Translations under genes and position numbers: made by a program | Shown here: positions 1 through 64,000 of the stretch, piece after piece | Position numbering within the stretch: position 1 is the first letter of the stretch | Layout of the letters: each line of letters opens with the position of its first letter | Notes under the pieces: model-generated | The model's database searches: none | What the model was told of the DNA's origin: nothing | Seen by the model: the letters and a program-made list of their open reading frames with translations, nothing else | NCBI GenBank assembly: GCA_029258915.1 | Contig: JAPDJU010000006.1 | Coordinates: forward strand, 101,183-165,182 | Length of the DNA: 64,000 bases | Direction: 5' to 3' | DNA from: Thermoproteota archaeon | GTDB taxonomy: Archaea > Thermoproteota > Thermoprotei_A > EX4484-217-1

Positions 1-240
1 GCTACTGTTCTCATACATGATTCAACATTTGACCATACACTATCTAAGGAAGCACATGAGCAAGGACACTCTACATCGCTTGATGCAGCATTAATAGCTA
101 AAAAAGCTAATGTGAAATCTCTTTTCCTAACCCATATAAGTGCACGTTACGAATCAGAGAAACCTTTGCTTGAAAAAGCGGTAGAGATTTTTAAGAACAC
201 ATATGTTGCACAAGACTTTATGAGCGTATGGGTTTTTTAA
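1..240 (+). CDS. rnz: Ribonuclease Z (metallo-beta-lactamase fold), C-terminal fragment; 5' end lies outside the window
   Basis: In-frame translation from base 1 reads ATVLIHDSTFDHTLSKEAHEQGHSTS...LFLTHISARYE, the C-terminal His motifs of tRNase Z; stop at 238-240. Confidence 0.6.
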   Translation, partial: ATVLIHDSTFDHTLSKEAHEQGHSTSLDAALIAKKANVKSLFLTHISARYESEKPLLEKAVEIFKNTYVAQDFMSVWVF

Positions 241-671
241 TCCTTAGGCATTTCTATTTCCCATAATGGTTTTCCACGAGCAGTTTTTGGAGCCAACCAG
301 TCTATAAGTTTCTCAACATCAACATCCTCTACTATGAAGGTTATTGGCCCTAAAGGTGATTCACCGTATGCTTCAGTAAAAGACAGCCTACCTCGAAATG
401 CTGCTTGTTTATTCAAGTAAAATATTATTGAACGTTCGTGAACACTTTTCTTAAAGACCGTTCTAGCAGCATCTAATATTCTTTCAGCCCTTAAAAGCCT
501 ATGTAGCTTTGTAAGGCTTTTCAATGAATAAGCTTTAGCAACAATAACCTTACTTTTACCTCTAACCTCGATTTCTACGTGTTCAGGAATGAAAACGTTC
601 AATATTGCTTGTTTTACTTTGTTTTCATCTTCTGTAGGTCTGACTTCAGCTTCAACCTTAACTATGACCAT
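237..671 (-). CDS. Conserved archaeal UPF0201-family protein
   Basis: 144-aa ORF; N-terminus VEAEVRPTEDENKVKQAI and LHRLLRAERILDAAR resemble UPF0201 proteins that sit in RNA-processing neighbourhoods. Confidence 0.5.
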   Translation of the reverse strand: MVIVKVEAEVRPTEDENKVKQAILNVFIPEHVEIEVRGKSKVIVAKAYSLKSLTKLHRLLRAERILDAARTVFKKSVHERSIIFYLNKQAAFRGRLSFTEAYGESPLGPITFIVEDVDVEKLIDWLAPKTARGKPLWEIEMPKD

Positions 672-680
672 ATTTTACAC

Positions 681-1232
681 CTAGCAATGTTTGCTAAGTA
701 TCTCCTTTAATACTTTTTTCGCCATCTCTCTTAATTCTTCAATTGTTCCTTCATTAACAATCATGTAGTCTGCTAATGCAATAACGTTTCCTAAACCAAA
801 ACTTAACTCTACAAGATCTCTTTCTACAAACTCGTTCCAGCTTTTAGGATCTCCAGGCCTTTTTCTCTTTAAAATCCTCTTAAACCTCACCTGAGGGGAT
901 GCATGAACAGCTATAATCACTGTTTCTCCTAGATCTCTTTTATAACGTTCTAATTCTTTTAAACTTCTAACGCCATCAACTATGACAATATTGCTCCTTA
1001 TTTTCCCTATTTTCTTTACACATCTTTTTGCTATAACATCTTCACCCTCTTTATCTCTTAAATCCTTAGCAACCATGTTTAAGTTTTGAGGGGTTAAAGG
1101 TAAGCCTCTTTTTACAGTTTCCTCCCTAACAATGTCGCCCATAACAATTACTGGAAAACCCATTTTCTTAGCTTCTTTAACAACAATCCCTTTACCTGAG
1201 GCAGGCATGCCGACAACGCATATTACAAGCAT
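681..1232 (-). CDS. UPF0200-type P-loop nucleotide kinase (dephospho-CoA kinase-like)
   Basis: Walker A GMPASGKG right after the likely start MLVICVVG; GFPVIVMGDIVREE motif. The track ORF extends to 1253; the internal Met is preferred as start. Confidence 0.55.
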   Translation of the reverse strand: MLVICVVGMPASGKGIVVKEAKKMGFPVIVMGDIVREETVKRGLPLTPQNLNMVAKDLRDKEGEDVIAKRCVKKIGKIRSNIVIVDGVRSLKELERYKRDLGETVIIAVHASPQVRFKRILKRKRPGDPKSWNEFVERDLVELSFGLGNVIALADYMIVNEGTIEELREMAKKVLKEILSKHC

Positions 1233-1302
1233 TTTTATACTTACCTCGCACATTAGATAGTTTGAAAATGCGTTTAAAAGTATTAGCTCTTAGGTGAGCT
1301 AA

Positions 1303-1869
1303 TTGAGTGAAAGAGTGAGGTCTTTTATTTCAGTAGACGTTGAAGACTCTCTAATACTTGACAGGATAGAGAGAATTAAAGAAACACTGCTTTCAACAAG
1401 AGTATATATGAAACCTGTTGAAAAAGAAAACATACACTTAACACTTAAATTTCTAGGTGAAATACCGGTAGCATTAATTGATGAAATATATAGAGTACTG
1501 CTTAGTGTTAAAGCTAAACCTTTTGAAATGGAAATTAAAGGTTTAGGAGCATTTCCCAGAACATCAAATCCTAGAGTCATATGGGTAGGTGTAATTAAAG
1601 GTGCGGAGGAACTTAAAAACATACATAAGCAGATAGAGTCTGGTCTTAGAAAACTAGGTATAAGACCGGATACTAGAGGATTTGAACCGCACATAACCAT
1701 AGCCAGAGTAAAAAGTGGAAGAAACAAAAGTAAATTGGTTAAAATACTTAACCAGTTAGCTGATGTAGAAATAGGCGTAATGGAAGTTACAAGTATTAGG
1801 CTTAAGCAAAGTATTTTAACATCTAAAGGCCCCATATATAAAACGCTTAGGGAAGTAAAACTTGAATAA
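1303..1869 (+). CDS. thpR: RNA 2',3'-cyclic phosphodiesterase (2H phosphoesterase, ThpR/LigT family)
   Basis: Two H-x-T-x motifs (HLTLKF and HITIARV) at the expected spacing; TTG start; overlaps the downstream cca gene. Confidence 0.8.
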   Translation: MSERVRSFISVDVEDSLILDRIERIKETLLSTRVYMKPVEKENIHLTLKFLGEIPVALIDEIYRVLLSVKAKPFEMEIKGLGAFPRTSNPRVIWVGVIKGAEELKNIHKQIESGLRKLGIRPDTRGFEPHITIARVKSGRNKSKLVKILNQLADVEIGVMEVTSIRLKQSILTSKGPIYKTLREVKLE

Positions 1870-3268
1870 AGTTGAAGAAGAAGTTTTAAGAAAAATTAAG
1901 CCTAAGCCTTACGAAGTAGAAAAAGTAGAAAGAATATTTTCTTATGTTAAAGAAAAACTTGAAAATAAGATTAAAGAATACGGTATTGAAGCTTACGTTG
2001 AGCTTGAAGGCTCTACAGCTAAGGATACTTGGCTTTCCGGAGAATGGGATCTAGACATATTTGTATTGTATCCTAAACGTCTAGGTAAACTATGGGTTAA
2101 AAATGAAGGTTTTAAGATAATTTTTGAAGCACTAAAAGATATGCCCCATGAAATAGCTTATGCCGAACATCCTTACATAAGACTTAACGTTGAGAACGTA
2201 GAAGTCGATGTTGTTCCTGCTTTAAAACATGATTATGCATGGGAGGCAGAAACTGTAGTAGATAGAACACCATTCCATACAGCATATATTAGGTCTAAAC
2301 TTAGCGAGGAAGAAAGGGATCAGGTAAGGCTTCTTAAAAGATTTTTAAAAGGTATAGGGGTTTATGGTGCTGAAATAAAGGTCTCAGGGTTTTCAGGCTA
2401 TTTAACAGAACTCTTGATAGTGCAATATAAGACTTTTAGAAACACATTAGCCCATATAGCTAAAGACTGGAGAACAGGCTTTGTGATAGATGTTGAGAAA
2501 CATTATTCAAGTATAAGGGAGGTTAAAGAGAAGTTTAAAGAACATCCACTAATAGTTATCGACCCTGTAGATCCTAATAGAAATGTTGCTGCTGCTGTTT
2601 CTGAAAAATCTCTTTCAACATTTATTGCGGCTTCGAAATATTATCTAGGAGAACCTTCTTTAAACTTCTTTTACCCGCAGATAGGGGAAGTAACTATTAA
2701 AGATGTTATGAAAGAAATTTCTTCAAGAGATACAGATATTCTATGCTTAACCTTACCTATACCTAAAAAACCTTCAGATGTAATTTGGGGTCTGCTTAGG
2801 AGAAACCTTGTTAACACTGTAAATGTGCTTAAAAAATTTGACTTTAAAATAGTAGACTATGACGTATGGTGTGATGAAGAAAAACAAGCTGTTTTCATTA
2901 TTGAACTTGAGAAAGCAGTGCTGCCAAGCACTGTAAAGTCTATAGGCCCACCTGTATTTCTTGAGCCGAATGCTACGTATTTTCTAAAGAAGTATTTAGA
3001 ATCAAAGGAGACAATAGCTGGTCCATGGATTGAAAATTCACGTTGGGTTGTTCTTAAAAAGCGAAAATACAGAGAAGTTAAAGAACTTCTACTCAATAGA
3101 TTAGTATCTCAGTGTTTAAGTAGTGTTCTAAAAGAATATATTGAAAAGCATGGGTTCGAAATATATGTTAACAATGAAATCAGGAAGTATGTTGAAAAGT
3201 TAGGTTCAAAAGATTTCATCGTCTTCCTAACTAAATTCCTGAGGAAAAAACCTTTATGGCTAAAGTAA
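1862..3268 (+). CDS. cca: CCA-adding tRNA nucleotidyltransferase, archaeal class I
   Basis: Nucleotidyltransferase motif GSTAKDTWLSGEWDLDIF near the N-terminus; 468 aa is typical for archaeal CCA enzymes. Confidence 0.85.
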   Translation: MNKVEEEVLRKIKPKPYEVEKVERIFSYVKEKLENKIKEYGIEAYVELEGSTAKDTWLSGEWDLDIFVLYPKRLGKLWVKNEGFKIIFEALKDMPHEIAYAEHPYIRLNVENVEVDVVPALKHDYAWEAETVVDRTPFHTAYIRSKLSEEERDQVRLLKRFLKGIGVYGAEIKVSGFSGYLTELLIVQYKTFRNTLAHIAKDWRTGFVIDVEKHYSSIREVKEKFKEHPLIVIDPVDPNRNVAAAVSEKSLSTFIAASKYYLGEPSLNFFYPQIGEVTIKDVMKEISSRDTDILCLTLPIPKKPSDVIWGLLRRNLVNTVNVLKKFDFKIVDYDVWCDEEKQAVFIIELEKAVLPSTVKSIGPPVFLEPNATYFLKKYLESKETIAGPWIENSRWVVLKKRKYREVKELLLNRLVSQCLSSVLKEYIEKHGFEIYVNNEIRKYVEKLGSKDFIVFLTKFLRKKPLWLK

Positions 3269-4005
3269 GCATTTACTCTGAAACTATTAAGAAAGTACTT
3301 TGTTATCCAGATTATTCTGAAAAATGTTATTTTGAAAGGTTAAAGGAACTTGAAGAATTAAGTGTTAACTACGTTCTTCTTGAAGGTAAGAAGCTTGTCT
3401 ACGGCATAATACCTGTTTTGGGTAAAGGCTATGCTAGCATAGCTTTGAAAGCTATTACATCCAGTGGTAAAGTAGTAACACTTAAAATTAGAAGAACAGA
3501 CTCCAGAAGAAAGTCTATGGAAAATGAAGCTATATGCTTAGCTATAGCTAACACTGTTGATGTAGGGCCCCGTCTACTAGGTTTTACAGACAATATTTTA
3601 ATGTACACTTTTATAGATGGTAGGCCCTTAAGTGAATGGTTTAGTGAAAATATCGAACCAAATGTATTAAAGAACACTGTGAAGGATGTTTTAAAACAAT
3701 GCTTCAGACTAGATAGAGCACCATTAGACCATGGAGAACTAAGTAGACCGCATAAACACATAATCGTAGACTATGAAAAAAAGCCGTACATAGTAGATTT
3801 CGAATCAGCAAGTTACACTAGAAGACCGGCAAACCTTTCCTCAATTGTAAGCTTTTTCTTCATAAGAAAAAACCCTATATCGAAAACCCTAAAAGATGTT
3901 TTAAAATATGATGTTGATAGTGTTCTTAAAAGTGTAAGAGAATATAAAAGAAACATTTCAAGAGAAACATTTCTAACAGTACTGCGTACATTAAATCTAT
4001 TGTAA
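3256..4005 (+). CDS. Small atypical Ser/Thr protein kinase (Bud32/RIO-like)
   Basis: Gly-rich loop LGKGYASIA, VTLK lysine, HGEL catalytic-loop variant and DFE in place of DFG; overlaps the cca stop. Confidence 0.5.
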   Translation: MAKVSIYSETIKKVLCYPDYSEKCYFERLKELEELSVNYVLLEGKKLVYGIIPVLGKGYASIALKAITSSGKVVTLKIRRTDSRRKSMENEAICLAIANTVDVGPRLLGFTDNILMYTFIDGRPLSEWFSENIEPNVLKNTVKDVLKQCFRLDRAPLDHGELSRPHKHIIVDYEKKPYIVDFESASYTRRPANLSSIVSFFFIRKNPISKTLKDVLKYDVDSVLKSVREYKRNISRETFLTVLRTLNLL

Positions 4006-4023
4006 AATTAAATGTGGAAGGGC

Positions 4024-4127
4024 TGGTGGGGCCGCGGGGATTTGAACCCCGGACCACGGGCGTTCCGGAGCCGTCTACGGGGAAACGCTCCCCAGGCCCG
4101 CATCCTTCCAGGCTAGACGACGGCCCC
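4024..4127 (-). tRNA. tRNA-Pro (anticodon GGG) with a ~27-nt intron; CCA is genomically encoded
   Basis: Reverse complement folds as acceptor GGGGCCG/CGGCCCC, T-arm CGGGG-TTCAAAT-CCCCG, anticodon stem CGGGC/GCCCG and loop CTGGGGA (U33, GGG, G37); extra block GCGTTTCCCCGTAGACGGCTCCGGAAC (about 4062-4088) sits 3' of the anticodon. Confidence 0.75.
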
Positions 4128-4161
4128 GTTTCTTCTGCCCAAATATTGTTAGCTAAAGGTT

Positions 4162-4404
4162 TTAGGGTTGTGTTCTTTTTCTAATCTTTGTTAGTGTTGG
4201 TGGTGTCCATAGCAACCATGCTGGGATCTTTTTGAGTAATTCGTATGCTTCCTCCCATGATTCTAAACTAAGTTTTTCAGCTAGTTTTTCAAGAGTCATC
4301 TGTGTTCTGGCATACTCTCTCAAAATATTCAACGTTTCTTCAGTTATTGAGATTTCTTTTTCACCAATTTTAATCTTAATTTCCTCAGTTAACTTTGATC
4401 TCAT
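4162..4404 (-). CDS. Small hypothetical protein (80 aa)
   Basis: ORF only; charged helical sequence with no recognised motif. Confidence 0.3.
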   Translation of the reverse strand: MRSKLTEEIKIKIGEKEISITEETLNILREYARTQMTLEKLAEKLSLESWEEAYELLKKIPAWLLWTPPTLTKIRKRTQP

Positions 4405-4570
4405 ACTATACTTCCTCTGCCTTAGAATAAGAAAGAGTAAAGAATACTTAAATGTTACCTTTCTTTAAAGATATGGTTCAAATATGTGTTGGTTTAAACA
4501 TTATGGAATATAGGGAAAAGCAATAGGTATTTAAGACTTCAATAGTAGAAATGATATTTGGGAGAATGAT

Positions 4571-4981
4571 ATGCCTATTATTTCTTCAGGTGTTATGCGT
4601 TTAAAATATGCTGTTGATAAAATTAAGAGAAGCTTATTAGTGGGAGGCATAAAACCTGAAGTAGTTTCAGAAGCTACAGACATTCTTGACGCATTAATTA
4701 AGGATAAAATGTTAGAGCTTAAACTGTCAGATGAAGACATTGCCGAAGTGGAAGTATCATATACACTAGAAGAAGATAAGATAGTTTGGGATAAAGAGTC
4801 TTTAAAAATAACAGCATATAAGCCTATAACAGAACTGGAAGCGTTAGTGAAAGAGAAAGTAGAGGAAGAAGTTAAGAGAGTAAGTGAAGAGGTAGCTGAA
4901 CTTAAAAGTAAAATTGAAAAAACAAAGAAAGAACTTTCCGAAATAGTTAATAAGTTAAGTGAGTTAGAAAAGTCACTATAA
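4571..4981 (+). CDS. Hypothetical coiled-coil protein
   Basis: ORF with a Glu/Lys-rich heptad-like C-terminal half; no recognised domain. Confidence 0.35.
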   Translation: MPIISSGVMRLKYAVDKIKRSLLVGGIKPEVVSEATDILDALIKDKMLELKLSDEDIAEVEVSYTLEEDKIVWDKESLKITAYKPITELEALVKEKVEEEVKRVSEEVAELKSKIEKTKKELSEIVNKLSELEKSL

Positions 4982-6025
4982 TTTCCAATATTTTTTATGA
5001 ACCCTTAAAGCTTTTTCAATGCTTTTTCTTACGTAGTTCATATTTTCTTTAAGCACTACTTTCTCATAGTATAGAGGATTATCGGTGTTACATGCCAGTA
5101 TAAGGTTCATTATAGCTTTTGGTAGATAGTTTAAAGCATATCCTCCTTCGAGAACAGCTACTATACCTTCTACTTTTCTTCCAAATAGACTGTATATCGC
5201 TTTACCTATGTGCCAGTATGTTTTAAGCGTTAGGTTTATGTCGGTTAATGGGTCTTTATGATGAGTGTCGAAGCCTGCTGAAATAAACAATATTTCTGGT
5301 TTGTAAAGTTCAATAATAGGTAAGGCTATATCTCTAAGCGCTAAAGCATATCCTTTATCGCTAATACCTGGAGGTAAAGGTATGTTTATCGTATAGCCTT
5401 CTCCTTCCTTCTCACCTACTTCTTCAGGGAATCCCGTGCCAGGGTACAGTGTTTTGGGGTCTTGATGCAGTGAGACATAAAGTACTTTATCTGTCGTATA
5501 GAATATTTCTTGGGTTCCATCGCCATGATGAGCGTCTATGTCTAATATAGCTACTCTCTTGTAACCATAATTTTCTATAGCATACTTAGCTGCAATAGCC
5601 ACATTATTAAAAATGCAAAAACCTTTAGCCAAACCCTTATGTGCATGGTGGCCTGGCGGCCTAATAGCTGCAAAACCTATTTTATATCCGCCGAAAAGGA
5701 CTTTCCTAAGAACCTTTAAAGTAGTGCCTACAGCGTATAATGCAACTTCATATGTTCTTTTAGAAACAACAGTGTCTAAATCTCCCAGCGGATGACCTCC
5801 TCCTGCTTCTGAAAACACCTTTATATACTCAACATATCCAGGGTCATGTACTATTTCAACTATTTCTCTGCTAGCTTTCTCGGGCCCTATCAGTTCAAGT
5901 GCTTTATGTTTAAACGTTTTTAGGAAGTTCATGGTTATTTCTATTCTCTTAGGCGACTCAGGATGCGAAAACCCTGTATCATGTTGTTTAAATATTTCAC
6001 CTACAGCGAAAATCACTTTCTCCAT
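4976..6025 (-). CDS. Histone deacetylase-family enzyme (AcuC / acetylpolyamine amidohydrolase-like)
   Basis: Arginase/deacetylase motifs IRPPGHHA, DIDAHHGDGTQ and SAGFDTHHKDPL. Confidence 0.8.
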   Translation of the reverse strand: MEKVIFAVGEIFKQHDTGFSHPESPKRIEITMNFLKTFKHKALELIGPEKASREIVEIVHDPGYVEYIKVFSEAGGGHPLGDLDTVVSKRTYEVALYAVGTTLKVLRKVLFGGYKIGFAAIRPPGHHAHKGLAKGFCIFNNVAIAAKYAIENYGYKRVAILDIDAHHGDGTQEIFYTTDKVLYVSLHQDPKTLYPGTGFPEEVGEKEGEGYTINIPLPPGISDKGYALALRDIALPIIELYKPEILFISAGFDTHHKDPLTDINLTLKTYWHIGKAIYSLFGRKVEGIVAVLEGGYALNYLPKAIMNLILACNTDNPLYYEKVVLKENMNYVRKSIEKALRVHKKYWKL

Positions 6026-6126
6026 ACATCATCACTTCACAGTATATTTCTAATTAATGGTTTATTTTGTTTAAATCTTTATATACCTTTAAGGCTAATT
6101 CTCTTACTTGAACTGGGTGTTCTAAA

Positions 6127-7512
6127 ATGAGCATCAAAGAAATTTCTAAACTAACATCGAAGAAAATATCTAAGAATCTCGAAATTGCTGAAGAATATGA
6201 GAAATATGTTACTAAAGGATTTGCTTTCAAATACTTTCCTGTAGCTATTGTTAAAACTAAGGGGGCTAAAGTTTGGGATGCGGACGGAAACGAGTATATA
6301 GACTTTCTCTCCAGTGCCGCAAAATATAATATTGGCCATACAAACGAATATGTTGTTAAAGCTATTAAAGAGGGGTTAGAAAACTTCATACATTACTGCC
6401 TATACTTCTACCATGAACCAGCAGTTAAGTTTGCCAAGCTCTTAGTAGAGATAACGCCAGGCAACTTTAAGAAAAAAGTTGCTTTCGGATTAAGCGGATC
6501 AGAATCTTGCGATCACGCTATTAAAGCTTCTTTGTTATATACTGAAAGACCGAACATTGCTTCGTTTACATATTCTTATTATGGAACAACCTATGCTACA
6601 CTCTCGGCGTCGGGATCTTTTAGTCCTAAGCTTAGAAAGAGAATACATGCACTACCTAATGTCTACTTCTTCCAATATCCTGACACCTATAGGTGCCCCT
6701 TCAATTTAAGTGAAGAAGAATGCGGCGAATATTATTTAAGCCTAATCGAGGACTTCTTTAAGTCAACAATCGCAGGCGAGTCTTTCGCTATATTTCTTGC
6801 TGAACCTATACAAGGAGATGCTGGAGTGCTTGTTCCACCAAAGAACTTTATGCGAGGATTGCGCAAATTAACTAAAGAATACGGTATAATATTTGCTGAC
6901 GATGAAATACAGGCTGGAATGGCTAGAACGGGTAAAATGTTTGCGATAGAACATTTTAATGTAGAACCTGATCTGATCATAGTAGGGAAGGCTGTGGGCG
7001 GTGGTATGCCTGTTTCTGCTGTTGTTGGTAGGGAGGAAATACTTGATTCAGCGCTGCCACAAACATATTTCTCATCTTATGCTGCACATGCATTATCTCT
7101 ACGAGCTGCAATTGCAACCATAGAGTACATATTAAGAGAAAAACTTGCTGAAAGGGCAGAAAAGCTAGGCAATCACGCTAAAAAAAGATTCAATGAGCTT
7201 AAGGAAAAATATGAAATCGTAGGCGATGTTAGAGGTTTAGGATTGCTTTTAGGCGTAGAAATAGTTAAGAAAAAAGAAACAAAGGAGCCTGACAGGACTT
7301 CAGCACTAAAAATAATTTGGAGATGCTGGGAGAAAGGTCTTTTAATGATGACGTATGGTAAATACGGTAACGTACTTAGAATAGCCCCGCCATTAGTAAT
7401 TAGTAAGGAAGAGCTAGACAAGGCTATAGATATTATTGAAGAATCCATTAAGGACGTTATTGCTGGTAAGGTAACAGATGAAATAGTTAAGTATTTGAGA
7501 GCATGGGAGTAA
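6127..7512 (+). CDS. Class III (PLP-dependent) aminotransferase, 4-aminobutyrate/ornithine aminotransferase-like
   Basis: GLSGSES, the FADDEIQAGMARTGKMFA region and GDVRGLGLLLGVEIV are characteristic of class III aminotransferases. Confidence 0.8.
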   Translation: MSIKEISKLTSKKISKNLEIAEEYEKYVTKGFAFKYFPVAIVKTKGAKVWDADGNEYIDFLSSAAKYNIGHTNEYVVKAIKEGLENFIHYCLYFYHEPAVKFAKLLVEITPGNFKKKVAFGLSGSESCDHAIKASLLYTERPNIASFTYSYYGTTYATLSASGSFSPKLRKRIHALPNVYFFQYPDTYRCPFNLSEEECGEYYLSLIEDFFKSTIAGESFAIFLAEPIQGDAGVLVPPKNFMRGLRKLTKEYGIIFADDEIQAGMARTGKMFAIEHFNVEPDLIIVGKAVGGGMPVSAVVGREEILDSALPQTYFSSYAAHALSLRAAIATIEYILREKLAERAEKLGNHAKKRFNELKEKYEIVGDVRGLGLLLGVEIVKKKETKEPDRTSALKIIWRCWEKGLLMMTYGKYGNVLRIAPPLVISKEELDKAIDIIEESIKDVIAGKVTDEIVKYLRAWE

Positions 7513-7530
7513 TTTTTCCCCATACTTTAC

Positions 7531-10500
7531 TTACATTGTTCTAGCAATTTTACCTAGTCTAGGCTCGTATAGGCTTCCTTCTCTCCTCAGCTGGTCAAGT
7601 ATTTCCTCCACTTCCTTAGCATCTAAACCTGATTTTACGGCTTGCTCTATAACATCTGATTTCTTAACCTCGGCACCAGGGTATTCTTCAAGTTTTTCTA
7701 TGATCTCCATGACTTTCATGATTTTTAATCTTCTGCTGACAGGTTTACCTGTCATAATAATGTCTATATCTATAACCCCGGCTTCAATATCTAAACCTAC
7801 GTCTTTGAAGCTTCTAACCACTAGGTCTATTGCTGCCTTAGCGTCTTCAGCTGTTACTTCGTTTCTTAAAACCATTCTAGCATGTGCTTCTGCAAGCCTA
7901 ATTATTGCTTCCAGTTGTCTAGGTGTTATAGGTATTGGAGCATTTGGGTTTTCACTTGCCTTACTCCTTAAGTTAACGAAGAAATCTGAAATTATTTTTG
8001 CAGCCTCCTCAGTTAATCTTGGTTTCACATATTTCCTAGCATATCCGACATATTTTCTAAGTAACGATGGAGGTATTGGAGGTTTTACACGTTCATACTG
8101 CTTATGAACAGTAAGTATGTGAGACACTAGCTCCTCATCTGTTTGCGGCGCTGGCTTATCTCTCATTACAAATATTAGGTCAAACCTTGAGAGAATTGTT
8201 GGAGGCAAGTTTATGTTTTCAGTAAAGAGCCTGTCTTCAATGTACCTTCCAAACTTAGGATTACCTGCTGCAAGAATAGCTGTTCTAGCGTTAAGCCTAG
8301 CAACAATACCGGCTTTAGCTATACTTATGGTCTGCTGTTCCATTGCTTCATGAATAGCTACTCTATCTTCAGGCCTCATTTTGTCTATTTCATCGATAGC
8401 ACATATCCCTCCATCAGCTAAAACTAAGGCTCCAGCCTCTAAGAAGTAATCCCCAGTGGACTTATCTCTAATCACTGCTGCAGTTAATCCAGCGGCACTG
8501 CTACCCTTACCTGAAGTATATAGTCCTCTAGGAGCAATTCTTGCAATGTATTGGAGAATCTGGCTATTATGTAAGAATAGTAGGCCTAAGCCTCCTACGA
8601 AGTTTTCATTATCTTCAACTGAAATATCATAGACGAACCTATAATGTTCTGGTTCTATTTCTACTAGCGGTATTTCTTTTACTTCTTCTACAGTATCCCA
8701 CATTAAATTCTCATTTTTAACAATTTTCCTTAGACCATAAAGTAGTTCCTCACGTATATCTGTTAGCTGTGTGACGGTTCTAAGTATTTTTAGACCATAT
8801 TTTCTACCGACATAGCCTCTATAGATCTTTCCCCTAAACTCTGCACCTATTGGCCTAAGATCTCCTTTATTTAGACCTGCATTTTGTAGTATCCTTAAAA
8901 GTTCCTTACCTATAGGGACTCTGTCAACGTAGTCTGAAGACTTCTCCCTGGTTTTTCTAAGTTTTAATATTTTCTTTCCAACATTAATGTCGAATGTTTT
9001 CACAAGTTCTTCCATTTTAACAATATTTACTTCATAATACTCAATTTTTCTACCTTTATATTTAGTCTCTTTAATTCTTATTGTATATGGTAAGCCGAGT
9101 CTTGTAAGTAAAATGGTAATTCCATGAACAATGTTAATGCTTGTTGTTGATATTTTAACTTCCTTACACGTGGATTTATCTGAAATCCCTACATAACCAT
9201 CAGAATCTATGAGTCCAGAAAGTAATCCTATAACATAGTCTAAAGGAGCTATGTAAGAGAATTCTGGGATCTTCTTTAACCTTGACATGTAGCCTTTCTT
9301 TTTAACCTTATGCAGTATTGAGCAGTCTAAGTACATGTTTTTCTTGATCCATTCTACGAATTTAGCATCATCTACTATTAGCCTATAATTGTTAAGTTTA
9401 GATTCGTATATTTTACATTTGACTTTAAAGTATTTTTCAACTATGTTCTTTAATCTGTTAAGTGTAGTAGCATTATTAGATGATATTTCTATTCTTTCAC
9501 TACTAGAAATTAAGGTTAAGCTTCCATCTCCAAGAAAGTAGCCGAGGAAATAACCTATGTCTTCGTTTAACTTTATTTCCCCTAAGTTAGTATGTATAGT
9601 TGTTATTAATTGTTTCCTTAATATAGGAGCTTTCTTAAGCAATGGTATTAGTGATTTTTTCTCTAGTGCTTCTAGAGGTTTTACGGGTACTAATAAACCA
9701 TTTTCATACGCTATGAGACTATGGTCCTTTGTTATAATTGCCCTTCTACCATACTTGGTCTTCACAATTACAACTTTCTTGGGAGCTTTATGTCTGATAA
9801 GGCTCTTAATTGGCTTAATTTCAACCTTAAACGTTAAAGGATTAACAGAGAATGTGTAAAGGTTAACTCCTATCTTATTTAGGTTAAGTATTTCTGTTTC
9901 TTCATGTTTCTCAACAGCATATCTATGTTTTTCAATATATTTATCAACTAGTTTACCTATGGGTTCGTAATGTATGTAGCCGTTAGAATCCATGTATAAT
10001 ATCGGCTCACTAAACACTAAGCTCTTTGCTACACCGGGGTCTCCAACGAGGAGAATGTGTATATCTCCTCTTATCCTTGTTCCGTCAGGTAGTTCTTTAG
10101 GAACACCTCCGAAAAGCAGGAGTGCTATTGCTTTCTTAATATGGTTATAGCCGTGAATTGCGGGAGCTATTGACTGTACGATTTTCTCTCTAATTTTAAG
10201 ATCCTTAGCTAGCTCAAGTATTTTCCTTTCATCTTCTTTAGAAATCTCTATTTCTTCAAGAACCTTTTGTGAAACTTCAAGACTATTTGCCTCAATCTTC
10301 ATTTCAAACGTTAGTTTTGTTCCTTTCTTAACAGATCTTTCACCTTTAACCGTTAAAATTCCAACTACTGTAACTCTGTCTCCAGGCCTAGCTTTATCTA
10401 CAAGGTCCTCTAATAGTACGACTTCAACGGACCTAGGCATATGCCCTGGGGGTACATCTTCAGGTTTTTCTTGAACTATGATCTTCTGCATATTAATAAA

Positions 10501-11106
10501 TTTAGATTTGTGGAGGAGCAGTTTAAACTGAGGTCTAGCTTTACGGCTTTCTATTTTTGTTCTCTTTCTTTCCTCACAGAACCCGCAAAGTTCAGGGTAT
10601 TCTATGGTTTCTTCCTCCTGAAGAACTTCGGTTTCACTACCGCACTCTAGACATTTGAAAACAGCTTTGTACAATCTCTGGATAACAGGGGTCATTCTCG
10701 TAATAATACCTTCTATCTGAACAAGTCTCTCAATATGCTCCGCTCCTAATTTACGTATGGGTACTGTTCTAGGTAAATTCCTGAACCTTACATAGAATTT
10801 TTCTGTTCTTTCAACAAGTTCTGGGTTTTCGCCTCTAACAATATCTTTCAAGGCTTCAGAAGCATATTCTAAGGTTATTCTAGGTTCTTCTAAAACCTTT
10901 AAAGCTAGATCAGGTTTTGTAAGTAAAAGGTCAGGAAAATCAACTATGAGAGATTTCTCACCCTTAATAGCAATATCTAAAATTTTATTCCAATACTTTA
11001 GCTTACCTTGTTTGTCCTTGAATGTTTTAAAGAAGTCTCTAAACTGGAGTTTTAAATCTACTTCTTTGGCTTCAATCATAGGTGCTTCTACTTCTTCTAC
11101 CGTCAT
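7531..11106 (-). CDS. mcm: MCM replicative helicase, interrupted by an intein in the Walker A P-loop
   Basis: N-terminal zinc motif CLECG...CGFCEE; Walker A GDPGVAK split from [31 protein letters not shown] by 486 aa; Walker B and arginine-finger region follow. Confidence 0.9.
   Translation of the reverse strand: [1191 protein letters not shown]
8566..10023 (-). mobile_element. Intein with LAGLIDADG homing-endonuclease domain, inside mcm (residues 362-847)
   Basis: Begins with Ser after GDPGVAK, block B TKDH, two LAGLIDADG motifs ([10 protein letters not shown] and [10 protein letters not shown]), ends HN followed by Ser +1; removing it restores a canonical MCM P-loop. Confidence 0.8.
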
Positions 11107-11119
11107 TCCTTATGCGCAC

Positions 11120-11686
11120 CTAATATTCTAAACCTATAGTTTCTTTTACCCAAACTCTAACTATATCTCTTATTGCCCAATACAATACTTTTTCCTCAGG
11201 AGTCATTCTAGCTAGTGCTTCTTTAGGTTCTTCAGTAACTAAGGACAGTACCAAAATTTTCTTTATCCTACTTCTCATGAAACCTCTTAAATGTGTTTCC
11301 AGGTTCCTATATTCCTCTATAATTTCAGATGTAGGTTTTATCTTAAGTAGTGTTTCTAGGTTTTTCAGCATGATTTCCGCTTTTAAATAGAAATCCTGAG
11401 GTATTTCTTGAAGTTGAGAAGGCTTTGTTATTGTTAATGCTTCTAAATATTCTAGGTTAGCTAGTTTCTCAACATCTACTTTTTCATCTTCCGATAGCTC
11501 AACTTTACCTTTTCCAGCTAACATATAGGCTAGCCATCGGGGCAATTCTGTTTCAACATCTTTTCTAAGCTCATATGTTCCTTGAGAATCAACGACCATA
11601 TCTTCTAATGACCTTATCTTTACAGGAAGAGTAAGTAGTTCTCCTCTTGAAGAATCTATGAGTATTTTAAGCATTTCCTTAAACAA
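11120..11686 (-). CDS. GINS subunit (probably Gins23-type), immediately upstream of mcm
   Basis: 188-aa helical protein placed where crenarchaeal gins23 sits relative to mcm; assignment rests on gene order and size rather than a strong motif. Confidence 0.45.
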   Translation of the reverse strand: MFKEMLKILIDSSRGELLTLPVKIRSLEDMVVDSQGTYELRKDVETELPRWLAYMLAGKGKVELSEDEKVDVEKLANLEYLEALTITKPSQLQEIPQDFYLKAEIMLKNLETLLKIKPTSEIIEEYRNLETHLRGFMRSRIKKILVLSLVTEEPKEALARMTPEEKVLYWAIRDIVRVWVKETIGLEY

Positions 11687-11811
11687 TAGTAAACACCATT
11701 ATGAAACATTTTTCCTCTGCTAACTTATTATGCCCATAGAAATATATGTGTATTTAAAACTGTACTACTTATAACGTAGGATTTGTTAGGAAAAATAGTG
11801 GAGGGTTCAGT

Positions 11812-12792
11812 GTGGCTAGTGTTGAAGTAGAATTATTATGGGCTGAAAAATATAGGCCGAAAACACTAGATGAAATAGTTAATCAGGAAGAAATAGTTAG
11901 GAGGTTAAAACAGTTCGTTAAAAGTAGGAACATGCCTCACTGCTTATTTGCCGGACCTCCAGGTACAGGGAAAACTACTGCTGCCCTAGCGTTAGCCCAT
12001 GACTTATATGGTTCAGGCTATGCACGTTATGTTCTAGAGCTAAATGCTAGCGATGCTAGAGGTATAGATGTTATAAGAACGACTGTTAAAGAGTTTGCTA
12101 GAAGTGTTGTTCCAGGACCTATACCTTTCAAAATAATTATCTTAGATGAAGCAGATAATATGACGGCTGATGCTCAGCAAGCTCTTAGAAGAACTATGGA
12201 GCTTTTCACTTCAACATGTAGATTTATACTTATTGCAAACTATCCTAGTAAAATAATTGAACCAATACAGTCTAGAACAGCATTTTTCAGATTTACACCT
12301 TTAAAGAAAGAGGATGTAGTTGCAAGGCTGAAATGGATAGCTGACCAAGAAAACGTAAAATATGATATGGAGGCTTTGGAAACAATATTTGAGCTTTCTG
12401 AAGGAGATATGAGAAGAGCAATAAACATTCTACAAGCAGCCTCAGCTTTAGGTAGAGTAACTGTTGAAGCAGTATACAAGGTCATAGGTGCAGCACATCC
12501 TACAGAAGTTAGAGAAATGATTAAAGCCGCTTTAGCAGGCAGGTTTACTGAGGCAAGGGAGAAACTTAGAGCATTAATGATAAACTACGGTCTTTCAGGT
12601 GTAGATGTTGTAAAAGCTTTACATAGAGAAATATTCAGTGCTGAACTTAAAATCCCTGAAGAATTAAAGGTCATTATCGCAGACTATCTAGGCGAAGTAC
12701 AGTATAGGCTTGCTGAAGGAGCAGACGATGAAATCCAGTTAAGTGCACTTATTGCACGTTTAGCTATGCTAGGTAAGAGGCTAAGGGTATAA
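11812..12792 (+). CDS. rfcS: Replication factor C small subunit
   Basis: N-terminal KYRP, Walker [14 protein letters not shown]-like [10 protein letters not shown] and sensor motifs; GTG start. Confidence 0.9.
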
Positions 12793-12796
12793 TATA

Positions 12797-14080
12797 ATGT
12801 CTACACGATTACCTTGGATAATAAAGTATAGACCCAAGAAAGTAGCTGAAGTAGTAGACCAAGACAATGCTAAAAAACAGTTTATACCATGGATTAAAGC
12901 ATGGATTGAAGGGAAAAAACAGGAAAAGAAAGCAGCACTACTTTATGGTCCTGCAGGTTGTGGTAAAACGTCTCTAGTAGAAGCAACGGCTAAAGAGTTT
13001 GGTTTAGAACTCATAGAAATGAATGCAAGCGATTTTAGAACAAGAGAAGCTATTGAAAGAATAGCTAAAGTTGCAGCAACAAAGTACTCACTATTCGGAT
13101 TTAGAAGCAAAATAATACTCCTTGATGAAATAGATGGATTAAACGCTATTGCTGATAGAGGAGCACTAAGTGCCGTACTGGATTTAATAGAAGCAACAAC
13201 TCATCCAATAGTTCTTACAGCTAACGATCCATGGGATCCTAAGCTTAGAAGTCTTAGAGACAAGTGTCTCTTAATAGCGTTTAGAAGGCTTCCTAAAAGG
13301 GCAGTTATTTTAATGCTTAAGAGAATATGTGAAAGTGAAAAGCTTATATGCGAATATAATGCCCTATCCTTGATTGCAGATTACGCCGAAGGAGATTTAA
13401 GATCAGCAATAAATGACTTACAAAATGTTGCAAGCATTAGCAAACATATAACATTAGAGGTTACCAAACCAATTTTAGCTAGGAGAGACCGCCAATATAC
13501 ACCATTTGAAGCTCTTAGAAGCCTATTCTTTTCTAAATACGCATGGCAAGCTAAGAAGGCAGTAACCTCTGCCGATATAGACTATGAAACTATGATGTTA
13601 TGGATAGCTGAAAATCTACCCTATCAATACACAGACCCTGAAGATCTATGGAGAGCTTATGAAGCATTAGCAAGAGCCGATGTTTACCTAGGCAGAGTAA
13701 AGAGAACTCAAAATTGGGATTTACTAGCATATGTTTTCGATTTAATGGGAGCAGGTGTAGCATTAGCACGTAGAAAAACTAAGTTTAAGTGGGTGAAGTA
13801 TTCATTTCCTCAAAAAATACTTCTCCTAGCTAAAACCAGGGGGCAAAGAGAAATTAGAGATGCAATAGCAAAAGTATTAGCAGGAGCATTACATATATCA
13901 TCTATTATAGCTAAAAGAGAAGTACTACCATTCTTAAGAATTATTTTCAATGAAAACCCCGAATATGCTGCTAGAATAGCTTTAGGTCTAAACTTAACAG
14001 AGTCAATGATAAAATTCCTTACACCTAAAAGATATCGTGAAGTTTTAAGGGAATTAGCTAAGTTAAAGAAAACTGCTTAA
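12797..14080 (+). CDS. rfcL: Replication factor C large subunit
   Basis: KYRP motif, Walker [11 protein letters not shown] and ILLDEID; follows rfcS by 4 nt. Confidence 0.85.
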
Positions 14081-14921
14081 AAACCGGTTTATCGTATTTA
14101 AAGTCTACATGTTCATAGAGAAATTTGAAAAGCATATGCTTAGTTGATTTTTTCATCCAATACTCTTTCATCTCCCTTACACTTTCTGAAATTACTTTAA
14201 AAGAGAATGGGTAAGTAATATCAAACAATATTAAGTTCTTCGGCGTTGCTGGTTTAACATCAGCTACTTCACATATACCTTTAAATGCTGTATTAAGGTC
14301 TTTTATAGACTTTTTGCCTGCAACATAAAGCTCTGTAAAAGAAACTATCCTTCTAACCATTTGCCTTAAGAAACTATCAGCTACAATGTCGAAAATCACT
14401 ATGTCATCTGTCTTAAATATGTTAAAACCGAGAATAGTTCTTTCAGTACTAATAAATTCTGGAACTTGAGAGTAAAGATATGAGCTAAAACATTTAAAGT
14501 CATGTTTACCTATAAACCTTTTAGCTATTTCAGATGCTTTATGAACATTAAATCCTCTAGCATATCTTACGTAAACGTATCTCCTACATATAGCATTAAA
14601 TCTTGGATTGAATTCGAAGTTAACAATTCTATAACCCCAAATAATGATGTCTACTGGGAGCTCTTCACGTACCTTACCAATTACTTCTTCAACTTTCTCC
14701 TCACCTACATCACGTACGGTTAACATAAAAACCTGAGATAAAGCATGAACTCCTTTATCTGTTCTTCCAGAAGCAACAAATTTCTCAAAGTTTAAGCCTA
14801 TATTTCTAAAAGCCTTAATTACCTCGCCTTCAACCGTTCTTAACCTAGGCTGCCTTTGTGAACCATGGAATAATGTTCCATCGTAGAAAACTTTAATTAA
14901 TAAATTGAAGACAGTGCTCAT
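14058..14921 (-). CDS. truA: tRNA pseudouridine(38-40) synthase TruA
   Basis: [12 protein letters not shown] and catalytic GRTDKGVHA motifs. Confidence 0.8.
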
Positions 14922-15745
14922 TTTTCACTAAACCTGATATGTATGTCAACCTCATTTATTATTTCTGGAACGCCTTTCAATGTGGTTAAATATCCTTTTA
15001 AAATACTCGTCAAGACCCGTTTAGGATAGGGTGTTAAGTGTATTCTCTTACCATTAACCTTAATGTCTACTGAAAGTTTTACAGGGCAGTCTACAAGGTT
15101 CTTCTCTCCTTTAAGCATAGCATAGGTAAAGTCTTTACATGAGGAATAACCGCAAAGACCACAGTCGGTTCCCGGCAGGTCTGCTAGAATTTTGTTTATA
15201 GAATAATGAACTATATCGTCAACTAGCTGCTCTATATCATTGAATGTGTATTTTTTGCATGTAATGTTTTCCGGTAGTTCACATGGATATTTGCAAACGA
15301 TAGCCATACAGTCTTTCATAACGTTTACTAGGCCCTTTAATTCGCTAGGATTTTCTAGTACGATAATTTTAGGATATCCTTTAATCCTCTTGAAACCTTC
15401 AACTATAACTATATTTTCCTTTATCGGCAACATCTGGATAATAGACTCTACTTCCATATTTCTTTTAGTGAAAAAACCTATTTCGTCTTCAGACACTAGT
15501 ACAATGGTTTCTGCACCAGCTTTTTTATATCGTTCAGAATCTTTTCCATGAACATCTATTCTGTGGTATGCGTGTTTTATAATTGCGGTTCTGAAGCCTC
15601 TTACTTTAAGCTCATTAACTATTTTAGTACCTAATGCTGTTTTTCCAACACCCTTTTTCGCAGATATGATTTGTATAATGGCTTTACCTAGTATCAACCG
15701 TTCTCTCCTCGTTAAGAATTCAGTTAAAGTTATTTTAAATTTCAC
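14918..15745 (-). CDS. mobB: MobB-like P-loop protein with a C-terminal Cys-rich (putative Fe-S) domain
   Basis: P-loop SAKKGVGKT and MobB-like IVEGFK in the N-terminal half; C-terminal CxxC-rich segment TDCGLCGYSSC...DCP. Confidence 0.55.
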   Translation of the reverse strand: MKFKITLTEFLTRRERLILGKAIIQIISAKKGVGKTALGTKIVNELKVRGFRTAIIKHAYHRIDVHGKDSERYKKAGAETIVLVSEDEIGFFTKRNMEVESIIQMLPIKENIVIVEGFKRIKGYPKIIVLENPSELKGLVNVMKDCMAIVCKYPCELPENITCKKYTFNDIEQLVDDIVHYSINKILADLPGTDCGLCGYSSCKDFTYAMLKGEKNLVDCPVKLSVDIKVNGKRIHLTPYPKRVLTSILKGYLTTLKGVPEIINEVDIHIRFSEK

Positions 15746-15944
15746 CTAACTCTTCAAGAAACCTTTTAATAGCTAATGTAAACGGGTTTCCATAGTTTAT
15801 TTCGTAAATTAGTATTTTACCATACTTTTTCTTTTTTACAATACCATATTTTTCAAGAACATCTAAGTGTTCTTTAGCATTCTGATGGTGTATATCGAGT
15901 TTCTTAGCAATAGCTGTTATGTTTGCTGACTCATGTTTAATCAT
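15735..15944 (-). CDS. Small winged-helix transcriptional regulator (ArsR-like)
   Basis: 69-aa ORF with an HTH-like core IAKKLDIHHQNAKEHLDVLEKYGIV; overlaps the mobB-like start. Confidence 0.45.
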   Translation of the reverse strand: MIKHESANITAIAKKLDIHHQNAKEHLDVLEKYGIVKKKKYGKILIYEINYGNPFTLAIKRFLEELGEI

Positions 15945-16010
15945 AAACTTTAATATCCTTACTCTATTTTTTGACGATAAAATTTTTTCAATTATTTCTA
16001 ATCATCCCCA

Positions 16011-17276
16011 TTATCGCTTATGCGTATATTGTTCAATAAGTTTCAAAACCTCCTTTTCTAACTGATCTAATGGAACATTAAATATTCCTATAAGCGTACT
16101 TCTCCCTCTATAACCTTTGCCCGAAGTTTTTGTATCAATAAGTCCTCGTTGCTTAAGATCCCTTATGTACTCGTAAACTTGAGTATGACCCCTAGATCTT
16201 TCACCGAAAATTTCACATAACATTTCATATTCGCTCTCAACATCACCTATTCTAACATATTGTCTTCCAGAGCGTTTTAAGGCCTTAATCGCTGCAGCAT
16301 ATATGAGTAGTTCATGTAATGGTAGGTGAAGTATCATATCTTTAGCTATTATCATGTAGCTTGAGCTTTCAATTCCAGCTAAGCTTGCATATGCTTTCCT
16401 TAGATGCTCTAATGTAACTCGAGGGCTTCCTTCATAATCTGCAGCTTCACCTGCTCTAAGAAGAAGCTCAATTGCTGCTCTCGCGTTTCCATCACCTCCT
16501 TTATCAACACCCACTATTTCCGCAATAGCGCTGATTACATCTTCTTCAACTGTTCCTTCCCAGAAAGCAAGTTTCATACGTTGTTTTAAAATGTCTTTAA
16601 GTTCTTTTGAAGTATATGGTTTAAAAGCTATCATGTGTCTTAGAAGATAGCTTGATGTTGCCGAGTCTAAACTGTTAAGTTCTGTTAAACTTCTACCTAT
16701 AAGGACAAAGCTTATTCTTTTAGTGTATTCAGGATACTCATCATAGGTTCTTATAAAGAAGTATAGTGCATCGCTACCTGAAACTTTAACAAAGTAATCA
16801 AACTCGTCGAGAGCAAGTATTACGTAAATGTCGTTGTCTTCAAGGTATTCTAATATGGCTGCATAAAGTTCAAATGCTGAAAGACCTCTTTGGGGTAAAG
16901 GTATTCTTAAGTGTTTTGCTATTTCCATTACAACGTTATATACTGTTCTATCTCTATGGCAGTTAACGTGAATATACTGTAGGTTTATTCCTTTACTTTT
17001 AGCTTTAAGTGTAAAAACATTTCCGAAAGTCCTAGCAGTAACAGTTTTACCAACACCTACAGGTCCATGAAGGAAAACTCTCTGACTAATGCTTCCAGGA
17101 CTATAGAGCAAAGGTTTAAAATACTGTGCCAAAAGCCTAATTTGCTCTTCCCTATAAGGCAAGCTTGGAGGAATATATTCCGGATAAAGTTTTTCCTTAG
17201 CTTTAAACACTGAAGGTTTACTTAAAACACCCTCAATAATTTCCTCAGTACCAACAAACTTTTTATACTCACTCAC
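16011..17276 (-). CDS. orc1: Orc1/Cdc6 replication initiator
   Basis: AAA+ Walker A GPVGVGKT, Walker B LDEFD and a C-terminal winged-helix region; GTG start. Confidence 0.9.
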   Translation of the reverse strand: MSEYKKFVGTEEIIEGVLSKPSVFKAKEKLYPEYIPPSLPYREEQIRLLAQYFKPLLYSPGSISQRVFLHGPVGVGKTVTARTFGNVFTLKAKSKGINLQYIHVNCHRDRTVYNVVMEIAKHLRIPLPQRGLSAFELYAAILEYLEDNDIYVILALDEFDYFVKVSGSDALYFFIRTYDEYPEYTKRISFVLIGRSLTELNSLDSATSSYLLRHMIAFKPYTSKELKDILKQRMKLAFWEGTVEEDVISAIAEIVGVDKGGDGNARAAIELLLRAGEAADYEGSPRVTLEHLRKAYASLAGIESSSYMIIAKDMILHLPLHELLIYAAAIKALKRSGRQYVRIGDVESEYEMLCEIFGERSRGHTQVYEYIRDLKQRGLIDTKTSGKGYRGRSTLIGIFNVPLDQLEKEVLKLIEQYTHKR

Positions 17277-17442
17277 TAGTACCCACCATTCTATAGTTTC
17301 GGTAAACCCCTCATAGATTATTTAACGGTTTCTGCCAGTCTCCCCGTAATAATTTTTACCTTATTTAAAATAGACTATTCGCTTAAATGCATACTTAGAG
17401 TATTTTAGTAATTATGAAAACTTCCAAATATTATGAGAACCT

Positions 17443-17556
17443 CTATTCTGGTTCTATGATTACGATTACTTTCACTTTCTTTCCGTGATGTTTCTTTAGC
17501 TTCTCTTGGTACTCCTTCGGCGGGTATATAATATATCTTCCTCCACCATACTTCAT
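17443..17556 (-). CDS. Possible 37-aa AbrB/MazE-like small protein; unsupported short ORF
   Basis: Own translation MKYGGGRYIIYPPKEYQEKLKKHHGKKVKVIVIIEPE loosely matches the swapped-hairpin AbrB consensus; too short to appear in the ORF track. Confidence 0.25.
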   Translation of the reverse strand: MKYGGGRYIIYPPKEYQEKLKKHHGKKVKVIVIIEPE

Positions 17557-17617
17557 TATCTTGGCATCAAAACTGTATACGTAACTCATAGTGTCACCGA
17601 AGAAATAATTTGAGACT

Positions 17618-17632
17618 AAAGCTTATAAATTT
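17618..17632 (+). promoter_or_regulatory. Candidate BRE/TATA promoter for tnpB
   Basis: aaagcttataaattt lies about 30-45 nt upstream of the ATG at 17664 and is embedded in the inverted repeat TGAGAC...GTCTCA. Confidence 0.3.
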
Positions 17633-17663
17633 GTCTCACAAACTTATTATTGGTAGCCAGGGG

Positions 17664-18893
17664 ATGAGGGTCAGAGTAACTGCTAGGGTGAAAGCGGTTA
17701 TCCCTAACCCTAGCTACTATCATAAACTAATAGAGTTCTTAAGGGCATACCGTGATTGGACACAATACGTAGTAAATGAGATATGGAATTTAAACTATAT
17801 ACCATCAATGAAAGAATTACATTATAGATTCTACAAGGTATTGAGGCAACAAGGTTTTAGAGCACATCATTGTCATAAGATTGAGAGGAGAGCTAGAGAA
17901 GTAGTTAAAGCTACTAAGAAGAACAACGGAAGTAAACCAATTCTTAGGAAACTAACAGCTAGACTAGGTTGCCAAGATTACAAGTTAAACATGCAGGATA
18001 AAGTACTAAGAATAGCTGCCTTAAACAATGAATGGGTAGAGTTGGAACTACTATGGTATGAATATCTAGACAAATACTTTAACGATGGATGGAAGCTAAA
18101 GGAAATACTCGTTAGCTACCGTGAGAATGAAATGTGGGTCTACTTCACCTTCGAGAAGGAAGTAGTGCTTGGACAGCCGAGAACCGTTATGGGCGTAGAC
18201 ATTAATTTCAACAATATAACGTACACCATAATCGATATGAATGGTAAGCTCGTAACTATGGGTGTCATACCGTTTAATGGACTGAAGAAAGCGTTGGCTC
18301 ATAGGATTATTGCTGAGAAAATTCAGAGAAAGCATTCTAAGAAGTGGAGGTATGTCAAGGGGATAAGAGAATCCATAAGGAAGCACGGTAGGAGAGCAAG
18401 AAACATTCTTGTTGATTCATGCCACTACATATCAAGGAGGATAGTAGAGATAGCTAAGGAGTACAATACACTAACTGTCCTAGAGAACTTAAACAAACTT
18501 AGAATTAGAGCTAATGGGTCTAGGAGATATAATAAGAAGCTATCGCTGTGGACATACCGCAGAATACAGACCTATATCTACTACAAGGCATTAGTTAAGG
18601 GTGTTCCAGTAATTCATGCTGATCCGAGAAACACTTCTAAAAAATCACCCATAGGGAGAAAGCTTACGTTCAACAACTATAGATGGGCTAAGCTACCTAA
18701 CGGACATATTGTTACTAGAGATGCAGTTGCTTCATGGAATTTAGCACTTAAAGGTCTTAAGTTTCTAACCAGAGATGTGGGGTCTCGTGGTTTCGTGGAG
18801 ACCCCGAAAGCCCCTAACCAGATGCAAACCCAAGAAGGGATGAAGGGGATGCCCGAGCAAGTTTCCAAAATATCTATAATCACCAAAAGATAA
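17664..18893 (+). CDS. tnpB: IS200/IS605-family TnpB-like RuvC nuclease (OrfB) with degenerate zinc finger; no tnpA
   Basis: RuvC-I GVDINF, RuvC-II TVLENL and RuvC-III TRDAVASWNLA all present; the CxxC...CxxC zinc-finger cysteines are absent. ATG at 17664 preferred over the TTG at 17610. Confidence 0.7.
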   Translation: MRVRVTARVKAVIPNPSYYHKLIEFLRAYRDWTQYVVNEIWNLNYIPSMKELHYRFYKVLRQQGFRAHHCHKIERRAREVVKATKKNNGSKPILRKLTARLGCQDYKLNMQDKVLRIAALNNEWVELELLWYEYLDKYFNDGWKLKEILVSYRENEMWVYFTFEKEVVLGQPRTVMGVDINFNNITYTIIDMNGKLVTMGVIPFNGLKKALAHRIIAEKIQRKHSKKWRYVKGIRESIRKHGRRARNILVDSCHYISRRIVEIAKEYNTLTVLENLNKLRIRANGSRRYNKKLSLWTYRRIQTYIYYKALVKGVPVIHADPRNTSKKSPIGRKLTFNNYRWAKLPNGHIVTRDAVASWNLALKGLKFLTRDVGSRGFVETPKAPNQMQTQEGMKGMPEQVSKISIITKR

Positions 18894-18930
18894 AACACGG
18901 GCAACCACTAAGCTAAAAGCATGCTATAAG

Positions 18931-19440
18931 TCATCTACCTACTCTCCGTATGATATCTCCTCTTTTCAAAATAGAAACACAGGCTATATCGCCAACTATT
19001 TCAACTCTAACTATGTATTTAGGGTTCTTGAAGGAAACTTTAGCTTCCAGTTCCTTAGCTATTTTTGCACCTAATGTTCTCTCCACTATTACACTTGACT
19101 CTACAAATCTGCCTCTACGTATACAGTCTACAATAAATGTGTCATTTTTTCTGATATGCTTTTTAGCTAGTTGAAAACCTATTTCAACTATATTATCGAG
19201 GCTTGTTTTAACGCATTTCTCTAAAGGTATAATTTTAAAAATTACAGATGTAGGATTTTTCCGTATAATATCTAATGCTTTAAAGGGACTTAGACTAGTA
19301 AATATTAAAACTACGCCATCAAAACTTGTTTTTATACCATAAGCTTTCTGATCGTGTTCAAAAAGTATGTCAAGTATTTCAACTATTGCTTGGTTCTCTT
19401 TACCCTTACTCGTTGTTACCAATAACTTAGGGTATGACAC
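18931..19440 (-). CDS. THUMP-domain RNA-binding protein
   Basis: 169-aa ORF with a THUMP-like core; convergent with tnpB. Confidence 0.55.
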   Translation of the reverse strand: MSYPKLLVTTSKGKENQAIVEILDILFEHDQKAYGIKTSFDGVVLIFTSLSPFKALDIIRKNPTSVIFKIIPLEKCVKTSLDNIVEIGFQLAKKHIRKNDTFIVDCIRRGRFVESSVIVERTLGAKIAKELEAKVSFKNPKYIVRVEIVGDIACVSILKRGDIIRRVGR

Positions 19441-19600
19441 TATTTAACCCTTTCAAGACTTAAATAAGATAATGAACCTCTACACTAACTTGTACACATC
19501 TTCTAGAAAACTGTTTACTTCCTTCCTAACGAGAGTAAACTATAATAAGGTAACACTTTTCAATTCAACCAGTAAATGTAGAAATTGGATGTAAGAAGCA

Positions 19601-20746
19601 TTGAAAGTAACCCTGGTATCAGATTGGCATCCTTTAAGCATAGGTGGTGTTCAAAGTCACGTAAGGTATTTAGCCAAGTTTTTAAAGGAGCAAGAATTAG
19701 AAGTACATATTATTTCTAGGAAAACTCATGCAACTATGGAAACCATGCCTGGTTCCATGAGCCAGCATAAATTCATATTTATAGATGCATTATTCCCTTT
19801 AAACACTATTTTTATACCTCCTAAGAAATCTAGACTTGAGAAGGTATTACGTGAAATAAGACCTGACATAGTGCATTCACACCATGCGTTTACACTGCTT
19901 TCTCTGCTTTCCCTAGAATTGGCGAGTAAACATCGTATTCCACGTGTTTTAACAAATCATAGTATAACTTTAGGTTATGAATATAGTTACTTATGGAAGC
20001 CATCATCAATATTTTTCACCCCAATAAAGCAGTGGCTGTCACATGCCAATGTAGTTATTTCTGTAAGCAAAGCAGCTGATAAGTTTATTTCAAACTTTTT
20101 GAAAAATACCATTAAACGACTAATTATACCTAATGGTGTAGATACTGAAAAGTATAAACCCCCGAAAGAACCTCCTAAAACCCCTACAGTACTCTTCATA
20201 GGGAGACTTGTCCATAGGAAAGGACCTCACTTACTCTTAAAGTCCTTTAAAAATGTTATACGTGAAGTACCTGAAGCCAAGTTGATTATTGTAGGTAGAG
20301 GGTATATGGAGACTATTCTTAGATCTATGGCTGCAGTATTAGACTTAAGAAGAAATATCGTTTTTAAAGGATTTGTCTCCGAGGAAGAGAAAATAAGTTT
20401 ACTAGGAAAAAGCATGGTCGTAGCTATACCTAGTATCTACGGCGAAAGCTTCGGCATTGTAGCTGTTGAAGCTTTTGCCACAGGAAATCCTGTTGTCGCT
20501 TTTAAAGTCGGCGGATTATCCGAAATAGTAGACCATGGTGTAAACGGTTTTTTAGTAAATACATGGAACATTAAAAGGTTCTCAGACTACTTAATAACCT
20601 TATTGCTTGATAGAAAATTACGTAGAAAAATGTCAGAGAGAGCTCGTGTAAAAGCTGAAAGAAATTATTCATGGAAAATAATTTCTAAGAGAATTTATAA
20701 AGTTTATTTAGCGTTACATTCAGAAAAGAGTTTATCTTTATGTTAA
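19601..20746 (+). CDS. Glycosyltransferase family 4 (GT-B)
   Basis: C-terminal ESFGIVAVEAFATGNPVVA with the E-x7-E motif; TTG start. Confidence 0.8.
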   Translation: MKVTLVSDWHPLSIGGVQSHVRYLAKFLKEQELEVHIISRKTHATMETMPGSMSQHKFIFIDALFPLNTIFIPPKKSRLEKVLREIRPDIVHSHHAFTLLSLLSLELASKHRIPRVLTNHSITLGYEYSYLWKPSSIFFTPIKQWLSHANVVISVSKAADKFISNFLKNTIKRLIIPNGVDTEKYKPPKEPPKTPTVLFIGRLVHRKGPHLLLKSFKNVIREVPEAKLIIVGRGYMETILRSMAAVLDLRRNIVFKGFVSEEEKISLLGKSMVVAIPSIYGESFGIVAVEAFATGNPVVAFKVGGLSEIVDHGVNGFLVNTWNIKRFSDYLITLLLDRKLRRKMSERARVKAERNYSWKIISKRIYKVYLALHSEKSLSLC

Positions 20747-20772
20747 TATAGGAAGCTTTCAGGGTTATATTT

Positions 20773-21276
20773 ATGGAAATAGTTCTAAAACCCATAGGCA
20801 TAGTACATACTAAGCTTAGCGATGAAGAAGTTAAAAACTCTTGGGAAGGAGTCGAAGGTGTAGTTGAAGTTTTTAGGGAATACGTGGAAGGATTGGAAGG
20901 CATCGAGGATTTTTCACATATAATAATCCTTGCATACTTACATAAAACTACAGAAAAACAGAAGAAAGTGTTAAAGGTTAGACATAGGAGACTTTTAAGA
21001 TTCGGTATTAAAATAGGGGATATTCCTGAAGTAGGTGTTTTCTGCACTGATTCACCTCATAGACCTAATCCTATAGCTTTAACTATTGTAGAGCTTGTTA
21101 AAAGAGATGGTAGATTTTTACATGTTAGAGGATTGGATTTATTTGATGGAACACCAGTGTTAGATATTAAACCGTATACACCAGACAGAGTTGTTGAGAA
21201 AATCAATGTTCCACAATGGTATAAAGTACTTGAGCAGAGGATTTTTGAGAAGTTTGGTAAAAAACTTCCAGTGTAA
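20773..21276 (+). CDS. tsaA: TsaA/TrmO-like tRNA methyltransferase (YaeB/UPF0066 family)
   Basis: RPNPIALTIVEL and DGTPVLDIKPY motifs of the TsaA fold. Confidence 0.7.
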   Translation: MEIVLKPIGIVHTKLSDEEVKNSWEGVEGVVEVFREYVEGLEGIEDFSHIIILAYLHKTTEKQKKVLKVRHRRLLRFGIKIGDIPEVGVFCTDSPHRPNPIALTIVELVKRDGRFLHVRGLDLFDGTPVLDIKPYTPDRVVEKINVPQWYKVLEQRIFEKFGKKLPV

Positions 21277-21288
21277 ATTTAAGGTACA

Positions 21289-22116
21289 TTATTCACCATA
21301 CCTGCTTCTTTGCTCCATATAAAATTCTTTTAGATTCTCAAATGAAAGCTTATATGGTTCTTTAGCGTAACCTATAGGCATTATGTATAGTGGATGATAG
21401 TTTAAAGGCACACCTAATATTTCTCTTACTTGATCATCGTAGAACGCCCCTACAGCAACTGTGCCTAAACCTAAAACACAGGATTGCAGGTAAACGTTCT
21501 GTCCTACATGGCCAACTTCCATGTGAACATATCTATAACCTCTATCACCATACCTAGCAGTAGTTCTCTCATAAATAGCAACAATAATCAAATTAATCAT
21601 AGCATCCCTTACCCAGCGTTGGTTCAAAGCAGCTTTTGCTAACTCCTCACTAAAGTCACCTGTTTTTACAGGTTCCAAAGCATGAAGGAAAACATTGTAG
21701 TGATATATTCCGGCTTTTAAACCTATAACACCACCTTCCTTAACTACAACATATACTTCTAAAGGATAGGTTGCACCAGCTGAAGGCGCTGTTCTGAATC
21801 CTCGCCTAACCTCGTTAATGCCTTGTGCAGCCCATAATACTTGAGCTAAGACCTTCAGAGACAAAGGTTTATCAGAGTATCCTCTAATACTTCTTCTCAT
21901 GGATAAGGCTTCTTCTAAACTTACTTCACCTTTAAGCTTAGGTAGAGGCAAATAAACTAATGTCTTATTTTCCACATAAACTTCTCCAACTTCAGGTTTA
22001 CGTTCAGGAATAGAGAATATTTCTAAGACCTTATAAGTCACGATTACCAATGAAATACAAACTATAACCATAGCTAAGAGAGCCAAAAACTTTACAACTT
22101 TAATATCCCATATCAA
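21289..22116 (-). CDS. SagB-type dehydrogenase / nitroreductase-family protein with N-terminal membrane anchor
   Basis: Hydrophobic N-terminal helix, then nitroreductase-fold motifs RRSIRGY and PSAGATYPLEVY. Confidence 0.6.
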   Translation of the reverse strand: MIWDIKVVKFLALLAMVIVCISLVIVTYKVLEIFSIPERKPEVGEVYVENKTLVYLPLPKLKGEVSLEEALSMRRSIRGYSDKPLSLKVLAQVLWAAQGINEVRRGFRTAPSAGATYPLEVYVVVKEGGVIGLKAGIYHYNVFLHALEPVKTGDFSEELAKAALNQRWVRDAMINLIIVAIYERTTARYGDRGYRYVHMEVGHVGQNVYLQSCVLGLGTVAVGAFYDDQVREILGVPLNYHPLYIMPIGYAKEPYKLSFENLKEFYMEQRSRYGE

Positions 22117-22187
22117 ATTTCAAACCCTGACTTTTTTTTTACTTCATACAAAAATAGATAAAAGTAATTTAAAAATAGTTTAGAAAC

Positions 22188-22388
22188 GTGAAGAACATGG
22201 TAAGTTATCATTACATTGATGCTATAATAACCTTCATCCTCCTCTGCCTATCAATGATAACTGGTATACTCTTATTACTTGTAAAAAACCTTAAAGTAAG
22301 AAGAACTATACTGATATTACACATAATCTTCTCTATGTCAGCGTTCATAGCCTTTGTTATAACATTTCTAAGAGCTCCAAGAATCTAA
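22188..22388 (+). CDS. Small membrane protein (66 aa, two predicted TM helices)
   Basis: ORF only; hydrophobic. Confidence 0.3.
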   Translation: MKNMVSYHYIDAIITFILLCLSMITGILLLLVKNLKVRRTILILHIIFSMSAFIAFVITFLRAPRI

Positions 22389-22478
22389 TGAGAATTGTAA
22401 TTCATAGTTAAGGTTAAGTGTTCTTTTAAATATGCTCTACACTTATTTTGGAGTGAGAAAAATTATCTGGGGAAATAT

Positions 22479-23993
22479 ATGAAACTTATTGGTGTTGTAG
22501 GTAGCGGCTCTACAATAGTATACGCTCCTCTCATAGTTTATGAAGAAGCTGAAAAATATGCTAAGGAAGAACAGCTCGTTATTATTGAAGACACATGGAG
22601 AAACATAAAGTTTCTAGGTATTTTAAGAAATGTTAAAAGATATGAGCCATTCTTAAACATATACCGTAGAACGAGTTTCGTAGATAATCCATCGCTTGTA
22701 GAAAGTGGTACATTACCCCATACCGGAGCTTATATTTCAATCATAGGAGCACTTAGAGCTTTTAAGCTAGAGAGTGTAGAAATACCTCCAAATCCTGGTT
22801 CCAGAGTTTACGTTGTAGAGGGTAAAGAAGATTTGAAAGTTAACTTAGGTAGGGGTCTTGTAGTTGGTGTTCATAAGTATAGCGGTGTTGAAATACCTTT
22901 AACCCCTGAAAGCATACCTTTTCACGTAGCTGTTGTTGGAGCTACTGGAACAGGTAAGTCAAGACTTGTAAAAGCACTCATAGATGAAATACTTAACGAA
23001 ACAGGCTATAGAGTTATTGTTTTCGATCATGCAGGAGTAGATTATGTCCCATACTATAGAGACTACGTTGCCCAGGCTTCTAAAATAGTCTTAGATGTTT
23101 CGGTGATCTCTGATCTAATACTTGAGAGAACAGGGCTAGACCGTAGAACATATGAATCCTATATTTTACTTTCAACCCTATGGTATGCTTTTAACAAAGT
23201 ATTTCCAAAGCTGAGTAGAGAGGAAATAGAAAAGCTCGGAGTAGCTGAGCTTCGAAAAGGCTTTACATATAATGTTTTATCTAAATTAGTAAGCTTAATA
23301 GATTATGGTGAATTAACAAGGTTCATGGCGAAATACCCTATAGAATGGAGGTCATCAGAATATAGGGATTATGCTTTAAAAGTAATTGATCTTTTAAAGG
23401 GGAGAGAAAGTGCTAAAGTAAGACTTGGAATATCATTAGATGTTAGATTGGGTGAAGGGTTTTTCAAATCATTAAGCGGAAGAAATGTTCTGCCATCAGA
23501 CATAGTTGATTTAGCGTTTAGACAAAAACTTGTTGTCATAGATTTGAGCATGGAAGACCCTATTGTTAAGAAGTATGTTGTTTCAACAGTAATCAATGAA
23601 GTTTGGAAAAAAGTAGAAGAAAAACAAGAATCAGTAAACATTGTTGCTGTAATCGATGAAGCACACAACTATGCATGTAGATACTGCGGCGAACCACACA
23701 AAGCCATAACTAGAACATCTAGGGAAGGTAGGAAATGGGGTTTCGGATTAATACTTGCAACTCAAAGAGCAATAGACATAGACCCTGAGATTAGAGGAAA
23801 CATTAACACATGGTTCTTCAGTAAACTTCAAACACCATCGGACTTTAACGAAATATCGGCATTCATGAATCTTGCAGGAATAAGCGAATCTTCGCTAGCC
23901 ATTTTGGAGAAAAGAGAATTCTACATAGCAGGCCTCATGAACCCGTTAAGAATTCCTGTTTTAATTAAAGTAAAAGAGGTACCTTTACCATGA
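22479..23993 (+). CDS. herA: HerA-type (FtsK/HerA superfamily) hexameric DNA helicase/ATPase
   Basis: HAS-barrel-like N-terminus, Walker A VVGATGTGKSR, Walker B VIDEAHNY and C-terminal ILATQRAIDID. Confidence 0.7.
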   Translation: MKLIGVVGSGSTIVYAPLIVYEEAEKYAKEEQLVIIEDTWRNIKFLGILRNVKRYEPFLNIYRRTSFVDNPSLVESGTLPHTGAYISIIGALRAFKLESVEIPPNPGSRVYVVEGKEDLKVNLGRGLVVGVHKYSGVEIPLTPESIPFHVAVVGATGTGKSRLVKALIDEILNETGYRVIVFDHAGVDYVPYYRDYVAQASKIVLDVSVISDLILERTGLDRRTYESYILLSTLWYAFNKVFPKLSREEIEKLGVAELRKGFTYNVLSKLVSLIDYGELTRFMAKYPIEWRSSEYRDYALKVIDLLKGRESAKVRLGISLDVRLGEGFFKSLSGRNVLPSDIVDLAFRQKLVVIDLSMEDPIVKKYVVSTVINEVWKKVEEKQESVNIVAVIDEAHNYACRYCGEPHKAITRTSREGRKWGFGLILATQRAIDIDPEIRGNINTWFFSKLQTPSDFNEISAFMNLAGISESSLAILEKREFYIAGLMNPLRIPVLIKVKEVPLP

Positions 23994-25162
23994 TAAGTGA
24001 AGAACGTGTTCCTGAAGAGGTTTTCGAAGAACCAGTAGTTTCTCTAGCTAAAGAAACTGTAGCTTTAGAAGCTAAAAGAATAGCAAGTATTGCTAGTAGC
24101 GAAAGATTAAGGGAAATAAGGAGCAAACTTGAAAGCCAAGGACTAATATTTAGAATTTCCAAAAGAAAACCTCATAAAATATGTAGTGTTGCATTAGATA
24201 CAAGCTTCACGGATCCACCATTAGAACTAACTGGAGGTAAATTAATAACAGTTATAAGATCCCATATATTTTACGGCTGCAGGCCTAAGAAAAATTCTAG
24301 AGCAGATAGTAAAGGGTTTTTAAGATTTGTTCAAGAATTCGAAGATTTAGCTAAAGTGTACTCTAAAATTATTGAGAGAAAATTTGTGATAGAACTCCTC
24401 AGAGATGTTAAAAACGGAAGAGAACAATTAGACCTAGTAATGATTGATGGAGAAATTTTCCCAAGAATACCTCCTGCACTAAGATTTAGAAAGCATGGTA
24501 CAATATCTAGGTTATATCAGAAGTACTTAGATTTAACAGGGGAAATGCTTGAATTAGCAGATGAAACCGATGTAGCGATAGTCGGTATTGTTAAAAGAGC
24601 TTATGGACTAGATATACCTATTGTAGCGGATATGCCGGGTCTAAATATTAATGATAAAGCTCTCGCAACGTACATATTAAATCCTGGGGAATGGATTGAT
24701 CTAAAATCGTACTCTGAAGTAGCTTGCTACATAGAGGAGTTCATTAAGAAACATGAAAATGAACTTCCAAAAAGCACTCTTAGAAGACTTAGGGAGAGAG
24801 ATCGATGGATTGTTGGCGTACTTGAATATGTAGACCGTGCTCCAGATGTTGAGCTTGCCGTTTACAAGTCTTCTACACCAACTTTCTTCATGTTAGCTAC
24901 CAAGGTTGAATTATTTATAAGCCAGAAACTCCTGAAAGAACAAATAATATCTTATCTATCTAACATAACAGGAATCAATGGAGTACCTCATCCAATAGAC
25001 CTTGTAGATTCTATGTGTAGGATAACACCTGACTTGCTCCAAATATTTCAGCAACAACTGTACAAAGAGCTTATGGTTAAGCTTAAAGATCAAAAGTTGG
25101 CTATGAGCTTAGCTGGCTTAATAAACCCTGAAAAAATGTATAGAATAGGGTTTAAGGGTTAG
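23990..25162 (+). CDS. nurA: NurA-like 5'-3' nuclease
   Basis: NurA-type acidic motifs (VALDTSF, DLVMIDGEI); start overlaps the herA stop by 4 nt (ATGA). Confidence 0.6.
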   Translation: MISEERVPEEVFEEPVVSLAKETVALEAKRIASIASSERLREIRSKLESQGLIFRISKRKPHKICSVALDTSFTDPPLELTGGKLITVIRSHIFYGCRPKKNSRADSKGFLRFVQEFEDLAKVYSKIIERKFVIELLRDVKNGREQLDLVMIDGEIFPRIPPALRFRKHGTISRLYQKYLDLTGEMLELADETDVAIVGIVKRAYGLDIPIVADMPGLNINDKALATYILNPGEWIDLKSYSEVACYIEEFIKKHENELPKSTLRRLRERDRWIVGVLEYVDRAPDVELAVYKSSTPTFFMLATKVELFISQKLLKEQIISYLSNITGINGVPHPIDLVDSMCRITPDLLQIFQQQLYKELMVKLKDQKLAMSLAGLINPEKMYRIGFKG

Positions 25163-26787
25163 GTTTCCATATAAGGCCATTTCCATTTCTTTGACGGGTT
25201 AAGATTTTCTTTTATTGCTCTTAAAGTAACCCATTTAAGTAGGTTAAGCCACCATCCGGCTTTATCATTTGTACCTGAAGCTCTAGAGCCTCCAAAAGGC
25301 TGCCTATTAACTATTGCTCCAGTTGGTTTATCATTTATATAGAAGTTTCCGGCAGCCCATCTTAAAATTCTTTCAGCAATCATTATTGCTTCACGGTCTT
25401 TAGCAAAAATAGAGCCTGTTAAACCGTAGGGTGATGTTTCATTGCAAAGCCTTAGTGTCTCCCCATATTTATCATCATCATAAACATATACTGTAAGTAC
25501 TGGTCCGAAAATTTCTTCTTCCATAAGCTTTCCTTTAGGTTTCTTGGAAACTACTATCGTTGGCCATACGAAGTATCCTTTGCTATCATCGTATTTTCCA
25601 CCGTAAACTATTTCGTATTCTTCGGGATGTTCTTTAGCATATTCGATATAGCTTACAACTTTGTTAAAAGCTTCTCTAGTTATTAATGCTCCCATGAAGT
25701 TTGTAAAGTCTTCAACCTCGCCTACTTTAACTTTTCCAAGTTCTCTAAATAATTTCTCTTTAAGTTTAGGCCATAGGCTTTTCGGAACATATAGTCTTGA
25801 TGCTGCAGAGCATTTTTGGCCTTGATATTCAAAAGCTCCTCTAATAATAGCTACAACGGCTTCATCAATGTCTGCTGATTTATGCAAGAATATGAAGTCT
25901 TTGCCTCCTGTTTCTCCGACTATTCTTGGAAATGACTTATAAGTCCAGATATTTTCTCCAATAGTTTTCCATATTTTCTTAAATGTTTCAGTGCTTCCAG
26001 TAAAATGTACTCCGGCCAGGTTTGGATTGGAGAAAACTATTTTAGCTATTCTCTCAGCATTTCCCGGTATGAAGTTTATTACTCCTGGAGGTAAACCTGC
26101 TTCTTCAAGTATTTTCATTATGTAGTAGTTTGAATAAACAACTGGTGTTGAAGGCTTCCAGACAACAACATTTCCCATCAGTGCTGGCGCTGTTGGCAAA
26201 TTACCGCCTATTGAGAAGAAGTTAAACGGTGTTATTGCAAAAACAAATCCTTCAAGAGGTCTCCAGTCTATTCTATTAAGCTCTCCAGTAAGTGATTCAG
26301 GTTGTTGTTCGTAAAGAAATCTCATATAGTATGCGTTGAAACGCCAGAAATCAACAAGTTCAACAAGATCTATTTCAGCCTCTCTAGGTGTTTTGCTTTG
26401 GCAAAGCATTATTGCAGCGTTAACTTCAAAACGATATGGGCCTGCAAGCAGCTCTGCTGCTTTAAGGAAGATCATTGCTCTATAATACCAATCCATATTA
26501 GCCCATTTATCCCGCGCTTTAAGAGCTTCATCAATAGCTTTCTCAACATGCTCCTCTAACGCCTTATGGTAGTAGCCAAGTATTAATGATTTGTTATGTG
26601 GACAGCTGCAAACCCCAAGTTCTCCTGACTTAACTTTCTTACCTCCAATAACTAGAGGGACCTCCACTTTCCTACTTTTAAGTTCATTAAGCTTTTTCAA
26701 TAACTCCTCTCTTTCCTTGGTTCCTGGAGCGTACGTTAGGATAGGTTCATTCTTAGGTTTAGGTATTTGAAAAACTCCAGTGGACAA
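25159..26787 (-). CDS. Aldehyde dehydrogenase, 1-pyrroline-5-carboxylate dehydrogenase-like
   Basis: ALDH catalytic region EIFGPVL and P5CDH-like N-terminal segment; 542 aa. Confidence 0.75.
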   Translation of the reverse strand: MSTGVFQIPKPKNEPILTYAPGTKEREELLKKLNELKSRKVEVPLVIGGKKVKSGELGVCSCPHNKSLILGYYHKALEEHVEKAIDEALKARDKWANMDWYYRAMIFLKAAELLAGPYRFEVNAAIMLCQSKTPREAEIDLVELVDFWRFNAYYMRFLYEQQPESLTGELNRIDWRPLEGFVFAITPFNFFSIGGNLPTAPALMGNVVVWKPSTPVVYSNYYIMKILEEAGLPPGVINFIPGNAERIAKIVFSNPNLAGVHFTGSTETFKKIWKTIGENIWTYKSFPRIVGETGGKDFIFLHKSADIDEAVVAIIRGAFEYQGQKCSAASRLYVPKSLWPKLKEKLFRELGKVKVGEVEDFTNFMGALITREAFNKVVSYIEYAKEHPEEYEIVYGGKYDDSKGYFVWPTIVVSKKPKGKLMEEEIFGPVLTVYVYDDDKYGETLRLCNETSPYGLTGSIFAKDREAIMIAERILRWAAGNFYINDKPTGAIVNRQPFGGSRASGTNDKAGWWLNLLKWVTLRAIKENLNPSKKWKWPYMET

Positions 26788-26890
26788 TACGGTTTCACCA
26801 GAATAAACTATAGGTAAGTACCTCTTAAAATGTAATATTATTAGAAGAGAAATAGAAAACTAATTGACTATAAACATTGTTGTAAGCGAA

Positions 26891-27229
26891 TCACTCATAA
26901 CCAGCAACTTTTAAATAGTAGCCGAATTCTTTTTTAGGTCCGAAACTTTGAAGACCTTTTTCTTTAAGTTGTTTTCTAATTTTTTCTGCTTCCTTATGGG
27001 ATAGTTCTCCACGTTTTTCAAGGAAATCAACGACTTCAAGTGCTTGCTCTATAGTGTCTGCTCTCCTTATGAAATCGTAGACGTTAGGGTCGTATCCTCT
27101 CCAAGGGTCTTTAACTCTAACACCTATTCTAAAATGGGTACTGCCTTTACCACCAAGAACTTCTTTAGCTAGATGTGGAAAGCGCTTCTTAAACTCCTCA
27201 ATATCCCATATTTTGCTCATACCTTGCAT
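26891..27229 (-). CDS. Conserved hypothetical protein
   Basis: 112-aa charged ORF with no confident motif. Confidence 0.35.
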   Translation of the reverse strand: MQGMSKIWDIEEFKKRFPHLAKEVLGGKGSTHFRIGVRVKDPWRGYDPNVYDFIRRADTIEQALEVVDFLEKRGELSHKEAEKIRKQLKEKGLQSFGPKKEFGYYLKVAGYE

Positions 27230-27284
27230 ACCTATTTAAACTCGCGTAACCAAGACTAATAAGCTTATTAGCTTACAAAGTTTT

Positions 27285-27929
27285 CTAAACTATAGTTAAT
27301 ATGTCCTCAACTTTTTCAACAACATAATCAGGTCTATGCTTAAGTAGTTCATCCCTACTTGAAAAACCGTAAAGCACAGCTATAGTTTTTAGGTTAAGAA
27401 CTTTTCCTGCTTTAATGTCGTCTACACTGTCACCAATAATTACAGCGTTTTTAACATTAAATTTTCTTATAATTTCCTTTACTGTTCTTAATTTGTCAGG
27501 GCTATTAGGTACATAAACCATGTCAAAGTATTTATCTAAGTTTAAATGTTTAAGCTCATCTAGAACAAATTTAGAAACAAGTACACGGCCAGTAGTTAGA
27601 ACCAGTATGTAACCTTTCCTCTTAAGCTCTTCTAAAACCTTATAGACACCTGGTGTGGCTTTAATGTTTTCTAAGTGAGTTTTAGAATATATACGCGTAA
27701 AAACTTCTAACACTGTTTCCGGATTAGGTCTTCTATTAGGAGGAAACTTTGATAATATCATAGGAAGCCATATTTTTGGAGTGTGTTTAGCCATATATTC
27801 AAAATCTTCTTCGCTAAAACCTTTTAAACCAAGTTTTTTAACAAGCTCCTTTAAAGACTTTTTAAATACATCAAATGTCTGAACCACTGTACCATCATAG
27901 TCAAATATAATCAACTTTGCACCTTTCAT
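27285..27929 (-). CDS. HAD-superfamily hydrolase (phosphatase)
   Basis: Motif I FDYDGTVV and C-terminal GDSVDD motif. Confidence 0.7.
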   Translation of the reverse strand: MKGAKLIIFDYDGTVVQTFDVFKKSLKELVKKLGLKGFSEEDFEYMAKHTPKIWLPMILSKFPPNRRPNPETVLEVFTRIYSKTHLENIKATPGVYKVLEELKRKGYILVLTTGRVLVSKFVLDELKHLNLDKYFDMVYVPNSPDKLRTVKEIIRKFNVKNAVIIGDSVDDIKAGKVLNLKTIAVLYGFSSRDELLKHRPDYVVEKVEDILTIV

Positions 27930-28102
27930 GAAAACCCCTACTAAAAGCTACAGTATTATGGGTAATTGAATAATAAATAAACATAGCGCCTAACATTGTT
28001 TAAGCCGGAACCTCTCCACTTTATACTGTCGTACTAATGTGGCCTCTAATTCTTTGCCCTTGCTTCTACTTAAATGCCTTGTAAAGGTTAAGCTATTATC
28101 TA

Positions 28103-28672
28103 TTACCATACTCCAAGAATTCCCAGTAATAATCCTATTAGTGCCGATATTATTATTGAAAACAATGGATGTATTTTAAGCACTGACACTGAAATTATCA
28201 TAAATATAATTATTGATACAGCTGCTACTAATTGAGGTATTTTCGGTAGCGTTGTATATGTTCCTTTTACTGTCGTAATTAATGCCAGGATTATTAGCCC
28301 TATGACTGCTGCTTTTAGCCCATTTAATGTTGCTTGAACAAACCTGTTAGTAATGTATATTGCAAGCGCATAGGCTATCAGTGACACTATTGTAAATGGT
28401 GGTAATATAACAGCTAGAGTAGCTGTAAAAGCGCCTAATGGACCTGCAAGTTTGAAACCAACATAAGTAGCAGCGTTAACAGCCACAGGTCCTGGCGTAG
28501 AACCAGCAATAGCAACTAAGTCTAAATACTCTGACCTAGATAACCACCCTGTTTCTTCAACAACTTCCCTTTCAATAATCGGTAATATAGCCCAGCCACC
28601 GCCGAAACCGACAATACCAACCTTAAGAAACCTAACAAACAATTCTAAAAGTAACGGAAGCCCCATCACCAC
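28103..28672 (-). CDS. chrA: Chromate transporter ChrA-type half-size subunit
   Basis: GFGGGWAILPIIE signature in a polytopic membrane protein of about 190 aa. Confidence 0.7.
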   Translation of the reverse strand: MVMGLPLLLELFVRFLKVGIVGFGGGWAILPIIEREVVEETGWLSRSEYLDLVAIAGSTPGPVAVNAATYVGFKLAGPLGAFTATLAVILPPFTIVSLIAYALAIYITNRFVQATLNGLKAAVIGLIILALITTVKGTYTTLPKIPQLVAAVSIIIFMIISVSVLKIHPLFSIIISALIGLLLGILGVW

Positions 28673-28940
28673 TACCCTAGACTTGATTTTCTATCACAAG
28701 ATACTATTAAAGATTTCACGTAAAGATATAGTGTCTCAATTGTTTAATCCTTCATAGACAGGTATTCGAAGCAAAGGCATAAAGCTTAAAAATCATATAG
28801 TTAATCGAAATATAAAACTCATTTTATAGAATAATATTACCCGTATAGCTGGTAATTATAAGTGCTTAGAATTATAGGTGATACTGTTTAAAGCATAGTA
28901 AGGTTATTAAGAAATAAATAGAAGGTAGAGGACAGGTTTA

Positions 28941-29477
28941 ATGCCAGTATTGGATTCTGTTTTCTCACTTACTCCTTCAGCAAACACTACTTTTACCTTA
29001 CTAGCATACTTAATCCCAGTACTCGGAATATTAATTGCAACTAACATTATGATTATTAGGAGCAAGGCAATTAAAGGTTTATATCCCATATTAGTAGGCT
29101 ATTTAATAGTAGGTTTAGTTTTTGGTGCATGCTTAATCCCCCAACTTTACTTTTCAAAAATAATTGTAGGTGAGGGGTTCGTTGAAGCTTATGTTTCAGG
29201 AATAATTCCTCTACATAGGAAGGTGTTTAGAGAACACATTGAAAATGCCTATGTATGTGATGTAGATACATGTTTAGGAGGTTTCAGCTATAGAACTTGG
29301 GGAACAAGTATTGGAAACTTTGCTGTAGGGTATTTTAAACTTCCAAACGGCAAAGAAGCCTATGTTGCATCCATAGATTCTCATGGAGAGAACATAATTG
29401 TTGAACTTAAGGATGGAACATATTTAGTATTAAAACCTTCTAACTTCAAAGAATTCTTAAAAGTATTTTCAAAGTAA
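28941..29477 (+). CDS. Membrane protein with C-terminal soluble domain; unknown function
   Basis: Two N-terminal TM helices, then a Cys-containing domain ending EAYVASIDSHGENIIVELKDGTYLVLKPSNFKEFLKVFSK. Confidence 0.4.
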   Translation: MPVLDSVFSLTPSANTTFTLLAYLIPVLGILIATNIMIIRSKAIKGLYPILVGYLIVGLVFGACLIPQLYFSKIIVGEGFVEAYVSGIIPLHRKVFREHIENAYVCDVDTCLGGFSYRTWGTSIGNFAVGYFKLPNGKEAYVASIDSHGENIIVELKDGTYLVLKPSNFKEFLKVFSK

Positions 29478-29530
29478 AATTGTGGGAATAAAGTATTAGA
29501 GGTGATTTTTGAAAGAACATTTCCAAAAGC

Positions 29531-30010
29531 ATGTATTTTATCTTGTTCCTCCAGATAAGTACAAAGTTATCCGCCTATTGTTACTGTTAGCACCTCCCAT
29601 TTTCATGCTTGCTACTGCATTTGTTACGAACATACATGATACCCTACGATTTTTAGGTCGAAAATAATTTTGGAAAACGATTTAGTTAAGATAGTAATGC
29701 CGGGTCTAATAAGTTTTAGAGAAAGTGTTTCCAGAAGTGAAGTTAAGGAGACCTATATATGTGAAGTCAGTAAATGTATTGGAGCGTTCTATTTAAGGTT
29801 GTATGGATTATCTGTCCCGGGGATAATTGCTGTTGGATTGTTTAGGTTTTCGAAAGGTATTGAAGCTTATGTTGCTTCAGTGAAGCCGCTAGGTGAAAAC
29901 ATAGTTGCGAAAATACATGAAAAGTAATATCTCATTCTTAGACCGTACAATTTTTGAGGAATTCGTGAAAGTATTTTCAGAGAAAGTAGCTCCTGTTATG
30001 AAAAAGACGC
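29531..30010 (+). pseudogene. Decayed tandem paralog of the 28941-29477 gene
   Basis: Frame-shifted N-terminal similarity (LAPPIFMLATAFVTNI vs LIPVLGILIATNI); ORF 29670-29927 aligns to the parent C-terminus, then in-frame TAA and TGA interrupt YLILRPYNF (parent YLVLKPSNFK). Confidence 0.45.
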
Positions 30011-30112
30011 AGACTAAATATTTTGTTAGCTAAAATCGAATAGTGTTTTCTGTTTAGACTTCATTCTCTTATACATTTCCTCTAACGATCTTAGTCTATC
30101 CAGTAAATTCTA

Positions 30113-30499
30113 TGGGGGCTTAGGTTTTTCTCCTTTAGTAATTTCTAAGATAAAGCAGTCTCTCATAGGCTCATAGACTATTTTATAAAATTTCTGTGGG
30201 TCTTCAAGAACCCATTTAGGAAACTTACTAACACATTCTATTGCAGCTTCTCAAACCTTACTAGGATCAGCTACTTTACCTATTCTCTTAAGAACTTGGT
30301 AATCGAAGTCTTGTGGTGTTTGAGATTTTTCTCCAATAACGTAATATCCTAAACTATCTACTTGAACACATTCTCCAAGAACTTCAACATATCCTTCAGG
30401 ACGTTTTGTCTTCTTCTTTTCGACACCACTTGGCCTATTCGATATTTCCTCGATTTTCCAAACCCATTTACAACCTGCTACCGGGGGATTATGCCGTGA
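30113..30499 (-). pseudogene. Gene remnant of unknown family with an in-frame TGA and no start codon
   Basis: Own minus-strand translation ...CKWVWKIEEISNRPSGVEKKK...KRIGKVADPSKV*EAAIECVSKFPKWVLEDPQKFYKIVYEPMRDCFILEITKGEKPKPP; coordinates approximate. Confidence 0.35.
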
Positions 30500-30677
30500 T
30501 ATTGCTTATTGTAATATGTTTATGTATTATGCATTTAGCTAGTATATTTTAATCCTCTTCTAAAATAGGAAGCGTATATGGCGAGGTTATAAGGGAATGT
30601 AAGCTTAAGGGTTACTGTGTCATTTTAAAGTACTAGATATCCCCTTACGACTTAAACGCTATATTAATTCCATGTAG

Positions 30678-31157
30678 TTATGTGGTAATTTTACTTAAGA
30701 TTCTTAGGGATATGTAGAATAGGGGTAGTGCTATATATCCTAGTAGAGCTTCAGCTCTTAGAAAACCCATTACTAGCTCCTCGTAGGCTATAGGTTCACC
30801 TACAATAATACCGTCAAGCCATGAGGCTATAATGACAAGTACTTGCATCACCATAGCGGCTACAGCTAAACCTAAACCTAAAGTAGTTGCTGCTAAGCTC
30901 TTTACCGGTTTTCTCTTAAACCAGTAATATGCTGATAAAATCATTAAGAAACCTATAGATAACATTACTAAGCTTATACCTAAGTCTCCCGGTATATAAT
31001 CTGAGTACAAGAACTCTCCTGCCCCAGTAGTTCCTAAATACCAGTTAATAATAGCTATAAAACCTGCTACTGAGTACACTAAGCCTAGCACAACTTCTAT
31101 AGGAATTATAACATATATGTAACGTTTAAATATACCCTTACTATTTTCCATAATCAA
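30678..31157 (-). CDS. Membrane protein of unknown function, downstream of feoB
   Basis: 159-aa hydrophobic ORF with about four TM helices. Confidence 0.4.
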   Translation of the reverse strand: MIMENSKGIFKRYIYVIIPIEVVLGLVYSVAGFIAIINWYLGTTGAGEFLYSDYIPGDLGISLVMLSIGFLMILSAYYWFKRKPVKSLAATTLGLGLAVAAMVMQVLVIIASWLDGIIVGEPIAYEELVMGFLRAEALLGYIALPLFYISLRILSKITT

Positions 31158-31163
31158 TCACCT

Positions 31164-33239
31164 TTATCTAAAGCCAAGTACTGAGCCTATACTTATAATG
31201 CTTAGCGATACGATGTATGCCAATAAAACCTCGTAGATTAAAGCTAAGATTGCATACTTTAACCCTAACTCGTTTCTTACCATAGCGAGAGTTGCAATAC
31301 ATGGTACGTAGATTAAGACAAAAGCCATATAAGCATAAGCAGTTAATGGTGTAAACACATGTCTTTCAGCTATAACATCCACTATCTTTTCCTCCCCTAC
31401 ACCATACAGTATAGCCATTGAGCTAACTACGATCTCTTTAGCTACAAAGCCGAAAAATAATGCTACTGCCGCTCTCCAATCCCATCCCATTAACGAGAAT
31501 ACAGTTGAAGCTAACAATTGACCCAAAATGCCGGCCCAGCTTTCTCTAAGAAGCTGAGGGTCTTCAAGAGCTTCTGGTCCAAGGTATCCTTCCGGACCCG
31601 TTACCGATAACAGCCACACTATTACTGTGCCAAGAAATATTACCGTACCTGCTTTGAATAAGAACCTCTTAGTTCTCTCCCAAGTCTTTATAGCCACGTT
31701 GTCGAAACGGGGCATCATGTATGGCGGTAACTCCATAATGAAGCCGCTGCTAGCACCTTTAAAAAGCGTTTTTCTAAGCAATAAACCTACGATTAACGCT
31801 AAAATTATACCTAAAACATACAGGCTAAGTACAGCAAAGCCTGCCGAGGCTCCTAGAACAGCACCGCCAATTACCAAGTATACTGGTAAACGAGCATTAC
31901 ATGAAGCTAGAGGTGCTATTAGTGCCGTTGTTTTTCTCTCATTTTCATCCTCAATAGCTCTAGCAGCCATTACACCTGGAACGTTACATCCAAAACCTAT
32001 AATCAATGGTATTACAGCCTTCCCAGGTAAGTTGAACTTATGAAATACTTTATCTACCAGGAAAGCTACCCTTGCCATGTATCCTACATCCTCTAGTATA
32101 GCGAAACCTAGGAAGAAGAATGCGATAATAGGTAGAAATATAAGTACCGCACCTACACCGGCAATAACCCCATCAGCTAAGAATGAGGTAAGCCAGTCAG
32201 GTAGGCCATGAATGCCCAAGACTATATCATGTAAATAGCTGTTAATAGCCACATCTACTAGGTCTGCAAGAGGCACTGACACTTCAAATGCAAACCTAAA
32301 GAGCAGATATATTGCTGAGAGAGCAAGAGGTATTCCAACAATCTTATGCGTTAGAACACTATCTAGAAGATCTGTCATAGATACTCTTGGTACAGCTACT
32401 CTTTCCACAACAGCCTTAACAATTTCTAGAACCCTTTCATACTTTTGCTTAACAATATAAGATTCAGGGTCACCTATCTTTTTCCCAAGTATTTCTCTAA
32501 GTTGATTAGCTTTGTCTATTATTTCTTTACCTGCAGGTAGCTTTGAAACCTTACCTACAATATCACTATCTCCTTCTAAGAGTTTTAATGCAATCCACCT
32601 AGCAGGATATTTTTCTGCAAGTTCTGGAGCTAAATCCTTAATTACTTCCTCAATTTTAGATATTGCTTCCTCAACTATTCTACCATAATCTACAATACGT
32701 GCTTGCACCTTCTTTTCATGAATAGCCTTCACAATAGTCTCCTTTAGCTTGCCGATACCACGACCTGTAGTGGCTACGGTTGGTACGACAGGTACGCCTA
32801 TGAGAAATTCTAGTTTTTTATAGTCTATTTTGTAACCTTCCTTCTCAGCTAAATCAACCATATTAAGATCTATAACTACATTAGCACCGAGCTCTAACAG
32901 CGATAAGGCAAGGTAGAGGCTTCTTTCAAGATTTATTGCGCTAACTATACATACTACTACGTCAGGTTTTTCTTCGACAATAAAGTTCCTTGCAATAAGC
33001 TCGTCAACACTATAAGCTGTGAGACTATATATTCCTGGTAAATCCACTACCTCAATTTCTGCTCCATTCACCCTTAATGTACCAACTTTTTTCTCAACAG
33101 TTACGCCAGGCCAGTTTCCTACCCAAGCTCTACCCCCGGTTAACCTATTAAATATAAGCGACTTACCTACATTAGGTATACCTGCCAATGCTATCTTAAC
33201 ACGTCTACTTTCACGAGCCAAGAGACTATACCTCCTCAA
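31164..33239 (-). CDS. feoB: Ferrous iron transporter FeoB
   Basis: N-terminal G-domain (GIPNVGKS, DLPG) followed by a large polytopic membrane domain. Confidence 0.9.
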   Translation of the reverse strand: MRRYSLLARESRRVKIALAGIPNVGKSLIFNRLTGGRAWVGNWPGVTVEKKVGTLRVNGAEIEVVDLPGIYSLTAYSVDELIARNFIVEEKPDVVVCIVSAINLERSLYLALSLLELGANVVIDLNMVDLAEKEGYKIDYKKLEFLIGVPVVPTVATTGRGIGKLKETIVKAIHEKKVQARIVDYGRIVEEAISKIEEVIKDLAPELAEKYPARWIALKLLEGDSDIVGKVSKLPAGKEIIDKANQLREILGKKIGDPESYIVKQKYERVLEIVKAVVERVAVPRVSMTDLLDSVLTHKIVGIPLALSAIYLLFRFAFEVSVPLADLVDVAINSYLHDIVLGIHGLPDWLTSFLADGVIAGVGAVLIFLPIIAFFFLGFAILEDVGYMARVAFLVDKVFHKFNLPGKAVIPLIIGFGCNVPGVMAARAIEDENERKTTALIAPLASCNARLPVYLVIGGAVLGASAGFAVLSLYVLGIILALIVGLLLRKTLFKGASSGFIMELPPYMMPRFDNVAIKTWERTKRFLFKAGTVIFLGTVIVWLLSVTGPEGYLGPEALEDPQLLRESWAGILGQLLASTVFSLMGWDWRAAVALFFGFVAKEIVVSSMAILYGVGEEKIVDVIAERHVFTPLTAYAYMAFVLIYVPCIATLAMVRNELGLKYAILALIYEVLLAYIVSLSIISIGSVLGFR

Positions 33240-33507
33240 CCATAATTTTCATCGCGACGCCAAACCCTAAAAGAAGTCTCCCCCCAGTAGCAATAGGGCG
33301 GTAAGGGGGAAAGTTCCTTTTAGAAACGTATGGTGAATCATTAACGATTTCAATAATTACAGGTCCAGGACCTTGAGTTTTTATAACCCGAACCATTTTG
33401 CCTTCTATTATACCCAGCTCATGCAACCTCCTATGTAATCCCTTACCAGCCCTAATTGCAACAATTCGGACTAACTTACCTTCTTGAGCATAAGCTAAAG
33501 GCATCAT
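33226..33507 (-). CDS. feoA: FeoA-domain protein
   Basis: SH3-like FeoA pattern (LVRIVAI...RLHELGIIEG...); overlaps the feoB start. Confidence 0.65.
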   Translation of the reverse strand: MMPLAYAQEGKLVRIVAIRAGKGLHRRLHELGIIEGKMVRVIKTQGPGPVIIEIVNDSPYVSKRNFPPYRPIATGGRLLLGFGVAMKIMVEEV

Positions 33508-33737
33508 CCTTTAACCTCCTCTAAAATTATTTTTTCTGCTTCCGCCTTCCTAATGCTGATAGGGTTTCCCTTAGCTACGATCTCGATAGGGTCTCCTAAA
33601 GGAGCTTTACGAACTACCTTAATTTCTAAACCCGGTAATAGTCCTAAGTCAAGTATCCTTCTCTTAACCAAGCCTGCTCCTTCAACCCTAACTACTCTAT
33701 AGATTCTACCTACTTTTGCCATTGAAAGCCTAATCAT
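33504..33737 (-). CDS. feoA: FeoA-domain protein (second copy)
   Basis: VGRIYRVVRVEG...RRILDLGLLPG matches the FeoA domain. Confidence 0.7.
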   Translation of the reverse strand: MIRLSMAKVGRIYRVVRVEGAGLVKRRILDLGLLPGLEIKVVRKAPLGDPIEIVAKGNPISIRKAEAEKIILEEVKG

Positions 33738-34131
33738 TGTTAGATTACCCTAATTAAGTCAGACCATTCTAATAAAATTAGAATAATTGAATTATTTAAA
33801 TTTAATTATGAGCAATAACACATAAAGAAGCCATTTAAACAATTCTTAAAATTTTTCATTATTTAAGCAATTACATAACTATGTACTAAAGCTTCTTTTT
33901 GCCGTTTTAACTAAAACCTTTAGGCGCATTATAGTATTATCTTGTGAATTTTGTTCTTCACACCTAACATATTGGCTTTCCTCTGCTTGCATAGGTGGTG
34001 TTTTTAAAATCAAAATTGATAAGCTTCACAACACTTTATCAGTAGCTACTCCCTTCATTTGTGGGACGCTCATCAGTTTAAAATATAAAACTAAAGTATG
34101 GTGAAATCTATAGGTATTCTTAGGTAGCATC

Positions 34132-35526
34132 ATGGTGAAGATAACGTTAATAAGCCCTCCAGATTTTGGATCGAAGTATCGTGAATTTTTAGGCATGATT
34201 GTTCCTCCTTTAGGCTTAGCATATATTGCTGCTGTTCTTGAACAGCATGGTTATAAAGTTTCAATTATAGATTCTCCTGCTCTAAACTTAACATATAAGG
34301 ACATTGTTAAAATAGTTTATAAGGAAAAACCGGATATTGTAGGTATTCAAGCTTTAACTCCTACAATTTATAATGCATTTAATGTAGCAAAGCTTGTGAA
34401 GAAAGTTCTACCTGAAACAATAGTTGTTATGGGAGGTTATCATCCAACATTTGCGGACATTGCAACACTAAGAGAATGTAAGGAGGTAGATATTTGTGTT
34501 AGAGGTGAAGGAGAATATACAATGTTAGATATAGTGAAAACCGTAGAAGAGCATGGTGATTTCTCTAGAACCTTAGGAATAACGTTTAGGGATAGATCGG
34601 GAGATATTATAAGAAACCCTGATAGGCCTTTAATTAGAAACCTTGACAAACTACCTTTCCCCGCTAGACATTTACTTCCAATGGATAAGTACATGGTTTT
34701 CGGAATGAAAGTTCCAGCAACAACTATTGTTTGCAGTAGAGGATGTCCTATGAGATGCTCTTTCTGTGCTTCCTCAGCAATGTATAGAGGCATTGTTAGA
34801 TTTAGAAGCCCTGAAAACGTAGTTAAGGAAGTAGAACATGTTAAAGAAAAATATAAGGTAAAAATGATTGCCTTTGTTGATGATACTTTTACGCTATTTA
34901 GGAAATGGGTTAACAGGCTGTGTGATAAGATTTTAGAAAGAAAATTAGACATCATATGGGGTGCTGCAGCCAGAGTAGATACGCTGAATCTTCAAACCCT
35001 AATTAAAATGAGAGAATCAGGCTGCACCACGCTGTTTTTCGGTATAGAATCAGGTGTAGAATTTATTCTTAAAAACATAGGTAAAACGTTTACACTACGT
35101 AAGGTCATGAAGGTTTTCGAATGGTGTAGAAAACTTGGAATAAGGATAATTGCAAGTTTCGCCTTAGGTTTTCCAGGGGAAACATTAGAGACAATAAGGA
35201 AAACTATTGAATTCGCTAAGAAACTTAAACCGGATTTCGTAGTTTTCTCTATAGCAACACCTTATCCTGGAACAGCATTTTTTAAGGAGTGTTTAGACGG
35301 AGGTATTTTAAAGATAAAGGATTGGTCAAAATACACACTATTAACACCTATAATTGAAACTACAAGCCTAAAAATAGAAGAGGTTAAGAAAATGTTGATT
35401 AAAGCATATGAGGAGTTCTACTTTAGACCACTCTGGTGGGCTAAAACAATAGCTAGGGAGAAAAGTGTAGGTTTATCAATGTTTATCCATGTTTTCTCAA
35501 CAATACTTAGAAAAATGTTAATATAG
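34132..35526 (+). CDS. B12-binding-domain radical SAM protein
   Basis: N-terminal cobalamin-binding Rossmann-like domain, then radical SAM cluster motif CPMRCSFC. Confidence 0.8.
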   Translation: MVKITLISPPDFGSKYREFLGMIVPPLGLAYIAAVLEQHGYKVSIIDSPALNLTYKDIVKIVYKEKPDIVGIQALTPTIYNAFNVAKLVKKVLPETIVVMGGYHPTFADIATLRECKEVDICVRGEGEYTMLDIVKTVEEHGDFSRTLGITFRDRSGDIIRNPDRPLIRNLDKLPFPARHLLPMDKYMVFGMKVPATTIVCSRGCPMRCSFCASSAMYRGIVRFRSPENVVKEVEHVKEKYKVKMIAFVDDTFTLFRKWVNRLCDKILERKLDIIWGAAARVDTLNLQTLIKMRESGCTTLFFGIESGVEFILKNIGKTFTLRKVMKVFEWCRKLGIRIIASFALGFPGETLETIRKTIEFAKKLKPDFVVFSIATPYPGTAFFKECLDGGILKIKDWSKYTLLTPIIETTSLKIEEVKKMLIKAYEEFYFRPLWWAKTIAREKSVGLSMFIHVFSTILRKMLI

Positions 35527-35598
35527 AATAGGCTTAAAACTTTACAACATCTGCTCTTAGTAAATATAATATTCTAAAGAGAACATAGTTTTACCTAG

Positions 35599-37092
35599 GT
35601 GTTTTCTTTGAAGCACAGTGTTAAGATGCTGGTCTCTACATTGGGCCCATTAATATTCCTTATATTAGCTCTATTACCTCCCATCCCAGGAATGTATGAA
35701 GCATCTCTTTCCGTAAATGCTCACCCTAAAGCTGCACAAATTACCTTAGGCTTACTTTTCTGGGTTGTTGAATGGTGGGTTTTAGAAACAGTTCCGCTAG
35801 GTTTAACAGGCTTACTGCCTGCACTTATACTTCCCATGTTAGGTATTTTAAGCTGGAAGGAGGCCTTACCTACGTATTTAAGCCCTATAATATGGATTTT
35901 TATGGGAGCCTTCGCTTTAGCAAACGCTTTTAGAGCTTCCGGGTTAGATAAGAGGGTTGTTGCTTTTCTCTCAAACCTTTATAAAGGTAAGAGTTTTGCT
36001 TTATCAGTGCTTGCTACCATTTGTTTACCAACATTTTTCTTAAGCATGATAGGTTCAATAACAGGCGCTGCTAGCATAATGCTTCCCATAACCTTAGCTT
36101 ATCTTTCAGCAGTTAAGGGTAAAAGCAAAGAAGTCAACGAGATGACATTGCTTCTTATGGCTAATGCTGCAACAGCTGGTGCACTACTTTTCCTAATAAG
36201 CACACCTCCAAACCTTATAGGTAAAGCTGTTGTTGAACAGTTTACAGAATATACAGTAAGCTTCTTTGACTGGTTTACTTTCGGAACACCGCAAGCAATA
36301 TTTGGCTTAATTACATCATGGGCTATAATAATTTTCCTGTACCGTAAATTTCTAACCGCAATAGAAGCCCCTAAAAGCTATGCCGTAAGTAAGCCTATGG
36401 ACTTCGCCGAGAAAGCAGTTTTTATAGTGTTTTCGTTAGCCATTATTCTTTGGACTACTCCAGGCTTCCTTTCCATCGCAGCATCAATAATAAAGTCTCC
36501 TTTCTTAGTAAACCTAGCCTCAACAATGAAGAAGTATGTTCCAGAATATGCTCCAGCAATCTTAGTGCTAATACTGTTACCTTTAATTAAACATGAAGGT
36601 AAACGTGTGCTTCCTTTCGATGAAATGCTTAGAAAGATAAATTGGAATACGATATTTCTCTTCGGAGGAGGACTACTTTTAGGTAAAGGGATTTTAGCTA
36701 GTGGCTTAGCAGCATGGATAGCTTCAATAGTTGAGAAACAGGCTGGTGCAGAAGCATCTGCATGGCTTTTAACAGCAATTACAGCTACTTTAGCTTTCGG
36801 ACTTACACAGGTAGCCTCAAACACCGCAACAGCAAACATATTTTGCCCAATAGCTGCAACTATAGCTTTAGGTGCGAATATAAACCCAGCGATATCAGTA
36901 TTAATAACAGCAATGGCATGTTCAATAGCATGTACGCTACCAGCATCAACACCTCCAATGGCTATAGTTTATTCAACAAAAGCAATTAGAGTTAAAAGCA
37001 TGCTAAAAGTAGGCGTTATTGCAGGAAGTATAAGGCTTATATTTCTTCTTCTAACAGGGCCCCAGCTAATACACATTATATTCTACAGATAA
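35599..37092 (+). CDS. Anion permease (DASS / ArsB-NhaD superfamily)
   Basis: 497-aa polytopic membrane protein with internally repeated hydrophobic halves. Confidence 0.55.
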   Translation: MFSLKHSVKMLVSTLGPLIFLILALLPPIPGMYEASLSVNAHPKAAQITLGLLFWVVEWWVLETVPLGLTGLLPALILPMLGILSWKEALPTYLSPIIWIFMGAFALANAFRASGLDKRVVAFLSNLYKGKSFALSVLATICLPTFFLSMIGSITGAASIMLPITLAYLSAVKGKSKEVNEMTLLLMANAATAGALLFLISTPPNLIGKAVVEQFTEYTVSFFDWFTFGTPQAIFGLITSWAIIIFLYRKFLTAIEAPKSYAVSKPMDFAEKAVFIVFSLAIILWTTPGFLSIAASIIKSPFLVNLASTMKKYVPEYAPAILVLILLPLIKHEGKRVLPFDEMLRKINWNTIFLFGGGLLLGKGILASGLAAWIASIVEKQAGAEASAWLLTAITATLAFGLTQVASNTATANIFCPIAATIALGANINPAISVLITAMACSIACTLPASTPPMAIVYSTKAIRVKSMLKVGVIAGSIRLIFLLLTGPQLIHIIFYR

Positions 37093-37143
37093 TTCAGAGA
37101 TCCTTATAAATCAGAAACCATCTTTAATATTGCAGATAAGTAA

Positions 37144-37968
37144 TTAGTCTTGAAACTCTATTTTAATTTCACAATATGGATCTCCTTTTGCTACACACGA
37201 AGTTTCTTTTGCTTTAACTTTTCTCCCAGTAAATGCCTCTACTAAGCCAGCAATTATTCCTCGCAGTATATGGCCTGTTGGCCCCATTATCTCATATTTT
37301 CTAGCTAACTCACATTCCCAATAGTTAAATAGCCTAATCTTTATGAGATCTTTTCTTAGTAAGTGTCGGTAAGAGTAATAAGTTATTTTACCTTTACATA
37401 TACCTCTGGCAAAGCAACATATTAGAAAGGCCTTTAAGGCTTCTTCTAGGTCTTTTATCCCCAAGGTTTTTAGGTCTTGAGCATATAAACGACCTAAGCT
37501 AAGTCCGTGATGATACAGCGATGCCGCTGCTAATCTTCCAAATTTCTTTTTAAATAGAACAGCTAATAATTTCATGTCATCTTCTGTTAAAAGTAGCAGT
37601 CTTCTTCCAAAATCATCTATTATAGGAAAATGATGAAGATCAGCAAGAATTTGAGGCAACTGAGGATAATCTATTCTAACATCTATAACACTTTCAATTT
37701 TTATAATCTCTCTTTTAACCACATTCGGGTCAATACTAAGACCAGTAAAGTCGCATACAAAGAAGCCACCTTCAACATTCCCTACCCTAGCTCTCGTACT
37801 GAAGACTATGGCACAGATGTTTACCCTGTATTTTTCAAAAGTTTTAGCTATAGCAGACAATGTCCCAGGTTTATTGACGGCTTTTATGTAAAAGCCAATA
37901 AGTCTCCTGTCCTTAGTAAATATTAAGTTACTTAAACGTGCTCCCTCATATTCTTCAGCAGATTCCAT
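37144..37968 (-). CDS. ACT-domain plus V4R-domain protein (putative small-molecule sensor)
   Basis: N-terminal ACT-like IGFYIKAVNKPGTLSAI and C-terminal V4R Cys motif ETSCVAKGDPYCE; paralog of 42635-43441. Confidence 0.6.
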   Translation of the reverse strand: MESAEEYEGARLSNLIFTKDRRLIGFYIKAVNKPGTLSAIAKTFEKYRVNICAIVFSTRARVGNVEGGFFVCDFTGLSIDPNVVKREIIKIESVIDVRIDYPQLPQILADLHHFPIIDDFGRRLLLLTEDDMKLLAVLFKKKFGRLAAASLYHHGLSLGRLYAQDLKTLGIKDLEEALKAFLICCFARGICKGKITYYSYRHLLRKDLIKIRLFNYWECELARKYEIMGPTGHILRGIIAGLVEAFTGRKVKAKETSCVAKGDPYCEIKIEFQD

Positions 37969-38229
37969 TTTTAATAACCCCTATTCACTACGTCAATCTA
38001 GTTTTTCCCTATTATAAAAACTAATTCTAACAGAATGGTATCTAAACATTTATTCTTTGAAACAGAAAAGACCTCTCATAGGAAACCCATGTTTTCTTTT
38101 TTAAGTTTTAGCATTAATTACATAAAATACGTTTAGACAGACTTGCCGTTAAAGTGAAAATGACGGAATCAAGCTAATTAGTGGGATAATTTAAAGATAA
38201 GATAGAGTAGGTTAGGTGAAAGATTAACC

Positions 38230-38805
38230 ATGTATATTTATAGTGACTACCATGACGAATTTTTCACGTTTGAAGGTTACGCTAGAGATGTAGTAGGCGA
38301 TCCCATACTTCTCAGAAAAGTTGTAGAAAAATATATGCCTGTAGAGAAACTTGTAGACATACATGTTGGTGTTGAAATAGAAATAGAGGGTGTATATGCT
38401 GTTGAAATATGGGTTGTTCTCTCAGATGGCATAACAAGCCTAGTTCTTGCGGATTCACCCATACCTTTAACTCCTAAACAATGGCAAATAATAATAAACA
38501 AAGTAGATGAACAGTATAGAAGAGTCCGTGGATTATTAATAGAGCCTAAACCTAATGTCTCGTTTAAAGATCTTATGGAGGATCTAGAAAACTATATTAG
38601 CACTTTAGGTTTAAAACTTAAATTCCTAGCTAAAATGTCTAAAGCATTTTTAAGCAGGTCATTAAATCTTATAGGGTTAAGACCGTGGAACATAGTTTTA
38701 GCGCTGAGTAGAGACCATATTGTAGAAACGTATCTCATACCTAGAAAATTTCTTAAAGACGTTGAGAAATTGTTAAAGGATAAAGCAAAAATAACCTATG
38801 TTTAA
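38230..38805 (+). CDS. Hypothetical protein
   Basis: 191-aa ORF; no recognised motif. Confidence 0.35.
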   Translation: MYIYSDYHDEFFTFEGYARDVVGDPILLRKVVEKYMPVEKLVDIHVGVEIEIEGVYAVEIWVVLSDGITSLVLADSPIPLTPKQWQIIINKVDEQYRRVRGLLIEPKPNVSFKDLMEDLENYISTLGLKLKFLAKMSKAFLSRSLNLIGLRPWNIVLALSRDHIVETYLIPRKFLKDVEKLLKDKAKITYV

Positions 38806-38828
38806 ACACAATACATTACGTATTACCT

Positions 38829-39440
38829 ATGGGTACAGAGGCTAGATATGCTGAAATATTTGAAGCTAAAATCTCTATTACTGTAAACTTCATTATTTGG
38901 CTAATTAGGTTAATCATAGGTTTCACTATTGGGAGTATAGCTATTTTAGCTGATGCATGGCATGTAATAAGCGATGTTTTAACATCCATTGGTGTCTATG
39001 TTGCTGGAAAAATAGCTTCTAAACCTGCTGATAGAGAACATCCATATGGACATGGTAGAGTAGCAGTTTTAGCAGAACTATTCATTTCAGCAGTATTGGT
39101 GCTTGTATCCTTAGTAATAGTTTACGAAGTTTTCTATGGCATATTCATTACCGAATTTCTACATGAAATAGCGTTTTACGGCATATTCTTCGTCATAGCA
39201 ACAGCGATAGCTAAGGAACTCATGGCACGGTGGGCTGTTTCTTTAGGTAAAAAGTCAGGCTCAAATCTATGCATTGTAGATGGGTTACATCACAGACTAG
39301 ATGCTCTGATATCTTTAAGCATTTCTATAGCACTTTATATTGGAATAATATTTAACATCATGGTTCTTGATAAGTTAATAGCGTTAGCAGTAGTGGCTAT
39401 AATAGGTTTCGAAGCATTTAAAATAGCTAAAAATCAGTAG
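38829..39440 (+). CDS. Cation diffusion facilitator (CDF) transporter, transmembrane domain
   Basis: CDF signatures HVISDVLTSIGV and REHPYGHGR. Confidence 0.75.
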   Translation: MGTEARYAEIFEAKISITVNFIIWLIRLIIGFTIGSIAILADAWHVISDVLTSIGVYVAGKIASKPADREHPYGHGRVAVLAELFISAVLVLVSLVIVYEVFYGIFITEFLHEIAFYGIFFVIATAIAKELMARWAVSLGKKSGSNLCIVDGLHHRLDALISLSISIALYIGIIFNIMVLDKLIALAVVAIIGFEAFKIAKNQ

Positions 39441-39448
39441 ATACATTA

Positions 39449-39706
39449 ATGAAGAAGAGAATACCTGAAATAGAAAAACTAGTTGCTGAAGAAGCAGCTA
39501 AACACAGTAAAATACTATATATTCACGATGTAAATGCCAGGAATTTAGGAGGATACTACGTTGTTGAAACAACAGTACACTTAGCCCCATCCCTTACATT
39601 AAAGGAAGCACATAAAATAGCGCATGAATTAGAAGAAGCTGTAAGAAAAAGAAATTCAAAAATAATTAAACTAATAATCCATATAGAACCTGAAGGCGAA
39701 GACTAA
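39449..39706 (+). CDS. CDF transporter C-terminal cytoplasmic domain, encoded as a separate ORF
   Basis: YIHDVNARNLGGYYVVETTVHLAPSLTLKEAHKIAHELEEAV...HIEP matches the CDF C-terminal domain; starts 9 nt after the TMD stop. Confidence 0.65.
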   Translation: MKKRIPEIEKLVAEEAAKHSKILYIHDVNARNLGGYYVVETTVHLAPSLTLKEAHKIAHELEEAVRKRNSKIIKLIIHIEPEGED

Positions 39707-39901
39707 ATAGGGTTAATAATGTTTTAAGTAAAAATGATGACATTAGATTAAGAAGCTCAAATTCTACTTGTCTTTACAAGCTCTCTCGAGGTTAGAATAG
39801 AAATCTACTAAGTTTCTATCTTGAGTAAAACTTTCGAGATAGTAAGCTTTCAATATGAAGAGTATCAATATTGAATCTAGGCTGCTTGTTGGGTATAAGC
39901 C

Positions 39902-41344
39902 ATGCCTAAACCTGCCTTGACTCTACTATCGAAAGATGAAATAGAGGTAGTTCATGAACGCTCATTGGAAATTTTAAGTGAAATAGGTGTTAAAATAGAA
40001 GATGAAAATGTAGTAAACATGTTAAAAAGTAAGGGCTTAGATGTAGAAGGCAAAGTGGTTAAGATACCTGCATATATGGTTAAAGAGGCTTTAGCCAAAA
40101 CACCTAGAACCATAACATTATATGATAGAAACGGTAAGCCATATCATGTTTTAGGCGAAGGAAAAACACTATTTAATCCAGGCTCAGCTGCAATTAAAAT
40201 ATTAGATTATGGTTCTACAGAGCCTAGACCACCAATACTTAAAGATTTGAGAGATTTAGTAATAGTGGTTGATGCTTTAGAAAATATTAAAGCTCAAAGC
40301 ACAGCTTTAGTACCAATCGATATACCAATAGAAGTCAGCGACTTAGTTAGATTATATCCTGTATTAAAGTACTCTGAAAAACCAATAATAACGGGTGCTT
40401 TCAGTGTTGAAGGCCTACACTATATGGTTAAAGCTCTTTCAATAGTTGTAAATGACTTAGATAAAAAGCCTTTAGCAATATTTGATGTTTGTCCTTCACC
40501 ACCTTTACAGTGGAGCAAAATAGCTATAGGAAATCTTGTTGATGGGGCAAAATACCATGTACCTTTAGAGATAATACCTATGCCTCAAATAGGTGCTACG
40601 GGTCCCGTAACAATAGCTGGGTCTCTCATACAGCATAATGCCGAAATTCTTAGCGGTATAGTTATCGCTCAACTTACTTCCCCGGGAACACCAATAATCT
40701 ATGGGGGCTCACCTTCAACATTTGAAATGAGGCATGGAACATCATTGATCGCGGGCATAGAAGCACTGCTTCTGGTAACAGCATATGTAGACATGGCTAA
40801 ATACTATGGGATACCTGTTCACGGATATTTAGGGTTGAGTGATTCAAAACAAATAGACTACCAAGCAGGATTAGAAACCATGTTAGGAGCCCTAATTGCT
40901 ACGATTAAAGGTGTCGATGTTGCTTCAGGACCTGGAATGCTTGAATTTGAAAGTGTTCAAAGCTTAGAAAAATTAGTGTTAGATAATGAGATATGCGGTT
41001 TAGCATTTAGATACGCTAAGGGCTTTGAAATTTCTAAAGACACATTGGCAATAAATGTTGTAAGGAAAGTTAGACATGGAGGCCACTTTTTAGCTCAAAA
41101 ACATACCGTTAAATATCTAAGAAGAGAACTATATATGCCAAAAATACTGGATAGGGCGGGCAGAGGAACAGCAATAAAAAGTATTATTCAGAAGGCACAT
41201 GAAGAAGTAATTAGAGTTCTTAAAGAACATAAAGCACCCATACTGGATAAAGACATTGAAAAAGAGCTAGTTGAGTACATAAATTCAGTAACATTAAAAT
41301 ATGGTTGCAATTTAGACACTATAATCTCTAAATACCGCATATAG
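39902..41344 (+). CDS. MttB-superfamily methyltransferase (non-pyrrolysine trimethylamine/glycine betaine:corrinoid methyltransferase-like)
   Basis: 480-aa uninterrupted ORF whose length and composition recall MttB/MtgB TIM-barrel methyltransferases; family call is by overall resemblance and is unverified. Confidence 0.6.
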   Translation: MPKPALTLLSKDEIEVVHERSLEILSEIGVKIEDENVVNMLKSKGLDVEGKVVKIPAYMVKEALAKTPRTITLYDRNGKPYHVLGEGKTLFNPGSAAIKILDYGSTEPRPPILKDLRDLVIVVDALENIKAQSTALVPIDIPIEVSDLVRLYPVLKYSEKPIITGAFSVEGLHYMVKALSIVVNDLDKKPLAIFDVCPSPPLQWSKIAIGNLVDGAKYHVPLEIIPMPQIGATGPVTIAGSLIQHNAEILSGIVIAQLTSPGTPIIYGGSPSTFEMRHGTSLIAGIEALLLVTAYVDMAKYYGIPVHGYLGLSDSKQIDYQAGLETMLGALIATIKGVDVASGPGMLEFESVQSLEKLVLDNEICGLAFRYAKGFEISKDTLAINVVRKVRHGGHFLAQKHTVKYLRRELYMPKILDRAGRGTAIKSIIQKAHEEVIRVLKEHKAPILDKDIEKELVEYINSVTLKYGCNLDTIISKYRI

Positions 41345-41526
41345 TATCTAACATCGATAAGCAACCATGCTTTCTATTAGTGACCATTAATATTATTAGA
41401 AAATAATATCACATTACATGGGAGAAGCAGGACGGGAGTTTCTTTAAAGTAAAGTTTAAATTTAGAATGTGCGAATGTAGTGGTCAAAAACGTTTAACAT
41501 TAAACAGCGCTTAAAGGAAGATTATC

Positions 41527-42393
41527 TTGGTTCAAGAGGAAGTCTTAGGCCTTATGTATGCTGTCGGCGCACTGCTCTCATTCAGTTTTTCACCTATACT
41601 GTATAAAGTAGGGTTAAAGAATGAACTACATGTTTTAGAAGCCAATACCTTAAGAGCATGGGGTGCTTTCCTACTACTAACACCGATATATGCTCTGCAT
41701 GGTTTTACACATACTATACCGTTAGAGCTTATAGTGTTCTTAGTTATTTCAGCTATTTCAGGACCTATAGTTGGCGATACATTTTTTCTATTTTCTATCA
41801 GGAAAGTTGGTGCTTCGATAGCTACGCCTTTAGCTAATACGTACTCCTTAATTGTCGTTGTACTTTCTGTTATCTTATTTAGTGAGAAGATAACTTTGTT
41901 GAATACTTTAGGTGGGGCTCTTATATTGTCATCCATATGGCTAGTATATCTGGAGAGGAGAAGTATTAAAGGTGACGTTGTTCCAGGATTATTTGCTGGA
42001 CTCGGCGCTGCTTCCGGATATGCTTTATCAATAATTTCTATGAATGTTCTTTTAAATAGTAAAATAGATCCTGTAACTATAATTTACTTTAGAATAATAC
42101 TTGTAGGTATTTTACTTACTCTCATAGTTAGAACACTGAACTTTAGCTTTAGAACAGTAAGTAGGAGAACATTGTTAGCTCTGTCTGTTGGAGGATTTTT
42201 CGGTGTAGGTTTTGGAGTAATATTGTTGCTTACTGCAATAACGTATTTGGGCGCTGGAAAAGCATCATTAATTGCTTCAGCAGCACCCGTAATTACAAGC
42301 ACTATTGCAATGGCTTTACTTAAAGAGAAATTTAGAGCTAAAGTAATAATTGCAGCCATACTCGTTTCCATAGGGGCTATTATGCTAAAATAG
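41527..42393 (+). CDS. EamA/DMT-family transporter
   Basis: Ten-TM pattern with two internal repeats. Confidence 0.65.
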   Translation: MVQEEVLGLMYAVGALLSFSFSPILYKVGLKNELHVLEANTLRAWGAFLLLTPIYALHGFTHTIPLELIVFLVISAISGPIVGDTFFLFSIRKVGASIATPLANTYSLIVVVLSVILFSEKITLLNTLGGALILSSIWLVYLERRSIKGDVVPGLFAGLGAASGYALSIISMNVLLNSKIDPVTIIYFRIILVGILLTLIVRTLNFSFRTVSRRTLLALSVGGFFGVGFGVILLLTAITYLGAGKASLIASAAPVITSTIAMALLKEKFRAKVIIAAILVSIGAIMLK

Positions 42394-42634
42394 CCTAGCC
42401 GCATTTTGGTTTTAAAGCATATTAGAAAGAGGCTTTTATGGCACGCATACTAAGTAGTGATGGTATTCTTAAAAATAGCAAAGAAATGCATGGGTGGTTT
42501 TAGAAACTTCATTTATCTTTAATTAATTAAAAATAGAGAAATTGTGAAAAGCATTTTTTCAACAACTGATAAAATGACAATCTATATTAAGGTTAAGATA
42601 ATTATTTTCTATGAGCACTTGAGGTGTTTAGTGT

Positions 42635-43441
42635 TTGTGCGCTGCTTTAGCTCCATTACTTCTAAGTAACCTATACTTCATTCAACGCGAAAAACTTGTA
42701 GGCTTCCACATAGTTGCTGTAAACAAGCCTGGAGCTTTGGTTAAAATATCTTCTGTACTAGGTAAATACAATGTTAATATTGTAGCTATAGTTTTCTCTT
42801 CCAGAATAGAATTGGGTGAGAAAGCCTCAATATTCATAATAACTGATTTTACATACTCAGAAATGAAACCTAAGGAAATAGAGGATAAGCTTAAAGAACT
42901 CGATGTAGCTCAGCACGTTAACCTGGTTAAACCTCAATTACCTAAAATACTAGTTGATCCCCACCATTTTCCTGTAGTTGATGATTTAAATAGAAGATTT
43001 ATACTTCTTTCAGAAAGCGCTATGAAAAGCGTTGTTGTGAGATTAAGAGAAACATTCGGAACAGGTGGATTAGCTTTTCTTTACCATCAAGGGAAAATAG
43101 TGGGCACTGAACTTGCAGAAACATACAGGGAAATGGGAATATCTGATTTAAAAGATGCTATCAAAATGTTTTTACTTCATCTTCTAGCTTTGGGAAGGTA
43201 TTTGGGAGAAATCACATACTATAAAGAGGACAGAATAATTATTAGACTACATAGAAATTGGGAATGCGAAGTAGCTATGAAGCATAATGTGAAGGGACCT
43301 GCTTCATATTTTGAAAGAGGAGTAGTAGCAGGGTTCTTAGAAAAATTTACTGGGAGAAAGGTGTCTGTACATGAAATTAAATGTCTAGCGAAAGGAGATC
43401 CATATTGTGAATTCCTAGTCACCTTTCTCCCACATAGATAG
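42635..43441 (+). CDS. ACT-domain plus V4R-domain protein, paralog of 37144-37968
   Basis: VGFHIVAVNKPGAL and IKCLAKGDPYCEF mirror the paralog; TTG start. Confidence 0.6.
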   Translation: MCAALAPLLLSNLYFIQREKLVGFHIVAVNKPGALVKISSVLGKYNVNIVAIVFSSRIELGEKASIFIITDFTYSEMKPKEIEDKLKELDVAQHVNLVKPQLPKILVDPHHFPVVDDLNRRFILLSESAMKSVVVRLRETFGTGGLAFLYHQGKIVGTELAETYREMGISDLKDAIKMFLLHLLALGRYLGEITYYKEDRIIIRLHRNWECEVAMKHNVKGPASYFERGVVAGFLEKFTGRKVSVHEIKCLAKGDPYCEFLVTFLPHR

Positions 43442-43461
43442 ATTAAAAATTTCTAAACACG

Positions 43462-43992
43462 TTAGTGGCTAATAGTTTCTTCTTTCACCTTACTCCATGG
43501 ACCTTTAACACCGCTGAATATTGTAAGTAAGGTAGTGTATACTATGCCAGGCATTAGAATGAACGCTAAGTTTATGTGTTTAAGAATAATGCTTACCATT
43601 TTCGGTTCAATATACGTTAAAACTGCCATAGGAAGTACGGTAAGCGTTATTATGAATACTCCGCCTGTAAGTATTGCAGCTACCGATGCATTTAATTTAA
43701 ACCTGTTTATTATGAAACTTTCTAACGCACCAAACAACGCCCCTAAAATAAGCATTTGGAAAACATAGGCTGGTGGAGCTATCCATATTATATATGACAT
43801 TAGGTTTCCTATTTCTGTCAATGTTTTATCTATTACTTCTTGAGGAGCATTTGCAGCTGTTAACTGGTAGACTATGATCTCTCGAATCAATTCATTTAAT
43901 GTACCAGTAATAGATAAGAAAGATGCTCCTAGGACAACGCCTGTTATGGCGCCGGCAATTAATCCGTAGAAAACATATTTATTTTCAACCAT
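43462..43992 (-). CDS. Membrane protein of unknown function
   Basis: 176-aa hydrophobic ORF. Confidence 0.35.
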   Translation of the reverse strand: MVENKYVFYGLIAGAITGVVLGASFLSITGTLNELIREIIVYQLTAANAPQEVIDKTLTEIGNLMSYIIWIAPPAYVFQMLILGALFGALESFIINRFKLNASVAAILTGGVFIITLTVLPMAVLTYIEPKMVSIILKHINLAFILMPGIVYTTLLTIFSGVKGPWSKVKEETISH

Positions 43993-44064
43993 AGTTTTCT
44001 GAACACCACGTGTGAAAAATGTTAATGTATTTCTAGGATTAATATGTTTTCCTAGGTGTAGGCA

Positions 44065-44727
44065 TTGTTTTCTATATTGCTGACTATACCTATATTGCTA
44101 GCTATTTTACCTGGATTAATTGCTCTAATGCTTATAGCTAAGAAGAAGTTTAAGTTATGGTTAGATGGTTGTTTAGGTGGAGGAGGATGGTTATTAGCAT
44201 TAGTGCTAAGGTTACCTATATTACAGTTTTCAGCAAAGACATTAAACCCTACGCATTTAAGTTTACTAGCAGCCTTCATGGCCGGTATTTTTGAAGAAAC
44301 CTTTAGATACTTAGTATTAAAATATAGGCTTTTCAGCAAAGGAAGCCTATGCAAAACAGTTTTATCTGTAGGTCTAGGTTGGGGGTTAACAGAAGCATTT
44401 TTAATATACGCTTTACAAGTGCCTTTATCATACACGATAACAGGGTATGACTGGACAGTTTACCTTCCAGGCGCTTTTGAAAGGAACATTGCTATAATAC
44501 TTCATGTAGCGTTAACGTTTATTATTGCATACTCTTTAATCTCAAATATCAGATATGTCATTTTGGCAATATTCCTCCATGGTGCAGTTAATTCATTAAT
44601 TATACCTATACTCTACGTAACTAAAGACCCATGGATTATAGAGTTAATACTAGCGTTAATTACAGTACCCATAGCTACATGTATTATCATGGTGTTAAAG
44701 CCTAAAATAAGCAGCATCAAACAATAA
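44065..44727 (+). CDS. CPBP-family intramembrane metalloprotease (CAAX protease / Abi-like)
   Basis: EExxxR motif (FEETFRY) and HxxxN motif (HGAVN) within TM helices. Confidence 0.6.
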   Translation: MFSILLTIPILLAILPGLIALMLIAKKKFKLWLDGCLGGGGWLLALVLRLPILQFSAKTLNPTHLSLLAAFMAGIFEETFRYLVLKYRLFSKGSLCKTVLSVGLGWGLTEAFLIYALQVPLSYTITGYDWTVYLPGAFERNIAIILHVALTFIIAYSLISNIRYVILAIFLHGAVNSLIIPILYVTKDPWIIELILALITVPIATCIIMVLKPKISSIKQ

Positions 44728-44755
44728 GATATTATGAACACTTATTAGGTCGCAT

Positions 44756-45622
44756 TTAACGTAGTTTAGCGGTTCTAATGGTACTTAGCGCCATAGCTAA
44801 AAGTATAAATGCAGAGCCTGCCATTTGTTTTAAGGTGAAAACTTCGTTTAACATTAAATATGAAAGTATTGACGCAAAAACAGGTTCTAGTAAGTAAATT
44901 ATTGCTGCTTGCGTACTTGAAACATACTTTTGACCGTAAAGTTGTAGAGTATTTGTGATAATAGTACATGCTGTTGCTAAGTAGAACAGTGGAGGTAAAG
45001 CCAGCATAAATTTTTCAAATGTTGGCATAGGGAAAAACACTGCTATGGGTAAGGCACCTAACGAGGTAAATATTATTTCATAAAATACGAGCTGAACTAA
45101 ACTATATTTTTTAGTATATACTCCTACAGCAATTATTTGAAACGCCCAAAAAACTGCACCTAGAAAAACAATTAAATCACCTATTCTAAAGTATAATCCA
45201 TTTGTTGTTGAGAGAAGATAAACTCCTATAATAGATAGAAAAACCGCTAATGTTAGTTTTACAGTAAATTTCTCTCTTCCCAAAATAACTTCGAAAACAT
45301 ATACAAGAACAACGCTAAGCCCTGTTATAAAAGCAGCATTAGAAGCTGTAGTATATTCTATACCTAATCCTTGAAGCTCAATGCCGCCGAAAAAAAGCAT
45401 TCCAAGAATAAAACCGGGTTTAATTGCTTCCCTAAGATTAACTCTTAAAAGTTTAAAATAAGCCATTAGTATGAGGAAAAGCGAGGCAATAGCAAACCTT
45501 AGTAAAACATAGTAGCTAAAGCCGATATTCGAAACTATAATTTTTATAAAAGGAAAAGTTGTACCCCAGAGGAAAGTAAGCATGAACAAAGCTGCATAGC
45601 CGACAATGCTAAGTTGCTTCAT
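44756..45622 (-). CDS. EamA/DMT-family transporter
   Basis: 288-aa polytopic membrane ORF with the duplicated EamA pattern. Confidence 0.65.
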   Translation of the reverse strand: MKQLSIVGYAALFMLTFLWGTTFPFIKIIVSNIGFSYYVLLRFAIASLFLILMAYFKLLRVNLREAIKPGFILGMLFFGGIELQGLGIEYTTASNAAFITGLSVVLVYVFEVILGREKFTVKLTLAVFLSIIGVYLLSTTNGLYFRIGDLIVFLGAVFWAFQIIAVGVYTKKYSLVQLVFYEIIFTSLGALPIAVFFPMPTFEKFMLALPPLFYLATACTIITNTLQLYGQKYVSSTQAAIIYLLEPVFASILSYLMLNEVFTLKQMAGSAFILLAMALSTIRTAKLR

Positions 45623-45769
45623 AAACTGGCACCGAAGACTTAGAATAATTAGTAATCAATGTAAATAAAAGTATTGATATAAGTAATCAATGTATAATCT
45701 AGAGAATGCCTTCCCACATATGATGGGTACTTAAAACTTATTAGGGGTTAAAATAGATATTAGCCTACC

Positions 45770-46249
45770 ATGTATAGAAAGATAATGTTAGTGCTTGTAG
45801 CTGCTTTGTTAGTGGTGGTCTTGGTCTTAATGTCACCATTCAGAATACCTGAGGCTGAAACAATAGTACAGCCTGGAGAAGCAATAACATTAGACTTGGG
45901 CTCAATAGTTGAAGATAAGGGATGTAAAGAATACCCTGGTATAGCCGACCTAGTAATAGCTAAGGAGAAAACAAAGATAATGTTGAAAGCCGAAGGTGAG
46001 GTAACAGGGGATTTAAAAGTAGCAGCAAATGCTATAGTTCAAATAGGTAACGTAACTATTCTAATGCCATGTGCATACTATAATATCGAATCTTGCGTGA
46101 GAATAATGATGATCATACCTGGATATGATGAACCATTAGAGATAAGCAAAGGAACATATCCGGTGAGCGTAAAAATATGCTGGCTTAAAGAAAGCGGCAA
46201 TGGAACATTAAAGCTTAAACTAAAAGTAATTGAGCAGGAAAGCAGTTAA
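45770..46249 (+). CDS. Secreted or membrane-anchored Cys-containing protein of unknown function
   Basis: N-terminal signal/anchor helix MLVLVAALLVVVLVL, five Cys in the mature part. Confidence 0.35.
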   Translation: MYRKIMLVLVAALLVVVLVLMSPFRIPEAETIVQPGEAITLDLGSIVEDKGCKEYPGIADLVIAKEKTKIMLKAEGEVTGDLKVAANAIVQIGNVTILMPCAYYNIESCVRIMMIIPGYDEPLEISKGTYPVSVKICWLKESGNGTLKLKLKVIEQESS

Positions 46250-46393
46250 CAACTTAAACACAGCGCTCTGAATTTCTTATAAACACATGGTAAGCTGATG
46301 AATAAAAACAGTGTTTTAAGAATGTTTTCTGGAGTGAGTTTATATACTCTCTAACCTTATCTTTTAAGAGAGTGAGGAGGGAGAATATTTTGC

Positions 46394-47410
46394 GTGTTTG
46401 ACAATTCTCCTTATGTACCTTATGTTGTTGTTTGGCTAATTACCGCTAAATGTAATTTGAATTGTGGACACTGCTATGCCAAGCAGTTTCTTAGAATTAA
46501 TGAGTTAAATTTAAGGGAGAAGCTAAGATTAGCTGATGAAATTGGGGAATTAGGTGTAAGCTGGGTTGCTATTAGCGGTGGAGAACCATTAATTAGCAGT
46601 GATACGTTTCCTGTGATTAAGAGGTTAAGAGATTATGGTGTAGGGGTTTCCATATCAACAAACGCTACAATAGTAAACGACACTATAGCTAAGGAGCTTT
46701 CAAAGCTTGATGTTTACGTTTACGTTAGCATAGACGGACCCATAAATGTTCACGATAAAATTAGAGGTCTAGGTACGTTTAGTAGAGTTATTAGATTCAT
46801 AAATACTCTTAAGAAATGGGATGTTAAATTCGGAACAGTAATGGCTGTTGGAAAATATAACTACAAATATGTTAAAGACTATTTAGAAATAGCAAAAAAT
46901 ATCGGGGCAAACAGTATTTCAATAATCCCAATAATGCCTTCCAAGAGGTTAGTTACTAAAAAGTATTCTATATCCTCTAAGGAGTATATTGAAGCTATAA
47001 AAGCAGCTGAAGAATTTGCTAACGAAAATAGGCTGCTTGTTTCCCTGTGGTGTACACCTTTTGCTCCATTAATTACGAAGTCAAACTACATTGGCTATTA
47101 CTCTTGCAGAATTTATGACATTATTGATATAGATCCTTCAGGTAGGCTTTTAGCATGCGATGTTACCGGAATTCCTGTAGCAGAAACCCGTGGAAAAACA
47201 TTAGCTAAAGCTATAATCGAATATCAAAACAATCCCTTTATAAGAAACATAGTTAATCCACCAAACTTACCTGAAAAATGTTTAAAGTGTGAACTTTTCG
47301 ACTACTGTAGAGGAGGATGTTTTGCACGGGCATTAGCGGAGAAAGGAGATCCTAATGCCGGAGATCCGCTATGTCCTTTAATAAGCAATTTAAGAGAAGA
47401 TTTCTGTTAA
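46394..47410 (+). CDS. Radical SAM enzyme with C-terminal SPASM domain
   Basis: CNLNCGHC cluster motif, SGGEP SAM motif and C-terminal CLKCELFDYCRGGCFA SPASM cysteines. Confidence 0.75.
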   Translation: MFDNSPYVPYVVVWLITAKCNLNCGHCYAKQFLRINELNLREKLRLADEIGELGVSWVAISGGEPLISSDTFPVIKRLRDYGVGVSISTNATIVNDTIAKELSKLDVYVYVSIDGPINVHDKIRGLGTFSRVIRFINTLKKWDVKFGTVMAVGKYNYKYVKDYLEIAKNIGANSISIIPIMPSKRLVTKKYSISSKEYIEAIKAAEEFANENRLLVSLWCTPFAPLITKSNYIGYYSCRIYDIIDIDPSGRLLACDVTGIPVAETRGKTLAKAIIEYQNNPFIRNIVNPPNLPEKCLKCELFDYCRGGCFARALAEKGDPNAGDPLCPLISNLREDFC

Positions 47411-47543
47411 AATCATTTCTTTACTGTTTCAACATAGACTAAGTATAAGGAGATAATTATGTTGCTAATCATGTGTGCATTTTATTAGGAATTCTAAGTA
47501 AAAAATTTAAACCATATGTTTCATGAACAACTAATGGATTAGC

Positions 47544-47729
47544 ATGAAAACTGTGGTCATAGCATATATTACGTGGAGTTTGCTTGTAATAGCATTAATA
47601 TATATTATCCCTTATGTTCTACTTAAAAACGCTATGGACTTAAGCTTGTATGTATTTTGGCTACTAGCATCCATGATTCACATGTTAATCACCATTGCTT
47701 ATGTAAAGTTTAAGGAGCTAAAACCATGA
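47544..47729 (+). CDS. Small membrane protein, likely accessory subunit of the downstream symporter
   Basis: 61 aa with two TM helices; stop overlaps the symporter start. Confidence 0.4.
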   Translation: MKTVVIAYITWSLLVIALIYIIPYVLLKNAMDLSLYVFWLLASMIHMLITIAYVKFKELKP

Positions 47730-49186
47730 GTCTATTAATGTATTTAACTATGCTAGCTACGTACATAGTGGTAGGTACATTAATAGCTGTGGTTTCCAGA
47801 AGACTTGGTATTAGAACTGTTCAAGACTACTATGTAGCAGGCTATAGGTTGAGCGGTTTTTTAGCGTCAATGACCTATGCTGCAACGACGTATAGTGCTT
47901 TTATGATGATAGGGCTTGTAGGTTTAAGCTATGCTACAGGTGTTGGGGCATTAGGTTTTGAGTTAGCATATTTTGTAGCAACACTAACTTTCCTAGCATT
48001 ATTCTCTAAGAAAGTATGGTCTATGGCTAGAAAGAGAAAATGGGTTAGTCCAGCTGAAATGCTTTCAGACCTTTACGGTTCTAAAATACTTGGCATAATT
48101 GTTTCACTAATATACTTAGTAGCATTGGTACCTTACATATCAGCTCAGCTAATAGGTATTGGAAGATTATTAGAAGGCATTGGTGGCTATGAATACTATG
48201 TATATGGAGTGCTATTAGGTTCAATAATAATTTTTGCATGGACCTTCATAGCAGGTATTTGGAGTGTTGCAACAACAGATACTTACCAAGGCTTATGGAT
48301 GATCATTGCATCTTTAGCTTACATAGCTTGGTTATATTTAATCCTGTATCCTAGTGCAAATGTAAATTTAGCAGAAGTTTTTAGAGAACTCGGAAGCAAG
48401 AAGCTACTTGGTTTATCAGATTTTTGGGCACTACATGTGTTTTTAGCATTCACCATACCGTGGGTGTTTTTTGCTGTTACAAATCCGCAAGTTGTTCAGA
48501 GACTATACATGCCTAGAGATGAGAAAGCATTATTTAAAATGATTAGCTTATTCGCCCTATTTGGTTTCTCCTACACTATAATAGTTACATTAGTAGGTTT
48601 AGGAGCTAGGGGGCTTACAGAAGCTGGTGTTTTAGATTACATTGAAGTGAGAGATCTCGTTACACCAATACTTTTAGGGAAAATACATTCAGCACTAGCA
48701 GCATTCATATTTACAAGTATAGTAGCTGCCGCTGTTTCAACAGCTGACTCCATAATTTTAACCGTAGCTAGTACTATGTCTAAAGATTTATACATGAAAC
48801 TCTCTAGAAGGCCAAGTGAGAGAAAAGCATTAACCATAGGATACTTAACAATAGCCTCGTTAGTTATCATAACAGTCTGTATTGCATTAACGAAACCAGG
48901 TTTTATAGTTGAAATGTCTGTTCTATCTTCAGTAATATTACTGCCATTAGCACCAGTAACCATAGCGGCATGGATAACATTTAAAGTTCGTAATAAAGAA
49001 ATGAAATTGACTGCAATCACCAGCCTAGCGTTAGGAACAATAGTAAGCTTATATGTTGCAATAATTTACGGACCTAAGAAAGCATTCATAATGACATGGT
49101 ATGGACTACCTATATCATTCTGGACGTTAATAGTAACAACAGTCCTAATTCTAATAGGCTATTTAGTAGTTAAGATGAAAACATAG
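47726..49186 (+). CDS. Sodium:solute symporter (SSS family)
   Basis: About 13 TM helices with the SSS N-terminal pattern (YYVAGYRLSGF...). Confidence 0.75.
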   Translation: MSLLMYLTMLATYIVVGTLIAVVSRRLGIRTVQDYYVAGYRLSGFLASMTYAATTYSAFMMIGLVGLSYATGVGALGFELAYFVATLTFLALFSKKVWSMARKRKWVSPAEMLSDLYGSKILGIIVSLIYLVALVPYISAQLIGIGRLLEGIGGYEYYVYGVLLGSIIIFAWTFIAGIWSVATTDTYQGLWMIIASLAYIAWLYLILYPSANVNLAEVFRELGSKKLLGLSDFWALHVFLAFTIPWVFFAVTNPQVVQRLYMPRDEKALFKMISLFALFGFSYTIIVTLVGLGARGLTEAGVLDYIEVRDLVTPILLGKIHSALAAFIFTSIVAAAVSTADSIILTVASTMSKDLYMKLSRRPSERKALTIGYLTIASLVIITVCIALTKPGFIVEMSVLSSVILLPLAPVTIAAWITFKVRNKEMKLTAITSLALGTIVSLYVAIIYGPKKAFIMTWYGLPISFWTLIVTTVLILIGYLVVKMKT

Positions 49187-49244
49187 TAATATCTTATGTC
49201 TAACATAAGAAAGAACAGCATTTAAAAGTAGGAGTTTATTACAG

Positions 49245-50156
49245 CTAATTTCCATGCGCTAAACCTACAAGTTCACTTATTTTCTGGAAACCTTCTTTAT
49301 CCATGTATTCTTCAATACCCTTAATAATTTCGTCTATTACCTTAAGTCCTTTAATTGCTATTACTGAAGCTATAGCAACAGCTGAAGCACCTGCTAAAAA
49401 GAATTCTACAGCATCAACCCAGTCCGTAACACCCCCAATACCTATAATAGGTATTTCAATGTTTTTGTATAGGTCAAAAACTACTCTAACAGCTATAGGG
49501 TGAATTGCTGGTCCGCTAAGCCCACCGTAAATATTTGAGAGAATAGGTTTTCTCGCATACACATCAATGACTACCGAACGTATACTGTTTATGGCTGAAA
49601 CAGCATCTGCTCCAGCTTTTTCCGCTTTTAAAGCCGAGTCCACTATTCTATCTGTTAAACCAAGCTTCACTATCACGGGTATTTTAAGTACAGACCTAAC
49701 TTCGTGAACTATTTTACCAACATACTCCGGGTCCTGACCTATTTCTAAACCATGGCCTTTAACATGAGGACAGCTTAGGTTTAGTTCTACAGCATCCGCA
49801 CCGTTTTCTTCAGCGAAAGAAGCTATTTCCGCGTATTCCTTAGACGTTGAAGCAGCAATACTAACCACTATGGGTACATCGTTTTTAACTATGTTACCTA
49901 AAATTTCTTTTAAAGCCCTATATCCGGGATTAGTTAAGCCTACAGCATTTACAATACCTGCCTTAGTATAAGCTACTATAGGAGTGTTATAGCCGACTCT
50001 AGGTTCCCAAGTAAAACTTTTAGTTACTATTGCCCCGATTCTTGTCTCTCTAATAACCCTATTTATGGTACTATAGCTTGACCCTAAAACACCTGAAGCA
50101 AGTAATATAGGTGTTTTTAGCTTTAATTTTGAAATTGAAACTTTAAGGTTAACCAT
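49245..50156 (-). CDS. pyrD: Dihydroorotate dehydrogenase catalytic subunit (class 1B)
   Basis: TIM-barrel DHOD motifs (VTKSFT, NLSCPHV, GIGGV); last gene of the pyr operon. Confidence 0.85.
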   Translation of the reverse strand: MVNLKVSISKLKLKTPILLASGVLGSSYSTINRVIRETRIGAIVTKSFTWEPRVGYNTPIVAYTKAGIVNAVGLTNPGYRALKEILGNIVKNDVPIVVSIAASTSKEYAEIASFAEENGADAVELNLSCPHVKGHGLEIGQDPEYVGKIVHEVRSVLKIPVIVKLGLTDRIVDSALKAEKAGADAVSAINSIRSVVIDVYARKPILSNIYGGLSGPAIHPIAVRVVFDLYKNIEIPIIGIGGVTDWVDAVEFFLAGASAVAIASVIAIKGLKVIDEIIKGIEEYMDKEGFQKISELVGLAHGN

Positions 50157-50162
50157 AGAACA

Positions 50163-50963
50163 TCACTCAATAGGCTTTTTTATCCCAGGAGGGTATGTGT
50201 AGTACTTCCCGAACTCCGTGTTTGCAAGTTCTTCAGCATAGAAAACAGGGCCATCAGAGCATACACGTAATCCTTTAGGGTCTAGTACGCATGAACCACA
50301 AATACCTATACCGCATTTAATGTATCTTTCAATAGAGATTTGACATTTAACTCCTAGTTCTAAGCATTTAAGCATAATTTTATATAGCATTCTTTCAGGA
50401 CCGCAGGCTAAAACATTATCGTATTTTGCAATAAGTTTTTCAGCAACTTCAACGGCAGATCCTTTAAACCCTAATGACCCATCATCTGTAGCAATGTAAA
50501 CCTCAGCATTGAATTTTCTAGCTTCACTGACGAACAGGAGTTTATCCTTGCTTCTAGCACCGATAATGTATGCTACATTTTTTCCTTTCTTCCTAAGTTC
50601 ATGTAGTGCATAAATTATTGGGGCAGCACCATATCCTCCAGCTATAAGTAGAAAATTACCTTTTTCATCTAAATTAAAACCCCTTCCATAAGGCCCCCTT
50701 ATAAATAGTCTTTCACCAGGCTTTAAACTATGTATTTTTCTTGTTGTTTCACCTACTGTAGCTACTGTTAACCTTAAAACGTTCCTTTCATACATTGAAG
50801 GGCTTATGGGAATTTCTTCAAAACCTGGAACCCAAACCATAACAAACTGTCCTGGAATAGGTTTTTCAATAGACGTTTCTAATAGAAGAGATTTAATGCC
50901 CTCAGCTTCCTTTACAACCTTAACTATCTCTGCTTTACACATTTTCAGTGTTTCAAGAAACAT
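50163..50963 (-). CDS. pyrK: Dihydroorotate dehydrogenase electron-transfer subunit
   Basis: FAD/NAD-binding fold with C-terminal Fe-S motif CGIGICGSC. Internal Met chosen as start; the track ORF extends to 51002. Confidence 0.75.
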   Translation of the reverse strand: MFLETLKMCKAEIVKVVKEAEGIKSLLLETSIEKPIPGQFVMVWVPGFEEIPISPSMYERNVLRLTVATVGETTRKIHSLKPGERLFIRGPYGRGFNLDEKGNFLLIAGGYGAAPIIYALHELRKKGKNVAYIIGARSKDKLLFVSEARKFNAEVYIATDDGSLGFKGSAVEVAEKLIAKYDNVLACGPERMLYKIMLKCLELGVKCQISIERYIKCGIGICGSCVLDPKGLRVCSDGPVFYAEELANTEFGKYYTYPPGIKKPIE

Positions 50964-52248
50964 TTTCAAAAACACCACCATATTTCTTAACATTAATTCC
51001 ATATCCTTTCTTAGAAACTATTTCACCATCAATAAATACTGGTTTTCCTCTAACAAATGTTGCTTTAACCTTTCCCCTAACCTTCCATCCATTAAATGGA
51101 GAGTGTTTTGCTTTACTGAAAAACGTTTTTGAATTCACAGTATACTCTTCACTTAAATCTACAACTGCTAAGTTTGCAAACATGTCCTCCTTTATTTTCC
51201 CGACGTATCTATGTAGTTCTAAAATTTTAGCTGGATTTGAAGAATACAGTTTAACTACATCTTTTAAGCTAATAATGTTCTTTACAGTTAAAGTTAACAA
51301 TAGAGGTAAGGCTGTTTCTAAACCTGGGAAACCGGGTTTAGGTTTTTCAGAGAATTTTTCATCGGAACTATGTGGTGCATGGTCTGTGGTTATAGCATCT
51401 ATTTTTCCTAGAGAAAGAGTTTTCAAAAGATTTTCCTGAACATTTTTGCTTCTAAGAGGAGGGTTAACTCTGAAGTACTTGTTTTTCAAGTGAAACTCTT
51501 TATTAAGCAATAAGTAATGGGGGCAAGTGTCTATGGTTATGTTACCTTTGTGTTTAACTAGTTTTACAATGTAGCTTGTTGTGACATGTGTTATATGTGC
51601 TTTAACCCTGTATTTCCTATGCAATTCTAATACTTTAACAGCTCCTGAAATCTCTGCATCTAAAGGTCTTTCATCGTTTTTAAACAAATATGGGTTTTCA
51701 GCATGAAAAACTGTTAGTATGTTTTTTGAAGAAACGTATTTTATAAGCTCTTCAAATACTTCTCTACAATTATGGAATAAGTTTTCAGGATAGACTTTTA
51801 CACCTATGGCTTTTCTTTCAAACCCCATTATTTCTCTTTTAACGTTTGGAACACCATAGTATAGAGCATAGTCTACTACAGATTTCTCGGAAGCAACTTT
51901 ATCTCTCATTTCTAAAACTGGTAAGGTGTTTGTTTTAGGCTTAGTATTAGGCATATCAGCTACTATAGTTACTCCTCCTGCCGCTGCAGCTGAGGTTCCA
52001 CTATAGAAGTCTTCCTTATATGATTCTTTAAAATCTCTCATGTGCGTATGAATATCTATTGCTCCAGGCAGTATCAATAATCTGTTTTTTAGAAAATTGA
52101 AGGTTTCTTCTTTAAACCTGCCTTTAAATGTTCCCTTAGATATTTTAGTTATAATGCCTAAATCGTTAATCTCTATAGTGACGTTGTCAACTATTCTCCC
52201 TTCGATAAACGCTTTCCCTATAATGACTGTTGCCACAATACCACACAT
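50953..52248 (-). CDS. pyrC: Dihydroorotase
   Basis: Amidohydrolase metal-binding DIHTHMRDF motif. Confidence 0.8.
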   Translation of the reverse strand: MCGIVATVIIGKAFIEGRIVDNVTIEINDLGIITKISKGTFKGRFKEETFNFLKNRLLILPGAIDIHTHMRDFKESYKEDFYSGTSAAAAGGVTIVADMPNTKPKTNTLPVLEMRDKVASEKSVVDYALYYGVPNVKREIMGFERKAIGVKVYPENLFHNCREVFEELIKYVSSKNILTVFHAENPYLFKNDERPLDAEISGAVKVLELHRKYRVKAHITHVTTSYIVKLVKHKGNITIDTCPHYLLLNKEFHLKNKYFRVNPPLRSKNVQENLLKTLSLGKIDAITTDHAPHSSDEKFSEKPKPGFPGLETALPLLLTLTVKNIISLKDVVKLYSSNPAKILELHRYVGKIKEDMFANLAVVDLSEEYTVNSKTFFSKAKHSPFNGWKVRGKVKATFVRGKPVFIDGEIVSKKGYGINVKKYGGVFENVS

Positions 52249-52249
52249 T

Positions 52250-52723
52250 CTAAAGCTGTTTAAACTGTTTAACTACATCCTCTCTAGTCGTATATCTTTC
52301 ACAGTATGAACATTGGAGAATTAAAGGCTCCTCCGATACCACCTTGAACCGAGGTTTAACATGCTCTCTAGGCCTGTTTGTTATACAGTTAGGGTTAGAA
52401 CATTTAACAATTCCATCGATTATTCTTGGAAGTTTTACTCTAACCTTCTTTACAACTTTGTAATCTCTTATGATGTTTATCGTAGCTTTAGGTGCTATTA
52501 AAGCTATCATGTTTACTTCTTTAGGAGCTAATTCTCTGCCTTCAACTTTAACTATATCCTTAAGTCCTAGTTTCTTACTTTCAACATTCATAACTATAGC
52601 TACTCTATATCCTTCAGATCCCTTTATACCTAAGATCTTTAAAACGTTAAGTGCGTTACCGGCAGATATATGGTCTATTACTGTTCCGTTCCTTATTTTT
52701 CTAACCAAGAGTTCTTCTTCCAT
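52250..52723 (-). CDS. pyrI: Aspartate carbamoyltransferase regulatory subunit
   Basis: C-terminal zinc domain with CSNPNC...CSYCE cysteines. Confidence 0.85.
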
Positions 52724-52725
52724 AC

Positions 52726-53646
52726 TTAATCACCACTAAGTATTAGTTTTAAAAGAGCCATTCTCACAGGAACACCATAAGATGCTTGTTTAAAATAGTA
52801 AGCATACCTTGTCACATCAACATCGAAGGATATTTCCTCAACTCTAGGCAGCGGATGTAATATCATTAGATCTTCTTTAGCATATTTTAAAATATTAGAG
52901 GTTACCCTATAGCTTCCTTTAACTTTTTCATATTCTGCTAGATCCGGAAATCTTTCCCTCTGAATTCTTGTAACGTAAAGTACATCAAGTCCCCCTAGAA
53001 CTTCTTTCAGGTTTTGTGTTTCTACGTATTTTACATTATGTTCTTCAAGAAATTCTCTTATCTCAGGCTTTACTCTGAGTTCCTGTGGAGATATGAGGTA
53101 TAGTTTTTTAGGTTTAAATATTGTTGAAGCTAAGATGAATGAGGAAGCTGCTCTACCATACTTGAGATCACCTAGAACACCTAAGGTTAAACCTTCAATA
53201 CCTCCTTTTTCCCTCCATATAGTATAGTAGTCTATCATGGCTTGTGTAGGGTGGTGATGTGTTCCATCTCCAGCATTTATAACAGGCGATTCAGCTATTT
53301 CCGCAGCGTAGCTGGCTGCTCCTTCTATCCTATGTCTAATAACTATCGCATTAGCGTAGGAGTCAAGCATTCTTATAGTGTCACCTAAATTTTCTCCTTT
53401 AGCTATAGACGTTTTTTCAACTTCTGAAAACACTAAAACTGACCCTCCAAGCCTAAGCATTGCTGTTTGAAAACTAAACATTGTTCTTGTACTTGGTTCA
53501 AAAAATGCTAGAGCTAAAACCTTACCTTGAAGAATGTTTATCCTTGATTTAGCATACTTCTCCATTTCCCTTGCTTCTTTGAATAATGTTATAAGATCTT
53601 CTTTTGTAAAATCGAGTATTGAAATAACATCTCTACCTTTAAACAT
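52726..53646 (-). CDS. pyrB: Aspartate carbamoyltransferase catalytic subunit
   Basis: STRT carbamoyl-phosphate-binding motif and HPLP motif. Start placed at the [13 protein letters not shown] Met; the track ORF extends to 53664. Confidence 0.85.
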
Positions 53647-54247
53647 GGTTAAACACCCTAACATAATCTATTATTTCACGATATTTTGTTTCAGAAATAA
53701 AACCTAAACTCCTAATATATTTGAGGAGCTCAGTAACTGTAAATATTGAAATTAACTTTACATTTTCCTTCTCCAAATTCCTTTTAGCACCCTGTTCTCT
53801 ATCAACAAATACTACAGCATATTCCGTTTTTACACTGTTTTCCCGCAGTATTCTAGTAGCTCTTAGTAAGCTACCTCCAGTAGTTGATACATCATCAACT
53901 ACTATAGCATATTTGCCTTCAGATATTTCTCCTTCAATAAGCTTCATAGCTCCATGCTCCTTAGGTTTCTTTCTAACATATGCTAAAGGCTTATTGAGAA
54001 TATAAGCTAAAATTGCAGCCCAAGGTATGCTTCCCGTTTCGATACCTACGATAACATCGACTTCAGGTATTTTCTCGACCACATTTTTATATGCTTCAAT
54101 TATTTCCCTAAGTAAATGGGGTTTTGAAAGCGCTTTTCTTAAATCTATGTAGTACGGGCTTTCAATACCTGATGCCAACTTGAATTTGCCAAAAAGAATT
54201 ATTCCCTCCTCGTAAAGTTTTTTAGCAAGCTCAGCCTTCTTCACCAT
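53639..54247 (-). CDS. pyrE: Orotate phosphoribosyltransferase
   Basis: PRPP-binding motif [11 protein letters not shown]. Confidence 0.85.
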
Positions 54248-54250
54248 AAT

Positions 54251-54970
54251 TTACCACCTCAACTTTTTTGCAAAGAACTCCGCAGATTTTTTAGGGTCTT
54301 TAGCCAGGTAAATGGATCTACCAATTATTTCAAAATCTGCTCCAGCACTAACAGCCGCTCCGGGTTCAGCACCTTGAACACCTACACCTGGGGATACTAT
54401 GATTTTATCCTTAGCTAGACTTCTTGCTTCTTTAATTAATTGAGGTCTTGTAGCAGGCAAAATTAATCCATCAACACCTGCCTTAAGTGAGGTATTAATG
54501 TTTTCATTAAACAACTTATTTATTGCTTCATCTGCTCCTTTATGCGTCATCGCACATACCGTTAAAAACCCCAGCCCGTTTCTTTTAGCTTCATCGACTA
54601 TTGTTTTCACAGCATCGTACCCTATTACTGCATGAGCTATTATAGCGTTAAAACCCATGAAAGCAGCTTCTTTAACGAGAAAGCTTGAAACATAGCCTAT
54701 ATCTGCTACTTTCATGTCTGCTATGAAAAAGCAGTTCCATGCTTTATTTGTAATCAGTTCTTTAACGGCATCCGGTGTAAGTGAAAGTATTGTTGGTAAC
54801 CCTATTTTCACGCCTGCAACATATTCTTCAACAGATGAAAGCAGCTTCTCCAATTTATCAGCTATTTTAAACCTATGTTCTCTATGTTCCGCATAGAGGT
54901 CTACGGCTAGAATTAACCTGCTATTCTTTCGAGAAGCTATCTTTAGAGCCTTCGAGACAAAAACTGACAA
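54251..54970 (-). CDS. pyrF: Orotidine 5'-phosphate decarboxylase
   Basis: LILAVDL and DMKVADIG motifs. Confidence 0.8.
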   Translation of the reverse strand: MSVFVSKALKIASRKNSRLILAVDLYAEHREHRFKIADKLEKLLSSVEEYVAGVKIGLPTILSLTPDAVKELITNKAWNCFFIADMKVADIGYVSSFLVKEAAFMGFNAIIAHAVIGYDAVKTIVDEAKRNGLGFLTVCAMTHKGADEAINKLFNENINTSLKAGVDGLILPATRPQLIKEARSLAKDKIIVSPGVGVQGAEPGAAVSAGADFEIIGRSIYLAKDPKKSAEFFAKKLRW

Positions 54971-55146
54971 GAGCCCGCACTAAATAATGGTTTTAGGGGG
55001 TTTTAAATTTTAACCTTTAAAATACACCTTGAAAAACCAATATGCTATTCAACCATAAACATTGTAGCCAATATTTTAAAGAAAAATCATTTAAAATATT
55101 TAGTAGGTGAACCAAAATAGGAGTTCTTGAAGAAATTAAAAGAATA

Positions 55147-55779
55147 ATGAGTACTGTAGAGGAAATTGACATCAGCAAATTAGAGAAGCTTGTTGAAGAA
55201 GCTTTAGAAAAGTATGAACCCTATGATGTTATTGAAAAAGCTTTAAGACCTGCTATGGAAGAGGTTGGCAGGAAGTTTGAACGTGGAGAATACTTTATTG
55301 CAGAACTTGTTTTAGTTGCTGATGTGTTTAAAGAGATTTTTAACAAATTCTTTAAACCAAGAGTTTCTAAGGTAAGTAAAGCTAAACCTATGGGTAAAGT
55401 AGTCATAGGAACTATTGAAGGAGATATTCACGATATAGGTAAAAGCATTGTAGCTGCAATTTTGGAAGCATCAGGATTCGAAGTTATAGACTTAGGTGTA
55501 GATGTTTCCGCTGATAAATTTGTTAAGGAAGCGGAAAAACATAGTGCAGATGTTATAGCTATGTCTTCTCTTCTAACAACAACAATGCTTAACATGGGCA
55601 AAGTTACTGAGTTGTTGAAAGAGAAGGGCATAAGAGATAAGTACATTGTTATTATTGGTGGGGCAGCTGCTTCAGAAGAGTTCGCTAGAAAAATTGGAGC
55701 AGATGCTTACGGCATAGACGCATATGATGGTTTAAAGAAATTAAAGAAACTTATTGCTGAAAAGCGGAAACAACAATAG
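55147..55779 (+). CDS. Corrinoid (cobalamin-binding) protein of a methyltransferase system
   Basis: B12-binding DxHxxG motif (GDIHDIGK) with an N-terminal helical cap. Confidence 0.75.
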   Translation: MSTVEEIDISKLEKLVEEALEKYEPYDVIEKALRPAMEEVGRKFERGEYFIAELVLVADVFKEIFNKFFKPRVSKVSKAKPMGKVVIGTIEGDIHDIGKSIVAAILEASGFEVIDLGVDVSADKFVKEAEKHSADVIAMSSLLTTTMLNMGKVTELLKEKGIRDKYIVIIGGAAASEEFARKIGADAYGIDAYDGLKKLKKLIAEKRKQQ

Positions 55780-55791
55780 ATTAAACTAGCT

Positions 55792-56850
55792 CTATAGTGA
55801 AACCTCAGGTAAGCCAATAAGTTTTCTAACAGCATTAACCTTAGCTAGTGCAAGTTTTTCTCCGAAACTTCTTTTAGGATATGGCCTATGAGTTACGCTT
55901 AACACTATTTTCCTGGGCCCATGCTTATCTAGCATTTTCTTAACAACTTTAACAAAGTCTTTAACATCAATGCTATCGTTTAAGACGAGGTCTATTGAAA
56001 CACCTGTATGGAAAACTGCTTTCCAACCTATATCCCTTCTAGCTTTAGAAACTCTATTTACCCAGTTTAATGCTGCTTCCACGGTGCTTTTACTGCAAAG
56101 ATCTAAAGGATGTATTCCATCATATATTTCAGCTAGTTTCCGTATGTATCCTAACTTAGTAACATCACCATCACAATGTAGGATGGCTTTTTTACCTTTG
56201 GCTTTAACAGCATTGACAAATATTCTATGCCATTTAAGATAGCAATTATCCATAAACCATGTAGGATATATTGGACTACTATAGGTAAACGCGTCATCAG
56301 CTATTCTAACAGCATCAACGATATCTAGTTCTCTAGCATATTTTATTACCTCTAAAATATACTTCGCCAGTTTATCATACAGTTTAATTGCTTTTTTACG
56401 GTTAAGCAGGAGTAGTTTTGAAAAATCTAAGTTATGATAAGCTAAATCATACTTATAGCCGCTTTCAGGCCTAGGAGGCATCATAGAATATTCAGAGTAT
56501 TCTGTAGGACCCACTACTTCAAAAACTATAAACAAATCCTTCCCATAGAAAGGTTCAACATTTTCCTTAAACCCCTTAACACAAGAATCTACTACATCAC
56601 TTTCACTAGGCCAGCTATAATCTGTTTCAACATCTAATCTCTCAACCCATTCAAGTAAACTTTCACCTTCACGCCTACGAAACGGTCCGCCACTGTAAAA
56701 CCAGTCTTCCCATAGATAAACCCATCCATGGCCTAAAAGCACATCCCCAAGTTTTGCTTCATGATTCTTCTCAATACTTTCAAAATGCAATGGCAAACGA
56801 TCGTAAAAAACATCTTCATAAACAGCATATACCAAGTCTCTACTTTTCAC
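55792..56850 (-). CDS. Uroporphyrinogen decarboxylase-family protein (MtaA/CmuA-like methylcobamide methyltransferase)
   Basis: N-terminal DRLP motif and ILHCDGD segment consistent with the URO-D fold. Confidence 0.55.
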   Translation of the reverse strand: MKSRDLVYAVYEDVFYDRLPLHFESIEKNHEAKLGDVLLGHGWVYLWEDWFYSGGPFRRREGESLLEWVERLDVETDYSWPSESDVVDSCVKGFKENVEPFYGKDLFIVFEVVGPTEYSEYSMMPPRPESGYKYDLAYHNLDFSKLLLLNRKKAIKLYDKLAKYILEVIKYARELDIVDAVRIADDAFTYSSPIYPTWFMDNCYLKWHRIFVNAVKAKGKKAILHCDGDVTKLGYIRKLAEIYDGIHPLDLCSKSTVEAALNWVNRVSKARRDIGWKAVFHTGVSIDLVLNDSIDVKDFVKVVKKMLDKHGPRKIVLSVTHRPYPKRSFGEKLALAKVNAVRKLIGLPEVSL

Positions 56851-57037
56851 ATCAAACCCCGTAAGCTAAACCTTCAAAAATACTTCTATTAAGACAGCTA
56901 TTAAATATTTAAAACGTAGGTATGCTTTTACATCTCATAAACATGTAAGTAAAAAATATAGCTTCTTAGATTATTTAAGGAAAAACTTTAATTAAAGTTT
57001 TTTCTTTAACAATCTGAACATATGTTGGTGTTATAAT

Positions 57038-58057
57038 ATGGTTGGTAAGCTTTCCCCTTCATTTTTAAGCAAATACGTTTTTTCCAGGATAGGTGTTAAA
57101 GATCCATCGGTTATTGTCGGTCCTTCCATCGGTGAAGACTCTGCAATCATCGATTTACATGATGGCAGGGTTTTGGTTGCCCACGTAGATCCTATAACAG
57201 GTGCCGTTGAGTTTCTCGGCTGGCTTGCCGTACATATATCCTGTAACGATGTTGCTGTAACTGGGGCTAAACCTCAATGGCTCCTATCTGTACTTTATCT
57301 TCCGGAAAACGCTAGTGAAGAACTTATAGATAAAATAACTAAACAAATAGATTCAGCTGCTAAGGAATTAGGATCTATGATTGTAGGAGGACATTCAGAA
57401 TATACCCCTGGACTAAATAGGCCATTAATATCCATGACAGCTCTCGGTATTGTAGATAAAGATAAGGCCGTAAGAACAGGCGGTGCTAGAGTAGGTGACG
57501 CTATTATAATGACTAAAACAGCTGCTATAGAGGGAACAGCAATACTTTCCACGGATTTTGCCGATCAGCTATTGTCTAAAGGAGTATCTCACGACGTTAT
57601 TAAACGCGGTGCTGAATTCATTAGAAAAGTTAGTGTTGTTAAGGAAGCATTATTACTTGCTAAAGAAGGTTATGCTACATCAATGCATGACCCTACTGAG
57701 GGAGGAATACTTGGAGGCTTAACCGAAATAGCATTTGCTTCTAATAAAACCATAGAGGTTTGGGAAGAAAAAATACCTGTAGCTGAAGAAACAGAGGTAA
57801 TGGCTAAAGCTCTTAACGTTGACATCCTTAAGCTCATAAGTTCTGGAGTATTAGTAGCAGCTGTCCCTAAGGCTCTTGCGGATGAAGCAGTATCGCTGCT
57901 TAGAAAACATGGAATTAAAGCATCTATAATAGGGTTAGTACATGAACACAAACATGGCCTAGTAGTTTTACATAGAAAAGATGGTAGAAAAGAAGTTTAC
58001 GATGAAGTTTATGTTGAAGATGAACTTGTTAGGTTATGGAAGGAGCTTAAAAGGTAA
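57038..58057 (+). CDS. PurM-like (AIR synthase-related) protein, HypE/ThiL-like
   Basis: PurM-fold N-domain motif GPSIGEDSAII...VAHVDP and SCNDVAVTGAKP; lacks the HypE C-terminal PRIC. Confidence 0.6.
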   Translation: MVGKLSPSFLSKYVFSRIGVKDPSVIVGPSIGEDSAIIDLHDGRVLVAHVDPITGAVEFLGWLAVHISCNDVAVTGAKPQWLLSVLYLPENASEELIDKITKQIDSAAKELGSMIVGGHSEYTPGLNRPLISMTALGIVDKDKAVRTGGARVGDAIIMTKTAAIEGTAILSTDFADQLLSKGVSHDVIKRGAEFIRKVSVVKEALLLAKEGYATSMHDPTEGGILGGLTEIAFASNKTIEVWEEKIPVAEETEVMAKALNVDILKLISSGVLVAAVPKALADEAVSLLRKHGIKASIIGLVHEHKHGLVVLHRKDGRKEVYDEVYVEDELVRLWKELKR

Positions 58058-58062
58058 GGCTT

Positions 58063-58884
58063 ATGGAAGTTCTTCCATTTGCAAAATGCAGATTAGACGG
58101 TAACTGTCTCAAATGCCCATTTAGAGGCAAAGCTATAGTTTATGGGCCATTTAAATCTCATAGAAGAGGAATCTCCATAGGGATAAACCTATTCCCATGT
58201 AGGAAAGTATGTAGTTTTAACTGTGTATACTGTTTTCGAGGATTTACAGAAGTAAAAACTTTAAAACCCGCTATTCCACCATACAGCCTTTCACCTGCTA
58301 TTCTTAGAGAAGCCTTAGAGAAAGCTATTAACACTATAGGTAGTGTTGATGCCATAGACTTTTCAGGTAGCGGTGAACCAACACTTCATCCTAAACTTAA
58401 ATCATACATAAATACAGTTAAAGAATTTGCTAAAGAAAAGAGCTTAAATGCAAGCATAGGTATATTTACAAATTCTACAACATTATTTAGAAACAACATT
58501 GTAAAGGTCTTAAAAGAATTAGATCATGTTGAAGCAAAACTTGATACCGTTATTGAGTGGAAGTTTAGAGTAATAAATAGACCTCACAAATTATTGTCGA
58601 TTAAGAAAATTATTGAAGGCCTATTTAGTTTTAGAAAAGTTTTCGAAGGAACATTAGCAATACAGATTATGCTGCTTAAATATAATAGGGTAAACAATTA
58701 TGGTTTAAAAGATGCAAGGCTTATTGGAGAAACATTGTTAACCATAGAACCCGACATAGTCCATGTATATGTTCCATACCGTATACCCCGCCTATCTAGT
58801 GTTTCAAAACCATCTAAACAGGAAGTTGTAGAGTTCTCTAAAATCCTAAGAGAATACGGCCTCAAAGTTAAATCGTTTATATGA
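58063..58884 (+). CDS. Radical SAM protein (activase-like)
   Basis: CSFNCVYC cluster motif and SGSGEPTLHP SAM-binding motif; additional N-terminal Cys pairs. Confidence 0.7.
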   Translation: MEVLPFAKCRLDGNCLKCPFRGKAIVYGPFKSHRRGISIGINLFPCRKVCSFNCVYCFRGFTEVKTLKPAIPPYSLSPAILREALEKAINTIGSVDAIDFSGSGEPTLHPKLKSYINTVKEFAKEKSLNASIGIFTNSTTLFRNNIVKVLKELDHVEAKLDTVIEWKFRVINRPHKLLSIKKIIEGLFSFRKVFEGTLAIQIMLLKYNRVNNYGLKDARLIGETLLTIEPDIVHVYVPYRIPRLSSVSKPSKQEVVEFSKILREYGLKVKSFI

Positions 58885-58899
58885 CCGCAGGCGAAGGTA

Positions 58900-60144
58900 A
58901 TGGGCGAAGAAGTTTTAAAGCCCATTCCAAGAGGTAAGAGAGTTTTCAAAGGCATAGATGTGTTTTTACTATGGGCTGGCGGTAATACTTGTCTTGCAAC
59001 AATATTTACAGGCGGTATTATAGGTCCTAAACTTGGAATACTTTATTCAATAGCCATAATACTTATTGGTTCAACTATAGGAGGGTTCTTACTAGGTTTA
59101 GTTGCATTACTAGGTGAACGGAAAGGTCTACCAACAATGGTTCTTACGAGAAAAGTCGTTACAACGAAAGGCTCCTATATCGCATCAGTTCTTAACGCTA
59201 TTCAGCTTATCGGCTGGACTTCAATACTTCTCTATGCAAGTGCTGAAGCAGCTGCGAGCGCTATGGAAGCTTTGCTTGGAGAAACAGTGCTTGTAAATAC
59301 TATAGTATGGGTTATTGTAATAGGTGTGGTTGAAACAGTATATACGTTAATAGGGCCTAAAAGATGGGTTCTATGTCAGAGAATAGCTGTTACTACATTA
59401 ATTATCGTGCTATGTTATGAAGCATATGCATTATTTAATTACATGCTATCTCAACCTGTGAGCCTTACGTCTCCCCCTAGCCGTGCTGATGTTCTTTGGG
59501 GTTTCGACATGGTTTTAGCTACAGCAGTTTCTTGGGCACCTCTTGTAGCAGACTATTCTAGACTTGCCAAATCCAGTTTAGGAGCTATTATAGGAACTTG
59601 GTGGGGATATACTACAACAAGCTACGTACTATACTCTATAGGTACGTTGGCCGCAGTAATTACAGGAGCTTATCTTGGTGATCCTACGCAGGTTGCAATA
59701 AGCTTAGGTCTTAGCGCAGTAGTTTTCATATTTATTGCTATAAGTGCTGTAACTACGAATCTACTAAATCTATATTCAGCAGTAGTATCAACAATGAACG
59801 TGTTCCCAAGAACTAGCTATAGGAGCCTCGTAATATTTTTCGGCACCATATCCACTGTTTTAGCAGCATTCCCCGTGTTCTTTATTTACTTTGAAGAATT
59901 CCTTTACTACATAGGCTCAGTATTTGTACCATTAATAGCAGTCCTAATAATACATTATATTTACGGGAAAAAGAAAATCATTACGTTAAGGTCTGCTGAA
60001 ACCGTTGGACTCATAAGCTGGATTATTGGTGTACTAATCAGCGGATTTGTTATTGAAAATATAGGGTTTGGAGCCACCATAGTAGCATTACTAACAACAG
60101 CTTGTGTAGATGCATTACTACTAACAATTATATCTACAAAGTAG
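58900..60144 (+). CDS. NCS1-family nucleobase/vitamin-precursor:cation symporter (cytosine/HMP permease-like)
   Basis: Twelve-TM pattern with N-terminal WAGGNT motif. Confidence 0.65.
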   Translation: MGEEVLKPIPRGKRVFKGIDVFLLWAGGNTCLATIFTGGIIGPKLGILYSIAIILIGSTIGGFLLGLVALLGERKGLPTMVLTRKVVTTKGSYIASVLNAIQLIGWTSILLYASAEAAASAMEALLGETVLVNTIVWVIVIGVVETVYTLIGPKRWVLCQRIAVTTLIIVLCYEAYALFNYMLSQPVSLTSPPSRADVLWGFDMVLATAVSWAPLVADYSRLAKSSLGAIIGTWWGYTTTSYVLYSIGTLAAVITGAYLGDPTQVAISLGLSAVVFIFIAISAVTTNLLNLYSAVVSTMNVFPRTSYRSLVIFFGTISTVLAAFPVFFIYFEEFLYYIGSVFVPLIAVLIIHYIYGKKKIITLRSAETVGLISWIIGVLISGFVIENIGFGATIVALLTTACVDALLLTIISTK

Positions 60145-60440
60145 CTTCAATTCATTGCAGATTGTTCATGATTTATACACATAAAATAGTGTTTTCTTCA
60201 TTACTTTAACATGTGATGTTATTTGACTTTTTAGTTGCGAATAACTTTGAGCATGTTTTAAAGCGTAGAATTCATGGTAATGGGAAAATCAAGTTCCTTA
60301 TTAAATAGCTAATACATACACAGTCTGTACCATTTTAATATTTAAACGTTTACATCAAAGTAATACCGGGATGGATTAATAAAGGTTTAAATATTTGTGT
60401 AAATCCCTACATATGTGGGGGGCTAACTATTAAAGTAGAT

Positions 60441-61961
60441 GTGGTTCTTGTTGTTAATTTTGGTGGGCAATACGCTCATTTAATATCTCGAAGGCTAAGG
60501 GAACTAAATATTTATACTGAAGTTGTTTCGCATAGGAGTCTAAAAAGCGTAATTGCCCAGAAAAATGTTAAAGCCCTTATTCTTTCAGGAGGACCTGCTA
60601 GCGTATATGATAATGAGGAAGACATTAAGAATTTAGACTTCATATTAAACCTTAACATACCAGTTTTAGGTATTTGTTACGGTCACCAACTCCTAGCTAA
60701 GCTTGTCAGCGGCGACGTTAAAAGGGGTAAAGGGGAGTTTGGACGTACAGAAATTAAAATACTAAAAGACGATCCTCTGTTTAAAGGATGGGAGCAGAAA
60801 GAAAATGTATGGATGAGCCATAGAGACTACGTAGCAGAATTACCAGATATAGCTGAAGTTTTAGCTGTTTCTGAAAGAGACTATATTGCAGCTTTTAAGC
60901 TTAAAAACAAGCCCATATATGGTGTACAGTTCCATCCCGAAGTTCATCATACTGCTAAAGGCAGGAAACTCCTCAACAATTTCATAGAGGTTTCAGGAAT
61001 TAAAAAACGTTGGAAACTTAAAGACATAGTAGAGGATATTATTAACTACATTAGTAGAACTATTGAACCTAACGCTAAAGCCTTAGCAGCTATCAGCGGT
61101 GGCATAGACTCAACGGTTGCTGCAGTATTAGTTAAGAAGATTATTGGTGACAGATTAGTTCCTATATTAGTAGATCATGGATTGTTCCGTAAAGGAGAAG
61201 TTGAGGAATCAATTAAATGTTTAAGAAAGATAGGTTTAGAACCTGTTGTAGTAGATGCTAGAGAAAGGTTTCTCAAGAAACTCTGGGGTACTAGAGATTG
61301 TGAAGAGAGAAGGAGAATCATAGGCAACACATTTGCTGAAATATTTAGCGAACTTGCAGAAGAAGATTCAAACATAAAATACTTAGTTCAAGGAACAACA
61401 TATCCAGATGTTATTGAAAGCGGGCATGTAGAAAAAGCAGATAAAATAAAAAGCCACCATAATGTTGCTGCTCTTCCATCGTGGCTTAAGCTTAAAGTAG
61501 TAGAGCCTCTTAAATTCCTCTATAAAGATGAAGTAAGAAGAATAGCTAAAATAATTGGAGTTCCTAACGAAATAATTAGTAAACACCCATTTCCGGGGCC
61601 AGGGTTTGCGGTAAGAGTTATTGGAGTTTTTACACCTGAAAAGCTTGAGATTTCTAGAAATGCTTCTAAAATACTTGAAGATGAGCTTAGAAAAGAAAAC
61701 CTTTACAATAATGTTTGGCAAGCTTTTGCAGTAGTAGGCGATGACACTTGGGTTGGGATTAAGGGAGATTCTAGAGATGTAGGGTACATAGTTACGTTGA
61801 GAATTGTTGTTAGTGAAGATGCTATGACAGCTGACTGGTATAGAATACCTTACGATGTTCTCGATAGAGTTTCGAGAAGAATAGTAAGCGAGTTAGATAG
61901 GGTAACAATGGTAACATATGCTATATCATCTAAACCCCCCAGCACCATAGAACCTTGCTAA
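60441..61961 (+). CDS. guaA: GMP synthase (glutamine-hydrolysing), fused GATase and ATP-pyrophosphatase domains
   Basis: GATase GICYGHQLL and PP-loop SGGIDSTV motifs; GTG start. Confidence 0.9.
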   Translation: MVLVVNFGGQYAHLISRRLRELNIYTEVVSHRSLKSVIAQKNVKALILSGGPASVYDNEEDIKNLDFILNLNIPVLGICYGHQLLAKLVSGDVKRGKGEFGRTEIKILKDDPLFKGWEQKENVWMSHRDYVAELPDIAEVLAVSERDYIAAFKLKNKPIYGVQFHPEVHHTAKGRKLLNNFIEVSGIKKRWKLKDIVEDIINYISRTIEPNAKALAAISGGIDSTVAAVLVKKIIGDRLVPILVDHGLFRKGEVEESIKCLRKIGLEPVVVDARERFLKKLWGTRDCEERRRIIGNTFAEIFSELAEEDSNIKYLVQGTTYPDVIESGHVEKADKIKSHHNVAALPSWLKLKVVEPLKFLYKDEVRRIAKIIGVPNEIISKHPFPGPGFAVRVIGVFTPEKLEISRNASKILEDELRKENLYNNVWQAFAVVGDDTWVGIKGDSRDVGYIVTLRIVVSEDAMTADWYRIPYDVLDRVSRRIVSELDRVTMVTYAISSKPPSTIEPC

Positions 61962-61973
61962 AGGTGAGTAATT

Positions 61974-62579
61974 ATGGATGTAGTTTACATATCATGGGAT
62001 AAAGCAATAAAGATGTGCTATAAGTTAGCTGAAAAAGTGTTAAAATCTAATCAAGGATTCGATGTAGTAGTGGCTATTTCACGTGGTGGCTTAATACCTG
62101 CACGTATAATTAGCGATATTCTAGGCATCGATGAACTGTACACTATTAGGTCAAAATTTTGGGGTACAGGAGGAACTATAGCCTCAGAACCCTTAGTTAA
62201 GGTTCCCCAAAACATTGATGTAAAAAATAAAGATATCTTAGTTGTTGACGAAGTTGTTGATACTGGAGCTACAATGACGAAAACTGTGAAAATAATTAAA
62301 AATTTAGGAGCAAGGAAGGTGAGAGCAGCTACATTACATTACAAGTTAAGAAGCAAATTTATACCAGATTACTATGTGGAGAAGGTTAAAAAATGGGTAT
62401 GGATCTTCTATCCCTGGTCTTTCTCTGAAACACTCTTCGGCCTAGCTAAAATGCGCGGCTACAAAGATGTCATTCATGGTGCCTCCGAGATAATTAGGGA
62501 GTTAAGAATAAAAGAAGTGCTAATAGATTCTGAAAGCTTAAAACTATCATTAAAAGCCTATTTGGAAGGGGGAATGTGA
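61974..62579 (+). CDS. Purine phosphoribosyltransferase (hypoxanthine/guanine PRTase-like)
   Basis: PRPP-binding motif LVVDEVVDTGAT. Confidence 0.65.
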   Translation: MDVVYISWDKAIKMCYKLAEKVLKSNQGFDVVVAISRGGLIPARIISDILGIDELYTIRSKFWGTGGTIASEPLVKVPQNIDVKNKDILVVDEVVDTGATMTKTVKIIKNLGARKVRAATLHYKLRSKFIPDYYVEKVKKWVWIFYPWSFSETLFGLAKMRGYKDVIHGASEIIRELRIKEVLIDSESLKLSLKAYLEGGM

Positions 62580-62582
62580 GAA

Positions 62583-63938
62583 ATGACTACACATTATTCG
62601 TCAATATGTCCTTTTACCTACAGATATGGCTCCGTTGAAATGAGGAAAATATTGGAAAGACGCAATATTTTAAGAAAGTTTATAGAAGCAGAAGCCGCAT
62701 TAATGAAAGCCTTGGAAACCGTTGGTATTGCTCCTAAAGAATGCTATAAGAAAGTATTAGATACAATACCGGAAATAAGGCCTGAAGATATAGATGAATT
62801 GGAGAAGATAATAGGTCATGACATAGCATCTTTAGCTATCCTAATTGCTAAACGCTGCGGCGAATGTGGTAAATATGTGCATTTAGGCGCTACTAGTTAC
62901 GATATAGTCGATACTGCATGGGCTCTTATAGTAAGAGATGCTTTAGGAATAATTAAAAGCAAGTTAAGAAAAATTATTGAGAAAACTATTGAACTTGCTA
63001 TTAAGCATCAAGACACATTAGTTGTTGGTAGAACACATGGCCAACACGCACTACCTATAACGTTTGGTTTTAAACTTGCCAACTATATTTATGAACTGTC
63101 AAGAAGCTATGAAAGACTATGTGAGCTTGAAAAAAGAGTTTTAAGATGTAAAATGTCTGGAGCTGTAGGTACCATGGCTGCGTGGGGCGATAAAGGTTTA
63201 CACGTAGAGTCTACAGTGAGCCAAGTACTTCAACTAGAGCCCCATGTAATAGCTACACAGGTTGCTCCAAGAGATGGATTTGCAGAACTTATATCATCTC
63301 TAGCTATTTTAGCTAGTCAAATGGATAGATTGGCTCTTGAAGCTAGAGAATTAAGCCGGCCTGAAATAGCCGAATTAGATGTAGCTTATACTAAAGTAGG
63401 CAGTAGCACTATGCCTCATAAGAAAAACCCTGTAATAGCTGAGAGAATATCAGGTTTAGCTAAAATAGCTAGAGCCCTAGTTACTGTAGCTTTAGAAAAC
63501 ATTCCACTAATGCATGAAAGAGATTTAACTAATAGTAGTAGTGAAAGATTCCTAATTCCACATGCATTACTTGTTGTAGATCAAATATTAATTGATACTT
63601 ACAACATGTTAGAAGTCCTTAAAATTAATGAGAAAGCTATGAAGAAAAACCTTGAACTAAGCAAAGACACTATAGCATCGGAATGTTTAATGGTAAAGCT
63701 AGTGTTAAAAGCCAATATTCCACGACATGAAGCACACATGTTGTTGGTTAACCTTTCAAATAAGGCTTTAAATGAAAAAAGAAGTTTCAAAGAAATAGTA
63801 TTTGAAAGCAATATTGCAGCTCTTTTAACTAAGAAAGATATTGAAGAATGTTTTGACTTAAGCAGCTATCTGGGTAGCTATAAGCAGCTTATCTATAGAG
63901 CAATAAACTATGCTAAAAACGTTATGAAGAGGTGTTGA
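62583..63938 (+). CDS. purB: Adenylosuccinate lyase
   Basis: Fumarase/ASL signature region GSSTMPHKKNP. Confidence 0.85.
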   Translation: MTTHYSSICPFTYRYGSVEMRKILERRNILRKFIEAEAALMKALETVGIAPKECYKKVLDTIPEIRPEDIDELEKIIGHDIASLAILIAKRCGECGKYVHLGATSYDIVDTAWALIVRDALGIIKSKLRKIIEKTIELAIKHQDTLVVGRTHGQHALPITFGFKLANYIYELSRSYERLCELEKRVLRCKMSGAVGTMAAWGDKGLHVESTVSQVLQLEPHVIATQVAPRDGFAELISSLAILASQMDRLALEARELSRPEIAELDVAYTKVGSSTMPHKKNPVIAERISGLAKIARALVTVALENIPLMHERDLTNSSSERFLIPHALLVVDQILIDTYNMLEVLKINEKAMKKNLELSKDTIASECLMVKLVLKANIPRHEAHMLLVNLSNKALNEKRSFKEIVFESNIAALLTKKDIEECFDLSSYLGSYKQLIYRAINYAKNVMKRC

Positions 63939-63940
63939 CA

Positions 63941-64000
63941 GTGTTATCCATAGTTGTGGGTGGGTTTTTCGGAGACGAAGGAAAAGGGAAAATAGTTGCT
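63941..64000 (+). CDS. purA: Adenylosuccinate synthetase, N-terminal fragment; 3' end lies outside the window
   Basis: Translation VLSIVVGGFFGDEGKGKIVA contains the PurA P-loop GDEGKGK; GTG start. Confidence 0.55.
   Translation, partial: MLSIVVGGFFGDEGKGKIVA

Follow-up and report, generated by a model that had tools for sequence, protein, structure and literature searches.

A corrinoid protein and a divergent URO-D-fold protein as a candidate two-component methyl-transfer module of uncultured archaea

Within a 64,000-nucleotide stretch of contig from a Thermoproteota archaeon (called here the window), two convergent genes, ORF A and ORF B, encode a corrinoid protein and what we propose to be its methyltransferase partner. 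We give a probability of about 0.5 to the reading that together they constitute a two-component module for corrinoid-dependent methyl transfer, probably of the donor:corrinoid (O-demethylase-like) type, in which ORF B is neither a uroporphyrinogen decarboxylase (HemE) nor a classical MtaA. ORF B itself is best read as a member of a small, unnamed archaeal family forming a very divergent branch of the URO-D superfamily.

RESULTS

Genetic organization of the locus

ORF A (210 aa; 55147-55779, + strand; ORF map and Pfam) is a corrinoid carrier protein gene, and ORF B (352 aa, GTG start; 55792-56850, - strand; ORF map and homologues) is a predicted corrinoid-dependent methyltransferase gene. Their convergent stop codons are separated in the sequence by a spacer of 12 nt (55780-55791). 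Directly upstream of ORF A lies the operon pyrD, pyrK, pyrC, pyrI, pyrB, pyrE, pyrF (49245-54970, - strand, profile annotation), and the initial annotation, in which a corrinoid gene and a URO-D-like gene converge beside the pyr operon, thus describes the locus correctly. According to the sequence and the ORF map, two AT-rich intergenic regions, between pyrF (-) and ORF A (+) (54971-55146) and between ORF B (-) and an AIRS-like gene (+) (56851-57037), presumably carry the ORF A and ORF B promoters, respectively. The wider setting of ORF B in the window is a pyr/guaA/PRTase/purB block.

Further away, the window encodes an MttB-superfamily methyltransferase of the non-pyrrolysine type (480 aa, no in-frame stop; 39902-41344, + strand; PF06253, 3.8e-86), which scores 378.6 bits against TIGR02369 (cutoff 525), and, among its annotated ORFs, a B12-binding radical SAM protein (34132-35526). 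Together with the ORF A/ORF B pair these genes span 22.7 kb, which upholds the earlier statement that at least three cobalamin-dependent functions occur in 25 kb. The suggested check for cobalamin synthesis or uptake genes, run on the annotated window ORFs, yielded none in the window. Nor did these ORFs include a reductive activase (RamA/RACE), an MT2 (methylcorrinoid:pterin) or a cobalamin transporter, and MT2 and RamA/RACE are also absent from the recurrent neighbours of corrinoid-linked ORF B loci. Scanned with Rfam over its full length, the window gave no match to a riboswitch or to any other RNA family.

ORF A is a methyltransferase-type corrinoid protein

ORF A matches B12-binding_2 (PF02607, 1e-17) and B12-binding (PF02310, 1.8e-29) in Pfam, corresponding to an N-terminal four-helix cap followed by a Rossmann B12-binding domain. 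It carries the motifs D93-I-H95-D-I-G98, S140-S-L142 and G171-G172 with the canonical spacing DxHxxG-41-SxL-28-GG, an arrangement that 21-22 of the 22 related corrinoid proteins or domains share. Judging from its position in D93-x-H95-x-x-G98, H95 is the predicted lower-ligand His of the cobalamin. Both Pfam domains and the DxHxxG-SxL-GG motif confirm the class previously assigned to this protein, that of methyltransferase-type corrinoid proteins.

The closest solved relative is MttC (7xcn_M, E 2.8e-43), and ORF A shares with MttC, MtbC and MtgC both the two-domain architecture and the motif. It differs from them in falling just below the curated cutoff of TIGR02370 (191.7 versus 215.3 bits in NCBIfam, with the MtbC and MtgC models ranking next) and in having a URO-D-fold gene as neighbour instead of mttB, mtbB or mtmB. 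ORF A resembles corrinoid proteins encoded next to MttB (47-49%) as much as those encoded in tandem with ORF B homologues (37-47%), and a corrinoid-protein tree gave no clear orthology of ORF A to either group.

ORF B belongs to a family that escapes current profiles

Homologues ranging from 98% down to 33% identity, with 29 invariant residues, establish ORF B as a real gene. An exhaustive search of 1.84 billion proteins with the family profile (A1) returned 292 matches at E<=1e-3, and the family comprises 22 clusters, none of which lies outside uncultured Thermoproteota, Bathyarchaeia and Asgard archaea. ORF B has no match to PF01208 in Pfam even at E<=10 (gathering cutoff 23.9 bits) and none to TIGR01463, NF040654, NF041608 or TIGR01464 (hemE) in NCBIfam at E<=0.01. 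A precomputed Pfam domain is present in 0 of 51 homologues, and the family profile against all PDB sequences gave noise only. The A1 HMM scores MtaA (sequence of PDB 4ay7) at 4.4 bits, and similarity to CmuA (sequence from plasmid KT950741) is not detectable. With hhalign, the family aligned to E. coli HemE with a probability of 1.3%; the local alignment to MtaA is non-significant (P 0.015), though its register agrees with the residue mapping described below, and global mode against MtaA, CmuA or HemE is meaningless.

Structure prediction and bridging relatives place ORF B near the URO-D methyltransferases

In the AF2 model (pLDDT 95.7, pTM 0.93), ORF B folds into a distorted (beta/alpha)8 barrel. 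Its superposition scores with UROD and MtaA are high and clearly exceed those with other TIM barrels; MtaA (4ay7) is the top match of the fold search and UROD the second, and the Foldseek ranking is identical. On this model, ORF B is predicted to have a URO-D/MtaA-type TIM-barrel fold. The fold announced in the initial annotation therefore stands by structure prediction and fold search alone, whereas the finer label of 'MtaA/CmuA type' does not, there being no PF01208, TIGR01463 or HemE match.

The weak tail of the family profile search consists of PF01208 proteins (E 1e-10 to 1e-5 in 1.84e9 sequences). PF01208 is present in 8 of 8 sampled tail proteins, and also in P0111 and P0159-type matches. 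The similarity is confined to some 100-170 residues of ORF B (139-243, at times extending to 323). Tail proteins score 29-110 bits with MtaA/CmuA models and match HemE weakly, in 2 of 10 only. Among the nearest 80, H-x-D-G is found in 58, the Asp residues of the ADD motif in 74-77 and the equivalent of H247 in 53. In P0086 and P0159, which belong to these 80, the protein is naturally fused to a complete corrinoid-binding domain. Sequence comparison thus indicates that ORF B is remotely homologous to bona fide PF01208 proteins, and the profile check proposed to separate MtaA-like proteins from HemE puts it on the methyltransferase side, both by fold ranking and by the preference of the bridging relatives for MtaA/CmuA models.

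ORF B shares with this H-[ST]-D-G subgroup of PF01208 the ADD, H-x-D-G-[DN], H-P/S-L-[DE] and C-terminal T-H motifs, and the P0086 and P0159 fusions provide direct physical coupling of a URO-D domain to a cobalamin domain. Unlike the archaeal ORF B, P0085 and P0086 lie amid bacterial-type genes; no corrinoid gene was found near P0085. P0099 and P0111 are on contigs of 2.2 kb or less, whose context is uninformative.

A putative His-Asp-His site replaces the zinc ligands of thiol methyltransferases

Putative metal or active-site residues of ORF B are H225, D227, H247, D250 and H321, together with E117, E120, H139, R182, D185, D186 and Y195. The invariant residues all lie just after consecutive barrel strands, on the usual active-site face. 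H225-x-D227...H321 is invariant in 50 of 50 family sequences, and the Cys found at position 226 in 26 of them is not at a ligand position. P0099 bridges the families: on the ORF B profile, its LHSDGDI and ISPTH align with LH225xD227G and TTH321, while on MtaA its HSDG lies over HICG and its PTH over PGC. By this mapping, which combines sequence transitivity through P0099 with the non-significant hhalign alignment (P 0.015), the zinc ligands His-x-Cys...Cys of MtaA and MetE are replaced in ORF B by His225-x-Asp227...His321, with H247 and D250 nearby. The catalytic and substrate-binding residues of human HemE are R37, R41, D86, Y164, S219 and H339; placed through P0099, H321 of ORF B is the equivalent of H339. 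Where ORF B has H-x-D, HemE/UROD has T-K-G.

In the UroD superfamily, S-methyltransferases use His-Cys-Cys, while in O-methyltransferases the Cys residues are replaced by Asp or Glu or by non-ligands (Kountz & Balskus, PMC10418091). As ORF B does not have His-Cys-Cys, it is unlikely to methylate CoM or another thiol, which makes doubtful the MT2 role previously attributed to it; it may have a MetE/MtaA-like MT2 role with a non-thiol acceptor. From its residues, ORF B probably moves a methyl group to or from a non-sulfur compound. The His-Asp-His site need not bind zinc, since CdmB, of the same superfamily, is active without metal (PMC13222342).

ORF B and corrinoid protein genes are recurrently linked

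Of 92 dereplicated loci whose downstream sequence is long enough, 14 have a corrinoid gene abutting the 3' end of the ORF B gene. Six of these pairs run in the same direction and overlap or nearly touch (-28 to +3 nt where measured), and eight are convergent. The corrinoid gene is always on the 3' side; its distance from ORF B is between -38 and +12 nt in 13 of the linked groups and +100 nt in the remaining one. The linked lineages include Pyrodictiaceae, other Thermoproteota, Desulfurococcales-like MAGs and one Hodarchaeaceae MAG. Flanking genes differ among them, so that adjacency survives both inversion and complete flank turnover, and the identities of the two proteins drop in step (72% for ORF B with 68-73% for the corrinoid protein, versus 43-50% with 37-47%). 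This pairing, seen in 14 dereplicated loci, in two arrangements and among unrelated flanks, substantiates the functional link between ORF A and ORF B that had been suggested from the window.

On the other hand, in 85% of the family loci the surrounding 6-10 kb contain no corrinoid gene although every invariant residue is kept, so that corrinoid dependence need not hold for the family as a whole. Moreover, all 14 linked loci fall within one clade, implying few independent linkage events. Among the retrieved loci, a phmmer search with HemE found no URO-D-family protein. A Meth_synt_2 partner was also sought near ORF B; the only matches, in one Thermoprotei and three Asgard loci, are weak and lie at a distance of 2.5-6 kb.

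DISCUSSION

ORF B among the URO-D-superfamily methyltransferases

These features recall the methyltransferases I of the URO-D superfamily, namely MtvB, OdmB, VdmB, MtoB, CdmB and the N-terminal domain of CmuA, which display the URO-D fold and whose genes adjoin that of the cognate corrinoid protein. In these enzymes too, Cys ligands have become carboxylates or have been lost (PMC10418091), as with D227 and H321 at the two Cys positions of ORF B, and the predicted chemistry, Co(I) attack on a methyl donor activated by a Lewis acid, would be the same. The likeness is not complete: O-demethylase and dehalogenase clusters usually include genes for an MT2 and a reductive activase as well, and the ORF B module is accompanied by neither. 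In addition, those methyltransferases are detectable as PF01208 while ORF B is not. Comparison of their sequences with ORF B covered CmuA (no detectable similarity) and, indirectly, CdmB. ORF B also differs from MtaA, MtbA and MtsA: it is 17% identical to MtaA (PDB 4ay7), it has His-Asp-His for His-Cys-Cys, and its hosts are mostly non-methanogens.

Tight or translationally coupled pairs of methyltransferase and corrinoid protein genes are typical of donor-side enzymes. The tight two-gene operon and the N/O ligands thus make ORF B more like a donor-side enzyme (MT1, O-demethylase-like). Starting from fold, remote homology, ligand substitutions and gene linkage, we infer metal binding, a direction of transfer, a substrate class and an acceptor. 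The N/O site of ORF B would hold a hard Lewis-acid metal, probably Zn2+, which would polarise an O-methyl (or N-methyl) substrate. The Co(I) cobalamin carried by ORF A would then attack the methyl group to give CH3-Co(III), as in O-demethylase-type methyltransferases I of the same superfamily, where Co(I) attacks a metal-polarised donor. A further enzyme, encoded elsewhere, would finally hand the methyl group to an acceptor; the likeliest candidate is a MetE-like methylcorrinoid:homocysteine methyltransferase of the kind found beside MttB in a related archaeon (locus L152), where a Meth_synt_2 protein with HxC...C, a corrinoid protein and MttB are encoded in one operon.

Other readings of the pair

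The MttB-like protein of the window could be a second methyl-donor enzyme acting on the same corrinoid protein. A three-component system built on it along the lines of the initial annotation, in which MttB would methylate ORF A from a methylamine or quaternary amine and ORF B would serve as MT2 towards the final acceptor, as MtaA and MtbA do with coenzyme M, appears unlikely to us. It would explain why no corrinoid gene accompanies this MttB, when its homologues in three other loci, L150, L151 and L152 (3/3), have one directly upstream; it is also in keeping with MttC as the best solved relative of ORF A, with the equal nearness of ORF A to the two groups of corrinoid proteins, with MtaA as the top structural match of ORF B, and with the presence of MttB-family genes in the same lineages as ORF B, both occurring in MAG DRJ40. 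As a rule, mtaA, mtbA and other MT2 genes lie apart from corrinoid genes, which would fit the loci of the family that have no corrinoid neighbour. However, the invariant D227 and H321 in place of His-Cys-Cys make thiol activation as in MtaA, MtbA, MtsA or MetE improbable, and none of the other 101 dereplicated loci has an MttB gene within 10 kb of ORF B. The MT2-like gene that does accompany MttB and a corrinoid protein, in L152, is the Meth_synt_2 gene and not an ORF B homologue, and translational coupling to the corrinoid gene again speaks for a donor-side enzyme. It is very doubtful that ORF B performs both half-reactions with its one corrinoid partner, shuttling methyl groups between two related small molecules, as the URO-D-superfamily protein MtsA does with MtsB in methylthiol:CoM transfer (Tallant et al. 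2001, as reported in PMC10418091). The conserved unit is indeed limited to the methyltransferase and the corrinoid protein, with no third methyltransferase in the 14 linked groups (+/-6-10 kb per locus), a range beyond which a third component could still lie; but MtsA has the thiol-type ligand set that ORF B does not have, and no candidate substrate pair is known.

A role for ORF B outside corrinoid chemistry, as a metal-dependent or cofactor-free TIM-barrel decarboxylase, hydrolase or isomerase of a pentose- or nucleoside-related metabolite, would make the corrinoid gene a historical neighbour within one clade; we find this rather improbable. Most family loci have no corrinoid gene, and UROD, the second-best structural match, is a cofactor-free decarboxylase. 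The neighbourhoods lend it substance as well: in one Bathyarchaeia lineage, uridine-phosphorylase-like genes are convergent with ORF B at 15-48 nt (10 groups), ribokinase or ribose-1-P-kinase-like genes are neighbours (9 groups) and a Rih-type nucleoside hydrolase lies about 4 kb away (7 genome loci), while 12 groups, most of them from Thermofilaceae or other Thermoprotei, encode RpiA no more than 6 kb away, and the pyr/guaA/PRTase/purB block surrounds ORF B in the window. Against it, ORF B and corrinoid frames overlap or nearly abut in six lineage groups, their adjacency persists after inversion and total turnover of the flanks, the nearest sequence relatives are MtaA/CmuA-like with two of them fused to corrinoid domains, and the unlinked lineages do encode corrinoid-dependent MttB systems. 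That ORF B is a genuine HemE, and ORF A part of an unrelated enzyme, is almost certainly wrong: ORF B matches neither PF01208 (E<=10) nor TIGR01464 (E<=0.01), the hhalign probability with E. coli HemE is negligible, bridging relatives favour MtaA/CmuA models, neither the annotated ORFs of the window nor those annotated around the gene in related loci include hem, cob or ahb genes, and the gene is operonic with a corrinoid protein.

Possible substrates and significance

Returning to the donor-side reading, pentose and nucleoside genes recur near ORF B family genes. A long shot would be that the family, possibly along with the broader H-x-D-G branch of URO-D proteins, consists of corrinoid-dependent O-demethylases of methylated sugars. 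In these archaea, most of which are thermophilic, the sugars could be 2'-O-methyl-ribonucleosides or 2-O-methylribose derived from RNA with heavy 2'-O-methylation. Bound through its ether oxygen at the hard His/Asp/His metal site, the ribose would lose its methyl group to Co(I)-ORF A; the demethylated product would feed nucleoside and pentose salvage (uridine phosphorylase, ribose-1-P kinase or ribokinase, RpiA), and the methyl group would be reclaimed, for example in methionine. The clues from context are the Udp-, PfkB- and Rih-like genes of Bathyarchaeia, RpiA in Thermofilaceae and related groups, and the pyr/pur block of the window. A gene with a B3_4 (aminoacyl-ribose editing-type) domain also lies upstream of the ORF B gene in a third lineage, and the neighbours of the P0086 fusion include sugar-transport and transketolase genes.

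The ORF B family goes undetected by Pfam and NCBIfam, and many of its hosts come from hydrothermal sediments; counts of URO-D-type methyltransferases in archaeal MAGs based on PF01208 consequently miss at least one clade. Being small and self-contained, the ORF A/ORF B unit lends itself readily to biochemical testing. Corrinoid methyltransferases are the route by which anaerobes gain access to methanol, methylamines, betaines, methoxy-aromatics and chloromethane, and a further part of carbon cycling has come into view with each new substrate-specific family. The ligand set of ORF B predicts a non-thiol substrate and would therefore point to an unrecognised methyl-transfer reaction in its host archaea.

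The gene pair and its setting

ORF A (55147-55779, + strand, 210 aa) and ORF B (55792-56850, - strand, 352 aa, GTG start) converge, and 12 nt separate the two stop codons; a complete pyrimidine operon (pyrD, pyrK, pyrC, pyrI, pyrB, pyrE and pyrF; 49245-54970, - strand) lies just upstream of ORF A. This confirms the initial annotation's observation of a convergent pair beside the pyr operon. The opposite flank, divergent from ORF B, carries genes for an AIR-synthase-family protein, a small radical SAM protein (273 aa) and a CytX/NCS1 permease, which form a co-directional cluster (57038-60144), followed by guaA, a purine/xanthine-type phosphoribosyltransferase gene and purB. The AIR-synthase-family protein scores under the HypE, ThiL and SelD cutoffs.

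The window (GC about 35%) is archaeal, with such markers as MCM, RFC, Orc1/Cdc6 and the CCA-adding enzyme. The MCM helicase gene (7531-11106, - strand, 1191 aa in total) contains an intein with a LAGLIDADG homing-endonuclease domain. Orc1/Cdc6 (16011-17276, - strand) adjoins a TnpB/Cas12f1-like TNB-domain protein gene (17610-18893, + strand); since both RFC subunits, small and large, and MCM are encoded close by, a replication origin may be located in this region. Between feoB (31164-33239) and a Na+/sulfate-citrate-type symporter gene sits a B12-binding radical SAM gene (34132-35526, + strand), whose product has HpnJ and BchE as nearest models, far under both cutoffs. Among the annotated window ORFs we found no RamA-type activase, no pterin- or MtrH-type methyltransferase and no cobalamin synthesis or uptake gene.

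ORF A is a corrinoid carrier

ORF A displays a B12-binding_2 cap and a B12-binding Rossmann domain with the full motif D93-x-H95-x-x-G98, 41 residues, S140-x-L142, 28 residues, G171-G172, which is kept in 21-22 of 22 related corrinoid proteins. The family models that fit it best are those of methyltransferase-cognate corrinoid proteins (TIGR02370, MtbC and MtgC), and among solved structures the closest is MttC, the corrinoid protein for trimethylamine (7xcn_M, E 2.8e-43). The annotation of ORF A as a corrinoid protein is confirmed.

ORF B represents a divergent family of the URO-D superfamily

ORF B is 98% identical to RLG76202.1 ('hypothetical protein DRO23_01605, Thermoprotei archaeon'), the next relatives being from MAGs labelled Desulfurococcales. 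It matches no NCBIfam model and no Pfam model, the latter up to E<=10. Word-indexed searching of 5.8e9 proteins yielded just 51 clusters, none with a Pfam domain and, where named by their source, all labelled 'hypothetical'; no description of the family was found in the literature searched. A 45-sequence alignment of the family contains 29 invariant positions, and its profile matches none of the PDB sequences. The AlphaFold2 model derived from this alignment is very confident (pLDDT 95.7, pTM 0.93). In a fold search with this model, there was a clear drop to MetE (16.9), generic TIM barrels remaining at 14 or below, and Foldseek ranked the hits in the same order. According to the model, ORF B has the URO-D/MtaA fold; this part of the annotation is right, on the strength of predicted structure and not of any profile.

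Exhaustive HMMER search of 1.84e9 representatives with the family profile delimited a family proper of 22 clusters (E<=1e-30) and a weaker tail of about 260 matches (E 1e-10 to 1e-3) aligned to ORF B positions 139-243. All eight tail proteins sampled carry PF01208 (URO-D), and NCBIfam assigns tail proteins to MtaA/CmuA, MtaA and MtbA models at 29-110 bits, the HemE model being matched by only two of ten, weakly. In the 80 nearest tail proteins, ORF B residues D185, D186, H225, G228 and H247 are aligned in 74, 77, 80, 80 and 53 sequences respectively, and D227 in 58 versus Cys in 19. Two of the tail proteins, P0086 (8001-9782 of its locus, L153) and P0159, are natural fusions of a URO-D domain of the H-S-D-G type with a complete MtgC/MtbC-like corrinoid-binding domain. 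Taken together, the domain, the model scores, the common motifs and the fusions place ORF B far out on the methyltransferase branch of the superfamily. That it could instead be a genuine HemE is contradicted by the preference of these relatives for MtaA/CmuA models and by an hhalign probability of 1.3% for the family against E. coli HemE. The profile comparison separates the relatives, which score as MtaA/CmuA-like, and leaves ORF B itself matching no profile.

A predicted His-Asp-His site

The ORF B active site could be related to that of MtaA (4ay7, sequence taken from a PDB alignment made with CmuA) via a bridging protein, P0099. On the ORF B profile, its FLH-S-D-G-DI and ISPT-H segments lie over LH225-x-D227-G and TTT-H321; on MtaA, H-S-D-G lies over H-I-C-G and P-T-H over P-G-C. 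Local hhalign of the family against MtaA gives the same register (VRIADD/IAIADP, LH-C-D-G/LH-I-C-G), although not significant alone (P 0.015). Thus the MtaA zinc-ligand positions, His-x-Cys...Cys, would correspond in ORF B to His225-x-Asp227...His321. All three residues occur without exception in the family (50 of 50 sequences); Cys at position 226 is not conserved (26 of 50). In the predicted structure, all invariant residues stand at or just past consecutive strands (114-120, 185-186, 225-228, 247-250, 282-283 and 320-325), which places them on the catalytic face of the modelled TIM barrel.

In the UroD superfamily, His-Cys-Cys marks S-methyltransferases, and O-demethylases have Asp/Glu in place of Cys or have lost it (Kountz & Balskus, PMC10418091); the chloromethane enzyme CdmB is without any metal (PMC13222342). 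The predicted ligand set of ORF B argues against an MT2 of the CoM or homocysteine type and would favour a hard (O or N) substrate atom. The proposal that ORF B is of the MtaA/CmuA type holds neither by sequence nor by active site, and its designation as the MT2, which passes the methyl group from the carrier to the final acceptor, is unjustified.

Linkage of ORF B with corrinoid genes

Loci carrying ORF B homologues (55 from genomes, 80 from metagenomes, plus contigs obtained by exact look-up) were merged at ORF B identity of at least 97% into 102 groups, 92 of them with at least 800 nt downstream. In 14 of these 92, a corrinoid gene lies directly at the ORF B 3' end, with gaps of -38 to +12 nt and a single outlier at +100 nt. 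Eight are convergent, like the window, and six same-strand; in genome loci of the latter type the gaps are -28 to +3 nt, suggesting a translationally coupled two-gene operon. The tandem form is found in Pyrodictiaceae/Pyrodictium MAGs, two other Thermoproteota MAGs and one Hodarchaeaceae (Asgard) MAG. The genes flanking the pair differ completely from lineage to lineage, all linked genes fall in one clade of the ORF B neighbour-joining tree, which includes one sub-branch where linkage was lost, and identity to the window copies drops in parallel for both proteins. This is good evidence that ORF B and the corrinoid protein work together in the linked clade; it concerns that clade, and corrinoid dependence of the whole family does not follow.

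In relatives 72% identical to ORF B (L001/L002, 9899-13904), the corrinoid gene is followed by genes for a Peripla_BP_2 binding protein, an HmdB/PylB/BioB-like radical SAM protein, a FecCD permease and an ABC ATPase. Similarity of the binding protein to BtuF is weak (only 29 bits), and the transporter may serve uptake of cobalamin or another metal chelate; such a cluster is absent from the window. At another locus (L062, 10001-11030), an intact corrinoid gene adjoins an ORF B homologue of which no more than the C-terminal third (residues 236-352, 50% identity) can be detected; the two may be a gene pair in decay.

Is ORF B a corrinoid enzyme?

Other neighbours of ORF B recur as well. The ORF B gene of one Bathyarchaeia lineage stands between a ribokinase/ribose-1-P-kinase-like gene (nine groups, divergent) and a uridine-phosphorylase-like gene (ten groups, nine of them convergent, at 15-48 nt), with a Rih-type nucleoside hydrolase gene about 4 kb away in seven genome loci. 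Over a stretch from about 1.2 kb before the ORF B homologue to 5 kb beyond it, gene order is conserved (L049-L061: kinase, ORF B homologue, phosphorylase, ECF/ABC-type transporter genes, hydrolase), and the whole looks like a nucleoside-catabolism island containing a URO-D-fold member. In 12 groups, for the most part Thermofilaceae and other Thermoprotei, RpiA is encoded within 6 kb; in six it is divergent and within 600 nt. A third lineage has a stand-alone B3_4 domain gene ahead of ORF B on the same strand, and in a second Bathyarchaeia lineage the neighbours, an OB-fold protein and an M28-like peptidase, are unrelated. The P0086 fusion is also surrounded by sugar-transport, transketolase and sugar-acid genes (oligopeptide/sugar ABC transporters, a GFO/IDH/MocA oxidoreductase, a split transketolase, an MR/MLE enolase-superfamily gene and a GntR regulator). 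Added to the pyr/pur surroundings in the window, these contexts compose a weak but repeated pentose and nucleoside theme, from which a methylated-sugar or 2'-O-methylnucleoside demethylase could be imagined, speculatively. The same theme is the main support for the alternative in which ORF B would be no corrinoid enzyme.

The best-supported reading, to which we give about an even chance, is a two-gene corrinoid methyltransferase module from a new URO-D-superfamily family, one that is deeply divergent and has a His/Asp/His site. ORF B would most likely act on the donor side, with ORF A as the carrier. From the initial interpretation, the corrinoid carrier, the URO-D fold and the distinction from HemE are retained; the MtaA/CmuA type and the MT2 label are not.

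The MttB-like gene and possible carrier sharing

The MttB-superfamily gene of the window (39902-41344, + strand) has an uninterrupted reading frame and is therefore of the non-pyrrolysine type. No corrinoid gene lies beside it; two pairs of V4R/ACT-domain regulator and EamA transporter genes (37144-37968, 41527-42393, 42635-43441 and 44756-45622) flank it. MttB-like homologues are common in lineages carrying ORF B (Thermofilaceae, Desulfurococcales, Bathyarchaeia, Methanomethylicia and MAG DRJ40), and each of the three examined loci has a separate corrinoid gene directly upstream of the homologue. In one, from Infirmifilum sp. (CP182482.1; L151, 9324-9999), the corrinoid protein is called as two ORFs, B12-binding_2 alone and B12-binding alone, by frameshift, as a pseudogene or as a genuinely split carrier. 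Another (contig NODE_61_length_144671; L152, 8368-11443) is an operon of Meth_synt_2 (325 aa), a corrinoid protein and an MttB-family methyltransferase clustering with Thermoprotei archaeon DRJ40_09900. Since Meth_synt_2 keeps the thiol-type zinc motif H-x-C...C, this operon suggests a route from a methylamine or quaternary amine via corrinoid to homocysteine (methionine) in a non-methanogenic Thermoproteota archaeon; the logic of the bacterial MtgBCD system is comparable (PMC12478193).

ORF A is about equally similar to MttB-linked (47-49% identity) and to tandem ORF B-linked corrinoid proteins (37-47%), so that one carrier could possibly serve both MttB and ORF B in the window organism. In none of the other loci does an MttB gene lie within 10 kb of ORF B. 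The ORF B family would represent a methyltransferase clade so far undetected in uncultured archaea, and offers a compact, testable gene pair.

Follow-up and report, generated by a model that had tools for sequence, protein, structure and literature searches.

A PurM-like hub gene with optional radical-SAM and NCS1 importer partners forms a candidate uptake-and-conversion operon in archaea

A three-gene operon in a 64,000-nucleotide stretch of DNA from a Thermoproteota archaeon (the window, in which all coordinates are counted) joins a PurM-like protein, here called the hub, with a radical-SAM enzyme and an NCS1 importer. A distinctive feature of this operon is that its conserved unit is the hub plus accessories and not a fixed triad: the radical-SAM and NCS1 genes are each optional, and each occurs together with the hub in the loci examined. 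It is reasoned that the operon may serve as a cassette for the uptake and conversion of a small heterocycle, a vitamin or nucleobase precursor, with a palindromic promoter region at its head. We hold the chances of this functional reading to be about even.

The PurM-like gene (57038..58057, 339 aa), the radical-SAM gene (58063..58884, 273 aa), and the NCS1 importer gene (58900..60144, 414 aa) are open reading frames on the + strand, separated by gaps of 5 nt (58058-58062) and 15 nt (58885-58899). Both internal start codons are preceded by Shine-Dalgarno-like purine-rich stretches, AAGGTAAGG..ATG for the radical-SAM gene and GAAGGTAATG for the NCS1 gene. The three genes form one operon, as an earlier note on this DNA had proposed from the same gaps; the coordinates of the reading frames agree with it, and the adjacency recurs in relatives.

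Upstream of the operon lies a near-perfect palindrome of 48 nt (56968..57015) with 24-nt arms and the core AAGGAAAAACTTTAATTAAAGTTTTTTCTT, whose TATA-like centre, TTTAATTAAA, is located 46 nt 5' of the first ATG. Its arms, with 88% complementarity, are the longest among the high-complementarity palindromes of the window. Nucleotide similarity between the window and two related loci, L081 and L091, starts at 56971, at the palindrome, which is kept in both, and the DNA further 5' is unrelated. The palindrome is thus a candidate promoter/operator at the 5' edge of the module, and it may act as an operator. The palindromes of other lineages differ, share no motif, and lie at -37 to -84 relative to the first start codon. 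The window's region would fold as RNA with z = -3.9, and the earlier note had suggested looking here for a riboswitch-like element. Rfam at a permissive E-value returned only chance microRNA-type matches across 54-62 kb, and no cis-regulator (riboswitch or THI-box). The upstream hairpin is not taken as a riboswitch; what stands there instead is a conserved DNA palindrome around a TATA-like centre. A neighbouring corrinoid protein and an uncharacterised 352-aa gene were also considered as members of the module and rejected because they are absent 5' of it in L081 and L091.

The module is flanked on one side by a pyrC-pyrI-pyrB-pyrE-pyrF cluster (50953-54970, - strand) and on the other by guaA, a phosphoribosyltransferase (PRT) gene, and purB (60441-63938, + strand). 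It could be argued from this position that the module works together with these neighbours to salvage or modify a standard nucleobase, the hub being, for example, an AIR synthase or a base-activating enzyme. Cytosine, uracil, and purines are the classic cargo of NCS1 proteins, and guaA-PRT-purB(-purA) also follows the module in L081-83, L091, and L175. However, this synteny is limited to the window's own lineage, in which the PurM-like proteins are ~88-99% identical, and the neighbours of the module or hub are unrelated elsewhere (L002-L008, L029, L084-86, L095-97, L173, and L177). The nucleotide similarity shared with L081 and L091 is interrupted between the NCS1 gene and guaA, which has its own conserved upstream region; in L081, ~600 bp of unrelated DNA take the place of the NCS1 gene. 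The profile scores also fall far short, the hub reaching 40.4 bits with the PurM/AIR synthase model TIGR00878 (cut-off 236) and the importer 80 bits with CodB (cut-off 326). Membership in standard nucleotide metabolism is thus very doubtful.

The linkage of the three genes was examined in neighbourhoods of ~17 kb, and the counts include redundant loci, several of which are the same or near-identical contigs. On this basis, the PurM-like gene is directly upstream in 24/24 loci where the identity of the radical-SAM relative is 40% or more, and an NCS1-subfamily gene adjoins the PurM-like gene in 15/15 loci with readable flanks (a 16th, L176, ends at a contig edge and was left out). The PurM-like and radical-SAM genes of relatives often overlap, with spacings of -44 to +29 nt by mechanical ORF calls; in database gene calls they overlap or abut. 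Three gene orders occur at the NCS1 loci: hub-radical-SAM-NCS1, NCS1-hub-radical-SAM (L004), and NCS1-hub without a radical-SAM gene (L171/172). Conversely, L081-83 have the hub and radical-SAM pair without NCS1, and both accessories are missing from most of the 80 hub loci sampled. The earlier note had proposed looking at conservation of the triad across archaea; the genes are co-conserved, but the triad is not the conserved unit.

Genes are densely packed in archaeal genomes, with many short intergenic gaps, and the hub's neighbours across the 80 sampled loci are otherwise highly variable, so one may ask if three functionally unlinked genes were simply packed together by chance. The adjacency described above argues against it, and so does its persistence in rearranged orders and in lineages as different as Desulfurococcales-like archaea and Bathyarchaeia. 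The three proteins also have strongly correlated pairwise distance matrices (r = 0.81-0.89), and for the PurM-like and radical-SAM proteins the observed correlation was reached in 0/2000 permutations. Conserved adjacency together with correlated distances implies that the juxtaposition is not due to chance; chance packing is a reading that we find scarcely credible. The architecture is that of a hub with accessories under strict co-inheritance. Because the genes are co-conserved, the finding that would speak against a module, namely three genes from unrelated known families kept together nowhere else, is not what the loci present.

Two further gene families are found beside the hub in other lineages. 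In L036, L052, and L080, an ECF-S importer component (PF07155, RibU-like) is its immediate same-strand neighbour; both orders occur, and Thermofilum is among the sources of this protein. A second radical-SAM paralogue adjoins the hub in L006, L014, and L021 and lies 3 kb off in L029. Linked hubs fall into at least five subclades that are interleaved with unlinked hubs, and no residue in the alignment separates the two groups, which argues against the hub as a target of modification. The possibility that the radical-SAM enzyme modifies the hub was rejected for this reason.

The hub scores above the Pfam gathering thresholds in both domains of the PurM superfamily (AIRS, 72.4 bits against 24; AIRS_C, 85.7 bits against 23.1), and its AlphaFold2 model (pLDDT 91) has the two-domain fold. 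The fold calls of the earlier note, an AIR-synthase/PurM fold, a radical-SAM enzyme with the CSFNCVYC motif, and an NCS1 protein of the CytX/HMP type, are all borne out. The model resembles HypE, SelD, ThiL, and PurM with TM scores of 0.65-0.81, the top PDB match being HypE of T. kodakarensis (TM 0.81, 25-27% identity), with SelD and ThiL next. The profile assignment proposed in the earlier note was carried out, and none of the three proteins reaches an NCBIfam equivalog cut-off (HypE, ThiL, SelD, PurM, TYW1, MoaA, and CytX); the hub remains below the first four and the radical-SAM protein below TYW1 and MoaA. The earlier impression that the combination matches no named pathway thus holds. HypE gives the hub its highest score (TIGR02124, 128.2 bits, cut-off 251.6), SelD is the nearest model relative to its cut-off (TIGR00476, 94.7 bits against 125), and ThiL aligns over the full length (TIGR01379, 100.2 bits, cut-off 184.15).

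HypE takes part in [NiFe]-hydrogenase maturation, where it uses ATP to dehydrate a C-terminal Cys-thiocarboxamide to thiocyanate. It is the hub's closest structure, top NCBIfam score, and best PDB sequence match (3e-23, against 1e-11 for ThiL), and the hub shares its two-domain PurM fold, Asp-rich ATP/Mg motifs, and a DPT(E/R)GG motif. In contrast to HypE, whose PR[IV]C motif supplies the carrier Cys, the hub ends in ...LWKELKR (DELVRLWKELKR), and the 17-sequence hub alignment A1 has no invariant C-terminal Cys. The C-terminus of the family is instead a conserved helix in which D328 and E329 are invariant and W334 occurs in 90% or more of the sequences. A second difference from HypE is the SelD-like N-terminus, and no hypC/D/F gene lies nearby. 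The hub has the 'K-(L/I)-S-P-x-x-L' loop of SelD (selenide, water dikinase), its invariant K4 in 'KLSPSFL' aligning with the catalytic K20 in 'KISPKVL', and the two proteins also have a GGHS motif in common. Unlike SelD, the hub has no Cys/Sec ahead of the lysine because the protein starts with MVGK, with no in-frame start further upstream, and its context is not selenium-related. Judged by sequence, the hub represents a HypE/SelD/ThiL-like, ATP-dependent clade of the PurM superfamily that stands apart from the named families. The residues characteristic of HypE and SelD chemistry are missing from it, and its reaction is thus probably one not yet described for the PurM superfamily. The family is large and mostly stand-alone, with relatives in at least 512 species-level archaeal genomes of GTDB, in Thermoproteota (hyperthermophilic), Bathyarchaeia, and Korarchaeia; its carriers include Ignisphaera cupida, Thermofilum, Aeropyrum, and Korarchaeum. 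Yet its annotation is either generic ('AIR synthase family protein') or mislabelled (HypE/HupF), and a full-text literature search found no paper on it.

The NCS1 protein scores above the gathering threshold of Transp_cyt_pur (PF02133; 79.4 bits against 23.5, residues 8-363) across the 12-TM core. CytX (TIGR02358) is far closer to it than CodB is, at 236.5 bits under a cut-off of 309.85. A homologue search gave 27 clusters of at least 49% identity and then a sharp fall to proteins of 38% or less, which carry the annotation CytX. A canonical CytX, so named by PGAP, is a separate protein in Desulfurococcaceae. As far as can be read from sequence comparison, the importer is part of a small subfamily of its own, the sister group of CytX. 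CytX itself is a candidate HMP importer from comparative genomics (PMC5874261). Given that the protein is below the CytX cut-off and that a separate canonical CytX exists in the same order, HMP itself may not be the cargo.

The radical-SAM protein is small and stand-alone, and its membership in the superfamily follows from the CxxxCxxC motif, a Pfam Radical_SAM score above threshold (PF04055, 47 bits against 29.5), and a partial TIM-barrel core. The cluster motif CSFNCVYC occupies residues 50-57 (C50-x3-C54-x2-C57). Ahead of it are an invariant SxRRGxSxG motif and, at the N-terminus, a Cx5Cx2C knuckle, whose Cys triad is not universal across the family. Its identity to the minimal radical-SAM cores PFL-AE, TYW1, and viperin is 20% or less, and it scores 29.1 bits with the TYW1/Taw1 model TIGR03972 (cut-off 318). 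The 'wyosine synthetase' label that JGI gives to its homologues reflects general similarity at the COG level only. A role as glycyl-radical activating enzyme (PFL-AE) has neither an equivalog score nor an adjacent glycyl-radical enzyme to point to, and the module, in contrast to PFL-AE, has no such partner.

The nearest folds to the radical-SAM protein are PFL-AE and NifB, which act on proteins or metalloclusters, and distant relatives adjoin NifX-like and MinD-like Fe-S proteins. These observations would fit equally well a maturation system in which a HypE-like, ATP-dependent dehydratase and a PFL-AE/NifB-like maturase together assemble or alter either the ligand of a metallocofactor or a residue of a protein, and in which the transporter is an unrelated neighbour or a supplier of ligand precursor. 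However, the hub lacks the carrier residue that defines HypE chemistry, and no residue marks the radical-SAM-linked hubs. There are no hyp or other maturation genes among the 127 immediate neighbours, Hyp/hydrogenase families are absent from the 25 commonest Pfam families of that set, and no hyp/hydrogenase genes flank the module in the window. Transporters from two families also recur beside the hub, in more than one arrangement of the genes, which likewise speaks against this reading. We regard maturation as rather unlikely.

A reading that we consider unlikely places the module in thiamine metabolism. In this case, the hub would be a ThiL-type kinase, divergent and not orthologous to ThiL itself, with a thiamine-related phosphate acceptor (TMP, thiamine, or HMP-P), the NCS1 protein would import HMP or thiamine, and the radical-SAM enzyme would repair or convert the pyrimidine or thiazole fragment. 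To our knowledge, ThiL is the only vitamin kinase of the PurM superfamily. The full-length alignment of the hub to ThiL, TM scores of ~0.7 to ThiL structures, the linkage to vitamin-type ECF-S components, and a housekeeping, stand-alone distribution typical of thiL all agree with it. An importer beside a kinase-type enzyme also recalls the bacterial thi salvage clusters, and the NCS1 protein is CytX-like (PMC5874261). On the other hand, the ThiL score is about half the cut-off, the HypE and SelD models match equally or better, and the PDB sequence E-values prefer HypE. Neither thiamine, riboflavin, nor other cofactor genes recur among the 127 immediate neighbours, and thiD/thiE/thiM and a THI-box, which distinguish the ThiL and CytX systems, are not found near the module. 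A canonical COG0611 ThiL has been reported in Thermoproteales. Finally, thiamine salvage has no counterpart to the radical-SAM partner, whose role is left without explanation.

Based on the above, it appears that the uptake-and-conversion cassette could operate as follows. The three genes would be transcribed from the palindromic promoter region, and the NCS1 protein, a CytX paralogue, would import the substrate of the hub or its precursor. If it acts like all characterised superfamily members, the hub would use ATP to phosphorylate an oxygen or heteroatom of the substrate, and would be either of the kinase type or an enzyme that activates an amide/lactam for dehydration, amination, or cyclisation. 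The radical-SAM enzyme, translationally coupled, would perform an accessory radical step on the same compound, and the gene overlap suggests that it probably forms a complex with the hub. As the radical-SAM gene is present in some lineages only, only some lineages would need the radical step. This chemistry is what we infer, and an HMP/thiamine-type pyrimidine is the leading, weakly held guess for the substrate. The hub is linked to no transporter in most genomes and could therefore serve an endogenous pathway. The earlier note had left salvage and cofactor maturation side by side; the fact that importers from two unrelated families, NCS1 and ECF-S (PF07155), are repeatedly linked to the hub favours salvage or uptake.

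More speculative, and in our view quite improbable, is that the hub and the radical-SAM enzyme constitute a new two-enzyme pathway in anaerobic hyperthermophilic archaea, one that makes, repairs, or re-activates the heterocycle of an essential cofactor from an imported precursor. A ThiC-independent or salvage path to the thiamine pyrimidine, or the rescue of a heat-damaged vitamin fragment, would be examples. If true, this would be new chemistry for a PurM-superfamily clade and for a large radical-SAM family. Should the substrate prove to be a cofactor precursor, the module would fill a gap in the cofactor supply of nutritionally dependent hyperthermophiles. If the answer is ordinary (e.g., a divergent ThiL with a transporter), a widespread misannotation would still be corrected. 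The two importer families and two radical-SAM paralogues at the hub offer a testable route to the substrate, and the same linkage gives a route to the function of the broad unnamed radical-SAM family.

The only published operon pairing of an AIR-synthase-like protein with a radical-SAM enzyme found in the literature search is Nit1C, which comprises the AIR-synthase-like sll0787, the radical-SAM protein MSMEG_0568, a GNAT, a flavoprotein, and a nitrilase (PMC1199592). The module resembles Nit1C in this pairing but has no nitrilase, GNAT, or flavoprotein; Nit1C is bacterial and has another radical-SAM subfamily. The hub scores 50.6 bits with the sll0787 model TIGR04049 (cut-off 321), and no nitrilase gene occurs in the window or related loci.

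The broad radical-SAM family (the 'GPxxSRRxGxSLG' family) is also widespread in bacteria. Relatives below 40% identity (bacteria, other archaea, and gut metagenomes) have varying neighbours, and none has a PurM-like gene directly adjacent. A queCDEF cluster lies 1.4-5 kb 5' of one Saccharicenans homologue, which is taken as a coincidence. In one locus of this distant group, L105, a 31%-identical PurM-superfamily gene lies ~3 kb upstream of the radical-SAM gene.

The three genes of the module form an operon, as the earlier note had suggested. The PurM-like gene (57038-58057, 339 aa, Pfam AIRS and AIRS_C), the radical-SAM gene (58063-58884, 273 aa, Radical_SAM) and the NCS1 gene (58900-60144, 414 aa, Transp_cyt_pur) all lie on the + strand, and the ORF table reproduces exactly the coordinates and the gaps of 5 and then 15 nt given there. 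In addition to the tight same-strand spacing, SD-like purine-rich stretches precede the ATG of genes 2 and 3, and the ATG of the PurM-like gene is the earliest possible start in its frame. The Pfam matches agree with the assignments to the AIR-synthase fold, radical SAM and NCS1, and residues 50-57 of the second protein form the CSFNCVYC cluster. With a G+C content of 33-38%, the window carries archaeal housekeeping genes (MCM with an intein, RFC, Cdc6, CCA-adding enzyme). The locus has near-identical copies in metagenome assemblies (L175), and a 96%-identical NCS1 protein bears the label 'Thermoprotei archaeon'.

The combination had seemed to match no pathway that could be named with confidence, and the profile searches concur: in NCBIfam, all three proteins stay below every curated equivalog cut-off. 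The PurM-like protein, hereafter the hub, had been considered a possible ThiL, HypE, SelD or other type. Its superfamily placement stands, and all the named subfamilies fall below their cut-offs: HypE (128 bits, cut-off 252), ThiL (100, 184), SelD (95, 125), methanogenesis marker 2 (69, 365), the sll0787 family (51, 321) and PurM (40, 236). A confident AlphaFold2 model (pLDDT 91) is most similar to T. kodakarensis HypE (TM 0.81, 25-27% identity), followed by SelD and ThiL. Residue-level alignment locates the HypE likeness in the central and C-terminal part (residues ~49-319), where HDPTEGG of the hub aligns with RDPTRGG of HypE. At the N-terminus the likeness is to SelD, with K4 (KLSPSFL) aligned to SelD K20 (KISPKVL), and a GGHS motif is common to both. 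However, the hub has neither the carrier Cys of HypE, ending in ...LWKELKR, nor the Cys/Sec of SelD, beginning with MVGK. Because it joins a HypE-like core to a SelD-like N-terminus and lacks both of these residues, it represents an uncharacterised PurM-superfamily clade of its own. For the orthologue in cultured Ignisphaera cupida, NCBI gives no more specific name than 'AIR synthase family protein'. Other annotation pipelines label hub relatives HypE or HupF, a label contradicted by the missing Cys.

The radical-SAM protein is likewise secure in its superfamily and outside the named subfamilies, its best match being the W-cofactor maturase model at 41 bits (cut-off 380), with TYW1 at 29 bits (cut-off 318). 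In the family alignment an invariant SxRRGxSxG motif lies just N-terminal to the invariant C50/C54/C57, and most members, not all, have an N-terminal Cx5Cx2C knuckle. Relatives below 40% identity make up a large bacterial and archaeal family with the signature GPxxSRRxGxSLG...CxxxCxYC. The NCS1 protein scores 236.5 bits against CytX (cut-off 309.85) and 80 bits against CodB (cut-off 326). Its subfamily has few members and a sharp edge: 27 clusters share at least 49% identity, and the next ones have 38% or less. CytX was proposed from comparative genomics to import hydroxymethylpyrimidine (HMP) (PMC5874261). As the NCS1 protein is close to CytX, a substituted pyrimidine of HMP type would be the leading candidate cargo; the sub-threshold score, together with the separate occurrence of canonical CytX in Desulfurococcaceae, means that the cargo may be another. 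A specialisation of the whole module for thiamine, of the ThiL type, is judged unlikely.

The three genes differ in how they are conserved. When each GTDB species was represented by a single genome, the scan gave at least 512 loci that encode a relative of the hub. The MAG labels for the best 80 of these (43-74% identity) are Desulfurococcales, Ignisphaera, Thermofilaceae, Pyrodictiaceae, Acidilobaceae, Aeropyrum, Thermoproteaceae, Bathyarchaeia, Nezhaarchaeales, Culexmicrobium and Korarchaeum. Only 7 of the 80 have a close radical-SAM gene directly downstream, one more has a decayed fragment of it (L009), and 5 have an NCS1 gene. Seen from the partners, the hub is immediately upstream in all 24 loci whose radical-SAM relative is at least 40% identical (some contigs are redundant), and it adjoins the NCS1 gene in all 15 loci with readable flanks. 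The co-conservation at issue in the earlier note thus holds for each partner towards the hub and fails as a fixed triad. The PurM-like enzyme is a hub that suffices by itself, and the dependence of the radical-SAM and NCS1 genes on it is strictly one-way: they are its accessory partners, and have been lost or relocated repeatedly.

Hub and radical-SAM genes are spaced by -44 to +29 nt in mechanical ORF calls, and database annotation has them overlapping or abutting. Among the loci examined, no radical-SAM relative below 40% identity directly adjoins a hub; one such locus (L105) has a 31%-identical PurM-superfamily gene ~3 kb upstream. NCS1 occurs in the orders hub-radical SAM-NCS1, NCS1-hub-radical SAM (L004) and NCS1-hub without radical SAM (L171/172, whose hub is only 42% identical to that of the window). 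The close relatives L081-83 (hub 88%, radical SAM 92% identical) keep the hub-radical SAM pair and have ~600 bp of unrelated DNA in place of NCS1; in L081 this replacement (8823-9486, against window 58885-60376) encodes two short hydrophobic ORFs of 58 and 75 aa. L091, equally close, retains NCS1. Genes at the module's 3' end have thus turned over recently. The distance matrices of the three proteins correlate (r = 0.81-0.89), and for hub and radical SAM the observed value was reached in 0 of 2000 permutations; chance juxtaposition of the three genes is extremely improbable. In a neighbour-joining tree the radical-SAM-linked hubs fall into at least five subclades interleaved with unlinked hubs, and no alignment column was found that separates the two.

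A Pfam scan of all 127 immediate hub neighbours in the 80 loci gives Radical_SAM as the commonest family (12 members), followed by GNAT (5-6), TldD/PmbA (4), Thg1 (4) and ECF-ribofla_trS (PF07155, 3). Biosynthetic families of the hyp, thi or rib type are absent from the 25 commonest. The PF07155 proteins, ECF-type S-component-like membrane proteins (L036:2310-3017, L052:7138-7986, L080:1839-2378; 107-136 bits), are encoded on the same strand as the hub with gaps of 1-11 nt; the hub comes first in a Thermofilum MAG and the S component first in Thermoproteota and Korarchaeum MAGs. Adjacency to NCS1 and PF07155 in several orders and lineages ties the hub to two unrelated families of small-molecule importers of vitamin type. 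A longer radical-SAM paralogue of the same broad family (315-328 aa) adjoins the hub in L006:3048-4025, where the short form is also present, L021:1731-2678 and L014:8575-9558, and lies 3 kb away in L029 (4009-4980). It carries FGPVxSRRLGRSLGVNNVPYKTCSYSCxYCQLGRT and a C-terminal extension, has no PDB or NCBIfam assignment, and belongs to a broad unnamed family widespread also in bacteria. In several Desulfurococcales-like loci a divergent gene upstream of the triad (L002:7054-7347; also L003 and L177) encodes a winged-helix protein of ~98 aa with a weak ArnR1-type match, which could be a local regulator; the window has no such gene. In one bacterial genome, Saccharicenans (L087:955-4589), queC-queD-queE and queF are found 1.4-5 kb upstream of a distant radical-SAM homologue, which is taken as a probable coincidence.

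To our knowledge, all characterised PurM-superfamily enzymes carry out ATP-dependent phosphorylation of an oxygen or heteroatom. The target is an amide oxygen for PurM and PurL, a carboxamide that becomes a nitrile for HypE, a phosphate for ThiL and selenide for SelD. The ATP/Mg motifs of the hub are intact, and by analogy it would most likely phosphorylate an oxygen or heteroatom of a free small molecule, as no internal carrier Cys is present. Its repeated adjacency to importers suggests that this substrate or a precursor could be taken up from outside. Where a lineage requires a further, radical-based step on the same compound, the radical-SAM enzyme, whose gene is translationally coupled to that of the hub, would supply it. 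This general model of uptake and conversion is given about an even chance. A HypE-style maturation role is consistent with the structural neighbours (HypE, PFL-AE, NifB) and with the Fe-S-related context of distant radical-SAM relatives; the missing carrier Cys, the absence of hyp genes from the 25 commonest neighbour families and the transporter linkage all speak against it, and it appears rather doubtful.

Among named systems, HypE, SelD, ThiL with CytX, and the Nit1C cluster of bacteria come closest, and the module lacks the defining features checked for each. The only published operon found to combine a radical-SAM gene with an AIR-synthase-like one is Nit1C (PMC1199592). The superfamilies of the components are already known, as is the principle of pairing an importer with an ATP-dependent activating enzyme. 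No description was found of these particular enzyme clades, of how they are paired or of the hub-plus-accessory architecture.

The possibility of an upstream riboswitch-like element was not borne out: no Rfam family explains the 187-nt region upstream of the module, and a DNA palindrome lies there instead (56968-57015, 24-nt arms, 88% complementarity). It has the longest arms among the high-complementarity palindromes of the window, and its centre, TTTAATTAAA, is 46 nt upstream of the PurM-like ATG. The region is a predicted promoter/operator, or it may act as an RNA hairpin in the leader, as its fold (z = -3.9) would allow. The palindrome is kept in L081 and L091, whose nucleotide similarity to the window begins exactly at 56971, with unrelated DNA farther upstream; in other lineages the long palindromes are different ones, placed at -37 to -84 relative to the first start codon. 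Similarity stops after the module and restarts in the guaA upstream region (60377), which argues, at the level of sequence, for a transcription unit apart from guaA. The module is flanked upstream by pyrC-pyrI-pyrB-pyrE-pyrF (50953-54970, - strand) and downstream by guaA-phosphoribosyltransferase-purB (60441-63938, + strand), followed by purA in relatives (L081). Membership of the module in these nucleotide-metabolism genes is very unlikely, since this gene neighbourhood is shared only within the lineage of the window.

A methyltransferase-type corrinoid protein (TIGR02370, 192 bits; 55147-55779, + strand) has as convergent neighbour the gene of a 352-aa protein (55792-56850, - strand) with no match in Pfam, NCBIfam or PDB. 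The pair is placed outside the module because it is not found upstream of the module in L081 and L091. Elsewhere in the window, the MCM helicase gene (7531-11106, - strand; 1191 aa in total) is split by an intein that contains a LAGLIDADG homing-endonuclease domain, and a 427-aa ORF (17610-18893, + strand) between cdc6 and a THUMP-domain gene has a Cas12f1-like TNB domain of the TnpB/IscB-type transposon nucleases.
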